In this document: positions 1 through 64,000 of the stretch, in pieces
Position numbering within the stretch: position 1 is the stretch's first letter
How the letters are laid out: every line of letters starts with the position of its first letter
IMG/VR virus record: IMGVR_UViG_3300021964_010723
Source: a virus
Lineage: Duplodnaviria > Caudoviricetes
Length of the DNA stretch: 64,000 bases
Direction: 5' to 3' (one strand)
Position numbers and translations under genes: made by a program
The notes under the pieces: model-generated
What the model was told of the DNA's origin: nothing
The model's database searches: none
Seen by the model: only the letters and a program-made list of their open reading frames with translations

Positions 1-3000
1 TTATCTTAAAAAGTAATTGAGTGCTAGTGGTATACCTGTTACACCTCCAAGGAAGTTTGCAGTTGCGTTAAATTGTATACTTGCACCAGTTACTGTTGAA
101 ATTAAATTTGTACTTATAAATATGTCACCTGCAGTTAACGAGTTAACATTAAGTGAAGCACCACCGCCACCAATTTGAGCTTCAATATAAGCTTTTATTG
201 CTCTTTGCGTTGGTATCACTGAATCACTATCTGCAGTCATAAACGGATCTGTTGAAAATTCGCTTACTGTCGCAGAACTTCCGCCAAGAGTCACTTCACC
301 TAAACTTAATTCTTGTAATCCTGCAATATTAAATGCGTCTGCATTTAGAGTAGCAATACCTGTTGATTGTTCTACGTTAAATAGATTACCTACCCTAAAG
401 TTTCCATCTTGATCAGTGGCAGTAAAAAATACTCTACCGCCAGCAGATTCAACAGTTTCGTATGGTTGGTATGGATCTTGGAACGGCACTCCTGGATAAT
501 TTGTAGATTTAAAATTACCAGTTCCTATATCTAAGAAATCGTGTCCTGTTAGACGTACTTGTGAATATCTTATTCTCATATTCAAAGCAGTTTTATCCGG
601 AGGAACATTAATGCTAGGCATCTCTGGTGATAAATTTAAGAATCCAGTATAACCTCCATCATTTGCTCCTAAGAATGTAACAACATTTACTAATTTAAAC
701 ACATCATTTGGTAAATGATCAAAAACTACGTTTGAACCTGCAACTGGTACATCGGACATTCTTCTAACAGCAACAAAAATTCCACTTTGATCAAATTCTG
801 CATATCCATTTGATTCAGTTGCGCTGATATTTCCACTAGCTGCTTCATACCCTATACCTCTGTTTGTAAATGTTGGATTAGCTAAAACTCCGCTACCTGT
901 TTTAACGGTATAAGTTACGTCATAGATATTGTTAGGATCTGTTAATGTTAGAGTAGGTACGCTTGTGTATCCACTTCCAGGTTCTACTATTCTTATTTCG
1001 AATATTTTTTCATTTGCAATACTAGGGCGAGCAAATGCTTGCATGCCTAATGTCATCCTAACTACATGAGTCTGTACATCTGATCCTTTTAATATCCAAA
1101 CTGGCTCTAAATCTGGATTACCAAAACCTAATGCATTGTATCCATTATTGCCTGCTTGTGCAACAACTGAACGTAATTCCCAATTTGCACAATCTATAGA
1201 AGTTCTAATATTTTCACCTTGCAAGTTATCTATTACAACAAATTGTCCTTGTGCATATTTTATGTCTTTAGAAACTCCTAAGGTAGAACCATCTGCTGGT
1301 AAATCTACGAGCGTCCAACTTTCTCCTCTATCTAATGAATAAATTACATCATTTTGATCTTGCGACACAACTGCAAATCTATTTGCTCCAAATGTAATAG
1401 CACTCCAATTCCTTACAATTGGCGTTAATAATTCATCTGTAAGTAAGACTTTTGTCCATAAAGATGGATTTTGATATTCTGCATATGCAATTGTATTACT
1501 ATCGTCTAAAGCGACTACTAGGCGATTTGCTCCAAATGTGATTCCTACCCAACCGATCTGATCAGGCAAAGCGTCAGCATATTGGGTCCAAGTATTACCT
1601 TCGTCGTCTGAGACTAAAACATCTCTTGATCCTTTAAACATTAAGTAAAACTTGCCTTGACCGTATGTAATGTATGGTTCGCTATCGTAAGCATTTGGTA
1701 AAGCTACAGCACCCCAATTAACATTATCATATGATTGAAAAACTTGATTTTGAGATGTACTTTGGGTTACAATAATCGTAGAACTTACTGCAATATCGCT
1801 AGATCCGTCATATAATATCGCATTAGCAATTTTTGCCGGTCCTGATTGTCCACTTCCTCCAATGGATAAATTTGTCCATGTTGTACCGTCTGTGCTTTTT
1901 TCTATGCTTGTGCTTGTGTCACCAACTGCTATAAAGTCTCCGCTGCAACCAAACCCTTCTTGATCAAATTCTAAAATTGCACCAGTAGTGCTATCACATG
2001 CAGAAGCAATTATTTCTAAATCATTTAGTGGTGTCATTCCGCCTAATTGATCTCCAGGAATGGTTATGCTATCGCCTGTTTTATAATTTGCACCACCATT
2101 AGTTACTGCGACTATATACTTACTACCTACCCTGTTAACTGTAAAAGTGGCTCCTGTTCCTATATCTGAAACAACTAATCCTAGGGTTGGGTTTACATAT
2201 TCTATGCTAGTGTAACACCATGTAATGTCTGTTGTATCCTGCGATGCGCTCAATGTAGTTGCAGTCGTAGTAAACGGAGGTGCTGAAATTGTTATTTTAG
2301 GTTCAATCTGATATACCGAACTTGCATTAGGTGCTGTAATAGGTGTACCTGGATTTAGATGTTCCCAACCAGGTGTTGTTTCATCATTTTTAACCACAGT
2401 TGCAGTTTTGCTGCCTGAGCTGTATGTATCAATTATAGCATATTGGCCTACACCTGTTCCTCCAGTAATAAATATTCTCATTTGTTTGCCGGAATATGCT
2501 GTATCAGGATTACCGTCTGTCGCTGCTAGCGTTAAACTTGTTAATGTTCCAGTTTGAGCGGTATTTGAAACAATTAAGTAACCACTACCGCCAAATTGTT
2601 CTTCGTCACCTGTTAAATCAGTAATCTCTACCCTATTGACAGCCCTGTCTCTAAATTCATCTGTATACGTAGATGCATTTATGCCTGCACCAAAAACATT
2701 TATCACAGCTTCTGTATAAGCTTCTCCTGCATGTGAAAATTCTACATTAATTATTTCGTCGCCAGTTACATTGACATTAGAAATGTCAGCATTAAATTGA
2801 AATCTATTGTCAACTACAGCAGTTACGGGTGTTTCATCAGGGTCTACACCTTCTGCAACAGATCCAAACTTGCCATAACTGTTGTTACCATTAGTAGCTC
2901 TAATTCTGCCACCGTTTTCTGCCAAGTATCCTATGTGTGAATAATATGTAAACACAGATACAAGCTCTGCCCTACCATTATTTGTTATCCAAGCTCCAAT

Positions 3001-6000
3001 ACCATCACTAATTACCTGGGTAAAATCGTTTGAAACGATTGAATCATTACCGCCGTTATGTAATGCACCATCTATCTTTTGTCCTATTGCAGCATGTCCA
3101 AATGTTGTTAAATTTTGCACATACGGTGATCTAGTTGTTATCCATACAGATTCATCATCTGGTCCCCAACCTGGGTCTAAAGATGCATAAGCTCCTGCTG
3201 TTGGTCTCTGTGTTCCTAATAAATTTCCAGCATCAAGATCTCCGTCTAATCCGTCTACAGTCTGTAAGCGTAATCCGGTTGCATTCCTTAGATAGTACAT
3301 GTCTTCTTCTTTAGAACCTAACACACTGTTGACATAATATCTTGCACTTAATTTAGATTTGTAATATGCAGGTAAATTAAATGTAAAATCGTACTGTCGT
3401 AAAACACTGTTTGTAGCAAATCTTCTCTCCCATTGTTGCGGATATACTAAATCCCATCTCATGCCATGGATAATACTTTTTAAATCTCTTGTACAAAGTG
3501 TTCTATTGTATTCGTAAGCAGTTCGGATCGCTAAATTTAAACCTGTGTAATCATTATCAAATTGTACAAGAGTATTACTGGCATCAACAAGCCTAATTTT
3601 AGTTGCGCTTACAATTCTACCAATAGTATATGTATCAGCAAAATTAAAGGTAAATGTTTCTGGAAACACAAATGCATCAGCGTTTGTTATAATAACTTCC
3701 ATTCCTACTTCTAACCATTGTGTAGTAGCTAGTGTCATTGTGTTATCAGCTGCGGTTATGCCAGTAATTACATCTGAATGATAATTATCAACTTTGTTTA
3801 AAACGTCTGCAACAATAAATTCTTTGTTCAAATCTAATATTCTGCTATTTGCATGCAAATCTTTTTCAGCAGTCTGTTGATTATTTCCTTCTGGATTTAC
3901 ACCATAAATTATATCGTTAACAAAATCTATGGTGTAATCTATCTTATCTTTGGCTGCTTGTTCAGACACTGCATTTTTTGCTAAAATTCTAACATATTCA
4001 TTTGCTGCAATGGTAGCTTCTTTTTGGTAACCGTATACTTTAGCAGAAGGTCCTCTTGCATAACTATAAGCTGCAACTATTGAAGCAAAATTTGTATCTA
4101 AACACCAATCATACCTAGCAGCATCTAATATTAGACCTATGTCTCTTGAACATTTTTCATGATCAAAATCAAATCCACTATATACCGATGTAATTTGCTG
4201 GAGTGCCCAGTTTATTGTATATGTTTTTGCTGCATTAATTGCATTTACGGCTGTTGAAATATCACTACTAAACCAATTATTGTCTGGCTGTATTGCTGCT
4301 GGTACTGTAGTTGGGTCATTGGCTGTTATAGAATCAGTAATTATAGCTCTTAATTCATCAATTTTATTATCTTCTGTTGCACCTGCATTTGGTCCGGTGT
4401 AAGGTTGTGATCCACCGCCTAGTGTATTTTGAAAAGCTTGCTTTACATTCGTTGCTAAACTTGTATACAATTGCACACTTGCTGCTCGTTCTGCTGATGT
4501 ACCATATACTGATTCACCAGTTATATTGTTATACAATGCTCTAACAACATTTAGCGTCGCAATGTTACATCCATCTCCGTTAACTGTTTGATCATAATTT
4601 ATATCAAATGCCCAAGATTCTAGTGTTCTTGCTAAATCTTGTTTACATTTTGTTTGTAACTCTGTGCTTAATTGTTGCCAATAAGAATTTGCATTTGCAG
4701 TAAAATCTACAATATAATCTCGATTATTTATAATTTGATTTCTTGCGCTTTCTCTTGTAACAATTCCTCCAGGAATGTTATGGTAAGATACAGCAGGAGC
4801 ACTTGCATCACCATCATTAAATATAGTAGTTAAGTTATTTTGGCTACTATTAATTCGTTGGATTGCTGATGTTGAGTCTGCGTTATTTTGGTTAAAATAT
4901 TCTGTTATTATTTCACTAGCAACAACTCCTACACCATACAATTCCTGTTGGGATTGTTCTTGCTTTACAACACTAGATTGTGCTCTATTGTAGGCATACC
5001 CAGTGTAAATCCCCCAAAAATTTGTTTTTAGTGTTGAGTCTAAAACAAATGCTTCATGTATGTATCCTAAATCTCTTCTACAATATTCACCTCTATATGT
5101 AAAATTTCCAAATTTACTAATAATAAAATCAATAGTATATTCTTGAATATAGGTATAATTATTTGCTAAATTTGTATAATCAGATATTAAGCCGGCTTGT
5201 GCAGTACTAATATCTGGATAGGTTATAGCGGGTAAATTATTTACGTCAGTAACAATAGTAATCAAAATATTCATCAATGTGAAAATTGTATTACTTACAG
5301 TGCCATTGGCTGAGTTTGTAGTAATGATTTGTGATATTTCAGTTTGATACGGATTTATAATTGTATTGTTTATCGCTACATTTTGTAATACTGATTGTAA
5401 ATAGCCGTAAGCATCTAAAGTAGCAGTTATCTCGGTATTATTAATTTGCAATATACCTGTTACTCCAGAATAATATGCTAGGGCTGCATTAATTGTTTGC
5501 CAATTACCTCCATAGACTAAATCATAACAAATTGCATCTATTACGTAACCAACATCTTGTTGACACTTTGTTCTACTATAAGATAATGTCTCATATTGGT
5601 CATCTAGAAAACCTTGAATTTCTCTTTTAATGAAATCTCTATTTAAGAAAATATTTTCTTTTGCGTATCCATAAACAGGTTCTGCTAGAGCATATGAAGC
5701 AGTAAAATCTGCTTCAGTTTTTCTTCCAATACCGTGATCAATAAATCTTTTAATTACCCTTGCTAGTTGTGTAGTTGCTAAAGCTGTAGAAGGACTACCT
5801 ATTGGCCAATCTGTTAGTTGAGCTTCGTTATTTCCTAATTCTGCATTGACTGTGATTCCTTGGCTAATATCTTCTAAAATATTTTCTAGATGATCTAAAG
5901 CTGCATAGGTGTACTTTATATCAGTCGTTGGTGTCAATCCATTCTCAACTTTCCTTGGATACACAGTAACTGACCTTAATTCGTCTCCCATAACACAACA

Positions 6001-8070
6001 TTGAGCTGGAACAATTATAGGTAAAACTTCATAATATTTTCCAGTTGCTACCTTAATCAATGTATTAGTTTCTATCCTAGTTGGAATTCCTGTTTCATCT
6101 CCTGCTGCGATAGCAGTTGTAATTATATTTGTTAATTCTGTTATTCGAGCGTATACTTGTTCTACGTCTAAGTTTATGTTTTTATATTGTTGTACAACTG
6201 CTGTAGAATTATCTCCATTGAAAACTTGCCAACTATTTGTTCCTGATGTTCCTATTTCTAAAGGATCGGTTTGATTAACAACATTTTCCATTAATGCTAG
6301 CGCAAAATTAATACTTGCATTTGTTTCAGCAGCTTGATTTAAAAGATAAAAATTTGTTGCGTCATTAACATAACTTAATGCAACTTCTCTTACTCTTACA
6401 TTTCCTCCATGTGTTAAATCATGAATAATTGCATCTACGATAAAACCAATATCTCTTTCGCATTTTTCTCTATTATAATTGAAATTCACCGTAAAAGGTG
6501 AATTACCTTGTGTAATTTGATAATCTGTCCATTCTACAGTTTCTCTTTGTATGTAGATTCTATTTAGGTCTAATATCTGTCTTGCAGCAGGATATTTTGC
6601 ACCGTCTAGAATTTGTTCAGCAGCATATCTTATACTTGCCCAAGGAGATTCTATTGTTGTTCCTCTAATAGGCGCAGGTTGATCAACACCTGTAGTTGAC
6701 ACATAGTAAACATCTGGATTTTGTCCAAAGAATGTCCATTCGGGTGTAGCGTCTGCAGATACTCTTAGAACTTGTCCTTCTTTACCTATCGGTAATCTTG
6801 TAGGTCCTGCTCCACCGTAATATACTAGATCCCCCAATTGCTCTAAAGCATCTGTTTCTGAACCTATTGCAAGTACATTCCAGTATCTACCAGTTATGTC
6901 TAAATCTGGTCTACTATTTTCTGCTCCTCCTCCTGGAGGTGTTTTTGTTTCTGTTGAAAAATCATCATCATCACTTACGTGAGATTCTATACACACATAT
7001 GACGATTTATCATATCTAACAACATCACCTACAACATAATATCCATCATCTACCCATTGTCCTCTCCAGCGTAGACCTGTTGACATTAAGTCCCAATAGT
7101 CCTCCCAACCTGTAACTTCCCCAGGTTCAATAGCACTGTTATCAGCAGTAGCAACATAAACAGAACTTCCTACAGTTACAACATTTCCAGTTCTATATTC
7201 TTGAGCACTGTCTAATGCACCCCATTCTCCACTAAATGCAAAACCTTTTGCAAAAACTTTCCATGTTATAGCAGAGCTTGTTGGCTGTGTATTAATATTT
7301 TGAATAAGAGCTATATATTGATAACCGCCCCAAACCACAATATCGCCTGCTTGATATGTAGTTGTTGAATCCCACTCGTCTTCGAAGCTTACTCCTTCTA
7401 CAAATGTGTCCCATTTAAAATTATCGCTTCCAAATTCAGTAACTGATGTATGATATTCATTACATAGATATAATCCAGCTCCGTATTTTACTACATCATT
7501 GACTTTGTATCTAGTAGACGGCGTCCATAATCCTTTCCAGTCTATACCTGAAGTAAATCTATCCCATTTTGATAGATCATTTTCTAAACCAGAAGCATTA
7601 CTTGCTGCAGATAAATGTTCAGTGTTACATACCCAAGTCCCGCTACCATATTTTACAATTTCATTTGGTCTGTATGTGGTATTGATATCCCAATCACCTT
7701 TCCACTCTAATCCTGTAGCAAATACATCCCAATTTTCTATTTCGTCACCTAAATTTTGTTGTAAGTCGCTAGTAGATGTATGTACTATTTTACAAATGTA
7801 CAAACCAGCACCAAATTTAACTATATCGTTGTAAACATAATAAGTAGAATTTTGCCATTCACCTTTCCAGGTTTGTCCGTCAGCCATCAGTTGCCACTTT
7901 GCAGGAGCACTGTCTAAATCGTCATAAAATGACGGTAAACTTGTGTGTCCTAAAACACAAATATATAATCTACCTCCAATTTGAACAACATCATCTCTAT
8001 AATAAGTTGTGCCAGTAGTCCATGTATTTTTCCATACAAACCTAATTCTACCAAGTTTAAACTCTGCCAT
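1..8070 (-). CDS. Giant virion structural / tail-associated protein (2689 aa): N-terminal W-x-G-x-W...Y-x-x-D-x-V carbohydrate-binding-like repeats, pectin-lyase-like segment, helical CxRD repeats, BNR/Asp-box propeller
   Basis: Complete ORF with stop at 1-3. GGAG Shine-Dalgarno and TAAATA upstream. Repeats such as WKGDWDINTTYRPNEIVKYG; Asp-box motifs SYDNVNW, SDDEGNTW, SLDRGESW. Paralogous to 8108-13549. Confidence 0.75.
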   Translation of the reverse strand: MAEFKLGRIRFVWKNTWTTGTTYYRDDVVQIGGRLYICVLGHTSLPSFYDDLDSAPAKWQLMADGQTWKGEWQNSTYYVYNDIVKFGAGLYICKIVHTSTSDLQQNLGDEIENWDVFATGLEWKGDWDINTTYRPNEIVKYGSGTWVCNTEHLSAASNASGLENDLSKWDRFTSGIDWKGLWTPSTRYKVNDVVKYGAGLYLCNEYHTSVTEFGSDNFKWDTFVEGVSFEDEWDSTTTYQAGDIVVWGGYQYIALIQNINTQPTSSAITWKVFAKGFAFSGEWGALDSAQEYRTGNVVTVGSSVYVATADNSAIEPGEVTGWEDYWDLMSTGLRWRGQWVDDGYYVVGDVVRYDKSSYVCIESHVSDDDDFSTETKTPPGGGAENSRPDLDITGRYWNVLAIGSETDALEQLGDLVYYGGAGPTRLPIGKEGQVLRVSADATPEWTFFGQNPDVYYVSTTGVDQPAPIRGTTIESPWASIRYAAEQILDGAKYPAARQILDLNRIYIQRETVEWTDYQITQGNSPFTVNFNYNREKCERDIGFIVDAIIHDLTHGGNVRVREVALSYVNDATNFYLLNQAAETNASINFALALMENVVNQTDPLEIGTSGTNSWQVFNGDNSTAVVQQYKNINLDVEQVYARITELTNIITTAIAAGDETGIPTRIETNTLIKVATGKYYEVLPIIVPAQCCVMGDELRSVTVYPRKVENGLTPTTDIKYTYAALDHLENILEDISQGITVNAELGNNEAQLTDWPIGSPSTALATTQLARVIKRFIDHGIGRKTEADFTASYALAEPVYGYAKENIFLNRDFIKREIQGFLDDQYETLSYSRTKCQQDVGYVIDAICYDLVYGGNWQTINAALAYYSGVTGILQINNTEITATLDAYGYLQSVLQNVAINNTIINPYQTEISQIITTNSANGTVSNTIFTLMNILITIVTDVNNLPAITYPDISTAQAGLISDYTNLANNYTYIQEYTIDFIISKFGNFTYRGEYCRRDLGYIHEAFVLDSTLKTNFWGIYTGYAYNRAQSSVVKQEQSQQELYGVGVVASEIITEYFNQNNADSTSAIQRINSSQNNLTTIFNDGDASAPAVSYHNIPGGIVTRESARNQIINNRDYIVDFTANANSYWQQLSTELQTKCKQDLARTLESWAFDINYDQTVNGDGCNIATLNVVRALYNNITGESVYGTSAERAASVQLYTSLATNVKQAFQNTLGGGSQPYTGPNAGATEDNKIDELRAIITDSITANDPTTVPAAIQPDNNWFSSDISTAVNAINAAKTYTINWALQQITSVYSGFDFDHEKCSRDIGLILDAARYDWCLDTNFASIVAAYSYARGPSAKVYGYQKEATIAANEYVRILAKNAVSEQAAKDKIDYTIDFVNDIIYGVNPEGNNQQTAEKDLHANSRILDLNKEFIVADVLNKVDNYHSDVITGITAADNTMTLATTQWLEVGMEVIITNADAFVFPETFTFNFADTYTIGRIVSATKIRLVDASNTLVQFDNDYTGLNLAIRTAYEYNRTLCTRDLKSIIHGMRWDLVYPQQWERRFATNSVLRQYDFTFNLPAYYKSKLSARYYVNSVLGSKEEDMYYLRNATGLRLQTVDGLDGDLDAGNLLGTQRPTAGAYASLDPGWGPDDESVWITTRSPYVQNLTTFGHAAIGQKIDGALHNGGNDSIVSNDFTQVISDGIGAWITNNGRAELVSVFTYYSHIGYLAENGGRIRATNGNNSYGKFGSVAEGVDPDETPVTAVVDNRFQFNADISNVNVTGDEIINVEFSHAGEAYTEAVINVFGAGINASTYTDEFRDRAVNRVEITDLTGDEEQFGGSGYLIVSNTAQTGTLTSLTLAATDGNPDTAYSGKQMRIFITGGTGVGQYAIIDTYSSGSKTATVVKNDETTPGWEHLNPGTPITAPNASSVYQIEPKITISAPPFTTTATTLSASQDTTDITWCYTSIEYVNPTLGLVVSDIGTGATFTVNRVGSKYIVAVTNGGANYKTGDSITIPGDQLGGMTPLNDLEIIASACDSTTGAILEFDQEGFGCSGDFIAVGDTSTSIEKSTDGTTWTNLSIGGSGQSGPAKIANAILYDGSSDIAVSSTIIVTQSTSQNQVFQSYDNVNWGAVALPNAYDSEPYITYGQGKFYLMFKGSRDVLVSDDEGNTWTQYADALPDQIGWVGITFGANRLVVALDDSNTIAYAEYQNPSLWTKVLLTDELLTPIVRNWSAITFGANRFAVVSQDQNDVIYSLDRGESWTLVDLPADGSTLGVSKDIKYAQGQFVVIDNLQGENIRTSIDCANWELRSVVAQAGNNGYNALGFGNPDLEPVWILKGSDVQTHVVRMTLGMQAFARPSIANEKIFEIRIVEPGSGYTSVPTLTLTDPNNIYDVTYTVKTGSGVLANPTFTNRGIGYEAASGNISATESNGYAEFDQSGIFVAVRRMSDVPVAGSNVVFDHLPNDVFKLVNVVTFLGANDGGYTGFLNLSPEMPSINVPPDKTALNMRIRYSQVRLTGHDFLDIGTGNFKSTNYPGVPFQDPYQPYETVESAGGRVFFTATDQDGNFRVGNLFNVEQSTGIATLNADAFNIAGLQELSLGEVTLGGSSATVSEFSTDPFMTADSDSVIPTQRAIKAYIEAQIGGGGASLNVNSLTAGDIFISTNLISTVTGASIQFNATANFLGGVTGIPLALNYFLR

Positions 8071-8092
8071 TAAAAATCTCCAATATTACTTA

Positions 8093-8098
8093 TATTTA
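8093..8098 (-). promoter_or_regulatory. T4-type late promoter core TAAATA
   Basis: TAAATA 22 nt upstream of the 2689-aa ORF, followed by GGAG. The same core recurs before other late genes, and a gp55-like gene is in the window. Confidence 0.65.
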
Positions 8099-8107
8099 GC
8101 TTAATTG

Positions 8108-11100
8108 TTAGGTATCAAAATTTCTCAAGTAATATGATAATGCTAACGGTGTTCCTTTAACACCTTTATTAGATACACCGTAAAAATCCATTCTTTTATC
8201 AAAATTCACTTTGAAACCTGTTGTAGTACTAATTATATTTTCAGTTGTTCCAACACGTACTTGGCCTGCTATAAGTTCGTTAGTTAAAACTTCTCCGCCT
8301 CCTGCACTAATTCTTTCTTGGATAAACTGTATGATAGCCCTTTGAGTAGGAACAACGTTGTCAGAATCTGCAAAGAATACTGGATCAGTTGAAAATTCTC
8401 TAATTACAGTTCCTGAACCTCCTAGTCTTACTCCGCCCAATGCTAACTCAGACAATCCATCTAATGAAAAGAAATCAGCACTAATAGTTACAATACCTGT
8501 AGCTTGTTCTACCGCAAATAATTCACCTGTTCTAAAATTACCGTCCTGATCTGTAGAGACATAAAAAACTCTTCCTCCGCTTAACTCTATTACTTCTTGT
8601 TCTGGTTTAGCTATAAAGAAAGCACCACCTGCGTATAATTCTGGATAATTTGTTTGTTCAAAATTTCCAGTTCCTATATCTAAGAAATCATGTCCAGTTA
8701 CTCTACATTGCGAATATCTTTCTCTTATTTCTACAGACCTACCATGAGTTAAAAAGTCTTTATTTTGAATTTTTGGACTTACCCTAATTTGAGCTCTAAA
8801 TGTATCTGCTAGGGTTCCGTCAGAGCCAAGAGGTGTAATTGTTACTAAAGTTAGAATCCTAAGGATTTCATCTTCTGGATCTTCGTCTTCGTCTAAAATT
8901 CCAGTTATCCGTAACTGTGCTCCAGGTCCTGGATAACGTGCTAAACCATCTATAACAAGGTCAACTTCATTTGATGGAATTATATCTGCAAATCCATCAC
9001 CTTCAATTGTAACTCTTGTGGTACTACTTCTATAACCTATACCTCTATTAATAAAAGACGGTTGACTAAGAACATTTAGTCCAAATCTTAAGGTAACAAA
9101 TGCTTGCGAAACCCATTGATTATCATAAAATATTTCTGTGCTATAGTTAACATTATCTTTGTAACCACTTCCAGGATCCCAAATCACTACTTCTTCTATT
9201 GTATTACTTGCTATTTTTGTTCTTGCAAGAGCCTGCTTTCCTGTGTCTATCAATACCAAATCACTGTCATTGTAAGAAATACAACAATATGTGTATGATG
9301 TATTTCCTGTGTAACCAAAAGATATTGCATTCCATCTGTTGGTACCTAAAGGTAGTTCTTCTGTTCTCCAATTTATGCCGTCCTCAGATATTCCAATTAA
9401 ATTTCCTTCGTAAGCTGTAGTTAAAAAATAAAGGCCATTGCCTTGTGATATTTTAGTCCAGTTACCTAAAGGTAAATTATCATAAACTGTCCATGTTTCT
9501 AGAGTTTCTGTAATACATGAAACAATCAAATTATCGATTGTTAATGCTGAAATGTGCCCAGCTAAATAAATCATGTTTCTAAATTCACAAGGATTAGATG
9601 TGTTAGGATTAACTGGTATTATATTGCCGGTAACTGTCCATGTTAAAACACCATTTTCATACACACCTGTTGCAATTGCTTCTGCATCAGATAATGCAAT
9701 AAATTTATCATAACCGTAAGTAATTACTGTCCAGTCTGTAGTTATTGCATTTGTTAACAAGCTTGTTGACCACGTAGTTCCGTTAGTGCTGTAATACGAG
9801 GTATTAGAATTTGTCAAAATTACAAAAACTCCATCTCCATATGCAATGTCTTTTATGTTTAACGACGAAGGTAAAACAACACTACTCCAAGCAGTTGCAG
9901 TTGTCGATCTTGCTATAATACTTGATTGTCCTGTTGGAATAGCTAAAAATATTCCGTCACCGTTTATTACTTTATTCCATGTCTGTATAGTTGGTAGTGT
10001 ATACTCTGACCAATTTACTCCATCTACAGATACACTAACAAAATTTCCATCCGAAATAACTACAAATTTTCCTGGTAAACCTAAGCCGTCAAAATCAAAC
10101 GCAACAATACTTGCCGTACTATCATCTGTAACTTCTGTTATTTTAATATTGAGATCATTTTCTTCATCATTTCCGCCTATTGATGATCCAACAATTGTAT
10201 ATGTTTCTCCAACTGCATAACCTGCACCAGGATCATCTAAAGCAACTGAGTAGACAGATCCTGTTTTTGTAATTGTTAAAGCAGCTCTAGCAGCAACAAC
10301 ACCATCAGTCTCACCTTCTCCAAAATCTAAAGATATTAAAAATTGTTCGGTAGTAATTCCCCATGTGATATCTGTCCATAATTTTGATTGACCGATAGAT
10401 GATAAAGTAGTATCATATCCTGGGTGTGGTATTGTAACACGAGGTTCTATAGAATATGTAGTGCTTGCTGTTAATAATGGTTCTATAACTGTTCCTGGCA
10501 CTATGTGATCAAAACCTAATGTGTCATCGCTTTCTTTGTAGATAGTAGCAGTCCTATAATCAACACTATTTTCATCGTCATCGTATGCTTGAATATAGCC
10601 ATATTGACCTGTTCCTGGTCCAGATGTAATAACTAATCTTTGTCCAACATAATCTTCTGCTGTGCGCAAATCAGTTGCTGAAAGTAAAATGGTTGAATCA
10701 GTACCTTCTTGTGCATTATTTTTAACATTTGTATAACCTAATCCTCCAATACGTGTACTATCTTGCGGTTCTAATAATCTAATTTGTTTAATGCCACCTT
10801 GCCTAAAATTATCATATTTAGTATTAACAAAATTACCAGCTCCTACTACAGTTGCTGTAGCATTTAAATAATTTTCTCCACAATGACTATATTCAAATAT
10901 AAGTAACCGATCTAATTCTCCGGTATCGTCTGAAATTTCTCCTGCAAAAGCAGAGTAAACTGATGCTTGTGTAGTCCGATTGTTTACTGTTGCAGTTTGT
11001 GGTGTTTCAGCATCATCTATTCCTATAGCTACACTGCCGTATTCTCCATAACTGTTATTTCCATTTGTAGCTCGTATTGTTCCTCCGTTTTCTGCCATAT

Positions 11101-13549
11101 ACCCAACGAAACAATAATATGTAAATACCGATACTAGCTCTACTCTGCCTCTGTTGAGTATATATGCTCCTATTCCGTCACTAATCACTTGCGTAAAGTC
11201 ATTTGCTACAAGTGATCGATTACCACCATTGTGTAAGTCTCCGTCTATATGAGCCCCAATACAACCTACCCCTATAGTAGTTACGCCCTGGATATATGGA
11301 GAACGATTTTGAATCCATACAGATTGATCATCTGGTCCCCATCCAGGATCTAAACTAACAAAAGCACCTCCCGAAACTCGTGTGGTTTGAATTTGGGAAC
11401 GTTCCCCTGTAATTGTTCCTGTTAAGCCTTCTGTTGTACAATTTCTTACTCCAGTAATATCTCTAACTAGGAACATGTTTTCTTTTTCTGATCCAATAAT
11501 ACCATTTACATACAAATTTGAGTATCTTTGAGTTTTGTAATTACCTTCATATCTAAAATCATATTCGTAAGCTTCGAGAAAAAGTAACATGTCTTTTACT
11601 AATTTGTCTTCATCAATAGGTACTATTGATATTGATTTACTGTAAATCATACATTCAGTAGCTAAGTAATTTGCGTTATCTCGTATTAAACCCGCTGCAA
11701 GTATAAATTCATTATTTGCTAAATTATTACTTCCTGTAATTGTAATATTGGTATTTTCACCTTGTAATAATAATTCTATGCTGTCCGTAATTTCGTCTGT
11801 TAAATTAGCATAATAATTTATTAACTCTTGTTCATTATTGAACTGAGCTGATAACGTTACTGGAGTAAAAGGATTATCATCGTGTGTATCTGGTAAATTG
11901 CCTGCTATTATTGTTGTAAATAACGATCGTCCATATGCAAGACTATTATATATAACAGTCGAATTATTTTCTCCTGCACCTTTTGCAACTATGTTAGTAG
12001 ATCTTAATTCGTCTCCCATTACTACTGTCATTTTAGGCACAACTATTGGTAATATTTCTTCATATCGACCAGTACTCACAGAAATTTTACAAGGCATTAT
12101 GTTCCTTGTTTCTACAAATCTACATGCATAATTGATTGTTTTAAAAGGATGATAAGGATCTAAACCTCTATCCGATGCATCAACACCAGTAGGTGTTACG
12201 TAAACAACTGTGGTTTCTGTTTGGTGTATAGTCCTCCAAAAAACACTCGATTCTTGATTTATAGATAATAATTGATCGTAGTCTCCAATATTAACTGCAG
12301 TAGGTCCAATTGTACTTGTGTCGCCTACAAATTCTCTTTGGAAATCATATGTTAATAAATCGCCAGGATTGTTCATACCAGCTTCGCTACCGCTTTGAAC
12401 AACTAAATCCCAATAAAAAAATCCTTTACCATTATCGCCAGGAATATTTACTATTGCTGAAATATGTGTTGTATTGCATCTCCATGTTTCACCTAAAAAA
12501 TAAACTAAATCATTAATCACATATCTAGTTTGATTTTTCCAAAAATTTGTCCATTTTTGACCCGGTATAAACAGTTTCCAAGAATTTACATCTTCGAGAT
12601 CGTCATACGAAGGATCTGCACCTGTAACTCGGACTGCTCTATATACTTGACCACCTGCTTTAGCTAAATCTCCAGGTTTATAAGCCTGTTCAACACTGAA
12701 TTCTCCAGTAAATGCTACTGATGCGAGTAAAATTTCCCAATAAGATATACTATCATCATTAGACGCCGGTGAAACAGCATAGTTTTCAACTAAACATATA
12801 TACAATGTACCACCAAAATTAACAATATCTCCTACACCATAATATACAGTTTCGTCCCAAACATCTGCAAAAACATAACCAGGTACAACTAATTCAAATT
12901 TATGTCGGTCAATTTCATTACCACTAATGTGAGATTCTAGTACTACATATATACTACCGCCAAAATTTACATAGTCATTTTTCTTATAAAAAGTGCTAGC
13001 TTCAAAATCTCCTACAAACATGTTACTATCTGTAAACAACGTCCAGTCATTAATATTATTTTCTAAAAAATTGCTCGATGTATGAGAAATCACACATTTA
13101 TAATTAAGTCCATTATATTTTACAATAGCTCCAGCACCGTATTCTTTATTTGCAATCCATTCTTTTACATATTCTTGTCCACTAACAAAAAGCTGCCAAT
13201 TATTATTATCATTTACAAATGTAGTAGAATAGTGTCCTGATATAGCAAGCCAAAGAGATCCGTCAAATAATACAATATCTCCTTCTTCATACTGTTGATT
13301 ATTAGTCCATCTTCCTACAAATGATTGCCCGCCAGTCATCAAAATCCAATAAGGATCTGGAACTGGTGGAGAACTTTCTGGAATCGTTGCTTTTAGATCA
13401 ATGTTAAAATCTGCATTAGAAACATGCTGTTTGATACACACATAACTTTTACTGTTTACATTAACAACATCATCTCTGTTATAAGTAGTCCCTGGTAACC
13501 ATGGACCTGTCCAATTATACTTAAATCTTTCTAGTTTAAATTCTGACAT
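8108..13549 (-). CDS. Giant virion structural protein (1813 aa), paralog of 1-8070
   Basis: Shares MxEFKL start, W/Y-rich N-terminal repeats, VMGDELRS, SLDPGWGPDD, NDFTQVISDGIG, GHDFLDIGTGNF, TDQDGNFR and PTQRAI motifs with the 2689-aa protein. Confidence 0.75.
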   Translation of the reverse strand: MSEFKLERFKYNWTGPWLPGTTYNRDDVVNVNSKSYVCIKQHVSNADFNIDLKATIPESSPPVPDPYWILMTGGQSFVGRWTNNQQYEEGDIVLFDGSLWLAISGHYSTTFVNDNNNWQLFVSGQEYVKEWIANKEYGAGAIVKYNGLNYKCVISHTSSNFLENNINDWTLFTDSNMFVGDFEASTFYKKNDYVNFGGSIYVVLESHISGNEIDRHKFELVVPGYVFADVWDETVYYGVGDIVNFGGTLYICLVENYAVSPASNDDSISYWEILLASVAFTGEFSVEQAYKPGDLAKAGGQVYRAVRVTGADPSYDDLEDVNSWKLFIPGQKWTNFWKNQTRYVINDLVYFLGETWRCNTTHISAIVNIPGDNGKGFFYWDLVVQSGSEAGMNNPGDLLTYDFQREFVGDTSTIGPTAVNIGDYDQLLSINQESSVFWRTIHQTETTVVYVTPTGVDASDRGLDPYHPFKTINYACRFVETRNIMPCKISVSTGRYEEILPIVVPKMTVVMGDELRSTNIVAKGAGENNSTVIYNSLAYGRSLFTTIIAGNLPDTHDDNPFTPVTLSAQFNNEQELINYYANLTDEITDSIELLLQGENTNITITGSNNLANNEFILAAGLIRDNANYLATECMIYSKSISIVPIDEDKLVKDMLLFLEAYEYDFRYEGNYKTQRYSNLYVNGIIGSEKENMFLVRDITGVRNCTTEGLTGTITGERSQIQTTRVSGGAFVSLDPGWGPDDQSVWIQNRSPYIQGVTTIGVGCIGAHIDGDLHNGGNRSLVANDFTQVISDGIGAYILNRGRVELVSVFTYYCFVGYMAENGGTIRATNGNNSYGEYGSVAIGIDDAETPQTATVNNRTTQASVYSAFAGEISDDTGELDRLLIFEYSHCGENYLNATATVVGAGNFVNTKYDNFRQGGIKQIRLLEPQDSTRIGGLGYTNVKNNAQEGTDSTILLSATDLRTAEDYVGQRLVITSGPGTGQYGYIQAYDDDENSVDYRTATIYKESDDTLGFDHIVPGTVIEPLLTASTTYSIEPRVTIPHPGYDTTLSSIGQSKLWTDITWGITTEQFLISLDFGEGETDGVVAARAALTITKTGSVYSVALDDPGAGYAVGETYTIVGSSIGGNDEENDLNIKITEVTDDSTASIVAFDFDGLGLPGKFVVISDGNFVSVSVDGVNWSEYTLPTIQTWNKVINGDGIFLAIPTGQSSIIARSTTATAWSSVVLPSSLNIKDIAYGDGVFVILTNSNTSYYSTNGTTWSTSLLTNAITTDWTVITYGYDKFIALSDAEAIATGVYENGVLTWTVTGNIIPVNPNTSNPCEFRNMIYLAGHISALTIDNLIVSCITETLETWTVYDNLPLGNWTKISQGNGLYFLTTAYEGNLIGISEDGINWRTEELPLGTNRWNAISFGYTGNTSYTYCCISYNDSDLVLIDTGKQALARTKIASNTIEEVVIWDPGSGYKDNVNYSTEIFYDNQWVSQAFVTLRFGLNVLSQPSFINRGIGYRSSTTRVTIEGDGFADIIPSNEVDLVIDGLARYPGPGAQLRITGILDEDEDPEDEILRILTLVTITPLGSDGTLADTFRAQIRVSPKIQNKDFLTHGRSVEIRERYSQCRVTGHDFLDIGTGNFEQTNYPELYAGGAFFIAKPEQEVIELSGGRVFYVSTDQDGNFRTGELFAVEQATGIVTISADFFSLDGLSELALGGVRLGGSGTVIREFSTDPVFFADSDNVVPTQRAIIQFIQERISAGGGEVLTNELIAGQVRVGTTENIISTTTGFKVNFDKRMDFYGVSNKGVKGTPLALSYYLRNFDT

Positions 13550-13552
13550 CTG

Positions 13553-13927
13553 TTAATAACCTTCTGTAGATACACCTTCTTCATATGTGTGAGTTGCATT
13601 AATTTTGATAGATAATCTACCATTATCGTCAACATAATAACTTAAAAAACGATTATCCCATTTAAACTGAGGATATCGTAAATTTGAATATTCTATTTCA
13701 TGATTTACAGTTACACCTTCTAAATAATCAATGCCTTCTTCAAAGAAAGGATAATTATCTTCACCTGCACCTATGTCATTTATTATTAACGCATCATCGT
13801 CTGTCCCTAGTTGATCAACTATTACAAAATACAATTCTCCGTCTTGATTTCTACGCAACCCATAAAAATATCTTTTTATAAAACTTTGATTAATATCTGA
13901 CGGTGTAATTCCAATAAAATATGACAT
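13553..13927 (-). CDS. Hypothetical protein (124 aa), probably virion-associated
   Basis: Tightly packed ORF in the minus-strand late operon. Confidence 0.6.
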   Translation of the reverse strand: MSYFIGITPSDINQSFIKRYFYGLRRNQDGELYFVIVDQLGTDDDALIINDIGAGEDNYPFFEEGIDYLEGVTVNHEIEYSNLRYPQFKWDNRFLSYYVDDNGRLSIKINATHTYEEGVSTEGY

Positions 13928-13940
13928 AAAAAAATCCTTT

Positions 13941-14261
13941 TTAAACCGTTACATAACTTATTAAAACATCTAATGATTGTTCAACGCTTGATTGAACATA
14001 AATTGTATTTGACGGAACTAAGACTAATTTTTCTCCAGTAGAAATTAATCTTAAACTTGTACCTGATGCAATTATAGTGTTTTTTAAATAATGAACTGTT
14101 ATATTATTTTCATTCTCTAATAAAACTGTTGCACTTACTGCTGTATTTGTTACGTTAGTAATAGCAAGGCCTATTACAGTTGTTTTTTTTGTAGATTGTA
14201 AAACATTTACTGGTGTTTTACCTATAAGTTCAACACTATTATTTTTAATGTCTAAAGCCAT
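13941..14261 (-). CDS. Small beta-rich structural protein (106 aa), paralog-like to 25544-25927
   Basis: Pattern TTVIGLAITN...EKLVL resembles TTVMVCN...EKIVL in the 127-aa ORF; TAAATA upstream. Confidence 0.55.
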   Translation of the reverse strand: MALDIKNNSVELIGKTPVNVLQSTKKTTVIGLAITNVTNTAVSATVLLENENNITVHYLKNTIIASGTSLRLISTGEKLVLVPSNTIYVQSSVEQSLDVLISYVTV

Positions 14262-14292
14262 GAATATCTTTCATTAAAAAGCAATTATGTAT

Positions 14293-14298
14293 TATTTA
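14293..14298 (-). promoter_or_regulatory. Late promoter core TAAATA
   Basis: GATAAATA in the intergenic gap about 30 nt upstream of 14261. Confidence 0.5.
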
Positions 14299-14346
14299 TC
14301 TAAAGATTTTTATATACAATCTTGTATATTTAAAGTGCCTATTTTT

Positions 14347-15096
14347 TTATATACCCAAACGGGTCTTATTATCTTTATAAAAATCTTTATGAATTTGATA
14401 CATTTCTTCTAAAAAATTGTGTAAATGTTTTACATTAGGTGTTTTACCTTGTTGTAATAATTCGTCGCAACTTTTAATGTAATTAAACACATAAAATTTA
14501 GCAGTCATTGGATGAATACCCCATTGTTCCAAATGTCCAAATGTTCCACGAGTAATAACTCCATGTTGGCTTACATCTTGGACAGCCTGCTTGAATGCTG
14601 TTTTTATATGATCTTCTATACTAGCTCGGTCCATGGCATCATCAGTTATCTCATCAGGTATGTTAAATGTTTCTTTCATTCTAATTGCTGCATTATTATA
14701 ATGCGATATTTCAGATATTGCATTTTGAACATATCCTTCTAATTTTACATAATCAGTTTGATGTTTTAATAGTTTTACTTCTTCTAATTTTGTTAAACTA
14801 TTTTTTGCAGATAATTTATCAATTTTAATTTTAAGTTTTTGTAGATTAAAAAAACTGTCTAAAGCTCCTTCTAAACGACTGTTCATTTGACTAAAACATT
14901 GTTTATACCAAATTAATACACTGTCTCCGCTAAAAAGTAAATTTCCTATTTCTAATTCATGTTTGGTTTGCGGTGTGCCTATAGTCCTTTTCATTAGTTC
15001 AACTTTGTTGAGCATTGGAGCTAATGATTCTTGTAACTGTGCTAAATTTTTTTCTAAATTTTCTAGTTGAAATTTTTTCTTTTCGATTAAATCCAT
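14347..15096 (-). CDS. Hypothetical coiled-coil protein (~249 aa; start revised to MDLIEKK)
   Basis: The track start (15165) lies inside the upstream gene. ATG at 15096 follows that gene's stop and a TAAGGG SD-like motif. Heptad-rich N-terminal half. Confidence 0.6.
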   Translation of the reverse strand: MDLIEKKKFQLENLEKNLAQLQESLAPMLNKVELMKRTIGTPQTKHELEIGNLLFSGDSVLIWYKQCFSQMNSRLEGALDSFFNLQKLKIKIDKLSAKNSLTKLEEVKLLKHQTDYVKLEGYVQNAISEISHYNNAAIRMKETFNIPDEITDDAMDRASIEDHIKTAFKQAVQDVSQHGVITRGTFGHLEQWGIHPMTAKFYVFNYIKSCDELLQQGKTPNVKHLHNFLEEMYQIHKDFYKDNKTRLGI

Positions 15097-15103
15097 GTGT
15101 CCC

Positions 15104-16777
15104 TTATACGCCTGGTCCTCTTGCTTTCGCTCCTGAAGTAACACTTGTTGATCCAAAATAAACAACTGATCCTCCAGAGCTTATGCTAAATTTTTGCCAT
15201 CCGGATGTAGATCCGCCATGAAAACACTGATCATCTCTATCTGAAATATTTACTCCGCTGTCTATGCCAGTAATACCTAACCAATTGTTTGTTTGACTAT
15301 TGGTTGCAAAAGCATACCTGTTAATCGCGTTTAAAGGGGTATAAGGACTGTTTCCGTAGTTGCCGCTTATGCAATTATATGTGTCATTGCCAGCTGCTTG
15401 CATTACATACATTACTGTCGGAAGTCCTGGACCGCTAGTAACACTACAAGAACTAATGGTTGTTCTCCATGTTGCGCTTGTTCTAAAACTATTATTATCT
15501 CCTGCTCCTGCTTGTATGTAATCAATAAAATCACTTGAACAAAAACTGTGCCTTGTTCCTGTTACTGTACCTTGTCCGCATAATGCTGAGCTGGCACTTG
15601 CATAATCCTGCTTAGATTGTTGTCTAGTATTACTGCTTCCATTCCAACCACCATAATACATTAGTTGAGTCTCATTTCCGTCTGCCATGCCATAAGCATG
15701 GGTATAGGTTGTATTACCCCATACAACAGCATTAGCTGTAGTAGACAGATCTTTTTTATCACTATTAGTTGTATTTGCTCCAGTGAAACATGAAACTATC
15801 ATGTAGTACCCGTTAGTTCCGCCACAACCTCCACCGCTGTTTGTTGTTGTTAGTGCTCCTGCTGTGACTTCATTGCTCATTGTAGAAAATGATCTCTTAT
15901 GGAAATCTTGTGTGTAAAATCCTCCTTGCAACCATGCATTTGCAGTTGTGTTAGGCATAATTGATGTATCGTTAATTGCAATTGACACTGTATTCACACC
16001 CCAAGCGGACTGAACTCCAGTTTGATCTACTGATCCAAGTGTTACATTAAATGTTTCTGTGTTTTCGTCAGTTTGATCTGCTCGTATTCTTAGAATTATT
16101 TTTGCTTTGTAAGTAATAGGATGGAATGTTATATACGATGTATCTAATCTGTATACACCTCCAGCAAATACTGATTGGGTACCTACTGCAGCATAAGCTC
16201 TATATTTATAATTTACAGCATCTATGGCAACTGGGCCGCCTGTTGCGTAATTCCAAGCAATTTCGCCAGCAGAAAACAAAGGCCAATTGTCATAAATTAT
16301 ACTATCTGTAGCAGTCAATGCTTCAACTGTTGTACCAGCACTACTAACTAAACGCCATTCATAAATATTATTACCTAAATCAACCAATTGAATATATGTT
16401 CCTCCACTTTCTGTTAAATCATAATAAACACGAGGAGAAGCTTCAAAATCGTCATAAACCAATCCATCTGCTGTGTTACCAGTTCCAGGAGAATTTTGAA
16501 CCCAAGATCCCGTTATTTGAAAATTGTTGCTACCAGATGCAGTTGTGTTGTGAGGAAATGTGCCTGTTATTTCTATTGCAGAACCTTCGTCTACGTTACC
16601 AGTAGTTATACTTACTGATGCTCCTTCTTTTCCGTAGAATGAACTTGCTAATTGCAGGCGTGTTCCAGGGGTTTGGAATATATATTGGGCAATAGATGTT
16701 GCAGAATATGGAGGAGATGCTCCAAATGATGTTGCTATATCAGCAAAGCTTATCCTTCCAGATGTAGGTAATGTCAA
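15104..16777 (-). CDS. Tail-fibre / receptor-binding-like protein (557 aa) with C-terminal Gly/Thr-rich propeller-like repeats
   Basis: N-terminal MTLPTSGRISFADI...SSFYGK pattern typical of phage fibre-associated proteins. S/T/G/N-rich composition; AAGGA SD. Confidence 0.5.
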   Translation of the reverse strand: MTLPTSGRISFADIATSFGASPPYSATSIAQYIFQTPGTRLQLASSFYGKEGASVSITTGNVDEGSAIEITGTFPHNTTASGSNNFQITGSWVQNSPGTGNTADGLVYDDFEASPRVYYDLTESGGTYIQLVDLGNNIYEWRLVSSAGTTVEALTATDSIIYDNWPLFSAGEIAWNYATGGPVAIDAVNYKYRAYAAVGTQSVFAGGVYRLDTSYITFHPITYKAKIILRIRADQTDENTETFNVTLGSVDQTGVQSAWGVNTVSIAINDTSIMPNTTANAWLQGGFYTQDFHKRSFSTMSNEVTAGALTTTNSGGGCGGTNGYYMIVSCFTGANTTNSDKKDLSTTANAVVWGNTTYTHAYGMADGNETQLMYYGGWNGSSNTRQQSKQDYASASSALCGQGTVTGTRHSFCSSDFIDYIQAGAGDNNSFRTSATWRTTISSCSVTSGPGLPTVMYVMQAAGNDTYNCISGNYGNSPYTPLNAINRYAFATNSQTNNWLGITGIDSGVNISDRDDQCFHGGSTSGWQKFSISSGGSVVYFGSTSVTSGAKARGPGV

Positions 16778-16787
16778 TTGTTCTTCC

Positions 16788-17462
16788 TTATGTTATTGGT
16801 GCGTTTTCAAATGCAACTACATCATTTAACGCTGAAAATTGTCCATTTGTAGTAAGTCTTGCTACAACTGAACCTTGATACGAAAACAAAAGATCATTAT
16901 TCCCATTTACAGATAATGTCCAATTTAATGCTGATAAAGGATTTGTTGTAACAGTAATTTGTCCATTTACATCTGATGTCAAAATGCCTTTGGTTGCACC
17001 AGTTGGAAGGTTAAAAGCACCTAAGAAACCCTGTAAATTTGCATCATACGCTTGTACTCCATTTGTTGCATTAATATTAGAAGGTGTGAGGTAAGTGCTT
17101 GTTACATCATCAATTGATTTAAATCCAAACTGTCCATTTGTTGTGCTTACTAACACTAAGTCTCCGCTAACAAGTGGAGAATTTGTTGTCGTGTCCACAT
17201 TACTTAATTCTTGTAATGTATCTATCTGACTGTCAAAAAAGTATGTTCCGGTACCTACTGTTGTACCATCTCCTGCACTCTTTAACACCAAATTTGCAGT
17301 AATGTGGGGACTATTTGTAACATTATCTATACCTCCTAAGACTTGTAATTGGGTAGGATTGTTAGAAATTATGTTCCAACCCGTTCCGTCAAATTCCCAT
17401 AATGTACCAGTTGCCGAATATGTATCACCTGCAGTAGGCGATAAAGGAAAATTCAAAGCCAT
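16788..17462 (-). CDS. Tail-fibre-like protein (224 aa)
   Basis: MALNFPLSPTAGDTY...WEFDGTGW N-terminal motif common in marine myophage fibre proteins. Confidence 0.5.
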   Translation of the reverse strand: MALNFPLSPTAGDTYSATGTLWEFDGTGWNIISNNPTQLQVLGGIDNVTNSPHITANLVLKSAGDGTTVGTGTYFFDSQIDTLQELSNVDTTTNSPLVSGDLVLVSTTNGQFGFKSIDDVTSTYLTPSNINATNGVQAYDANLQGFLGAFNLPTGATKGILTSDVNGQITVTTNPLSALNWTLSVNGNNDLLFSYQGSVVARLTTNGQFSALNDVVAFENAPIT

Positions 17463-17465
17463 ATT

Positions 17466-18143
17466 TTATCCTAATGCTATTGTATATGCAATTGCCGCTG
17501 TTTGAGTAACACCTATTCCTGTTATAGTGATCTCGTTGTTGATTTCATTTGGTGAAATAGTTATATTTTCTCCTGCTACAAATGTGACAGTGTCTGAGCC
17601 AACAGCATTTATAACAGTTGCACCAACTTGTATATTGGCAAATACATCAAAATCTCCAACTACACCAATAGATGGTTGTATCCATTGCGAGCTGTCAACA
17701 TCAACTATGTAAACATAAAATCTACCATTATCTGAATTCATCCATATAGAACCGTTTACTGCACCTGTTGGAGGAGTATTTTGGACTAAGATTGTACTAC
17801 CTGTTGCAGTAGTTACTGCTCCAGTTACTTCCATATCTCCATTTACAATTACCCTGTCAAAAGTTGTTGCAGGTGTAAATTCTAAATTACCAACTGTAGT
17901 AGATATAATGTTATCATTAATAGTGACATCATCTATAACTGCTTCTCCTGATCTAACTGTAGTAGATTGGACTGTTCCGTCAATGTCAAACTCATACGAT
18001 GGATTAGTTTTTTTAACACCTATCCTATTATTTGCCGTATCAAAATGTAAAAGGGTGTTGCTGTTATTAGTAAAGGTAAGATCAATTCCATCTCGTTCTA
18101 GTGTTGGTGTTAAAAGCTGTCCACTAATCCTTCCTACTGCCAC
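17466..18143 (-). CDS. Virion structural / fibre-like protein (225 aa, GTG start)
   Basis: AAGGAG SD and TAAATA upstream; MA(V/L)GRISG N-terminus shared with 21320-23563. Confidence 0.6.
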   Translation of the reverse strand: MAVGRISGQLLTPTLERDGIDLTFTNNSNTLLHFDTANNRIGVKKTNPSYEFDIDGTVQSTTVRSGEAVIDDVTINDNIISTTVGNLEFTPATTFDRVIVNGDMEVTGAVTTATGSTILVQNTPPTGAVNGSIWMNSDNGRFYVYIVDVDSSQWIQPSIGVVGDFDVFANIQVGATVINAVGSDTVTFVAGENITISPNEINNEITITGIGVTQTAAIAYTIALG

Positions 18144-18170
18144 TTGTGTTCTCCTTAAGAATTACTACAG

Positions 18171-18176
18171 TATTTA
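18171..18176 (-). promoter_or_regulatory. Late promoter core TAAATA
   Basis: CTAAATAC followed by AAGGAG and the GTG start at 18143. Confidence 0.65.
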
Positions 18177-18187
18177 GCGTTTAACGA

Positions 18188-21100
18188 TTATGGACAGGTT
18201 CCCCAAATAGGTTTATGAATGTTCCAGAGTTTGCCGCCAGCATTAAACCAAAATGGTTCACTTGTGATAAGGGTTACACACCAACCACGAAGATCGTAAT
18301 TGAAATCGCAATTTTGAAACATATTATACATAGCGGTAACATTACTTGTATCCCACCCGCCAATATCTTGATTGAATATACGGGCATTATTAAACATACT
18401 ACCCATATCAGTAACAGAACTCGTATCCCAACTGCCAATATCCGGATCATTAAAGGTACTGTTCCACTGAAACATACTATTCATGTTAGTTATTGGTTCT
18501 CCAGGTAGAGTATAAATTCCGTCATTAGGTTTGAATCTATAACCACCTGCTGGTGCAGAGTTACTTCTCCATGAACTGTAAGTTGGATCTGTAGCTGTAT
18601 TGGTAAGTGGGTAATAATTAAGTGTTTGACCCCACAATGGTTTAGTTGTCCAACCAGCACCATAATAGTGGAATCCAGTTGGTTCAGAAGCTATGTTACT
18701 TACATCCCACCAGCGTAGATCTTGATTGAATGCATATCCATAGGCAAACATATATGCCATATCAGTTACATTACCAGTATCCCAACTGCTAATATCTTGA
18801 TTAAATCCAGTTAATCCATAAAACATACCATACATAGTATTAACTGAACTCGTATCCCAATTGCCAATATCTTGATTAAATGCACCGGCATAAATAAACG
18901 TCACATACATACTAGTAACTGTACTGACATCCCAAAGACGAATATCAGGATCATTAAAGGAACCGTTATTTCTAAACATACCATGCATGCTAGTTATTGG
19001 TTCTCCAGGTAGAGTATAAATTCCATCATTAGGTTTGAATCTATAACCACCTGCTGGTGCATAGCTACTTCTCCACGCACTGTGAGTTGGATCAGTAGCT
19101 GTGTTTGTCAATGGGTAGTAAGTAAATGTTTGTCCCCATAATGGTTTAGTTGTCCAATTGGTATTTAGGCTGAAATCTGTCGGTGCTGCAGCTATGTGGC
19201 TTACATCCCACCAGCGTAGATCTTGATTAAAATTGTTTGCGTCCCTAAACATGCTCACCATATCAGTAACTGAACTGACATCCCAATTGCTTATATCTTG
19301 ATTAAATGTAGGTGTTTGATCAAACATACTCCTCATACTAGTAACTGAACTTGTTTTTATACCCCAAGCACCAATAGGTTGATTGAACACAGACATTTTT
19401 TGGAACATAAAACTCATATCGGTAACTAAACTGACATCCCAAAGACCAATGTCTTGATTGAACGCACTTGCATTATCAAACATAAAACTCATATTAGTAA
19501 CAGAACTTACATCCCAATCGCCAACGGGTTGGTTGAATGCAGTTGCAATGCTGAACATAGCGCTCATATTAAAAACTGAACTGACATCCCAAGCACCAAT
19601 GGGTTGATTGAACGAACTTGCAGTGCTGAACATAGCGGCCATATTAAAAACTGAACTGACATCCCAAGCACCAATAGGTTGGTTAAATGAAGTTGCACCG
19701 TTGAACATGTAAGCCATATCAGTAACTGAACTGACATCCCAATCGCCAACGGGTTGGTTGAATGCAGTTGCCATACTAAACATAGCATTCATATTAGTAA
19801 CTGTACTTGTATTCCAAAGAACAATATCAGGATCGTTAAATGTGTTATTTGAAGCAAACATTGAATACATATTAGTAATAGGATCTGTTATATCTGTGAT
19901 ATAACCTCTACCTGCAATCCATGTAGCTGAACTAGGAGCATTATTAGAACGCCAATTCAAATCAGTAGGATCAGTTGCCCCTGAATTAGTCATAGGATAG
20001 TATTTTAGTTGACTTCCATCTCTACCAAACAGTGGGAATTTCCTAGGCGTAGTGGATAATTTATTACCAAAACTAAAGGCACTAGGTATTGTATCAATAG
20101 GCATACTTGAGGTATTCCAACTGGTTAGATCTTGATCAAAACCAGGGTATCCTATATAAGCTTCCCAAGTTGCATCATAAGGAGTCCCAGATCCATTAGC
20201 AAACATATACTCCATGGTCGTTACATTACTAACATCCCAATTACTAATGTCTTGATTGAATCTTAGATGTTGACCTTGGCCAAAAAACATACTCTCCATA
20301 TTGGTCACATTACCTACATTCCAACTCCCAATAGGTTGATTGAATTGCAATGCATCCCAAAACATACTACGCATACTGGTCACATTACTAACATTCCAAG
20401 AACTAATATTTTGATTAAATGTCTGTGCACCTTGAAATAAGCCATACATAGTAGTAACAGCACTGACATCCCAATGCTGCAAATCAGCGTCATTAAAAAA
20501 ACTATTGTTGGAAAACATTCCAGTCATATTAGTTATGGGATCAGCTAAATCAGTAATGTATCCTCTATTTCCAATCCATGTAGCTGAACTAGGAGCGGCA
20601 TTAGAACGCCAATAAGAACCAGTAGGATCAGTTGCCCCTGAATTAGTCATAGGATAGTATTTTAGTTGACTTCCATCTCTACCAAACAGTGGGAATTTCT
20701 TAGTAGGTAATGGCGAATCAAAATTAAAATTATGTGGAGTAGTATCGAGAGCCATACTTGTAACATTCCAACTACTTAAATCTTGATCAAATGTGGCGTT
20801 TTCACGGAACATACTATCCATATCAGTAACTGAACTGACATCCCAACTACTAATATCATAATTAAATGCATGTGCAGCAACAAACATATATCTCATACTG
20901 GTCACATTACTAACATTCCAACTACTAATATCTTGATTAAATGCTGATGCAGCAACAAACATATTACCCATATTAGTAACAGAACTTACATTCCAACTTC
21001 TAATGTCTTGATTAAATGCATTTGCTTGGGTAAAAATCGCAAACATATTAGTAACTGAACTGACATCCCAACTACTAATATCAGGATCGTTAAATGTAGT

Positions 21101-21310
21101 ATTACTATCAAACATATAACTCATATCAGTGATAGGATCATTCCGTCTAGTAACAAATCCTTTACGACTGATAAATTTTAACGATGCTGGTTTAGTTGTC
21201 CAATTCGTTGCTGTAGGATCAGTTGCACTGTTTCTTAATGGATAATATTTAACAAATGCCGGTGGATTAGTTGCACTTGAAACACTTCTAACACTTGCAA
21301 AACTTGGCAT
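18188..21310 (-). CDS. DUF285 / BspA-like leucine-rich surface-repeat protein (1040 aa), five modules
   Basis: Many 25-aa FNQ(D/P)I(S/G)xW(D/N)VSxVTxMxxMF repeats, five YYP(L/M)(T/R)NxATDPT caps, terminal ...WGTCP; AGGAGG SD. Confidence 0.85.
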   Translation of the reverse strand: MPSFASVRSVSSATNPPAFVKYYPLRNSATDPTATNWTTKPASLKFISRKGFVTRRNDPITDMSYMFDSNTTFNDPDISSWDVSSVTNMFAIFTQANAFNQDIRSWNVSSVTNMGNMFVAASAFNQDISSWNVSNVTSMRYMFVAAHAFNYDISSWDVSSVTDMDSMFRENATFDQDLSSWNVTSMALDTTPHNFNFDSPLPTKKFPLFGRDGSQLKYYPMTNSGATDPTGSYWRSNAAPSSATWIGNRGYITDLADPITNMTGMFSNNSFFNDADLQHWDVSAVTTMYGLFQGAQTFNQNISSWNVSNVTSMRSMFWDALQFNQPIGSWNVGNVTNMESMFFGQGQHLRFNQDISNWDVSNVTTMEYMFANGSGTPYDATWEAYIGYPGFDQDLTSWNTSSMPIDTIPSAFSFGNKLSTTPRKFPLFGRDGSQLKYYPMTNSGATDPTDLNWRSNNAPSSATWIAGRGYITDITDPITNMYSMFASNNTFNDPDIVLWNTSTVTNMNAMFSMATAFNQPVGDWDVSSVTDMAYMFNGATSFNQPIGAWDVSSVFNMAAMFSTASSFNQPIGAWDVSSVFNMSAMFSIATAFNQPVGDWDVSSVTNMSFMFDNASAFNQDIGLWDVSLVTDMSFMFQKMSVFNQPIGAWGIKTSSVTSMRSMFDQTPTFNQDISNWDVSSVTDMVSMFRDANNFNQDLRWWDVSHIAAAPTDFSLNTNWTTKPLWGQTFTYYPLTNTATDPTHSAWRSSYAPAGGYRFKPNDGIYTLPGEPITSMHGMFRNNGSFNDPDIRLWDVSTVTSMYVTFIYAGAFNQDIGNWDTSSVNTMYGMFYGLTGFNQDISSWDTGNVTDMAYMFAYGYAFNQDLRWWDVSNIASEPTGFHYYGAGWTTKPLWGQTLNYYPLTNTATDPTYSSWRSNSAPAGGYRFKPNDGIYTLPGEPITNMNSMFQWNSTFNDPDIGSWDTSSVTDMGSMFNNARIFNQDIGGWDTSNVTAMYNMFQNCDFNYDLRGWCVTLITSEPFWFNAGGKLWNIHKPIWGTCP
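18487..19157. repeat. Direct repeat pair 18487-18653 / 18991-19157 (504-nt offset)
   Basis: Near-identical DNA encoding APAGGYRFKPNDGIYTLPGEPIT in modules 4 and 5. Confidence 0.85.
19963..20699. repeat. Exact 80-nt direct repeat 19963-20042 / 20620-20699 (657-nt offset)
   Basis: Identical CAGTAGGATCAGTTGCCCC...GTGGGAATTTC encoding KFPLFGRDGSQLKYYPMTNSGATDPT. Confidence 0.9.
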
Positions 21311-21319
21311 TAGACCTCC

Positions 21320-23563
21320 TTATTGATAAAATGATGCATTGGCTAGCACGGTGTAAGTAGCATCTGCAGTCTTAGTGATGGTATAACTGTAAACATCAAT
21401 TGCCGAAGCAGTACCGGCAATAGGAGCATTACCAAACGACCATACAGGTGTTACGTTTACTCCATCTATTTGTAGTTGGGTTGAGTAATATGCAGTTGCT
21501 CCTTGTGTAGCCATGTATACAACCGTAATACTTTCGTTGTTGGCAAGGTAACTGTTAAGAGTAGTAGTAGCATCTCCTCGAACGTTAATAGTCCAATTTT
21601 GTGTGCTGTCGCTGGTTTGATAAAAAATTTGATCATCTTTAGTATCTAAATCAACAGTTGCTGCTGGAGCGATTATTTGAACTGTTTCTTTAACCTCCTT
21701 AGCAAGTTGGAAACTGTAAGTGCTATCACCATCTGATGTTAATACTAAACCACTTGTAGTAGTTGGTGTGTTAGTAGTAAAATCTACATCAATTGCCTTT
21801 GATAGCTCAATCACAGCATTCCCAAAAATTTGTAAGTCAGTAGTACTAATAGCTTTACCAATCATACCAAATGTAGTAGGAGTTGTAGTTAGTGATCCTA
21901 GCTGGTTTACATAGTATACAGTATCTTTTACTAAACCTGCTTGACTTCTATTTATTGCACCTGATAAATCAATCAAACCTGTAGCAGTGTCTGCAATATC
22001 TTCTGCAGCAATACCTATCCAAGATGATGCATTAGAATTGATAGAAGCAAATGTAGAATAAGTTAGATAAGCAGGTCCTGTGCCGTAAGTACTAACAACT
22101 CTATCAATACCAACTGTAGCTTTATATTGTTCTGCCTGAGTATAATTAAACATATTAGATGTTTCGATACTATTTGCTAATGAAGGAGTTCCATTATTAA
22201 ATACTACATCTGCAATGTATTCTTCACCACCAGCATAAGGAAATTTCTTATAATAAAAATAAAATTGATCAATTAATTCTAAATATACCATTCCTAACCC
22301 AAGTACATCACTAGTAGCTGTGAATTCTACAGTGTTAAAAGTTAAAGTGTTAGCAACATTATCTATAGTTACTTCTCCTAACGAGGCTTTAAAATTATTG
22401 GAAATATAAGGTAAATATATTTTACCTTCACTTGTTTTATAATAAGGATTTCCAGGCGTATTTTGATTAGGAATTGTAGTCCACGCACCAAAAGTAATTG
22501 AATTATCACTATTAATTTGTGCAACTGCCGCTACTCTACCATTAGCATTATGTCCTACAAAAAATCTTTGTGCTGTTTGATCGTAAGCAATACCAAACCA
22601 TGTTGGACCTCCTGAAACAGTTAATGATTGTCTTGTTCCTAAAACAATATTTTGTCCATCCACATAACCTGCGTAACATCTCACATCTGTAGAATAATTG
22701 CAAATAATTAAAAACTTGCCAGTATCTGTATCATAGCCTATGCTAACGTTGTTTATATTGGGTTGATCTGTATCAGCAGCAATATTTCCCATTGTAATAG
22801 TGTTTGTTGCAGGGTCAATTTCAAAAGCAGCTACCCGTAAACCACCATCAGCATAGTTCTGTCCTTGGCCTACCCAAGCACATATAATTTTATTTGCGTT
22901 TTTATCAATTGTTACTGATAACTCATTAGTAATGTTAATGCTGCCAGCATACATATAAAATTGTAATTCAATTCCAAGTGTAAAACCTGTAGATGTTGCC
23001 TGAGCAACTACAGCATATAATGCGCCTCCGTTACTTCTAAACACAACATATCTATCCGTGACTTGGTCATAAATTACATTTGCTGCGAAGTATGGATCAG
23101 TTGCTAATGAATTAGAATCAGTAGCCGAAGCACTTAGACCTGATGTACCCGAAAAGGTGGCTTTTACATAACTACCATTATCATATACAACAATATCTCC
23201 TGCAGCAAAATTGTCACTCGCTGTAATTAATTTTTGACCGCTTCCTATAGTATCTAAACCTATACCATTTAATAACAATGCACCGTCTGTTGCTAAAGAC
23301 ATTGTTAAATTGTTATTATAAGCAAAATTTAGGGTATCTTGAGCATCCATGGATATTGTCCACTCCATGGATAAATCTCCTAGTACTGTAAGGGTGTTTG
23401 CCCGTGCAGTGCCTGTTACATCTAATTCTACACCCGGACTGGTATTTTTTATGCCAATTTTACCATCTGATGCTATAGTAAGTGCATCACCATTAAATGT
23501 TAAATTGCCTGTGAGATTTAAATTTTGCTCTAGCATTTCGCCAGATATACGTCCTAGTGCCAC
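21320..23563 (-). CDS. Tail-fibre / receptor-binding-like protein (747 aa)
   Basis: MALGRISG start, GIKNTSPGVELDVTG fibre motif, central beta-rich repeats, C-terminal IDVYSYTITKT domain. Confidence 0.55.
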   Translation of the reverse strand: MALGRISGEMLEQNLNLTGNLTFNGDALTIASDGKIGIKNTSPGVELDVTGTARANTLTVLGDLSMEWTISMDAQDTLNFAYNNNLTMSLATDGALLLNGIGLDTIGSGQKLITASDNFAAGDIVVYDNGSYVKATFSGTSGLSASATDSNSLATDPYFAANVIYDQVTDRYVVFRSNGGALYAVVAQATSTGFTLGIELQFYMYAGSINITNELSVTIDKNANKIICAWVGQGQNYADGGLRVAAFEIDPATNTITMGNIAADTDQPNINNVSIGYDTDTGKFLIICNYSTDVRCYAGYVDGQNIVLGTRQSLTVSGGPTWFGIAYDQTAQRFFVGHNANGRVAAVAQINSDNSITFGAWTTIPNQNTPGNPYYKTSEGKIYLPYISNNFKASLGEVTIDNVANTLTFNTVEFTATSDVLGLGMVYLELIDQFYFYYKKFPYAGGEEYIADVVFNNGTPSLANSIETSNMFNYTQAEQYKATVGIDRVVSTYGTGPAYLTYSTFASINSNASSWIGIAAEDIADTATGLIDLSGAINRSQAGLVKDTVYYVNQLGSLTTTPTTFGMIGKAISTTDLQIFGNAVIELSKAIDVDFTTNTPTTTSGLVLTSDGDSTYSFQLAKEVKETVQIIAPAATVDLDTKDDQIFYQTSDSTQNWTINVRGDATTTLNSYLANNESITVVYMATQGATAYYSTQLQIDGVNVTPVWSFGNAPIAGTASAIDVYSYTITKTADATYTVLANASFYQ

Positions 23564-23573
23564 TCATTTTTCC

Positions 23574-25544
23574 TTACTTGTCAAAGTTATGGTAAACTGT
23601 TATAGGTTTGCCTAGGTCAGGAGCTGATGTAAATTCTAAATATTGTCCAGTTGGTCTTACTAAACCAGTTCCTAACGCCTTACCTTGCACAGTGTACACA
23701 TATGCCTTACCACTTGTATCACCTGTACTATCATCTTCTTGATATGCACCTACTATTAGATGCGTGTTTGACACAGATACAGCAGATCCGAATTGATCAT
23801 CTTGTGCAGTACCAAACCCATTTGGATTAGCAATATCTCCTAATCTTGCTCCAGTAAGTAGATCATAAACATATACCACACCACTATTTGTACCATTAGC
23901 ATCATCTTCTACATGAGAGCTTACTACTGCATAGACATCAGATATGCTTACTTTAAAACCAAATCTATCTTCAGTAGCTAATCCAAATGGATTTGGATTT
24001 ACGATGCCTCCAAATTCATCATTTAAAAATTCTTCTTCTGCAGTAACACCATCCCAATCTGGATTATTATAAAATATTGGATCTAATGTTGTAGGAGAAA
24101 CAGGATCATTAGCTGGTAATTCATAAATATAAACTACACCTTGATCTATTTTGCTTGTAGCATCTTCGTTGTACGCTCCTACTATAGCATATCTATTAGA
24201 AATGTCTATGCTGTATCCAAAACCATCATCAACTGTTGCTGTATTAGGATTTGTTAGGGTGTATAGTAAAGTTCCTTGTATATTGTAAATATATACTTTA
24301 TTTTGATAAGTAGATCCTGATACAGGATTTGTACCAATAATTATATAATTGTCACTAATTGCTACAGTAGATCCAAACCAACTTCCTGCAGAATCTGGAT
24401 TTGGTATAATTGTATTATTTGGCAAATTGCTAAGATTAAATAGATATGCTGCACCTACTCCAGTTGTGATATTGTCTTCATTAGGTGCTCCTACAATTAG
24501 ATGTGTATTGGAAATTGAAACTGAGTAACCAAAATAATCAGTTGCATCTACCGCTCCTGTATTTGGACTGACAATAGAATAATCAGGTACTGCTGGATTT
24601 ATGTTTGCTAGATCATACAGATAAATTCTTCCAGAATCATTTCCTAATCCTACTCCTGCATCATCTTCTTGGAATGCACCTACTACAGCCCATGTATTAC
24701 TTATAGATACAGCAAACCCAAACAAGTCTTCAGTACCACCACCATAAGGATTAGGATTATCTAATTGATGTAAAAGTGTTCCTGAAATATCAAAAATGTA
24801 AGCTTTTCCTGATTCGGTAAACGTTGGGTCATCTTCTTTGTATGCACCTACTAATATTAAACTTGATGTATCATTGTTATTAATTGCCACGCTGTAACCA
24901 AAAAAGTCCTCAAAAGTAGTTCCAGCGTTTCCATTTGGATTCTTTAATGTAAGAATTTGATCTACTGATAGATCTATATTAGCTGTAAATATTGTTCCTG
25001 TAGAATTAGCAGATGCGCCTACTCTTGTAAAATCTGTTTGTTTTGCAGGATCTGTTCCGAGATTTGTAATTATGTATTCTTCGCCATTTACAAGATAAAA
25101 TACTTCTACTTCGTCACCGGTTCCTGTAGTAAAAGGATTTTCTACCATAACAAAATTTGTAGGAGCAATTTGGAATACATTTTCTACAAAAACAAGTATG
25201 TTGTTTGCACTTAAAGGAACAGGAAATGCTGCATCATTACTTAGTAACGGACCAAAAATTGTTTGTACCTGATCGCCTAAACTCATTAATTGTTTTGTAA
25301 TTAGACCAGGTTCTTTAAATCTAACAACTTGCCAAACATTATTAGCATAAAACTCAAATTCATTTATCGTGGTATTATATCTAACCATACCATTTACTGG
25401 TAAAGTTGGTTTGGTAGCTGAGGTTCCAGTTGGAATAACCATAACATTTGCATCTATAGATGCAAAATCATTACTTGCATTATATTTGTAACCTTTACCT
25501 GTGATGCTACGACTATTTGTTGTATGTTCTTTTATTAGTCTCAT
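23574..25544 (-). CDS. Virion structural protein with FG-GAP beta-propeller (656 aa)
   Basis: About seven repeats (D/E)xFGx(S/A)V(A/S/D)ISxxxx(V/I)(V/I)GAxxED...GxxYxY; N-terminal PTGTxAxxPxxPVNGMVRYNT motif. Confidence 0.8.
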   Translation of the reverse strand: MRLIKEHTTNSRSITGKGYKYNASNDFASIDANVMVIPTGTSATKPTLPVNGMVRYNTTINEFEFYANNVWQVVRFKEPGLITKQLMSLGDQVQTIFGPLLSNDAAFPVPLSANNILVFVENVFQIAPTNFVMVENPFTTGTGDEVEVFYLVNGEEYIITNLGTDPAKQTDFTRVGASANSTGTIFTANIDLSVDQILTLKNPNGNAGTTFEDFFGYSVAINNNDTSSLILVGAYKEDDPTFTESGKAYIFDISGTLLHQLDNPNPYGGGTEDLFGFAVSISNTWAVVGAFQEDDAGVGLGNDSGRIYLYDLANINPAVPDYSIVSPNTGAVDATDYFGYSVSISNTHLIVGAPNEDNITTGVGAAYLFNLSNLPNNTIIPNPDSAGSWFGSTVAISDNYIIIGTNPVSGSTYQNKVYIYNIQGTLLYTLTNPNTATVDDGFGYSIDISNRYAIVGAYNEDATSKIDQGVVYIYELPANDPVSPTTLDPIFYNNPDWDGVTAEEEFLNDEFGGIVNPNPFGLATEDRFGFKVSISDVYAVVSSHVEDDANGTNSGVVYVYDLLTGARLGDIANPNGFGTAQDDQFGSAVSVSNTHLIVGAYQEDDSTGDTSGKAYVYTVQGKALGTGLVRPTGQYLEFTSAPDLGKPITVYHNFDK

Positions 25545-25927
25545 TAAACTTCCAAATAGCTTACGACTGCTCCTAAATTTGTTAAATTTAATACAGGGTC
25601 GTTTGGTTGCGCTTGATATGTATCAACAGCTGGTTCAGCAAAAATTACAAGTCTATCACCTTCTGCTAATACAATTTTCTCCGTGTCAAATGTAAATGTT
25701 TCTTCTGGAGCCAGAGTTAAATTATTAATTACTCTGCTATTGTTAATTCCTGGTGTAGTTCCATCTGCTATAGGATCACCATTTGCGACCAAGTGCATGT
25801 TAAATGTTGCACTATCAGTAGAGCTATTGTTGCAAACCATTACTGTTGTAATTGCATAACTTTCACCAACTCCAGGTTCTAATAAAGTTAGGTCTGCATT
25901 TTGTAATCTAAAACCTTTTATTGCCAT
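25544..25927 (-). CDS. Small structural protein (127 aa)
   Basis: TAATG coupling with the downstream gene; similar to 13941-14261. Confidence 0.6.
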   Translation of the reverse strand: MAIKGFRLQNADLTLLEPGVGESYAITTVMVCNNSSTDSATFNMHLVANGDPIADGTTPGINNSRVINNLTLAPEETFTFDTEKIVLAEGDRLVIFAEPAVDTYQAQPNDPVLNLTNLGAVVSYLEV

Positions 25928-25936
25928 ATTGTGTCC

Positions 25937-26992
25937 TTAAAAAAGCATACTATATAAAATTGATCTATTTTTACTTATAATTTCGTCGTTAACATTGCTT
26001 TTATTAATAAAATATAAACCAGTATTGCCTGTTCCTTTTGTTTTGCTATAAAGTTTGACCCCAGCTGCTGGAGCAAACGGGTCTGTTCTAACATCATCAG
26101 CATGGGGAGTTTCTGTTAGTTCTAATACATCATCAATTTTAACCGATGCTACTCCAGGAGCACTTAACTCTAAATCTACATCTATTGTGTTTGTTGTGAT
26201 AGTTGCTGCGGTAAATTTTAAACTATTAAAAATAGTTCTATCGTCATAGACTGTAAATCGCACATTTCCGTCAATTTTTGCTTCTGCTCTACTTTCTGAA
26301 CCATCTAAATCAAAATCGTATACTCTAAAATTTGTGTCAAAGTTTTCTATACCAGATTGAACTCCAATGGTGTTAAACGCATATCTAACATAATCAACAA
26401 CTGCCTGCGTATTTGGAATGCTATCAGCGTCTAAAATTCCATCATTACCGTTATCTAATATGTTTCCGTTAACGTAATTAAATATCTTCTCTTCATATGC
26501 AACACTATTTGTAACAGAAATAATTTCGTTACCTACGTCTATCCATAATGTACCTGGACTTTTAATACCAGCTACTTGAATAGGTCTAGTGATAGATAAA
26601 AAGCCGTTATCTTCTTCAAATGTAAAGGCTCCAAAACCTGTTTCACCGCCAGCATTCCAATTTATTGATTCATCAAACGCTATTCTAACTCTATTAGCGT
26701 TTTCACCTCGATCTATTTCAATTCCAGCTTTGCCATTATTAGCTATTATTCCAGCTATACCGCTGCCATCTTCATATTTGTTCAAAACAATAATATTATC
26801 AAGAATATCTGTATTTTGTGAATTTACTGTGGTTGTTTGACCTTTTACTAATAAGCTACCATTTACTACAACTTCGCCAATTAGATTGCCATTACTATCT
26901 ACTTCTCCTCGACTTGTATCAAGGATAATATTTTTACCAGATTCAACTTTAACAATATAATTCCCGTTTTCTACATTCAAAACTTTTGACAT
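25937..26992 (-). CDS. Virion structural protein (351 aa)
   Basis: Beta-rich; DNIIVLN...GIEIDRG motif seen in myophage fibre/structural proteins; operon context. Confidence 0.55.
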   Translation of the reverse strand: MSKVLNVENGNYIVKVESGKNIILDTSRGEVDSNGNLIGEVVVNGSLLVKGQTTTVNSQNTDILDNIIVLNKYEDGSGIAGIIANNGKAGIEIDRGENANRVRIAFDESINWNAGGETGFGAFTFEEDNGFLSITRPIQVAGIKSPGTLWIDVGNEIISVTNSVAYEEKIFNYVNGNILDNGNDGILDADSIPNTQAVVDYVRYAFNTIGVQSGIENFDTNFRVYDFDLDGSESRAEAKIDGNVRFTVYDDRTIFNSLKFTAATITTNTIDVDLELSAPGVASVKIDDVLELTETPHADDVRTDPFAPAAGVKLYSKTKGTGNTGLYFINKSNVNDEIISKNRSILYSMLF

Positions 26993-27007
26993 ATTTTATT
27001 CCAAAAT

Positions 27008-27030
27008 ATGTAGGCACAAAGTGCCTACAT
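27008..27030 (-). terminator. Intrinsic terminator-like hairpin
   Basis: Perfect 10-bp stem ATGTAGGCAC-TTT-GTGCCTACAT followed by ATTTT, just after the stop of 27039-27488. Confidence 0.7.
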
Positions 27031-27038
27031 TTTACCTA

Positions 27039-27488
27039 TTATTCGTCTTCAACGAAATCAGTAGCATTTAATCCAGCATCATTATCGCCTGCTTCTTCTA
27101 CTTCTACAGCACCGTCATCTAGAGCTGTTGAGAAGTTCCATGGAATTGATTTTCCGTCATAAGCATTTGTCCCTTGAGCTGTTGGAGCAATTACTGTCAT
27201 TTTACGTCCAGCAATTTTTTTACAATTGTATGTTTCTTCGTCGTCTGCTTTTACGGATATCGACATTTCAGTACCAGTTAGTGTTGCAGGTAATTTACCC
27301 CAAGTAAGAAATCTATCGTAAGTTGGTGTACCACCTGTTCCAAGTTCTGCTACTCTAAATTTTTTGCTGCCTAATTGCTTAACAATGTATCCTTGTACAA
27401 CACTGGCTGTGGCCCAAAAATCAACTTTGATTTCTTTACCTGCTGCAGTAGGTGTTCCAAAGAATTTTTTATTAATTGGTCTTCCCAT
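27039..27488 (-). CDS. Hypothetical, probably structural protein (149 aa, MGRPINKKFFG...)
   Basis: AAGGAG SD, own late promoter and structured leader, own terminator. Confidence 0.7.
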   Translation of the reverse strand: MGRPINKKFFGTPTAAGKEIKVDFWATASVVQGYIVKQLGSKKFRVAELGTGGTPTYDRFLTWGKLPATLTGTEMSISVKADDEETYNCKKIAGRKMTVIAPTAQGTNAYDGKSIPWNFSTALDDGAVEVEEAGDNDAGLNATDFVEDE

Positions 27489-27586
27489 TTTTTTCTCCTT
27501 GTTAGAAGTCCGATCCGGGTTCTATCCGGTACGCTGTGGGTCAGCATAAGTCCACCCTTGTGGCACACTATCGCACAAAGTATTTA
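27489..27586 (-). promoter_or_regulatory. Late promoter (TAAATA 27586-27581) plus GC-rich structured 5' leader (candidate cis-regulatory RNA)
   Basis: Three consecutive hairpins: CUUUGUG/CACAAGG, UAUGCUG/CAGCGUA, and CCGG/CCGG with an AUAGAAC loop, all ahead of the SD. Confidence 0.55.
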
Positions 27587-27715
27587 TCAAGTTTTAGGCT
27601 TGTTTTGTTTTTGTGCTAACCATGCTTTTTTTGCCCAGTTTGGCAAATCTTTAAAGCGATAGTTAGTTAAGCCTATTTGTTCATTTTCGTCTTGATCTAC
27701 TAATTCTCTGTGCAT
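27587..27715 (-). CDS. Small hypothetical protein (42 aa, MHRELVDQDENEQIGLTNYRFKDLPNWAKKAWLAQKQNKPKT), not in the ORF track
   Basis: AGGAG SD 5 nt upstream of ATG; overlaps the iscU 3' end and fills the gap. Confidence 0.5.
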   Translation of the reverse strand: MHRELVDQDENEQIGLTNYRFKDLPNWAKKAWLAQKQNKPKT

Positions 27716-28086
27716 TGCTTACTCCTGTAATCTTTTATTGCTGCTTTTATAGCATCTTCTGCTAAAACTGAACAATGAATTTTTACTGGCGGTAATGCAA
27801 GTTCTTCTACTATTTCTGTATTTTTTATTTCAAATGCTTCGTTAATTGTCTTGCCCTTTACCCATTCTGTTGCTAAACTACTACTTGCAATAGCCGATCC
27901 ACAACCAAATGTTTTAAATTTTGCATCAACAATTTTTTCATCTTCTACACGAATTTGTAATTTCATAACGTCACCGCATTCCGGTGCACCAACTAATCCT
28001 GTACCAACATCTGCTGCTGATTTGTCTAAACTGCCTACGTTCTTAGGATTGTTATAGTGTTCTAATACTGCATCATTATATGCCAT
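27700..28086 (-). CDS. iscU: Fe-S cluster assembly scaffold IscU (auxiliary metabolic gene)
   Basis: HYNNPKNVG, GAPECGDVMKLQI, FGCGSAIASSS and LALPPVKIHCSVLAEDAIKAA: all three Cys, the Asp, the His and the LPPVK motif are present. GGAG SD. Confidence 0.97.
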   Translation of the reverse strand: MAYNDAVLEHYNNPKNVGSLDKSAADVGTGLVGAPECGDVMKLQIRVEDEKIVDAKFKTFGCGSAIASSSLATEWVKGKTINEAFEIKNTEIVEELALPPVKIHCSVLAEDAIKAAIKDYRSKQCTEN

Positions 28087-28100
28087 GGTTTTTTCTCCAT

Positions 28101-28134
28101 AAAAAAAGGTTCTATAAAAGTATTTATAGAACCT
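28101..28134 (-). terminator. Major capsid gene terminator containing an embedded TATAAATA late promoter
   Basis: 12-bp stem AGGTTCTATAAA-TACT-TTTATAGAACCT followed by a T-run on the minus strand; TATAAATA at 28128-28121. Confidence 0.8.
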
Positions 28135-28158
28135 AATTTTATTTTCAGTAAAAAATTA

Positions 28159-29331
28159 TTAGCTGAAACTTACGTTTGAAGCTGTAATTTCTACTTTATT
28201 CAAGTAATCAGCAGCATTACCAAGAGATGAAGCTGTATTTGTTAATTCTACATATCCATATCTTGTCATAAAGCTAACTACTGGCTCGAATGTAGCTGGA
28301 TCAAGTACTGTTCCACTGCTCATCAATGGAATGTATGGACAGTAGAATGCAGCAGCATCGCTTTCACTTGAACCTTTGTAACCAATAAGTACATCAGTGT
28401 CATCACCTGCATATGTATCAACATATACTTTCATAGCATTATTTAATGTACCAACAAACTTTGTATTTGTAGGAGCTTCAAATGTACCTTCTGTTGTTCT
28501 AGCAAATGCACTGGTAGTTGCACTTTGTAGAATTGTCAAAGCAAACGGAGAAACAACTGCCCAGTTAGCAGCGCCTCTTCTTGTTCTTTGAGCAACAACG
28601 TTTGCAGCTCTGTTAATCAATACTGCTAATGCAGCATGCTCGTCGCCTACGAATGTAGCTGTACCAGACACTGCTGTTTGATCATATGCACCTGTAGAAC
28701 CACTTAAAGTTCGTAAACTTTGAAGGACTTCTTGATCAATCTCAGCGGTAATTTCTTGTGCTAAAGCTGCCATAATTTCAGCTTCAACATCAATTCCGTG
28801 CATTGCTTGAGCATCTTGAGCAGCTTCGAAGGTCCAGCGAGCGCTGAGCTTTCTTGTTTTAGCTTCAACAGTTTGCTTCAAGATTTGAATTGACATTCTT
28901 CGACCAGCTTGACCTTCTAAAGAAGCTGTTGCGTCTGGTCTACCATTTGGATCTGTTCCAGTACCGGAGTAGCTGTTAGCAATCTTAAATGGTGACAATG
29001 CTTCTTCACCTGCGGTTACATCTCCATTTGACATTGTATCTGAATATCGTACACGGAGTGTATGAATTTGACCTACTGGTCCTGTCATTGGTTGAACACC
29101 AACTATTTCGTTAGCAATAACGGTTGGCATTACCCTTCTAATAACTGGTAAAATTACTCTGTTTAGGGTAGCAATATTACCGGCTGCTGTACTTCCAGCG
29201 GTTGCACTTTCAAGTAAATGCTTTCTTGTATTTTCCAAAGTCGTTGCCATGACGCTTTTTTTCGTGCCTTGTAGGCCTTCTAGAAGTGCAGCTCTAGTAT
29301 CCTGCCAGCGACTCTCTAATAATTCTGACAT
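28159..29331 (-). CDS. gp23: Major capsid protein (T4 gp23-like)
   Basis: GVQPMTGPVGQIHTLRVRY, TVEAKTRKLSARWTFEAAQD, EITAEIDQE, FYCPYIPL and F..RYG motifs. Confidence 0.96.
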   Translation of the reverse strand: MSELLESRWQDTRAALLEGLQGTKKSVMATTLENTRKHLLESATAGSTAAGNIATLNRVILPVIRRVMPTVIANEIVGVQPMTGPVGQIHTLRVRYSDTMSNGDVTAGEEALSPFKIANSYSGTGTDPNGRPDATASLEGQAGRRMSIQILKQTVEAKTRKLSARWTFEAAQDAQAMHGIDVEAEIMAALAQEITAEIDQEVLQSLRTLSGSTGAYDQTAVSGTATFVGDEHAALAVLINRAANVVAQRTRRGAANWAVVSPFALTILQSATTSAFARTTEGTFEAPTNTKFVGTLNNAMKVYVDTYAGDDTDVLIGYKGSSESDAAAFYCPYIPLMSSGTVLDPATFEPVVSFMTRYGYVELTNTASSLGNAADYLNKVEITASNVSFS

Positions 29332-29344
29332 CTCTTATTTCTCC

Positions 29345-30439
29345 TTAATTAAGTCCTGCAAGTCTACGAATGTCAATGACATTATCCCTTGCACCAGTTG
29401 TCATATCTTGTTTTTGTGTTTTATTGCCTGTTACTTCTTTGCCTTCTGTTATAATTGCCTTTTTTTGCTCTGGTTTTTTACCGTCAATTACGGTTGGTAA
29501 ATATCTTTCAAAAGAATTTTGTAGTCTATCTGTTTGTACACTTTCTAATAAATCAAGCATAAGCTCTTTTTGTGCTTTATTTAAAGGTTCTACTAATCCG
29601 GAAATAATTTTATTCCTATTAATAGATTCGTTTAGACTTTTTAATTCTTTTTGCTTTTTATGTGTAGCAATTTTAGCTTGCTCAAGAATTTTCTTGGCTT
29701 CTATTAATTGCTTGTTTTTAATATCAACAACTTTTAATAGTTTAGATGTTTCAGATTTTTCATTGAGATAGCTATTGCCATACTCAGCTGCAAATGCTTC
29801 AAACAATCGTCTACCAAAGTCATTTTTCCGTGCAGTGTGAATATCTTCTTTTAATTGATGAATTTCTTTATTAAGAACTTTATCAACTAATGTAGATACT
29901 TTGCTTGCACTTGTTTCTACAAATTTTGTTTTAATCTTCTTGAAATGTCCTTTAGCTTCTCTAACCAGTCTTACTTTAGTTTCAGCTAAATCTTTCTTAT
30001 CAATTTGGAACTCTTTAATTTCTGATGCTAGACTTTCGATAATAAAATCTTCTAACATTCTAAATTTGTCCGCCATTGTTTTTTGATCTTCGTGAAGTTC
30101 TCTAACTTCTTTTACTAGGCTTTGTGTTACAAAATGCTTCATTACAGAGGCGTTTTCTTTCATAGCTCTAGTATATTTGGTTTTTGCTTCAATAAGTTGC
30201 TTGCGATCTTCAACTAGTTCGGCCATTTCAGCTTCTAGTTTTTCGCTTACCATTCTATCTACAGCTTCTACCATTAAGCCTTTGTCATGCTCATATTTTT
30301 GAGCAAATTCCTCACGAAGTTCGGCAGTAACACTTAGACGATTTTCTTTCACCTTTGCGTTCCATGCTTCTTCAATTTCCTGGCGCACATCTTCTGAAAC
30401 TACGTTGTTCTCAAAAAGTGTTTTTAGTGCATCCAACAT
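29345..30439 (-). CDS. gp22: Prohead core scaffolding protein (gp22-like)
   Basis: Coiled-coil Glu/Lys-rich protein between the protease and capsid genes, matching T4 synteny. Confidence 0.75.
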   Translation of the reverse strand: MLDALKTLFENNVVSEDVRQEIEEAWNAKVKENRLSVTAELREEFAQKYEHDKGLMVEAVDRMVSEKLEAEMAELVEDRKQLIEAKTKYTRAMKENASVMKHFVTQSLVKEVRELHEDQKTMADKFRMLEDFIIESLASEIKEFQIDKKDLAETKVRLVREAKGHFKKIKTKFVETSASKVSTLVDKVLNKEIHQLKEDIHTARKNDFGRRLFEAFAAEYGNSYLNEKSETSKLLKVVDIKNKQLIEAKKILEQAKIATHKKQKELKSLNESINRNKIISGLVEPLNKAQKELMLDLLESVQTDRLQNSFERYLPTVIDGKKPEQKKAIITEGKEVTGNKTQKQDMTTGARDNVIDIRRLAGLN

Positions 30440-30452
30440 TATTATTCTCCTA

Positions 30453-31076
30453 TTATTGGAGTCGATTGATCATATTGATCAACGATTCTTTTAAGTACTT
30501 TTGTGCCTTTTTATCTTCTCTAGTTGCCTGTGCTAATTCATATGCCTTATATCCACCTCTTGTATTCATTAAATGTTCGTATATAGGAGTTGGATACGCA
30601 CCAGGTGCGCTAGGTTGTGCTACAACATCTACTGTAATAATTTCAAAATCACTTACATTTCCGCTTCCGTCTTCTGAAACATTTCCTGACCCTCTACTTG
30701 AAACTCCTAGCTTAACTCCGCTTTCCAGCATTGTTCTTACTAATTGTCCCATAGGCGTTGGAAGGATTTTCATTTTTCCGTAGCCATTTGGACCGTCCAT
30801 CCACATTTCAGTTATCATGTGGCTAACACGATCCAAATTGACTGTGAGGCCTTCTGGATGATCTACTTCACCGAGAACACTATATCCACCTTGTATCTGC
30901 TCGCTGAGAGTTTTGACAGCCCTGCCAATTTCGTTTACAGGATAAACACGCTGGTTAGCGTTGCGTACTCCACCTTGTATACAAATTCCCTTCATAAACA
31001 AGTCTTTTCCTTCGTTGGCATTCTCAACGATAACTCCTGCTTGGTCAAAGGTCAAATGCTCTCGTAGTAAATTCAT
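30453..31076 (-). CDS. gp21: Prohead core protease (gp21-like)
   Basis: NANQRVYP, GEVDHP, GVSSRGSG and DVVAQPSAPGAY motifs. Confidence 0.93.
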   Translation of the reverse strand: MNLLREHLTFDQAGVIVENANEGKDLFMKGICIQGGVRNANQRVYPVNEIGRAVKTLSEQIQGGYSVLGEVDHPEGLTVNLDRVSHMITEMWMDGPNGYGKMKILPTPMGQLVRTMLESGVKLGVSSRGSGNVSEDGSGNVSDFEIITVDVVAQPSAPGAYPTPIYEHLMNTRGGYKAYELAQATREDKKAQKYLKESLINMINRLQ

Positions 31077-31089
31077 CTATAAGTCCTTA

Positions 31090-32328
31090 TTATTTTGCTC
31101 TCTTTGGAGCACCGTTTAATGGGCTTCCAGCACCTTTGTCGGCTGACTCTGGCTTACCTTTTCTTTCAGCACCATGTCCTGCAGAATGTGGTTTCATTGC
31201 AGGTGCTTTCTTATTTCCTGGAACATTTACATTTCCTGTGCTCATATCTTTTGGATTTTGATCACTTACTGGGTTACCATGTAGATTACCTTTGTTAGCT
31301 TCTACACCGGCTTCGGTATCGGCTCTTAAGATGTTTTGAGTAGTTCCGCCCATATCATTTTTTCCGGCTACTGGTGACTTGGTGTTTGTGCCGTTGTCGC
31401 CCATTTTGCCATATTGATGATATTGCTCGCCGCCTACTTTATTAACATATTCTCGCATTAGTTCTGCTTGACTCAAATTTTTTCTTGACTCATAATTAAA
31501 ATTTTCTTCAGGCATTTCCTCTTCTTCGTCGCCCATATCCATGTCGCCTTCTTCGTCGCCCATATCCATGTCACCTTCTTCGTCGCCCATATCCATGTCG
31601 CCTTCTTCGTCGCCCATATCCATGTCGCCTTCTTCACCGGCTAGCATTTGCTCAAACTCTGCTTTAAGATCGGCTAATTCTGCTTCAAGATCTTTAATAT
31701 CATCTTGTGTTACAGGTTCGTCACCGTCCATGTCAGCATCCATATCCATGTCGCCTTCTTCGTCATCCATGTCCATTTCCATGTCATCGCCTGCGTCTCC
31801 GCCCATCATTCCCATGTCCATGTCTATTTCTGGTTCACCTTCAACTTCAAATTCGTCTAAATTAAAGTTTTCATCAACTTCTTCATCGTCTGATTCATCA
31901 ACTTCTTCATCGTCTGATTCATCAACTTCTTCATCATATGATTCGTCTAATTCGTCATCAGCTTCGTCAACTTCTTCGTCATCAGCTTCGTCAACTTCTT
32001 CGTCATCAGCTTCGTCAACTTCTTCATCTTGTTCTTCTTGCAACAAATTTTCATAAATTTGTCTTGATTTTTCTACTACAATCTCATGGAATAGATCTTC
32101 TGCTCGTGCTGTATCTTCATTCACAAGATACTCAAGCATTTGTTGAAATTTATCAACTGATTCTTTTTTCATAGGTCCTGATTTTGCTGTAGAACCTGTT
32201 TTTTGAGTATCAGCTTTTTCAGCTTGATCTAATTCTTTTTGTTTTTGATCGCTGACCGGACCTTTTTTACTGCCAGCTACTGGCTTTACTGCCTCGTTCA
32301 CTCGCTTTCTTGTTCTTTTTTCTGCCAT
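31090..32328 (-). CDS. Highly acidic prohead core / internal protein (412 aa)
   Basis: D/E/M low-complexity repeats; upstream of gp21 as for T4 gp67/68; AGGAG SD and TAAATA. Confidence 0.65.
   Translation of the reverse strand: MAEKRTRKRVNEAVKPVAGSKKGPVSDQKQKELDQAEKADTQKTGSTAKSGPMKKESVDKFQQMLEYLVNEDTARAEDLFHEIVVEKSRQIYENLLQEEQDEEVDEADDEEVDEADDEEVDEADDELDESYDEEVDESDDEEVDESDDEEVDENFNLDEFEVEGEPEIDMDMGMMGGDAGDDMEMDMDDEEGDMDMDADMDGDEPVTQDDIKDLEAELADLKAEFEQMLAGEEGDMDMGDEEGDMDMGDEEGDMDMGDEEGDMDMGDEEEEMPEENFNYESRKNLSQAELMREYVNKVGGEQYHQYGKMGDNGTNTKSPVAGKNDMGGTTQNILRADTEAGVEANKGNLHGNPVSDQNPKDMSTGNVNVPGNKKAPAMKPHSAGHGAERKGKPESADKGAGSPLNGAPKRAK
31521..31635. repeat. Tandem 27-nt repeat x4 (EEGDMDMGD)
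   Basis: CTTCTTCGTCGCCCATATCCATGTC(G/A)C at 31521, 31548, 31575 and 31602. Confidence 0.9.
31871..32030. repeat. Tandem ~24-nt repeats (EEVDEADD / EEVDESDD)
   Basis: Repeated TCATCAACTTCTTCATCGTCTGAT and TCGTCAACTTCTTCGTCATCAGCT units. Confidence 0.85.
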
Positions 32329-32372
32329 TGATTACTCCTATAAAATTACCAAATGGTAAGGCTGTCATACTA

Positions 32373-32378
32373 TATTTA
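32373..32378 (-). promoter_or_regulatory. Late promoter core of the head operon
   Basis: GTAAATA upstream of a small TTACC-ATTT-GGTAA leader hairpin and an AGGAG SD. Confidence 0.6.
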
Positions 32379-32424
32379 CTGTTATTTAATTAAAATGTTA
32401 TTAAATAGGTGAAAAAATGTGGTT

Positions 32425-33143
32425 TTATAGATTGAACGTTTGTAAAAAAAAATCTTTTTGCATTGTTTTGTAATTTGTAAATAATTCAAAATCAGGCGGA
32501 TTGTATGTATTTGGCTCTATTACTCTTATAAAAGTTATATTTGGATTATCTTTTATTATCATTTTAGTTTGTCTTGACCAATTACCAAAAAATGTAGCTC
32601 CGTCGGAACTTTTTTTATAGTTAGGTGTATTTGCATATATATTATTAAATTTTTTTCCGTTATCTAAACCTTTATAATCAAAACCTAATATATAAATTTC
32701 AAGAAAATTATGCTGTGTTGCAAGCCATAAAGCTGTAGGACCACTACTCCACCCTTTGCTAGGTTGAAAATAGTTGAAATTATTCATACGCTCAAATGAT
32801 CTGTTTGGATTTGTCCAAACAGTGTTACAGTTTTGGTATCCTGATTTGTTTATTTCGAGAATCATTTTTACATCTACTGCAATTAAATAATCTGGAGAAA
32901 ACTCTCTGTATAAGGCATTGCAGCCATAAATTGTACCAATACTTTTCAAGACTGCTAAATCTATTCCTTGTCGAGAAATACCATTACCGAGTACAAATGC
33001 TAAATTATGACTCTTATTGACTCTATCTTTTGCATCTAGTTTTATGATTTGAGTTTCTTTTTTTTTTGATTTTTTGCTATTCTACGTTGTTCTTTTATTA
33101 GTTTAAATTCTTCTTTAGTGTATAATGATTTATCAATTTTCAC
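32425..33143 (-). CDS. DUF115/MptE/Maf-like protein, split by a -1 frameshift at an A10 run (fused ~239 aa)
   Basis: The downstream frame extends beyond the track start to AFVLGNGISR...IYGCNALY...GWSSG...IYILGFD. The upstream frame (GTG at 33143 overlapping the previous TGA; VKIDKSLYTKEEF...) ends 5 codons after A-AAA-AAG. Confidence 0.6.
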
Positions 33144-33397
33144 ACTAACCCTTCACCTGCTGCAGCGGCTTGAGCAGCCATTCCGTACATCTGTCTTACA
33201 AATTCAATCTCATTGGCTTTTTCTTTATCATGGAGTTCTGCTGCTTTCCTAGCACGATTTATCTGTTTAAGGGTTAATCTTGTTTTCCTAGTGTCGTCTA
33301 GATCAACAACAGATTTGTCATACTGTGGCTCGTACCTGTCATCTTCTGCAGGCTCCATAGTTTCTTTATCATAATAAAATAATTCACGTAGTATCAT
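33140..33397 (-). CDS. Hypothetical head-module protein (85 aa; start revised to MILRELF)
   Basis: The track extension overlaps the portal gene. ATG at 33397 follows TATAAATA (33409-33402); contains an RKTRLTLKQINR motif. Confidence 0.65.
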   Translation of the reverse strand: MILRELFYYDKETMEPAEDDRYEPQYDKSVVDLDDTRKTRLTLKQINRARKAAELHDKEKANEIEFVRQMYGMAAQAAAAGEGLV

Positions 33398-33404
33398 ACT
33401 GTAT

Positions 33405-35162
33405 TTATACCGTCGGGGCGGCTCCTGTATCTGCTGGGGCGGCTTCGGCTCCTGGTTCAGGAACTGTTGCGCTTGTCGGCGGTTCACCTTCGCCGCCGTC
33501 TTCCATTCCTTCAATATCTGCAATATCTTCTGCACCTCCGACATCTGCAGAAATACCTGCACCACTTATACCAACGCCTCGCATTTCAGCAGCAGCGTCG
33601 CCACCACCTGGTTGTAGAGTTTCGTCATTTTCTTCACGCCATAGCCGTTCATTTTCTGCAATTTCTTCTTCACTTAATCCTAGATATCTTTTTAATGCAA
33701 AACGATTAGCAATAAATGGTATAGCTTGTAATTGTCCAAATGTACCAATCCTTTGGGTGTCAAGTTCAGATTGTCTATATGCTGCAAAATTTTGAGGAGG
33801 ACAAAACTTTATATCAAACATTGCGGTATCTATATTCACGCCCTTTTCTAGTAAATATCTTTTAAATTCTTGATCAAATTCTTCTATTAATAAGTTTTGT
33901 AATCGTTCACAGTAAGTGTTAAATCTCAATTCTTGTATATATGCCGTACCTACTCGACCGTCATTATATTGAGCATTGCTATCGTCGGCACCGGTAGGTA
34001 AATAACTGCTAGGTATACGTAAACCTCTTACTAATTTGTTGGTAAAATATCGCAAGTCATCTATTTCACCTAGGTTAGTTCCGCCTGGAAGGGTTTCAAC
34101 TTTGCTACCTCTGCCTTCGGCTGTTTGAGGGAAAAAGTAATCTTCGTTGATTGACAGAGGATTATAGCTACTGTCTATGACGTTTGTTCCTCCTCCTGTC
34201 TTGGATGGTATTCTCCGCTGATGGATTTCCGTTTTTACACGCTCCACAAACTGCATTGCAAGATGGCTAGGCATGTTACCCACATCAACATAAAAAACTC
34301 TTCTCTCAGGTGCTCTTTGCACCCTGTAAATTATAATTGCGTCTTCTAGTAATTCTTTTTGCTTGTAAACTTTGAAAATACTTTCTAATAAACTGTTACC
34401 GAAAGGAAAATTTTCATCTAATCCTTCGCTTAAACTTATGTGTAGAATATGATCTGCATTTACTGCAATCTCTTCTTGTTCAAGCATAAATCTCGAGCCA
34501 CCTTGTGTTGGATTAGTTGGTCCAACCATTCCCCTAGCTCCACCTGTTAAGTAACCTGTTCCGCCACCAGTTACACTACCATTTGTTTGCAAAGGTTGTG
34601 TTGCAACAAGATCCTTAAAGTTTAATGCTACATCTTGTACGATATATTGTTCAGGTTCTTTGCCTTCACTTTCGTTAACTATTATACGATTTACTTTTGC
34701 AGGATCAACATAAAATAATTTTTTTGTTTCCGGATCTCTTAAGAAAAAAGTATCGCCATATTTGAATGTATTCCTTACAATCCTAAACATTCTAGTTTCA
34801 AATTCTTGTAGTTTATACCATTGTTTTAAGTATTCGCTTAGGATTTGTACTTCGGTGTTTGTAGCATTCTTATAAAATTTAAATTCAAAATGAGTATCAT
34901 TCTTTTTATTTTTTTGCGTACAAAATTCTGCAAGGATATCAAGTGCAGCATTTACTTCTGAATCCATATCCATAGTATTGTACTGTCCGTATCTTTCAAC
35001 TCGATTAGGTGCACCGGTATAGATATCTGGTAAGAATGAATTGTAATTAGATCTTGCTGGACCAGGCTTATTCGAAAATTCTCTTCCGCTTATAGGTCCA
35101 TAATCTTCATTCGTATCCCTGTTTTTTTTTGTTGCAGGTGTAAAATATTTTTTCCAACTCAT
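33405..35162 (-). CDS. gp20: Portal vertex protein (gp20-like)
   Basis: LEDAIIIYRVQRAPERRVFYVDVGNMP, EDYFFP..GRGSKVETLPGG and LRIPSS motifs. Confidence 0.96.
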   Translation of the reverse strand: MSWKKYFTPATKKNRDTNEDYGPISGREFSNKPGPARSNYNSFLPDIYTGAPNRVERYGQYNTMDMDSEVNAALDILAEFCTQKNKKNDTHFEFKFYKNATNTEVQILSEYLKQWYKLQEFETRMFRIVRNTFKYGDTFFLRDPETKKLFYVDPAKVNRIIVNESEGKEPEQYIVQDVALNFKDLVATQPLQTNGSVTGGGTGYLTGGARGMVGPTNPTQGGSRFMLEQEEIAVNADHILHISLSEGLDENFPFGNSLLESIFKVYKQKELLEDAIIIYRVQRAPERRVFYVDVGNMPSHLAMQFVERVKTEIHQRRIPSKTGGGTNVIDSSYNPLSINEDYFFPQTAEGRGSKVETLPGGTNLGEIDDLRYFTNKLVRGLRIPSSYLPTGADDSNAQYNDGRVGTAYIQELRFNTYCERLQNLLIEEFDQEFKRYLLEKGVNIDTAMFDIKFCPPQNFAAYRQSELDTQRIGTFGQLQAIPFIANRFALKRYLGLSEEEIAENERLWREENDETLQPGGGDAAAEMRGVGISGAGISADVGGAEDIADIEGMEDGGEGEPPTSATVPEPGAEAAPADTGAAPTV

Positions 35163-37699
35163 ACTAATTGTGCATCCGGATTATTTTTTTTCTGTTTTGC
35201 TCTAAAAATCTCATTACTCTCTTTATTTACCTCAATAAGTTCTCTCACTGCACTAATAAGACGTCCGTAATCAGATACAGCATTTTGATTATTTTGGCTA
35301 TTAGCTAAATCTCCAATCATTGTAGTCTGCGCTTTTAACTCCGTAAGGATTAAAGTTGGCGTGTTATCAGTGGGTTCAATCCTGTTATTATCATTTTCTT
35401 TAGGTTTGCTAGAGCTAGATGAATTAGTCAAGTGATGAACAAGTTGCATTTGATTTTCGTGCATTTTATTATGACTCATAGTCATTTCTTGTATTGCTGT
35501 AGTAAGAGTCTTATAAATTTCCTCTGCTTTATTTCCAACATTCTCTTGCGCTACATTTTCTTCTTCAGCCTCATTTATGTTTTCTAAGTCGTTTGTTTTA
35601 GGTCCGTTAATTTGAGTTACACCTGCATCTTCTATTTGAGGAACCTTAAGATCTTCTTCTGCCTCATTCACTTTTTCTAAGTCGTTAGTTTTTGGTCCGT
35701 TAATTTGAGTAGCACTTGCATCTTCTATTTGAGGAACCTTAGGATCTGTTTTAAAATCTGCATTAATTTGGGTAGCACTTGCATCTTTTATTTGAGGAAC
35801 ATTAGGATCTGTTTTCAAATCTTCATTTTTAGATTTATCTTCTTTATTGATAAATTGTTGGAGTAATGATTCATTATCACCGAGTAAATTTTGTAAAATG
35901 TCAACTGTACTATCAGATAACGACTGTATCCCGTATTCTAAAGCTTTTAGGTCCTCTGGACTTAAATTTTCTATTTCTCCTAGCTTATCTGCATAGGCCT
36001 GTGCAATTTCCTCATTTTTTTCCTTTTCCAACCTTGCTTTTATTTCTGCTTTTGCCCTACCTGCTCCACCGCCACCTTCTTCACTACTAAAAAATCCTGC
36101 TCCTAATTCTCTACGCAATTTTGCCTTTTCAGACCCAATTTCAGTATTAGCATATTGTTCATATAACTTCAATTGATCATCAGTTATGCCTAAATCGGCT
36201 CTCTCTGTTTTGCTTAATTTCTTTATTTCTTCAAGCAACGCTTTGTCATCGTTTAATTGCAAAATATTTCCTGTTAACTCATCTACTTTTGCTATTAATT
36301 CTTGCGTAAAGTCAGAAGCGGCTCCTTCTTGTACATCTGCTTGAAAGGCTAGCATATCTTGCTCATAATCAACTTCTGCACCAAATGCTTGTTGATTCAC
36401 TGTCCTTTGAGCTTCTACTGTAACATCTGTTTGCGCTTTTTGAGCAGCGCCAATTGTCCTTCGTATTTCTCCACCTTCTGCCATCCCATCAAACTGTGCT
36501 GCAGTTTGATCAGTTGCTGCTTTAAGTGTATCATTCCATGCCTTTAAAAATGTAGCAGTGTCGCCGGTGATACCCTCAAGCCCTTCTATATTTCCTTTAA
36601 CTCTATCTATTATAGGTCCTATTTCTTCAAAGGCATCTGCTTGAGTTTTTGCTACATCACTAACTTGAGCAAGCGCAGCTAATCTTAAACCTTCCTCACT
36701 TTGAGCAAAAGCTGCAGCTTCTGCAGCAGCTTTTTCACTTAATTCTTTAGCTAATGCAATATCTCCTCTTTTTGTAGCTGCAGCAGCTTCTTCTAATAAA
36801 CCATATGTTTCACTATTGAGTGAAGCAAAGTTTTTAGTTGCTTCACTCATAGGAACACCTGTTTGAATTAAATCATCTAATAGGTTTTGAACAACAGGTG
36901 CAGCTTGCTGTAACGCAGCCTGAGCACCTTCATATGCTTTACTTGCTCCTACTGCACCTTGTCTTTCAGCTAACTGTAGAGAAGCTTGAGTGGCGCCAGA
37001 TTTTTTCCTTTGATTAATCTCATTTTGCATATCCTCTGCATTTTTGCCAGTTAATTTGCTGATAATTGTTAAAGATTTTGCGTATTTGGCAGCTTGTTGA
37101 ATTTGTTGATTAGTTGATAGCCCTTGTAATCTCATACTCCTTTGATTTTGAGCAAGATACTTTACAGTAAATCCTGTTAATTCCTCTGTGCTGTATCCTA
37201 ACTCCCTAAACCTTGCGTCTATTCCAGTATCACGGAGTGCTTGACCAATTGTACCAATTGCTTTGGTACCACCGTCAACTCCTCCTGCAAATCTCACAAG
37301 GTCTTTGCTATTGCTGATAACAAGCTCAGCAAAGCCTGCTAATCCCAATCTCGAATCAGTTACAGATGTCCTTAATTGTATTAGATTACCAGATAATCCA
37401 CCGCCTACTTTGCTTAGATGTTCAAACGCAGTAATACCTGATTCAAAATAGGATGCAGCATCTGCTCCTACGTTTGCAAGAGATTGAAAAGTATTTCCTA
37501 ATACAGGAACTACGCTTGCTAGACTTCCAATGCTAGTAATTGTCTGTTGTAAACTTACAGTTCCTTGATTTAAAACTTGTGTGAACGAACCACTTGCACC
37601 TTCTAAGTTTTGAGTAAGGCTGTTGATCGATAAACCTGCTTTTTTTGCTTGTTCGAGCAATGTTTCCACTACTTTATCTAGTTCTTCTTGCGTTGGCAT
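35159..37699 (-). CDS. Tape-measure-like protein (846 aa)
   Basis: Long Ala/Gln/Gly-rich helical sequence; ATGA coupling to the portal; next to the gp26-like gene. Confidence 0.55.
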   Translation of the reverse strand: MPTQEELDKVVETLLEQAKKAGLSINSLTQNLEGASGSFTQVLNQGTVSLQQTITSIGSLASVVPVLGNTFQSLANVGADAASYFESGITAFEHLSKVGGGLSGNLIQLRTSVTDSRLGLAGFAELVISNSKDLVRFAGGVDGGTKAIGTIGQALRDTGIDARFRELGYSTEELTGFTVKYLAQNQRSMRLQGLSTNQQIQQAAKYAKSLTIISKLTGKNAEDMQNEINQRKKSGATQASLQLAERQGAVGASKAYEGAQAALQQAAPVVQNLLDDLIQTGVPMSEATKNFASLNSETYGLLEEAAAATKRGDIALAKELSEKAAAEAAAFAQSEEGLRLAALAQVSDVAKTQADAFEEIGPIIDRVKGNIEGLEGITGDTATFLKAWNDTLKAATDQTAAQFDGMAEGGEIRRTIGAAQKAQTDVTVEAQRTVNQQAFGAEVDYEQDMLAFQADVQEGAASDFTQELIAKVDELTGNILQLNDDKALLEEIKKLSKTERADLGITDDQLKLYEQYANTEIGSEKAKLRRELGAGFFSSEEGGGGAGRAKAEIKARLEKEKNEEIAQAYADKLGEIENLSPEDLKALEYGIQSLSDSTVDILQNLLGDNESLLQQFINKEDKSKNEDLKTDPNVPQIKDASATQINADFKTDPKVPQIEDASATQINGPKTNDLEKVNEAEEDLKVPQIEDAGVTQINGPKTNDLENINEAEEENVAQENVGNKAEEIYKTLTTAIQEMTMSHNKMHENQMQLVHHLTNSSSSSKPKENDNNRIEPTDNTPTLILTELKAQTTMIGDLANSQNNQNAVSDYGRLISAVRELIEVNKESNEIFRAKQKKNNPDAQLV
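35575..35815. repeat. Three VPQI(K/E)DAxxTQIN repeats (93- and 63-nt offsets)
   Basis: TTAATTTG anchors at 35607, 35700 and 35763. Confidence 0.85.
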
Positions 37700-37742
37700 A
37701 AATATTTTCCTATAAAATTAAATGTTGCATTAATACTATTTA
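37699..37742. promoter_or_regulatory. Face-to-face late promoter pair
   Basis: TAAATA on + at 37699-37704 and on - at 37742-37737, between divergent genes. Confidence 0.5.
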
Positions 37743-37753
37743 TTTGGAGATTT

Positions 37754-38596
37754 ATGGCAAGCTTTCTCAATCAATTTACTCGACAGCCCAAGATATTTGG
37801 AACTTTACCTAGTCAAGGAATCACATATAATCAAGAAGTTATACAAGACATGAATGTAACTAGTGTTCCTATTTTTGGAATGAACACCATGGATGAATTA
37901 ATTTTAAAAACACCTGATGCTTTATTTTCAGGAGAAGCTACAGCTCTAGTTGTTAAAAGCTGCATTCCGTCTATTTTAGATCCTTGGAAAATTTTAACTG
38001 CTGATATGGATTACTTATTAATTGGTGTAAGAATTGCAACATATGGAGATAGATTACCTATTACAACTACATGTCCTAAATGCAAAGCGGATACTAAGAG
38101 TGATCTACATTTACCAAGTCTGTTAGACAATTATACGTCCCAAGAACCTGTAGAAAAAATTACATTTAATGGTTTAGATTTAGATATTGTTCCATTAACT
38201 TATGAAATCTCAACTAAAATATCAAAAGACAACTATCAAATGCAAAGAACACTGTTGCATATTGATCAACAAAAAGATTTATCAGAGGAACAAAAAGATC
38301 TACAAAAACAAACAATCTACAAAAGTTTATCTATGTTAAATTTTGAGACTGTCTTACATCATGTTTATAGTATATCTGACGGACAAAATGTAGAGACAGA
38401 CAAAGAAGAAATTTTTGCTTTCGTCAAAAATTCTGAGATAGGTTTATATAAGTTAATAGAAGATGCTACGAATATAATTTCTAAAAAGTTTGCCCTACCA
38501 AAAGTTGACGTTGCCTGCTCAAGCGAAACATGCAATCATGTTTACAAAAGCGAAACTTCTTTTGATTATTCAAATTTTTTCGAAGTCAGATCTTAA
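37754..38596 (+). CDS. Baseplate hub / tail assembly chaperone (gp26-like, ~280 aa; start revised to MASFLNQF)
   Basis: GGAG SD before ATG 37754. DELILKTPDALFSG, DYLLIGVRIATYG, CPKC and C..C motifs; ends ...SNFFEVRS. Confidence 0.75.
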   Translation: MASFLNQFTRQPKIFGTLPSQGITYNQEVIQDMNVTSVPIFGMNTMDELILKTPDALFSGEATALVVKSCIPSILDPWKILTADMDYLLIGVRIATYGDRLPITTTCPKCKADTKSDLHLPSLLDNYTSQEPVEKITFNGLDLDIVPLTYEISTKISKDNYQMQRTLLHIDQQKDLSEEQKDLQKQTIYKSLSMLNFETVLHHVYSISDGQNVETDKEEIFAFVKNSEIGLYKLIEDATNIISKKFALPKVDVACSSETCNHVYKSETSFDYSNFFEVRS

Positions 38597-45793: not shown

Positions 45794-48118
45794 ATGCCAA
45801 AAGGTACAACCCAAGTGAAAGTTTCAAACAATGCAGATCCAGGATCGGATAACCCAGACTCTAATGAAAACAGGGCGAAAAATGATTTGAATTCTGCGGA
45901 ACTATCGGCAGAAGATATTGAATTTCCATTTGCAAATGAATTAGATGATTATGTAAGTTACAATTACGTTTTTACATTTAGTTGTTTAACAAAGAACGAG
46001 TGTGCTGCTCCTGATGACACGTATCGTAAAACAGATCCTAAGATAGTAATTTTACGTTCTGGAGGTGGTGTAGATGGAGTTGATACTGAACCTGAACAAT
46101 CCTTAGGCTCAGTAGAATATTTTATTGATAATGTAGAAGTTCAAAGTTTAATTACTCCGAATAAAAAAACAAAACAAACAAATGCCACAAGTATAACATT
46201 TGATGTAATCGAGCCATATAGTATGGGTATTTTTTTACAAGAACTTAAAGTAGCAGCATTAACAGCTGGGTATACGAATTACATTGAATCACCTTTTCTT
46301 TTAACAGTAGAATTTAAAGGATGGGATGATGATGGAAATTATTTAGAAAAAAAACATTTGCGTAGAATGTGGCCTATGAAATTGATTTCAGTAAATTTTG
46401 CAGTTAACGAAGGAGGAAGCACATATAATGTTGAAGCCATACCCTGGGGAGAACAAGCAACACTGGATCAAGTGCAAAGTTTAAAAACTGATATAAAAGT
46501 CGTAGGCAGTACAGTAAAAGAGTTGTTGCAGACAGGTCTGTATAGTTTATCTACTATACTTAATTCTAGAGAACAAGAAAAAAGGCGTACACAACAAGTT
46601 AAAACACCTGATGAATATGTAATTTTGTTTCCTAAAAATCCTAAAGATAAAATTTTCACTAAAAACGATTTATCTAATAATTCTGGTACAGATAGTGCCC
46701 TTAGTTTGCGAAGCGATTTAGCTGTTACTAAATTAGATTTATATAAACAATCTATAAGCAGTTCTAATAATAAACCTGCTTGGTATGATGCAGAATTAGA
46801 TGATCTTGAAAAAACAGTTTTAGGAGTTATGGTTAGAAGAAGTTATTTAGGCGAAATTGCAAGGAATTTCAGTGATAATAAAGGAAATAATAACGTTATA
46901 GGAAGATCAAAGCTTGTAGACAATTTGCTAGATGGAACCAAAAAACCATTTGGTAGACCGAGATTGATAGAATTAGATGATAAAGATGGCATATTTGAAA
47001 GAGGGCAATTACAAATAAGTGATAACCTAACAACATTAACATTTAAAGCTGGTACTACGATACAAGATGTTATTGAAGAAATAATTTTACTAAGCGAATA
47101 CGGGACTAGAATAGGGAGTTCAACTCCAGATGCTAATGGTATGCTCCCATGGTTTAGGATAGACACTGAAGTTTATGATTTAGATGATCCTGAAGTTGAA
47201 ACGCAAACAGGAAGACCGCCTAGGATTTATGTTTTTCGTGTAGTTCCTTTTTCGACTCATTTAAGTAGATATGCATCAGTCACGCAAACGAGTGCTACGA
47301 ATGCCTTAAGAAAGCAGTGTGTAAAAGAGTATAATTACATTTATACTGGTAAAAATGATGCAATAATTGATTTTGATATAACATATAATAGAGCATTTCA
47401 TCAAGCAAGTACGCCTTTTGGAGGTAGTAATAAAGGAACTGTTATAGATGCTAATGCTAGTAGGAGAGCAGGATCTGAAAATATTCCTAAAGCATTGCCT
47501 TCCGCAGGTGAAAAAACAAATTCAAAGTCAGGATATACGTCTAATGAAGAAAGCTTCAAACCTGGAACCGGATCTGAAGGTGGAGGACAGTATGATAAAA
47601 TTGCAAATGTTGTTGCAAGGGATTTCAACGATGCAATTTTAAACAGCACAACAGATTTAATAAACACAAGTCTTGTGATTTGGGGAGATCCGTATTACAT
47701 AATTGATAGTGGTTTTGGAAATTATTTTGCTATACCGCATAAAAAGTATATAAATTTGAATAAAGATGGAACTATGAATTATCAAGACAGTGAAGTTCAT
47801 GTAATCATAAATTTTAGAACCCCGTTTGATCACCCTTATACAAAAAATGGGGATAGTTGGGATACTGAGGGATTTATGGATTTTTATGCAGAAGGTTCAT
47901 ATAGCCCGTCTGCATTTAGTGGAATTTATCAAGTTACTGGAGTTACAAATAATTTTGCTGAAGGAAGGTTTACTCAAAAGTTAGATATGATAAGAATTAG
48001 GAATCAAGAAGGTACTGATACAAATAACAAAGCAGATCCAACTAAAGGTGTTGCTAGGACAGTAATATCGAATGAAGATTTAAATCGTGCTGCAGGTAAT
48101 GCAGGTGGAGGAGTATAA
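45794..48118 (+). CDS. Baseplate hub protein (gp27 / late control D-like)
   Basis: Position between the LysM and spike genes; FDVIEPYSMG.F, IWGDPYYI, FSGIYQV..VTNNF..G.FTQ.L..IR. Confidence 0.65.
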   Translation: MPKGTTQVKVSNNADPGSDNPDSNENRAKNDLNSAELSAEDIEFPFANELDDYVSYNYVFTFSCLTKNECAAPDDTYRKTDPKIVILRSGGGVDGVDTEPEQSLGSVEYFIDNVEVQSLITPNKKTKQTNATSITFDVIEPYSMGIFLQELKVAALTAGYTNYIESPFLLTVEFKGWDDDGNYLEKKHLRRMWPMKLISVNFAVNEGGSTYNVEAIPWGEQATLDQVQSLKTDIKVVGSTVKELLQTGLYSLSTILNSREQEKRRTQQVKTPDEYVILFPKNPKDKIFTKNDLSNNSGTDSALSLRSDLAVTKLDLYKQSISSSNNKPAWYDAELDDLEKTVLGVMVRRSYLGEIARNFSDNKGNNNVIGRSKLVDNLLDGTKKPFGRPRLIELDDKDGIFERGQLQISDNLTTLTFKAGTTIQDVIEEIILLSEYGTRIGSSTPDANGMLPWFRIDTEVYDLDDPEVETQTGRPPRIYVFRVVPFSTHLSRYASVTQTSATNALRKQCVKEYNYIYTGKNDAIIDFDITYNRAFHQASTPFGGSNKGTVIDANASRRAGSENIPKALPSAGEKTNSKSGYTSNEESFKPGTGSEGGGQYDKIANVVARDFNDAILNSTTDLINTSLVIWGDPYYIIDSGFGNYFAIPHKKYINLNKDGTMNYQDSEVHVIINFRTPFDHPYTKNGDSWDTEGFMDFYAEGSYSPSAFSGIYQVTGVTNNFAEGRFTQKLDMIRIRNQEGTDTNNKADPTKGVARTVISNEDLNRAAGNAGGGV

Positions 48119-50139
48119 TGGCATCTACTACTCCGCGAGGACAATTTTCAAGAGGTGCAAGGCCTGTATGGATGAAGGGAGTAGGACCTTATCTAGGACG
48201 GGTAGCAAATCATTTAGATACAGAATATATGGGGAGTATTGAAGTTGAAATTTTAAAAACTACTGAAGCAGGTAGTCCTACTGAATCTAGTGGATATTAT
48301 ATTCCATGTACATATGTAAGTCCTTTCCTTGGACAAACTCCAAGGAAAGGTGTACAAAATACAGACAAATTTGATTATACCCAAAAAAGTTATGGATTTT
48401 GGGCTGTTCCTCCTGACATAGATACAAAAGTTTTAGTATTAATGGCTGAAAATAATTTTGGTTTTGGGTTTTGGATAGGATGTGTTCAAGATAAATTTAT
48501 GAATTTTATGATGCCTGGTAATGCATCAACATCCTACAGCAGTCAACCGGGTGGAGGAAAAGGTGGTGGAGGAGGAAAGTATGCAAATAAGATTGTACCA
48601 GTAGGTGAATATAACAAAGAGATATCAAAAGGCACAGGCAATGACCCTACACAATATTATAAACCAGTTGATACACGGCATGCAGATATTTTAGAAAAAC
48701 AAGGTTTAACTAAATGGTCAGAAAGTATAGTTGATCAAACTAGAGGTACAACTACTTCGAGTGCTCGGAGAGAAGTTCCTAGTATGGTAGTTGGATTAAG
48801 TAGTCCGGGTCATGTTGATAGGAAAGGTCCAACAGTGCAGTATGGAGAAAAGTTTGGACAAACAAATGTACCGTTTAGTAGATTAGGTGGCACAAGTTTT
48901 GTAATGGATGACGGAGATGAAAAAATTCTTCGTAAAAAACCTGCAAACACCGATCCTCCAGAATATGCTTATGTAGAAAAAAAACAATTTGATGGAGATG
49001 TAACATTACCTCATAATGAATTAACAAGATGGCGCACTCGCACAGGACATCAGATTGTAATGCACAATACTGAAGATTTAATTTATATTATTAATGCTCA
49101 AGGTAATGCTTGGATAGAATTAACAAGTAATGGAAAAATTGATATTTACTCAGACGATAGTGTTAGCATACATTCTGAAACTGATTTTAATTTGAAAGCA
49201 AATAGAGATATTAACTTAGAAGCCTCAGGTAATGTCAATATTAAAGCCAGAGAACAAATGCGTTTAGAATCTGGTAACGCAACTCATTGGAAAATTGGCA
49301 CAGCAGAAGTTAAGAAAGATCCTGCGTTACGTCCAGAATTAGGTATTAAAAACGATGATGGTACATGGAAATGGAATAGTTTTGAAGATTTGCCAACAGT
49401 AGCTCAACCAGGTGATAATTTGTATATAGATGTAAGCAGAGACGTGTATTGGAAGGTAGGAACCCATCCTAAACTAGGAGATTTTAAATTAGAAGTATCT
49501 CAAGACGGACATGCAACATTTGATAGAGATTTCTTTTTATTAGCAAAAAAGAACATCCATCAGCATTCAAATAAAGCTACATTCCATGAAGCAGATACAA
49601 CTTTTGATCAAAAATCAGGCAAAGAATTTTATCAATTATCTGGAGCTAACATGCACATAAGGAGTGATAAAGATTTGCGCTGTTATGCAGATGTAAATGC
49701 TATAGTAAAAAGTAAAACAAATTTTATCACAGCAATGAATGCAAATCATATGAAAGCAGCAAATATGAATTTTGTAACTGCAGGATCTAGTAATGAATAT
49801 AATGCTCCTGTTAATAATATGAGTCAAATTCAATATTTCGGCAGTGGTTCTGCAAAAGGTTCTAATGGTACCACTGCCGAAAAAGCCACAGATGCAATAG
49901 ATGCATTGTTGCCAGAGTGTGCTCATCATGCATTCATACCTATTAGGATTCCAACTCATGAACCATATCTTAGTCATGAAAATTTAAAGCCAGAAACTTT
50001 TTATCCTGACAAAACAGATAGTACAATATCAATTAATGACTCGTGTGATTTTGCAATAAATTATGAGCAAGAAGAAATTAAAACGCCTTTAATATTTAAG
50101 GGTGGTGCGCAAGAGGACACATTTAGGAAAGGTAAGTGA
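48118..50139 (+). CDS. Central spike / puncturing device (gp5 / VgrG / gpV-like)
   Basis: N-terminal OB-type segment SYGFWAVPPD..TKVLV, TRTGHQI.M..TE.LIYI, beta-helix-like repeats; no lysozyme domain recognised. Confidence 0.75.
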   Translation: MASTTPRGQFSRGARPVWMKGVGPYLGRVANHLDTEYMGSIEVEILKTTEAGSPTESSGYYIPCTYVSPFLGQTPRKGVQNTDKFDYTQKSYGFWAVPPDIDTKVLVLMAENNFGFGFWIGCVQDKFMNFMMPGNASTSYSSQPGGGKGGGGGKYANKIVPVGEYNKEISKGTGNDPTQYYKPVDTRHADILEKQGLTKWSESIVDQTRGTTTSSARREVPSMVVGLSSPGHVDRKGPTVQYGEKFGQTNVPFSRLGGTSFVMDDGDEKILRKKPANTDPPEYAYVEKKQFDGDVTLPHNELTRWRTRTGHQIVMHNTEDLIYIINAQGNAWIELTSNGKIDIYSDDSVSIHSETDFNLKANRDINLEASGNVNIKAREQMRLESGNATHWKIGTAEVKKDPALRPELGIKNDDGTWKWNSFEDLPTVAQPGDNLYIDVSRDVYWKVGTHPKLGDFKLEVSQDGHATFDRDFFLLAKKNIHQHSNKATFHEADTTFDQKSGKEFYQLSGANMHIRSDKDLRCYADVNAIVKSKTNFITAMNANHMKAANMNFVTAGSSNEYNAPVNNMSQIQYFGSGSAKGSNGTTAEKATDAIDALLPECAHHAFIPIRIPTHEPYLSHENLKPETFYPDKTDSTISINDSCDFAINYEQEEIKTPLIFKGGAQEDTFRKGK

Positions 50140-50588
50140 TGTTTAAAAATAGGTCTATATATAAAGAAATTAATATAAAAAGTAAAAATAATTCAAAAAA
50201 ATTTACTCCTGGATCAAAAGTTTACAGAGGCATAAGCACAGTAAATCCGCAAAATAAAACTACAGTGCTATATGATATAGCATTGATAAAGCAAGATATT
50301 TTTAATCATTTTCATATAAGACAAGGTGAATGTTTAAGTGATTTGCAATTTGGAACGATAGTATGGGATGTTCTGTTTGAACCGCTAACTCCGACGTTAC
50401 GTAACTTAATCATTGAAAATGTTAATGATATAATTAATAATGATCCCCGCGTATCAGTTAGTTCAGTTGTTATAGATGAGTATGAGTCTGGAATACAGAT
50501 TGAATGTAATTTAATTTACCTGCCTTACAATATTCAAGAAAGTATGCAACTAAATTTTGATAGAAACGCAGGGTTTTTTACGAATTAA
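50136..50588 (+). CDS. gp25: Baseplate wedge subunit (gp25-like)
   Basis: LIKQDIFNHF.IRQGE......FGT.VW..LFEP...I..DPRV. Confidence 0.85.
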   Translation: MMFKNRSIYKEINIKSKNNSKKFTPGSKVYRGISTVNPQNKTTVLYDIALIKQDIFNHFHIRQGECLSDLQFGTIVWDVLFEPLTPTLRNLIIENVNDIINNDPRVSVSSVVIDEYESGIQIECNLIYLPYNIQESMQLNFDRNAGFFTN

Positions 50589-50608
50589 ATAGGTACTTTA
50601 AGTTGAAA

Positions 50609-50614
50609 TAAATA
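50609..50614 (+). promoter_or_regulatory. Late promoter core TAAATA
   Basis: Upstream of an AAGGA SD and ATG at 50641. Confidence 0.55.
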
Positions 50615-50640
50615 TTAGTTATAGATATAAGGAATAGTTT

Positions 50641-53600
50641 ATGGCATCTACTGATAGACAAAATAGATTGTTAGTAGCCGAAGATTGGAAAAGAATTTAT
50701 CAAACTTATCAGACAGCAGATTTTCAAAGTTATGATTTTGAAAGTCTAAAGAGAGTTATGATAAGTTATATAAGAGAAAATTACCCTGAAGACTTTAATG
50801 ACTATATTCAGAGTTCAGAGTATATTGCTTTAATTGATTTAATTGCATATTTGGGTCAAAATTTGTCATTTAGAGTTGATTTAAATGCAAGAGAAAATTT
50901 TCTTGAATTGGCTGAAAGGCGAGAAAGTATCTTACGATTAGCTAGGTTATTAAGCTATAATCCTAAAAGGAACGTAGGAGCTAGCGGATTATTAAAAATA
51001 ACAAGTGTTAGGACAACAGAAAATGCTACAGATTCAAACAATTTATCATTAACTAACCAAAATATTGTATGGAATGATCCTAGTAATCCTAATTGGTACG
51101 AGCAATTTATTAAAGTTTGTAACCTAGCATTTGACAATATAAATTTGTTCGGATCACCGTTAAAGAAAGAAAATATATCAAACATAGATACATCTGTATA
51201 TAGGGTTAATACGGCTGAGTTAGGAGATTTACCTTTATTTACAATAACAAAAACATTAGACGGGTCAAGCTATGATTTTGAAATTGTGCCAGCAGATATC
51301 AATGGGACTATAGTCGAAGATGCACCAGCTCCAAATAGTAAATTTAAAATATTATACAGAGAAGATGGTGTTGGACCTAATAGTCCTAATACAGGTTTTT
51401 TTTGTTTGTTTAAACAAGGTACATTGGATTATGGCGATTTTGAAGTTACAAATCCTAGCCAAAATCAATTAGTAACTGTAGATGCAATTAATGTTAATAA
51501 CGATGATGTTTGGTTATACAGTCTTAAAAATAGCACAGATATAGATACTCTTTGGACTAAGGTAGATTCAATAGAAGGTAATAATGTAATTTATAATGAT
51601 GTTGCAAAAAAAATTCGCACTGTTTACGGGGTTTTAACAAGGGTAAATGATAGGATTAGTTTAATTTTTTCTGACGGAATTTTTGGAGATTTACCGAAAG
51701 GAAACTTTAGAATTTATTATAGGACAAGTCGAAATCAAAATTTAGTAATCACTCCGAGAGATATGCTAGGAATTGGTTTAGATATAGAATATGTAAGTTC
51801 AAGTAATAAATTAGAAACTTTATCTTTAGTATTAGAATTACAGTATACCATTAATAATAGTTCAGTAAGTGAAGATAATGAGTCTATTAGGAAATTAGCT
51901 CCTATGAATTATTACACTCAAAATAGATTAATTACTGCAGAAGATTATCAAATAGGGCCTTTAGTGTCTAGTAATCAAATTGTTAAAGCAAAAAGTATTA
52001 ATAGAATTTCTAGTGGTATATCTAGATATTTTGATTTGACAGATGCAACAGGTGCTTATAGCAAAACAAATGTCTATGGCACAGATGGTATATTATATCA
52101 AGAATCTTTTGTAGATAAACTTACATTTAATTATAACAATGTGACAGAAATTGAAAATGTTTTGTTTAATGTAATTGATCCACTACTTAAAACGCAAAAA
52201 ATAAAAAATTATTATTATTCTAATGTTACAAGAATACCGTATACTGATCAAGGCATAAGTTGGGTTTCAGTAACAAACGATATAAATTTAAACACTGGGT
52301 ATTTAAAGAACGAAGCAAATGTAAAACAAGTGATAGGCCAAAGTACTACTTCAATTTTGCAGTATATAAAAATCAATACGCATATTAAATTTTATGCGCC
52401 TGCTGGATATTATTTTAACGCAGATAGAGAATTAGTACCTGGAGATGCAAATGTGCCTAATTCAACGACATATTTTTGGGTAAAAGTAATAGCAACATTT
52501 AATGATGGCACAGAATTAAATGAGGACGGTAGTGGACCTATATATTTTAATGATAAAATACCAACTGGGTCAGTATTAGGAGAAATACGGCCATTTCTAT
52601 CAAAAGGTATTACCGAGTCTGTAAAAACCGAAATGATAGATCAAATCACAGCTAATAAAACATTTGGTTTAAGATATGATCGTGTAGCGGATCAATGGTT
52701 AGTTGTTCTTGAAGAAGATTTGAATTTAGATAAACCTTTTAATTTAGGTAAATCTGGAGATACTACGGGTCAGAAATTAGATTCAAGTTGGTTGCTAAAA
52801 TTTTCAACCAATTTAACATTTTATACTGTTGAGTATAGAGCCAGTAGGTTCATATTTGAAAGTAAAAAAGAGGTTAATTTTTACTTTGACAAATCTGATA
52901 AAATTTACAATTCTGTAAATGGTGAAACAACAAAAGATAAAATTGTAGTTTTATCAATCAATACTAAACCTATAACAAACACAGATAATTTATCTTCATT
53001 TACAAAAGATTATGATTGGGCTATAACAAATAATTTTAGAGATCAACTAGGTTATATAACTAGTAAAAAAATCGAAGTAGATTTTTTTGATAGTGACGAT
53101 GACGGTGTATCAGATGATGAAGATTTATTCCAGGAAATTGTACAACCAAACGTAAATGATGAACCGTTTACTTTTATTTTTCAAAAGAAAGTAATTACAT
53201 CAAATGGAGTTGAAACATACAATTATGTTTCAAATGATGAGCTTAAAATAATAATAAAAAAAGGACTAGTTTATACAGGACCATTAAGTCAATATTCAGA
53301 TGGACAAATTGTTTATTTTGTAGCAGAAAATATTTTTCAAATTTTTAATAAAAGCATAAATTCTTTTTCTATAACTAATGATTATAAAGCATTTATAGGA
53401 AGAGATAAATTACAATTTAGATACTTACATGCAGCAGATTATGATAATAGAATAGACCCTAGTATTAGTAATATAATTGATGTTTATTTGTTAACAAAAT
53501 CTTATGATGATGCTTTTAGAGGTTATCTCAGCGGTAATGTTAAAGATGAGCCGTTGGTAATGTCATCTACTGATTTATATCTCAATTTTAGTGGACCATT

Positions 53601-54066
53601 AGAAAAGATAAAATCTGTCACAGATGAAATAATTTATCATCCTGCGCAATATAGAATGCTTTTTGGAAGTTTAGCGCATGCTGATTTACAAGGAATTTTT
53701 AAAGTAATTAAAAATGTTGACCTAGTAATTAATGATAATGATATAAAAGCAAAAGTCATTACTACTATTAATCAATTTTTTAGTATAGAAAATTGGTCGT
53801 TTGGTGAAACATTTTATATGTCTGAATTGACTGCATATGTAATGAAAGAAATGTCTCCTGATATTTCGTCTATAATTTTAGTTCCAAGATCTCCAAATTT
53901 ATCTTTTGGAAGTTTATATGAGGTAAGGGCTGAAGATAATGAAATATTAATTAGTTGTGCAACAGTAGCTGATGTTGAGATTATTGAAGAAATTAATGCA
54001 GAATCTTTGAATAGTGATGTAATTTCTAATGCAACAATACCACAAAATGGAATTCTAACCCAATAG
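50641..54066 (+). CDS. gp6: Baseplate wedge subunit (gp6-like, 1141 aa)
   Basis: DFQSYDFESL...Y.PEDFND...SE...L.D..AY....L.F..D.N..E.FL..A..RES...LA..LSY.P; QNRLITAEDY. Confidence 0.85.
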   Translation: MASTDRQNRLLVAEDWKRIYQTYQTADFQSYDFESLKRVMISYIRENYPEDFNDYIQSSEYIALIDLIAYLGQNLSFRVDLNARENFLELAERRESILRLARLLSYNPKRNVGASGLLKITSVRTTENATDSNNLSLTNQNIVWNDPSNPNWYEQFIKVCNLAFDNINLFGSPLKKENISNIDTSVYRVNTAELGDLPLFTITKTLDGSSYDFEIVPADINGTIVEDAPAPNSKFKILYREDGVGPNSPNTGFFCLFKQGTLDYGDFEVTNPSQNQLVTVDAINVNNDDVWLYSLKNSTDIDTLWTKVDSIEGNNVIYNDVAKKIRTVYGVLTRVNDRISLIFSDGIFGDLPKGNFRIYYRTSRNQNLVITPRDMLGIGLDIEYVSSSNKLETLSLVLELQYTINNSSVSEDNESIRKLAPMNYYTQNRLITAEDYQIGPLVSSNQIVKAKSINRISSGISRYFDLTDATGAYSKTNVYGTDGILYQESFVDKLTFNYNNVTEIENVLFNVIDPLLKTQKIKNYYYSNVTRIPYTDQGISWVSVTNDINLNTGYLKNEANVKQVIGQSTTSILQYIKINTHIKFYAPAGYYFNADRELVPGDANVPNSTTYFWVKVIATFNDGTELNEDGSGPIYFNDKIPTGSVLGEIRPFLSKGITESVKTEMIDQITANKTFGLRYDRVADQWLVVLEEDLNLDKPFNLGKSGDTTGQKLDSSWLLKFSTNLTFYTVEYRASRFIFESKKEVNFYFDKSDKIYNSVNGETTKDKIVVLSINTKPITNTDNLSSFTKDYDWAITNNFRDQLGYITSKKIEVDFFDSDDDGVSDDEDLFQEIVQPNVNDEPFTFIFQKKVITSNGVETYNYVSNDELKIIIKKGLVYTGPLSQYSDGQIVYFVAENIFQIFNKSINSFSITNDYKAFIGRDKLQFRYLHAADYDNRIDPSISNIIDVYLLTKSYDDAFRGYLSGNVKDEPLVMSSTDLYLNFSGPLEKIKSVTDEIIYHPAQYRMLFGSLAHADLQGIFKVIKNVDLVINDNDIKAKVITTINQFFSIENWSFGETFYMSELTAYVMKEMSPDISSIILVPRSPNLSFGSLYEVRAEDNEILISCATVADVEIIEEINAESLNSDVISNATIPQNGILTQ

Positions 54067-54085
54067 TTAAAAAGGAAAATTTTAG

Positions 54086-57000
54086 ATGGCTTTTAAAAAT
54101 GATCAGATTGAACCAATTCTTCCTGCAGACGAATCTGAACAAAGGAAATCAGTAAATCATTTACCAAAATATTTTAGGACAGAATATAATCAAAAATTTC
54201 TATCTACAACATTAGATCAAATGATTCAGCCAGGAACAGTTGAGCAAATTAATGGTTTTTATGGTAGAAGAACTGCAAAAGCTTTTGATTATAACAAAGA
54301 TATCTATGTAAATGACATAACTCAAGAAAGGCAAGATTATCAATTAGAACCAGTTACTGTTGTAAAGGACGATCTAAATAATTTAAAGTATTATGCAGAT
54401 TATGTAGATTTTATAAATTACTTGAAAATTAGGAATACAAAAGATATTGATCATGATGTAGCTAACGCTGAAGAATATTACGCATGGAATCCGCATATAG
54501 ACTGGGATAAATTTGTAAATTTTAGAAATTATTATTGGTTACCTAACGGACCAGTAACACTAACAGTTGCAGGGCAAGAAAAAGAAGTTGAAAGCGAATA
54601 TACTATTAGATTACAGGATAATGTAGATAATTTTACATATATTTTTACACCAGATGGGTTAACGAATAATCCTACTATTACTCTTTACAGAGGACAAACT
54701 TATGTGTTTGATATCGATACTCCTAATTATCCAATAGCATTTGTTTCAAGAAAAACTTTTACTCCAGGCAGAGAATATAATGAAGCCACAGAGAATACAT
54801 CGTTGATTTATACAGATGGGCTAGTAAAAAAAGATGAAAATGGAATCATTACAGATGAACCTTTTTTATCAAAAGGTGTATTTGAGTTCGCTATACCAGA
54901 TAACGCTCCTGATGTTTTATTTTATATATCAAAAGATGATCCCAATTTATCAGGCACAATAAAGATTTATGATATTATAGAAAATACAGAAATAAATGTT
55001 GAAAAAGAAGTAATTGGTAAAAAAAATTATAAAACAAGTTCGGGTTGGAAGTTTTCAAATGGTATGAAAGTTCAATTTGCGGGTAATGTTTTTCCAAATT
55101 TGTATGGGGACGGAGAATGGTATGTAGAAGGAGTTGGAACTGCAATTAACTTAATTAATAGTAAAGATTTAGAATTGAATTCGTTATTTGTAGATGATAT
55201 TGAAGTAGAATTTGATAATAAAGGTTTTGATGACATGCCCTTTGATGAAGCCCTTGGTTATCCTAGTAAAAAAGATTATATAGTTATTAATAGGGCAAGT
55301 AATGACGGAAACTTATGGAGCAAATATAATCGTTGGTTTCACATAGATGTAATAGAAAAATCGTTAGAAATAAATCAGCAAATTCCTAGTGTAGATCAAT
55401 TTTCAAGAGCAAATAGACCTATAATTGAATTTGAACCAAATATAAAGCTACACGAATTTGGAACACAAAAAAAGCAAAATGTAAATTTGGTTGATGTCAT
55501 TACTACAGATGTTTTTTCTACAATTGAAGGTAGTATAGGTTATAATATAGATGGTATTGATTTGACTGAAGGTATGCGTATTTTGTTTTTAAACGATAAT
55601 GACATATTTGTTAAAAATAAAATTTTTAAAGTTTCTTTTGTAAACATTAACAACATTGTACAAATAACATTAAAAGAAGAAACAGATGCAGAACCTTTAA
55701 TTAATGAAAATGTTTTAATTACCCAAGGTAATCATAATAAAGGAAAATATTTTTATTATAACGGTCAAACATGGCAAAAAGGTCAGGAAAAGTATAGTAT
55801 AAATCAATCTCCTCTATTTGATATGTATGATGAAGAGGATGTTTGGTTAAAAGATGAATTAAAGTATCAATATAGTCAATTTAATGGAAATAAAATATTT
55901 TCGTATGCTATAGGACAAGGTAATGATGATAGTATATTAGGATTTCCATTACAATATCAAAATATAGAAAATAGCGGAGATATTGTTTTTATCTTTGATT
56001 TGTTAAATACTGAATTTTCATACAATAATAATAATAGTGTTACAATTTACAAAACAGATATTGCATTTTTAAGAAAGTACTATAATAAAGATAATTATGA
56101 ATTAATAAATGGATGGGAAAAGGCAAATACATATAGTCAGCAAAGTGTAATTTTGCAGTTATTGTCTACTAATGATAATATGTATGCCTTGGATATGTAT
56201 GAGTCAATCGACTTAAATGATTTTTGGATAAGGGTATTTGTAGATAATAGTTTGCAAGAGCAAAATATAGATTATAAATTAGTAACCGATGATAATAATT
56301 CTTATTTTTTACAATTTATAAAACAATTACCGCTCAACAGTAACATTGTAATAAAAACAAGATCTAGTAAGCCTAAAACTAATAGTGGGTTTTATGAAAT
56401 ACCGGCTAGTTTAGAAAAAAATCCTAGTAATGACAATTTATACCAATTTACTTTAGGAGAAGTAAATGATCATGTGGGCTCTATTGTAGAAGAACTTTCT
56501 AGTTTTACAGGAAATTTTCCAGGTATAGGAAACTTAAGAGATTTAGGAAATTTATCAAGTTATGGTAAGAAATTTTTGAAGCATTCAGCATTGTACAATT
56601 TGTATTCTTACCATATTTTAGATAAGCAAGCCAGTGTCGTAGATGCTGTCAGTTTTGCCCAAAAAGAATACTCTAAATTTAAAAGATTATTTTTACAAAC
56701 TATTTCTAACATTGGGTTCCAAGGAGGAACCCAACAGACATTTGAAAAAGTGTTGGAAGAAATTGTAAAAGGCAACTCAAAAGATTTGCCTTATTACTTC
56801 AGCGATATGATTGCTTATTCCGGTAAAAGAATAAATTCTAATTTAATTGTAGATGTAGATCAGCAATTTTTTCCTTTAAGTACAGATTTTAATTTAGATA
56901 CTGTGTCTAATAGGGCAGTTTTGGTCTATAAAAATGATATTTTACTTACGTATGGAGTTGATTATGATTTCTCTAATCCAGGATTTGTACGGGTATTTGG

Positions 57001-60000
57001 AAATAAAGAAGTAAATGATGTTATAGATGTTTATGAGTTTGAGAATACTTTTGGAAGCTTTGTCCCTCAAACTCCTACAAAACTTGGCTTATTTCCTAAA
57101 TATGTTCCTCGAATTTATATAGATGACAGTATTGTACGTAAGCAGTTAGATGGTAGTAGCGGGCCATTTAAGATTTATGGATTTACTAAAAAGGAAGGAT
57201 TAGGTTGGTATTATCCAATTTTTACTGATTATGCAGCAGCTGAACAATATGACAAAAATAATAGCGGTGACGGGGAAGTATCTATAGTAAAATTTGACGA
57301 TATTCCTACAGTTTTTTACATGCCTGTGTCAAGTAAAATAATTAGTATGAATGATACTGAACAATTTGATGCATGGTACCAAGACACAGTCGTAATCCAA
57401 GGTCATGACGGTAGTAAAATTAATGCTTTTAAGGATTTTAGAGATACTTTAATTTTAGAATTAGAAAAAAGAATTTATAACAATATTAAAGTAAATTATG
57501 ATAGCGACTTGTTTGATTTACACAAAATTTTACCAAGTTTTTACAGGAAAAATTTAGTTAAAAGAGAAAATTTATATAACGCAATGTTAAATGATTTTAT
57601 AAATTGGAGTAAATTAATTAATATAGAATATGCTCCTCATTTATATTTTGATTTAACCAATCCCTATACTTATAATTATTCAAGTTCTTTTCTTCACAAT
57701 GGAGAAAAAAGTCCAGGTTGGTGGAGAGCTATATATGAATATGTTTACGATACAGATAGACCTCATACTCATCCCTGGGAAATGTTAGGATTTACAGAAA
57801 AACCAGACTGGTGGGATACCGAATATGGGGTTGGACCTTATACTAACAACAATTTACCTTTATGGCAAGATTTAGAAAATGGAATTATTAGAAAACCTTC
57901 TTTTAAAATAGATGTAAGATTTGCTAGACCAGGATTAAGTAAAATTATTCCTGTAGATGAAAAAGGTAAATTACTTAATCCTGCTTTTGCAAATATTATT
58001 AAAGAATATAATAGGCAATCAATACAAGAAAGTTTTAATTTTGGAGATGGTGGTCCTGTTGAAACTGCTTGGAAAAGAACTAGTGAATATCCTTTTAGTT
58101 TATTAAAAGCTGCGATTTTGTTACAACCTGCGTATGTTTTTTCAGGTAGTTTTGATAGGATACAGCAGAAAAGAAATATTGCAGGACAAATAATTTACAA
58201 TGTAAGTAAAAATCATATACAGTTGTCTAGCTTGCAGTTTCCAGATGAAGTAGCTAATATATTTGCAAGTGGATTAATAAATTACATAGTAGAATATCAA
58301 AATAAACATTTTTTAAATAGGTTCAATGATTATGTTGATTGTGTAAAAAATTTAAAAAATCAGTTAGGATTTAAAGTAGGTGGCTTTACTGATAAAAGTA
58401 AATTTAAATTAATATTAGACAGTAGATCACCTCTTAATAAAGGAAATGTATTTGTTCCTGATGAAAATTATGACATTTATTTGAACACAAGTTTTCCTAT
58501 AAATGAGTTTATCTATAGCGGAGTATTAATTACAAAAGAAGCAGATGGATATTATGTTAAAGGTTATGATGAAAATTTTTCTAAATTTCCTTATTATGCT
58601 CCTAGTAAAAAGAATTCGGATACAGTCCTTAATGTAGGAGGAATAAGCGAAACTTTTGTAACATGGGAGGCTGGAAAAACATATTCAAAAGATGTTATAG
58701 TAAGGGTAGATGACGTATATTATAGAACAAAAATTACTCATGTAAGTGGAGATAATTTTGACACTTCAAAATTTTCAAAATTACCAAGGTTACCGATAAT
58801 TGGCGGAGCTGTAGCAAAGTATAGACATAGTTATGATAGTTTTATAAGCTATTTAGAGTACGGAACATTGTTGCCAGAAATACAAGATGTTGTTGATTTT
58901 TTATTAGGTTATGGTCATTATTTAGAAACTGTAGGATTTAAATTTGACAAATTTTTAGAAGATACAACAGAGATAGCAGATTGGGTATACAGCGTAAAGC
59001 AATTTTTGTTTTGGACAACACAAAATTGGGGAGCTGGATCGATTATAACATTGAGTCCGGCTGCTGATGAAATAAAGTTTCATAATGATTATGCAGTTGT
59101 AGGAAACACTTCTGCATCAAGTATAGGATATAGTATTCGTAAAGCTGACGGAACAGTAATTCCTAAAGAAAACTGTAAATTTTTTAGAGATACAGACAAT
59201 TCTTTTTCTGTTAAAGTGATTGATTATTCTGGAGGCATTTATTTTATTAAAATTCCTTTAGTTACAAAGGAACATATTGTTTTAATTGATAATACAACAA
59301 TTTTTAATGATATAATTTATGATCCTACACCTGGGTATAGACAAGAAAGGATAAAAGTAGCTGGGTATAGAACAGCAAGTTGGAATGGGTCTTTAAATAT
59401 TCCTGGATTTTTTTATGACAGAGCAATTGTTAAAAATTGGACAGTTTATACAGATTATAATGCAGGAGATGTTGTTAAATTTAAAGAATTTTATTATACT
59501 GCAAAACAAAAAATATTTGGAAGTGATAACTTTGAATTTAATAAATGGAAAAGATTAGACGAAACTCCTTCAGCCAAATTGTATTCTAATTTTGATTATA
59601 AAATAGAGCAATTTAAAGATTTTTATGATTTGGATAGCGATAATTTAGATACAAATCAACAGCGTATAGCACAGCATTTAATAGGCTATCAAAAAAGGAA
59701 ATATTTACAAAACATTATTAATAGCGATGTAAGTCAATATAAATTTTATCAAGGTTACATACAGGAAAAAGGCACACGTAATGCCTTAACCAAATTGTTT
59801 GATGTTTTGTCTTCTGCAGAACAAGATAGTTTAGAATTTTATGAAGAATGGGGCGTAAGAGTTGGTATTTATGGTGGTAATGAAACTTTTGATGAATTTG
59901 ATTATGTTTTAAAAGAGAAAGATTTTAATTTAAAACCACAACCTGTTTTATTATCAAATACAACTTCTAAAACTTTAGATTATATAAATCGAATAAAAAA

Positions 60001-63000
60001 ATATGAAACTTACAATTTTCCACTTAATTATGATCATAAACCATTTCCTGTGCTAGATAAGCAAAAAATTAATTATAAAACGTCAGGATATGTTTTTTCT
60101 GATGACGTTCAACATATTAAAATTGATTGGTTAGATTTATTACAAGAAGACATAACTTTATATAATTTAAATGATATTATCTGGATAGGTAATACTATAA
60201 AAAATGATTGGGCTGTTTATCAAGTTTCAAAGTATAAAAGAAGCATTGTGCAAGTAATTGAAGGTGAGGTTTATACAGAACTACATCTAGATGGTATGTC
60301 GGATGATTTAAATGTTGATGATATTATAGGAATATACGAAATCAACAGCATAGAATCAGGAATTTCTACAGTTTTTGAAACAAGTGCATTAACAGGTTTT
60401 TTTGTAATAAAACAAATAGATAAATCTGTAATCTCAATTGATGTACCTGTTGCATTAAAAAGTGCTATAAATTACAGTAAGTTACAAATATGCAAAGGTA
60501 TAATTGTAAATTTACAATCTCTTAGGGTAAATGATGTAAACTCTTTAGCTTCGTTTAGTATAAAAAACCCTCAGCATACTCGTTTGTGGTTAGATGACGA
60601 TGGGCAAGGAAATTGGAAGGTCTTAGAAAAGGGTAGCAACTTTGTAGAGAAGCATATTATTTCTAATCCAATTATTGAGTTAAACACAAAATATGGTAGT
60701 TCTTTAGCTACAAATAGTAAAAACACTGTAATTATTGTAGGAGCACCGAACGATGGTGATGGAAAAGTTTATTTGTATAAACGAGATAGCTATGCAAGTA
60801 ATTGGAAATTTTTAGACATATTTGAGCCTGATCCTCCTACTAAAGAAGAAGTAATTGTATTACCGATAGATGGGCAGACTATCTTCGAGATAGAAACAAA
60901 TTTAGTACAACATATTAAACAAATAAATGTAAATTCAATAAAACTAAATAGCACCGAGTATTCATTAGATTTAAATTCAAATCAAGTTGTGTTTGCTAAT
61001 GTAATACCAAAAGATTCTAAAGTTATTTTTGATTTTAATTCTCATACTATTCCTTATCGATTTGGATCAAGCATTGACATTGCAGAAGATGATAATTTTA
61101 TAATTATTGGAGCACCTGATGCATCGAATATTCAAACAAGATATCAAGGAGACTTTGATAATAATACTGCTTACAATGCAGGATCAATTGTAAAATACAA
61201 TGGTTTATATTGGGAAGCTGGCGTTAACATTCCTCCAGGTACTAGTGCGTATATTTTCGAAAGTTTTTTTAGTGTAAGTAATTTCTTAGAAGAAAATAAT
61301 TTAGATAAAGAAAACAGTCCTAGGATTGATATTTTGCTAACTGGAAATTATCCTTACGCTTTTCAACAAGGAGAAGATCCTATAATTACAGACCATTTTC
61401 TTGTAAGATTAAAACAAGATATGTATGATGGAATTGCAAAAAATGATGAAATTATTCTTAAATGGAATAAATTAACTAATGCAAATCAAACACAAATAAA
61501 CCTTACTGCTACAGAACCTTTCGAAAGTAATTTAAAATTTGTAAATGATGATACACTACTATGGAGTGATGTTTTATCAAGGAGACACACTGTCCAGGAA
61601 AAAGTTGATCTTATTGTACAGGTTGATAATGCTTTGTTTACGCCTCAAGTAGGAGATACGGTCACATCTACAACAGGTATAGGAACTATTGTTTACCTAT
61701 ATAGAGAAACTATTACTAGTAATAATTTTTTGCTTTATATTAATGACGTTAGGGGATATTTCGAAACGTTGAGTTATTTAGAAATTAATGCAAATCTTTT
61801 AGGAGACTATCAAAAGGTTACTCCGGAGGATAGCATGAATAGTTACTTTGGCGGTTATGTAATGATATCCGTTGATGAATATTATCTATATCTTACAAAT
61901 AGCGATGCAGCAAAAGGTCTTGTAATAACTGAAACAATCACTGACAGTAGTAATAGTAATCTTTATTTTTATAATATATTAGATTATCCTAGCAATAGTT
62001 TGATTACGATATTAAGTTACAAAGGAACTGAGATTATAGGTTCAGGAAATTATGCTGATATAGATTCAGAATTACGTTATATTGGTATTAGAGCACCTCA
62101 AGAATTAAGTAATACACTAAATGTAGGCGACGGTTTTTCTTTTTATTATAATCAGCTTAAAAAAACAGTTACTTTCCTAAAGGTTAAAAATACAAGATTT
62201 ACGTTTCCTCCTGTTGTTGAAGAAGGAGAAATTATTACACAAAAAAATACTAAAGCTTATGCAACTGTTTCTAGCTCTGAAGTATTAGAAGATCCAGATG
62301 GAGTCACTACAGACTATTTTATTTTACAAGTACAATTTTTAAGTCAAAATGAAAATGGACCAGTATTTAATTTTATAGATGAATTAGTAGGAAGCGTAAG
62401 TGGAGAATTATTTTGCAGAGTAGTAGCTGATCCAGTTGAAGACATATATACTTCTATTAAAGAAATTGGTATACAAGAAGATGATCAATTAAATGCTAAT
62501 GATAATAGTAAGATTGTTTGGAACATATGGGATGGTTTTATTGATTATAACGAAAATAGATTTAGCGAAGAAGGATTACCTTATCAGCCTTATCCGAAAT
62601 ATTATGAAGACGGAACTGGATTTTTCTTAACAGATGCAGGACGTTCGGGGCAAATAATAAGAGAAAAAGGAACAACAAATACAGCAGAAGTAGTTTATCT
62701 ACAGAGATTAAGTCCCACGACTGTTAGAGTATTTGTTGATAATTTACAAGGAGAATGGGGAACTGGTACCCAGATTGAAATGCTTGGTATAACAAGTAAT
62801 ACACCAACTGATCCTTGGAATAGACCTAATATATATTCAGTTAATAGAGAAATAGGAACTTCAATATCTCAATCTCTTTCTTCTAACGCGGTAGGTAAAT
62901 TAATAATGATAGAAAATTCATATAATATTTCTGTTGCTTTTGATAGTACAGGGTTGCCTTTTAGAGAATTGAAAGATCAAGAGTATTGGATATATAAAAA

Positions 63001-64000
63001 TGAAATAGTTGATGGCATAGATCAATTACCAGAAATACCAAATAATCTTAGTAGAGTATGGAATGAAACATATAACATTCCTATAGATAATGCAAATGGG
63101 GCTCCTAGTGCGTTTATCAAAGAAGGAGCAGTATATTTGTATGCCAAAGTTGGTGCACAGTATTTGTTACAAAACACGTCTACATCTATTAACAAAAAAA
63201 ATAATCACAGGTACGGATCTAAAGTACAATTAACAAAAAGCAATGATTTTTATACAGGCTACATACTTGCTTTAGATGGGGATTTTGATTTTGATAATCC
63301 TGGTAAAATTTATTTTATAGGTTATGGAGAGTATGACGGTAGAACATACAATTGGGACTCTACAAAAAATAAAAATTATAGAGGTGAGTTTAATGAATTG
63401 CTGACTTATTTTAAAGGTGATATAGTTTATGTAGATAAAATATTTTACGAAGCAAAAACAAATTTACTTCCTAATGTGTTTAATGTCGTTTTTTGGATTC
63501 CAATAGAAGAATTAATTGATTTTGTAGGTTATATTCCTAATGATGTAAGTTTGCCTGTTACTTTTGATGGAGTAGATATTAGCACAATTCCTTTAACTGG
63601 TATATATGATTATGCAACAAATTTTGCTGTTAGTAAAGACGGAGAAGTTTTAGCTGTTTTTGTCAAATATGATATTGCGAATCCAAATGTAGTTGCAATA
63701 TATAGAAGATATGAAAATACGTTTACATGGAGTCAAAACATTAATGCACAAACTCCTGCATCAGCTTTTGGAGAAAGTTTAGAATTAAACGAAGATGGAA
63801 CTTTATTGTTTATTGGTGCTCCGCAAGATGATTCATTTAGTAATGCTAGTGGAATTGTTTACATTTATAAATTAGATAATTTAGAATTTAGCCTTTATCA
63901 AACTATAAACAGTCCTTATTCCCATGCTCTTGAAATGTTTGGTCATAATGTTAAAGTATCTAATAATATTTTAGCAGTGACTTCATCAAATGGAGACAGG
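54086..64000 (+). CDS. Giant baseplate wedge / structural protein (gp7-like), >3300 aa, truncated by the window end and absent from the track
   Basis: ATG at 54086 after AAAGGA. Frame spot-checked open near 57122 (IQGHDGS), 59762 (QEKGT), 62042 and the end; FG-GAP-like repeats near 60.7-61.1 kb and 63.6-64 kb. Confidence 0.7.
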   Translation, partial: MAFKNDQIEPILPADESEQRKSVNHLPKYFRTEYNQKFLSTTLDQMIQPGTVEQINGFYGRRTAKAFDYNKDIYVNDITQERQDYQLEPVTVVKDDLNNLKYYADYVDFINYLKIRNTKDIDHDVANAEEYYAWNPHIDWDKFVNFRNYYWLPNGPVTLTVAGQEKEVESEYTIRLQDNVDNFTYIFTPDGLTNNPTITLYRGQTYVFDIDTPNYPIAFVSRKTFTPGREYNEATENTSLIYTDGLVKKDENGIITDEPFLSKGVFEFAIPDNAPDVLFYISKDDPNLSGTIKIYDIIENTEINVEKEVIGKKNYKTSSGWKFSNGMKVQFAGNVFPNLYGDGEWYVEGVGTAINLINSKDLELNSLFVDDIEVEFDNKGFDDMPFDEALGYPSKKDYIVINRASNDGNLWSKYNRWFHIDVIEKSLEINQQIPSVDQFSRANRPIIEFEPNIKLHEFGTQKKQNVNLVDVITTDVFSTIEGSIGYNIDGIDLTEGMRILFLNDNDIFVKNKIFKVSFVNINNIVQITLKEETDAEPLINENVLITQGNHNKGKYFYYNGQTWQKGQEKYSINQSPLFDMYDEEDVWLKDELKYQYSQFNGNKIFSYAIGQGNDDSILGFPLQYQNIENSGDIVFIFDLLNTEFSYNNNNSVTIYKTDIAFLRKYYNKDNYELINGWEKANTYSQQSVILQLLSTNDNMYALDMYESIDLNDFWIRVFVDNSLQEQNIDYKLVTDDNNSYFLQFIKQLPLNSNIVIKTRSSKPKTNSGFYEIPASLEKNPSNDNLYQFTLGEVNDHVGSIVEELSSFTGNFPGIGNLRDLGNLSSYGKKFLKHSALYNLYSYHILDKQASVVDAVSFAQKEYSKFKRLFLQTISNIGFQGGTQQTFEKVLEEIVKGNSKDLPYYFSDMIAYSGKRINSNLIVDVDQQFFPLSTDFNLDTVSNRAVLVYKNDILLTYGVDYDFSNPGFVRVFGNKEVNDVIDVYEFENTFGSFVPQTPTKLGLFPKYVPRIYIDDSIVRKQLDGSSGPFKIYGFTKKEGLGWYYPIFTDYAAAEQYDKNNSGDGEVSIVKFDDIPTVFYMPVSSKIISMNDTEQFDAWYQDTVVIQGHDGSKINAFKDFRDTLILELEKRIYNNIKVNYDSDLFDLHKILPSFYRKNLVKRENLYNAMLNDFINWSKLINIEYAPHLYFDLTNPYTYNYSSSFLHNGEKSPGWWRAIYEYVYDTDRPHTHPWEMLGFTEKPDWWDTEYGVGPYTNNNLPLWQDLENGIIRKPSFKIDVRFARPGLSKIIPVDEKGKLLNPAFANIIKEYNRQSIQESFNFGDGGPVETAWKRTSEYPFSLLKAAILLQPAYVFSGSFDRIQQKRNIAGQIIYNVSKNHIQLSSLQFPDEVANIFASGLINYIVEYQNKHFLNRFNDYVDCVKNLKNQLGFKVGGFTDKSKFKLILDSRSPLNKGNVFVPDENYDIYLNTSFPINEFIYSGVLITKEADGYYVKGYDENFSKFPYYAPSKKNSDTVLNVGGISETFVTWEAGKTYSKDVIVRVDDVYYRTKITHVSGDNFDTSKFSKLPRLPIIGGAVAKYRHSYDSFISYLEYGTLLPEIQDVVDFLLGYGHYLETVGFKFDKFLEDTTEIADWVYSVKQFLFWTTQNWGAGSIITLSPAADEIKFHNDYAVVGNTSASSIGYSIRKADGTVIPKENCKFFRDTDNSFSVKVIDYSGGIYFIKIPLVTKEHIVLIDNTTIFNDIIYDPTPGYRQERIKVAGYRTASWNGSLNIPGFFYDRAIVKNWTVYTDYNAGDVVKFKEFYYTAKQKIFGSDNFEFNKWKRLDETPSAKLYSNFDYKIEQFKDFYDLDSDNLDTNQQRIAQHLIGYQKRKYLQNIINSDVSQYKFYQGYIQEKGTRNALTKLFDVLSSAEQDSLEFYEEWGVRVGIYGGNETFDEFDYVLKEKDFNLKPQPVLLSNTTSKTLDYINRIKKYETYNFPLNYDHKPFPVLDKQKINYKTSGYVFSDDVQHIKIDWLDLLQEDITLYNLNDIIWIGNTIKNDWAVYQVSKYKRSIVQVIEGEVYTELHLDGMSDDLNVDDIIGIYEINSIESGISTVFETSALTGFFVIKQIDKSVISIDVPVALKSAINYSKLQICKGIIVNLQSLRVNDVNSLASFSIKNPQHTRLWLDDDGQGNWKVLEKGSNFVEKHIISNPIIELNTKYGSSLATNSKNTVIIVGAPNDGDGKVYLYKRDSYASNWKFLDIFEPDPPTKEEVIVLPIDGQTIFEIETNLVQHIKQINVNSIKLNSTEYSLDLNSNQVVFANVIPKDSKVIFDFNSHTIPYRFGSSIDIAEDDNFIIIGAPDASNIQTRYQGDFDNNTAYNAGSIVKYNGLYWEAGVNIPPGTSAYIFESFFSVSNFLEENNLDKENSPRIDILLTGNYPYAFQQGEDPIITDHFLVRLKQDMYDGIAKNDEIILKWNKLTNANQTQINLTATEPFESNLKFVNDDTLLWSDVLSRRHTVQEKVDLIVQVDNALFTPQVGDTVTSTTGIGTIVYLYRETITSNNFLLYINDVRGYFETLSYLEINANLLGDYQKVTPEDSMNSYFGGYVMISVDEYYLYLTNSDAAKGLVITETITDSSNSNLYFYNILDYPSNSLITILSYKGTEIIGSGNYADIDSELRYIGIRAPQELSNTLNVGDGFSFYYNQLKKTVTFLKVKNTRFTFPPVVEEGEIITQKNTKAYATVSSSEVLEDPDGVTTDYFILQVQFLSQNENGPVFNFIDELVGSVSGELFCRVVADPVEDIYTSIKEIGIQEDDQLNANDNSKIVWNIWDGFIDYNENRFSEEGLPYQPYPKYYEDGTGFFLTDAGRSGQIIREKGTTNTAEVVYLQRLSPTTVRVFVDNLQGEWGTGTQIEMLGITSNTPTDPWNRPNIYSVNREIGTSISQSLSSNAVGKLIMIENSYNISVAFDSTGLPFRELKDQEYWIYKNEIVDGIDQLPEIPNNLSRVWNETYNIPIDNANGAPSAFIKEGAVYLYAKVGAQYLLQNTSTSINKKNNHRYGSKVQLTKSNDFYTGYILALDGDFDFDNPGKIYFIGYGEYDGRTYNWDSTKNKNYRGEFNELLTYFKGDIVYVDKIFYEAKTNLLPNVFNVVFWIPIEELIDFVGYIPNDVSLPVTFDGVDISTIPLTGIYDYATNFAVSKDGEVLAVFVKYDIANPNVVAIYRRYENTFTWSQNINAQTPASAFGESLELNEDGTLLFIGAPQDDSFSNASGIVYIYKLDNLEFSLYQTINSPYSHALEMFGHNVKVSNNILAVTSSNGDR

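Follow-up and report, generated by a model that had tools for sequence, protein, structure and literature searches.

The E. coli rpsO/S15 and alpha operon/S4 operators enclose the start codon in a pseudoknot, which can be stabilized by a protein. The preQ1-II and SAM-II/SAM-V riboswitches are H-type pseudoknots that bury the Shine-Dalgarno (SD) sequence and control metabolic genes. In the leader of gene 32 of phage T4, a 5' pseudoknot nucleates the cooperative binding of the single-strand-binding protein gp32; it is located a long way upstream from the start codon, and an unstructured A/U-rich tract comes after it. Read-through transcripts of the T4 late genes soc, e, and 49 are kept from translation by a hairpin, inside which transcription from the late promoter starts.

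To our knowledge, no organism, gene function, or mechanism has been linked to the freshwater-2 RNA family (RF02980), and we know of no place given to it among the riboswitch candidates listed by its discoverers. The motif reportedly originates from the 2017 survey of 224 motifs by Weinberg et al. The main text of the 2017 discovery paper (PMC5737381) is silent on the freshwater-2 motif, and a literature search found no paper naming RF02980 or the motif. Here we describe a freshwater-2 leader in a stretch of viral DNA of 64,000 nucleotides, which is referred to as the window.

The freshwater-2 leader and its late transcription unit

The initial annotation of the locus had presented the leader as a riboswitch-like element and had suggested an Rfam scan. 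The scan of the whole window returned a single match in the 64 kb, to the freshwater-2 RNA RF02980 at positions 27567–27486 (-). The match has a score of 67.1 bits, above the curated gathering score of 49.9, spans model positions 1–84 of 84, and has an E-value of 4.8e-8 for the whole 64-kb window. The leader thus adds one more copy to an orphan family already catalogued in Rfam, where it has the type Cis-reg, and does not represent a new class. The RF02980 model is composed of a 6-bp P1 hairpin, P2, P3, and a linker, followed by AAGGAGAAAAcAAAUG. In the model alignment, the window copy forms three consecutive hairpins with the P2 strands UUAUGCNG/CNGCGUA and a UAGAAC loop in P3. The SD sequence AAGGAG (27500–27495 (-)), which had already been pointed out together with the upstream TAAATA box, is part of the Rfam consensus AAGGAGAAAAcAAAUG and is followed by an A-rich spacer (27494–27489). 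Both the SD and the start codon ATG (27488–27486) lie inside the model. There is no structural difference between the window leader and the freshwater-2 family, and the conserved UUAUGC/GCGUA and UAGAAC are common to both. An origin in aquatic metagenomes is said to characterize the family, and it also applies to the window copy, for which no cultured carrier was found in 50,697 phage records.

The leader is preceded by the T4-type late promoter box ATAAATA in the window sequence (27587–27581 (-); GATAAATA when position 27588 is included, 27588–27581). The leader lies 6 nt downstream of the box, and the expected late start site is at about the same distance, some 6 nt past the box, near position 27575. 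Of 184 non-identical copies of the element, 182 have TAAATA in the 60 nt upstream of P2, and 138 have ATAAATA. The late box ends 11–51 nt 5' of P2, and its background frequency is 0.02 per 120 nt. Because the box is present in 182 of the 184 copies against a background of 0.02, the element is the 5' leader of a separate late transcription unit, which agrees with the original view of the gene as a separately regulated unit. In relatives, the late box of the leader is often preceded by a terminator hairpin. In addition to the TATAAATA-like box, the window contains a gene for a gp55-like late sigma factor (43747–44532 (-); phrog_12791, E 7e-78; phrog_234, E 9e-22), which is likely to be the factor that reads ATAAATA. 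The window has 19 ATAAATA sites compared to 48.7 ± 6.9 in shuffled sequences, a strong depletion that fits selection against stray late promoters.

The distance from the late box to the ATG (27488) is 92 nt. As noted in the initial annotation, the leader is GC-rich, with a GC content of 0.51 compared to 0.34 for the window, whereas the window's other ATAAATA-led leaders are short and AT-rich, with lengths of 17–69 nt and GC contents of 0.17–0.26. The gene had also been proposed to have its own terminator. A GC-rich terminator-like hairpin, AUGUAGGCAC-UUU-GUGCCUACAU, followed by the U tract AUUUUGG, can be read by eye after the gene (27030–27001 (-)), but the terminator scan made no call. In estuary metatranscriptomes (three runs), contigs identical to the window cover positions 27315–27562 and 27307–27494, which include the gene and the leader. 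The longest identical contig stops 5 nt inside P1, and none crosses the promoter. Since transcript ends are not resolved by assembled contigs, and carried-over DNA may be their source, the RNA-library coverage is taken as a weak hint.

The window belongs to a T4-like phage with a gp23-type major capsid protein encoded at 28159–29331 (Pfam Gp23, 2e-99). It also encodes a gp21-type prohead protease, a scaffold-like protein, a portal protein, and SbcCD-like nucleases. The capsid protein is 69–71% identical to those of cultured jumbo phages with genomes of 285–470 kb, namely Vibrio 2.275.O, GAP32, 121Q, PA5oct, and Phosso. The order on the minus strand is protease, scaffold, capsid, IscU/NifU-like protein, a 42-aa open reading frame, the leader, the gene of a protein starting with MGRP, a 351-aa protein, and further conserved genes.

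The surroundings of the leader have several additional features. The gene of the IscU/NifU-like Fe-S scaffold (27700–28086 (-); Pfam NifU_N, 2.7e-53) is positioned between the major capsid gene and the MGRP unit, and an IscU-like gene is present on that strand in 2 of the 121 loci listed, including the window. The 42-aa open reading frame (27587–27715 (-)) overlaps the end of the IscU gene, stops exactly at the late box, and has no family match. A perfect 12-bp palindromic hairpin, AGGTTCTATAAATA-CTTT-TATAGAACCT, is located between the capsid gene and IscU (28107–28134). It contains the late box TATAAATA inside its 5' arm, was called terminator-like on both strands, and may serve as terminator and late promoter at once. 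A 656-aa protein with seven FG-GAP repeats (Pfam, 7e-60), which is conserved in 30 related loci, is encoded three genes further downstream than the MGRP gene (23574–25544 (-)). The head module is flanked by three giant open reading frames, at 1–8070 (-) with 2689 aa, at 8108–13549 (-) with 1813 aa, and at 54086–64000 (+) with more than 3305 aa; the last is still open at the end of the window.

Helices of the leader and the proposed start-codon pseudoknot

The folding of the leader as a single sequence was uninformative (z = -1.07, no better than shuffled sequences), and the case for its structure therefore rests on the comparison with relatives. In IMG/VR, a scan with an exact pattern of the core of P2 and P3 identified at least 120 contigs with lengths from 4 to 328 kb. 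The comparison set contained about 190 non-identical copies from viral metagenome contigs, among the matches listed, and covariation was evaluated in an alignment of 150 distinct copies. The copies are related to each other, and the comparisons with shuffled sequences given below therefore overstate their independence.

According to the Rfam alignment, P1 is the hairpin UGUGCC-ACAAG-GGUGGA (27567–27551 (-)), with the conserved P1 strands UGUGCC/GGUGGA. The hairpin is weak in the window copy, where it contains one G-G mismatch and two G-U pairs, and about one in six copies has a weak P1 or none. The sequence of P1 is free, with 139 distinct hairpins in 176 copies, and the mean stem score is 5.1 compared to 2.8 in shuffled sequences. 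A different P1, CUUUGUG/CACAAGG (27580–27574 with 27562–27556), had been drawn in the initial annotation. It can be formed in the window copy, but its equivalents in about 150 relatives have a mean of 4.5 contiguous pairs compared to 4.4 in shuffled controls, and its 5' arm overlaps the expected late transcription start.

The P2 hairpin UAUGCUG-ACCCA-CAGCGUA (27548–27530 (-)) has a 7-bp stem of near-invariant sequence, in which 99.6% of the alignment cells are paired. The bases of pair 7–26 were left free in the search pattern; they form GC in 70, AU in 44, and UA in 32 of the 150 distinct copies, and are complementary in all but 4. P2 also contains a U-G pair that is invariant in the 150 copies. 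The same pair would be a C-A mismatch on the other strand, and the fold is therefore specific to the sense strand. The P3 hairpin CCGG-AUAGAAC-CCGG (27529–27515 (-)) abuts P2 directly and has the conserved loop UAGAAC. Its cells are paired in 96% of cases, and each of its four pairs covaries, with 4–6 pair types in the 150 distinct copies. When the partners are slid by 1–3 columns, pairing in P2 and P3 falls to 21–42%. The alignment demonstrates covariation of the predicted helices P1–P3 across the family and, by comparative criteria, the leader is a functional element. P2 and P3 as originally drawn agree with the family covariation and with the Rfam match. The covariation check suggested at that time thus upheld P2 and P3, which covary strongly, while the P1 drawn at the time and a pseudoknot with an upstream GGGU are not conserved.

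P3 is followed by the linker AUCGGACUUCUAAC (27514–27501 (-)). A long linker is present in some sub-families only, and these share AUNGGACU(U/A/C)CU between P3 and the SD. The CUUCU segment of the window copy (27508–27504) could pair with AGGAG of the SD to form a small SD-masking hairpin. This pairing was rejected as a family feature: it is limited to the long-linker sub-families, the CUUCU, CUCCU, and CUACU variants lack clear compensation, and the common CUACU variant would mismatch AGGAG.

The P2 loop ends with CCCA (27540–27537 (-)), the proposed 5' strand of a pseudoknot, which is complementary to UGGG of the gene start AUGGGA. The proposed 3' strand is formed by U+2 to G+5 (27487–27484 (-)) and thus includes two bases of the start codon AUG (27488–27486). 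The 5' side of the P2 loop is variable in size across the family, and its end is usually CCCA or CCCG, which complements U+2, G+3, G+4, and G+5 of AUGGGN. The loop lacks the CC[AG] core in approximately 10% of copies. In a fixed register, 82% of the pseudoknot cells are paired, compared to 7–55% when the register is shifted. In 75% of leaders, the loop can form four or more consecutive pairs with the start region, compared to 44% with shuffled loops. The initial annotation had paired the P2 loop with the upstream GGGU instead, but four such pairs can be formed in 39% of leaders and in 41–45% of controls, and this partner was abandoned. The P2 loop had no pairing signal when tested against the upstream region and the linker, and no alternative partner was found there.

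The proposed pseudoknot has only 3–4 pairs, and three of the four 3' partners are invariant; therefore, its covariation rests on one position. The pair between the loop and position +5 is CG in 98 and GC in 12 of the 150 distinct copies. A separate scan identified 89 loci with an AUGGC gene start, and many of their loops contain GCCA, GCCG, or AGCC. The loop base that faces +5, which directly precedes the CC[AG] core, is G in 10 of 26 copies with AUGGC and in none of 119 copies with AUGGG (Fisher, 6e-9). The compensated AUGGC copies belong to about nine protein lineages, the nearest MG relatives of which carry CCC loops, whereas approximately 6–7 AUGGC lineages are uncompensated, for example those with UAYGUCCA and UCCCC loops. 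In one sub-family, AAAUCCAA with AUGGGA is replaced by AACAGCAA with AUGGCU. This is a double compensation one register further on, in which UCC with GGA becomes AGC with GCU in terms of the core. Second codons that do not start with G were represented by 0 loci behind the fixed SD context, for which the search pattern was probably too strict. Covariation is demonstrated by these comparisons at one predicted pair of the pseudoknot, that of the loop with +5, and the switching at this pair supports an H-type pseudoknot that would hide the start codon.

The complementary bases are located where an H-type pseudoknot needs them, on the 3' side of the P2 loop at its end. In the proposed geometry, P2 would be stem 1, stem 2 would adjoin the 3' strand of P2, and the long third loop would hold P3, the linker, and the SD. 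The proposed pseudoknot extends two bases past the end of the Rfam model.

The predicted arrangement resembles the S15 and S4 operators in that a hairpin loop pairs with the initiation region and the start codon is within the pseudoknot. Freshwater-2 has no sequence relation to these operators and heads a phage late gene; the likeness may be one of the way of working, not of family membership. With the T4 gene 32 leader, freshwater-2 shares its place at the head of a phage mRNA, a pseudoknot, which is proposed here, and possibly control by the gene's own product. However, the gene 32 pseudoknot lies well upstream of the initiation region, whereas the covarying freshwater-2 pseudoknot would include U+2 to G+5 and hence the start codon, and the 149-aa protein encoded downstream has no gp32-like family match. 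The compact H-type pseudoknot, the A-rich 3' strand, and the occlusion of the initiation region predicted for freshwater-2 are reminiscent of the preQ1-II and SAM-II/SAM-V riboswitches, to which no Rfam match was found in the window. In contrast to these riboswitches, the SD of freshwater-2 is open, the AUG would be buried, and the gene belongs to a virion module. A T4-type late promoter and an RNA structure at the initiation region are shared with T4 soc, e, and 49, but the conserved structure of freshwater-2 is entirely downstream of the late start, and thus in the late transcript itself.

The MGRP gene and the distribution of the element

The leader precedes the gene of a 149-aa protein (27488–27039 (-)) that starts with MGRPINKKFFG. 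The protein is predicted to be all-beta, with a small beta-barrel formed by residues 1–80 and an acidic tail. It has approximately 1,000 relatives of similar length, none of which is named or has a Pfam family. Searches with the protein itself gave no Pfam or PHROG family, no RNA-binding family, and no gp32-like features. The AlphaFold model is all-beta and has a pLDDT of 87 and a pTM of 0.84. A Foldseek search with the model against the PDB yielded no match at E <= 0.001; the Foldseek matches are uncharacterised phage proteins, two of them from Agrobacterium phage Atu_ph07. In the ESM Atlas, the model has a TM-score of 0.54 to an uncharacterised viral cluster. The best VIA-align match of residues 1–80, to Tudor/chromo/SH3/KOW-like barrels, has a Z of 5.3, and since Z values under 8 are common, this is too weak for a function to be assigned to the protein.

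The N-terminus M-G-R-P-[LIV]-[KN]-K is kept at the protein level, with the arginine encoded by CGU 66 times and by AGA 40 times, and the proline by CCA or CCU. Among the matches listed, the MGRP proteins have lengths from 116 to 512 aa, with a constant N-terminus and a variable remainder. The late promoter, the place beside the head genes, and the hypervariable C-terminal parts suggest that the MGRP product may be a virion-surface protein with a conserved N-terminal anchor.

The element is linked to MGRP genes in the aquatic contigs. The next open reading frame starts with ATG GGN (AGN/CGN) CCN, encoding MGRP, in 117 of 121 loci among the matches listed, and the remaining 4 start with MGN or MAR. 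Conversely, UAGAAC is present within 110 nt upstream of 131 of the 146 genes with an SD and an MGRP start among the matches listed, and several more carry close variants. A gp23-like capsid gene is on the same strand in 76 of the 121 loci listed and immediately upstream in 33. Near-complete contigs of 318 and 328 kb have one motif match each.

Some phages have a second tandem MGRP-start gene (L141:5935–5963; L171, approximately 2710) with a late box and an SD and without the freshwater-2 motif. The motif also precedes genes whose products start with MATKKIPAK, MAHTRKLHYK, and MANTRKIHYK (L185, L241, L186, and L202), for which BLAST shows no link to MGRP; the P2 loops at these loci are not complementary to AUGGC. 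One MGRP-family protein, of 373 aa (locus L073:993–2111 (-)), ends with a PA14/GLEYA carbohydrate-binding domain (Pfam, 5e-13), a hint that the C-terminal variability may be that of exposed binding modules.

Searches of 50,697 phage records with the leader (blastn) and with three MGRP proteins (tblastn) gave no usable match. In the four cultured jumbo relatives Vibrio 2.275.O, Sinorhizobium Phosso, PA5oct, and 121Q, an Rfam scan of the region after the capsid gene gave terminators only, with no freshwater-2, and no MGRP gene was found there. The best DNA holders of the window sequence are estuary metagenomes. From the contigs that carry it, the freshwater-2 family appears to be one of uncultured T4-like phages from aquatic habitats. 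Many of these phages are giant, with contigs of up to about 330 kb.

Proposed translational control and alternative explanations

The best explanation, to which we assign a probability of about 0.58, is that the freshwater-2 leader is the 5' UTR of a late mRNA of an uncultured jumbo T4-like estuary phage and that it functions as an operator with a start-codon pseudoknot. Transcription would start a few bases after the gp55-type late box. The RNA would fold into the variable P1, the 7-bp near-invariant P2, and P3 with its UAGAAC loop, which would stack on P2, followed by an open SD. The last four bases of the P2 loop, CCCA, would pair with U+2 to G+5 of AUGGGA. The resulting H-type pseudoknot is predicted to enclose P3 and the SD and to bury the start codon, while the SD would stay open. 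Judging from this geometry, closure of the pseudoknot would restrain translation initiation at the MGRP gene. The strong open SD and the A-rich spacer suit a highly expressed gene, and the repression is therefore expected to be mild at most. A putative trans-acting factor would recognise the conserved surface of P2 and P3 and set the closure of the pseudoknot. The factor would most plausibly be a protein, possibly the product of the MGRP gene, for which co-occurrence is the evidence at hand. From the comparison of the copies, a translational operator on a late mRNA is the most likely nature of the element.

The main rival is a constitutive leader, in which the 5' hairpins would stabilise an abundant late mRNA against 5'-end-dependent decay, and the role of the small pseudoknot would be to fix a set initiation rate relative to the capsid protein, with no effector involved. 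The strong and open SD and the position of P1, within approximately 8 nt of where the 5' end is expected, are consistent with such a leader. So are two negative results: no effector was found, and neither was a mutually exclusive fold, as the P2 loop had no signal against the upstream region or the linker. However, a simple stabiliser should tolerate any stable hairpin, and the near-invariance of the P2 stem and UAGAAC across very divergent phages, in which the P1 and P3 stems vary freely, therefore counts against it. Furthermore, there is one copy of the element per genome, linked to a single gene type, and the window's other late leaders are short and unstructured. We consider the constitutive leader possible but rather unlikely.

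Autogenous repression is a specific version of the operator explanation, in which surplus unassembled MGRP protein would bind its own leader through its N-terminal peptide or barrel and lock the start-codon pseudoknot, in the manner of ribosomal protein S15 on rpsO mRNA or of gp32 on the T4 gene 32 leader. The RNA motif co-occurs with the N-terminus M-G-R-P-[LIV]-[KN]-K, although the remainder of the protein varies from 116 to 512 aa, and the N-terminal peptide is conserved at the protein level, as its mixed arginine codons indicate. The SH3/Tudor/KOW-like barrel modelled for residues 1–80 belongs to a fold class that often binds nucleic acids. Nevertheless, the fold match is below a meaningful level and no RNA-binding family was matched. 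The motif is also found ahead of the MATKKIPAK and MAHTRKLHYK proteins, and the second tandem MGRP genes lack it. The co-occurrence could equally be explained by the inheritance of the anchor peptide and the leader as one module. Repression of the gene by its own product is possible but rather unlikely.

A small-molecule riboswitch would have a ligand pocket formed by the pseudoknot of P2 with the start codon and by the A-rich strand, and ligand binding would close the start codon. Highly conserved nucleotides, the pseudoknot architecture, the A-rich 3' strand beside a helix junction, and the Rfam type Cis-reg are in line with this explanation. The controlled gene, however, encodes a late capsid-module protein without a metabolic link, and the conserved bases are mostly in a regular helix and a hairpin loop rather than in a junction or an internal loop; a metabolite riboswitch is therefore improbable. 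In addition, no second conformation was found. The broader proposal that the leader represents a new class of sensor RNA in giant phages, with an H-type aptamer for a host metabolite or ion gating the start codon of a virion-surface gene, has a similarly small chance of being correct. If it were true, the make-up of the capsid would be linked to the state of the host cell.

It had also been suggested that the repeated GGA sites resemble those of CsrA/RsmA targets and could recruit the host global translational repressor. The window copy does contain five GGA trinucleotides in 87 nt, one of them in the SD, and GGACUU twice (27553–27548 and 27511–27506). However, the window copy is an outlier: with the SD counted, the family averages 2.1 GGA per leader, compared to 1.4 in shuffled sequences, and 136 of 191 leaders have two or fewer, whereas CsrA/RsmA leaders carry several conserved GGA sites, as a rule in loops and with one that overlaps the SD. 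The extra GGAs are in freely covarying stems, and a CsrA/RsmA target is very improbable. An element that acts as DNA, for example a protein site close to the promoter or a signal for recombination or packaging, would fit the position next to the promoter and the strongly conserved primary sequence, but it is contradicted by the strand-specific pairing, with compensatory changes that keep the pairing intact, an invariant P2 U-G pair that would be a C-A mismatch on the other strand, and a fixed orientation and distance to the SD and AUG, and has hardly any chance of being correct.

The analysis adds little to general principles; its value is in the context and in a testable pseudoknot model. The context now given to freshwater-2 is that of a jumbo T4-like phage, a late promoter, the MGRP gene family, and a proposed pseudoknot between a hairpin loop and the start codon. 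Freshwater-2 is located at the 5' end of a late transcript and is tied to one hypervariable gene family beside the capsid genes. The proposed pairing of the loop CCCA with UGGG of the start-codon region makes the model testable by mutation. If the operator model is true, freshwater-2 would be a translational operator specific to phages, with the start codon instead of the SD as its target.
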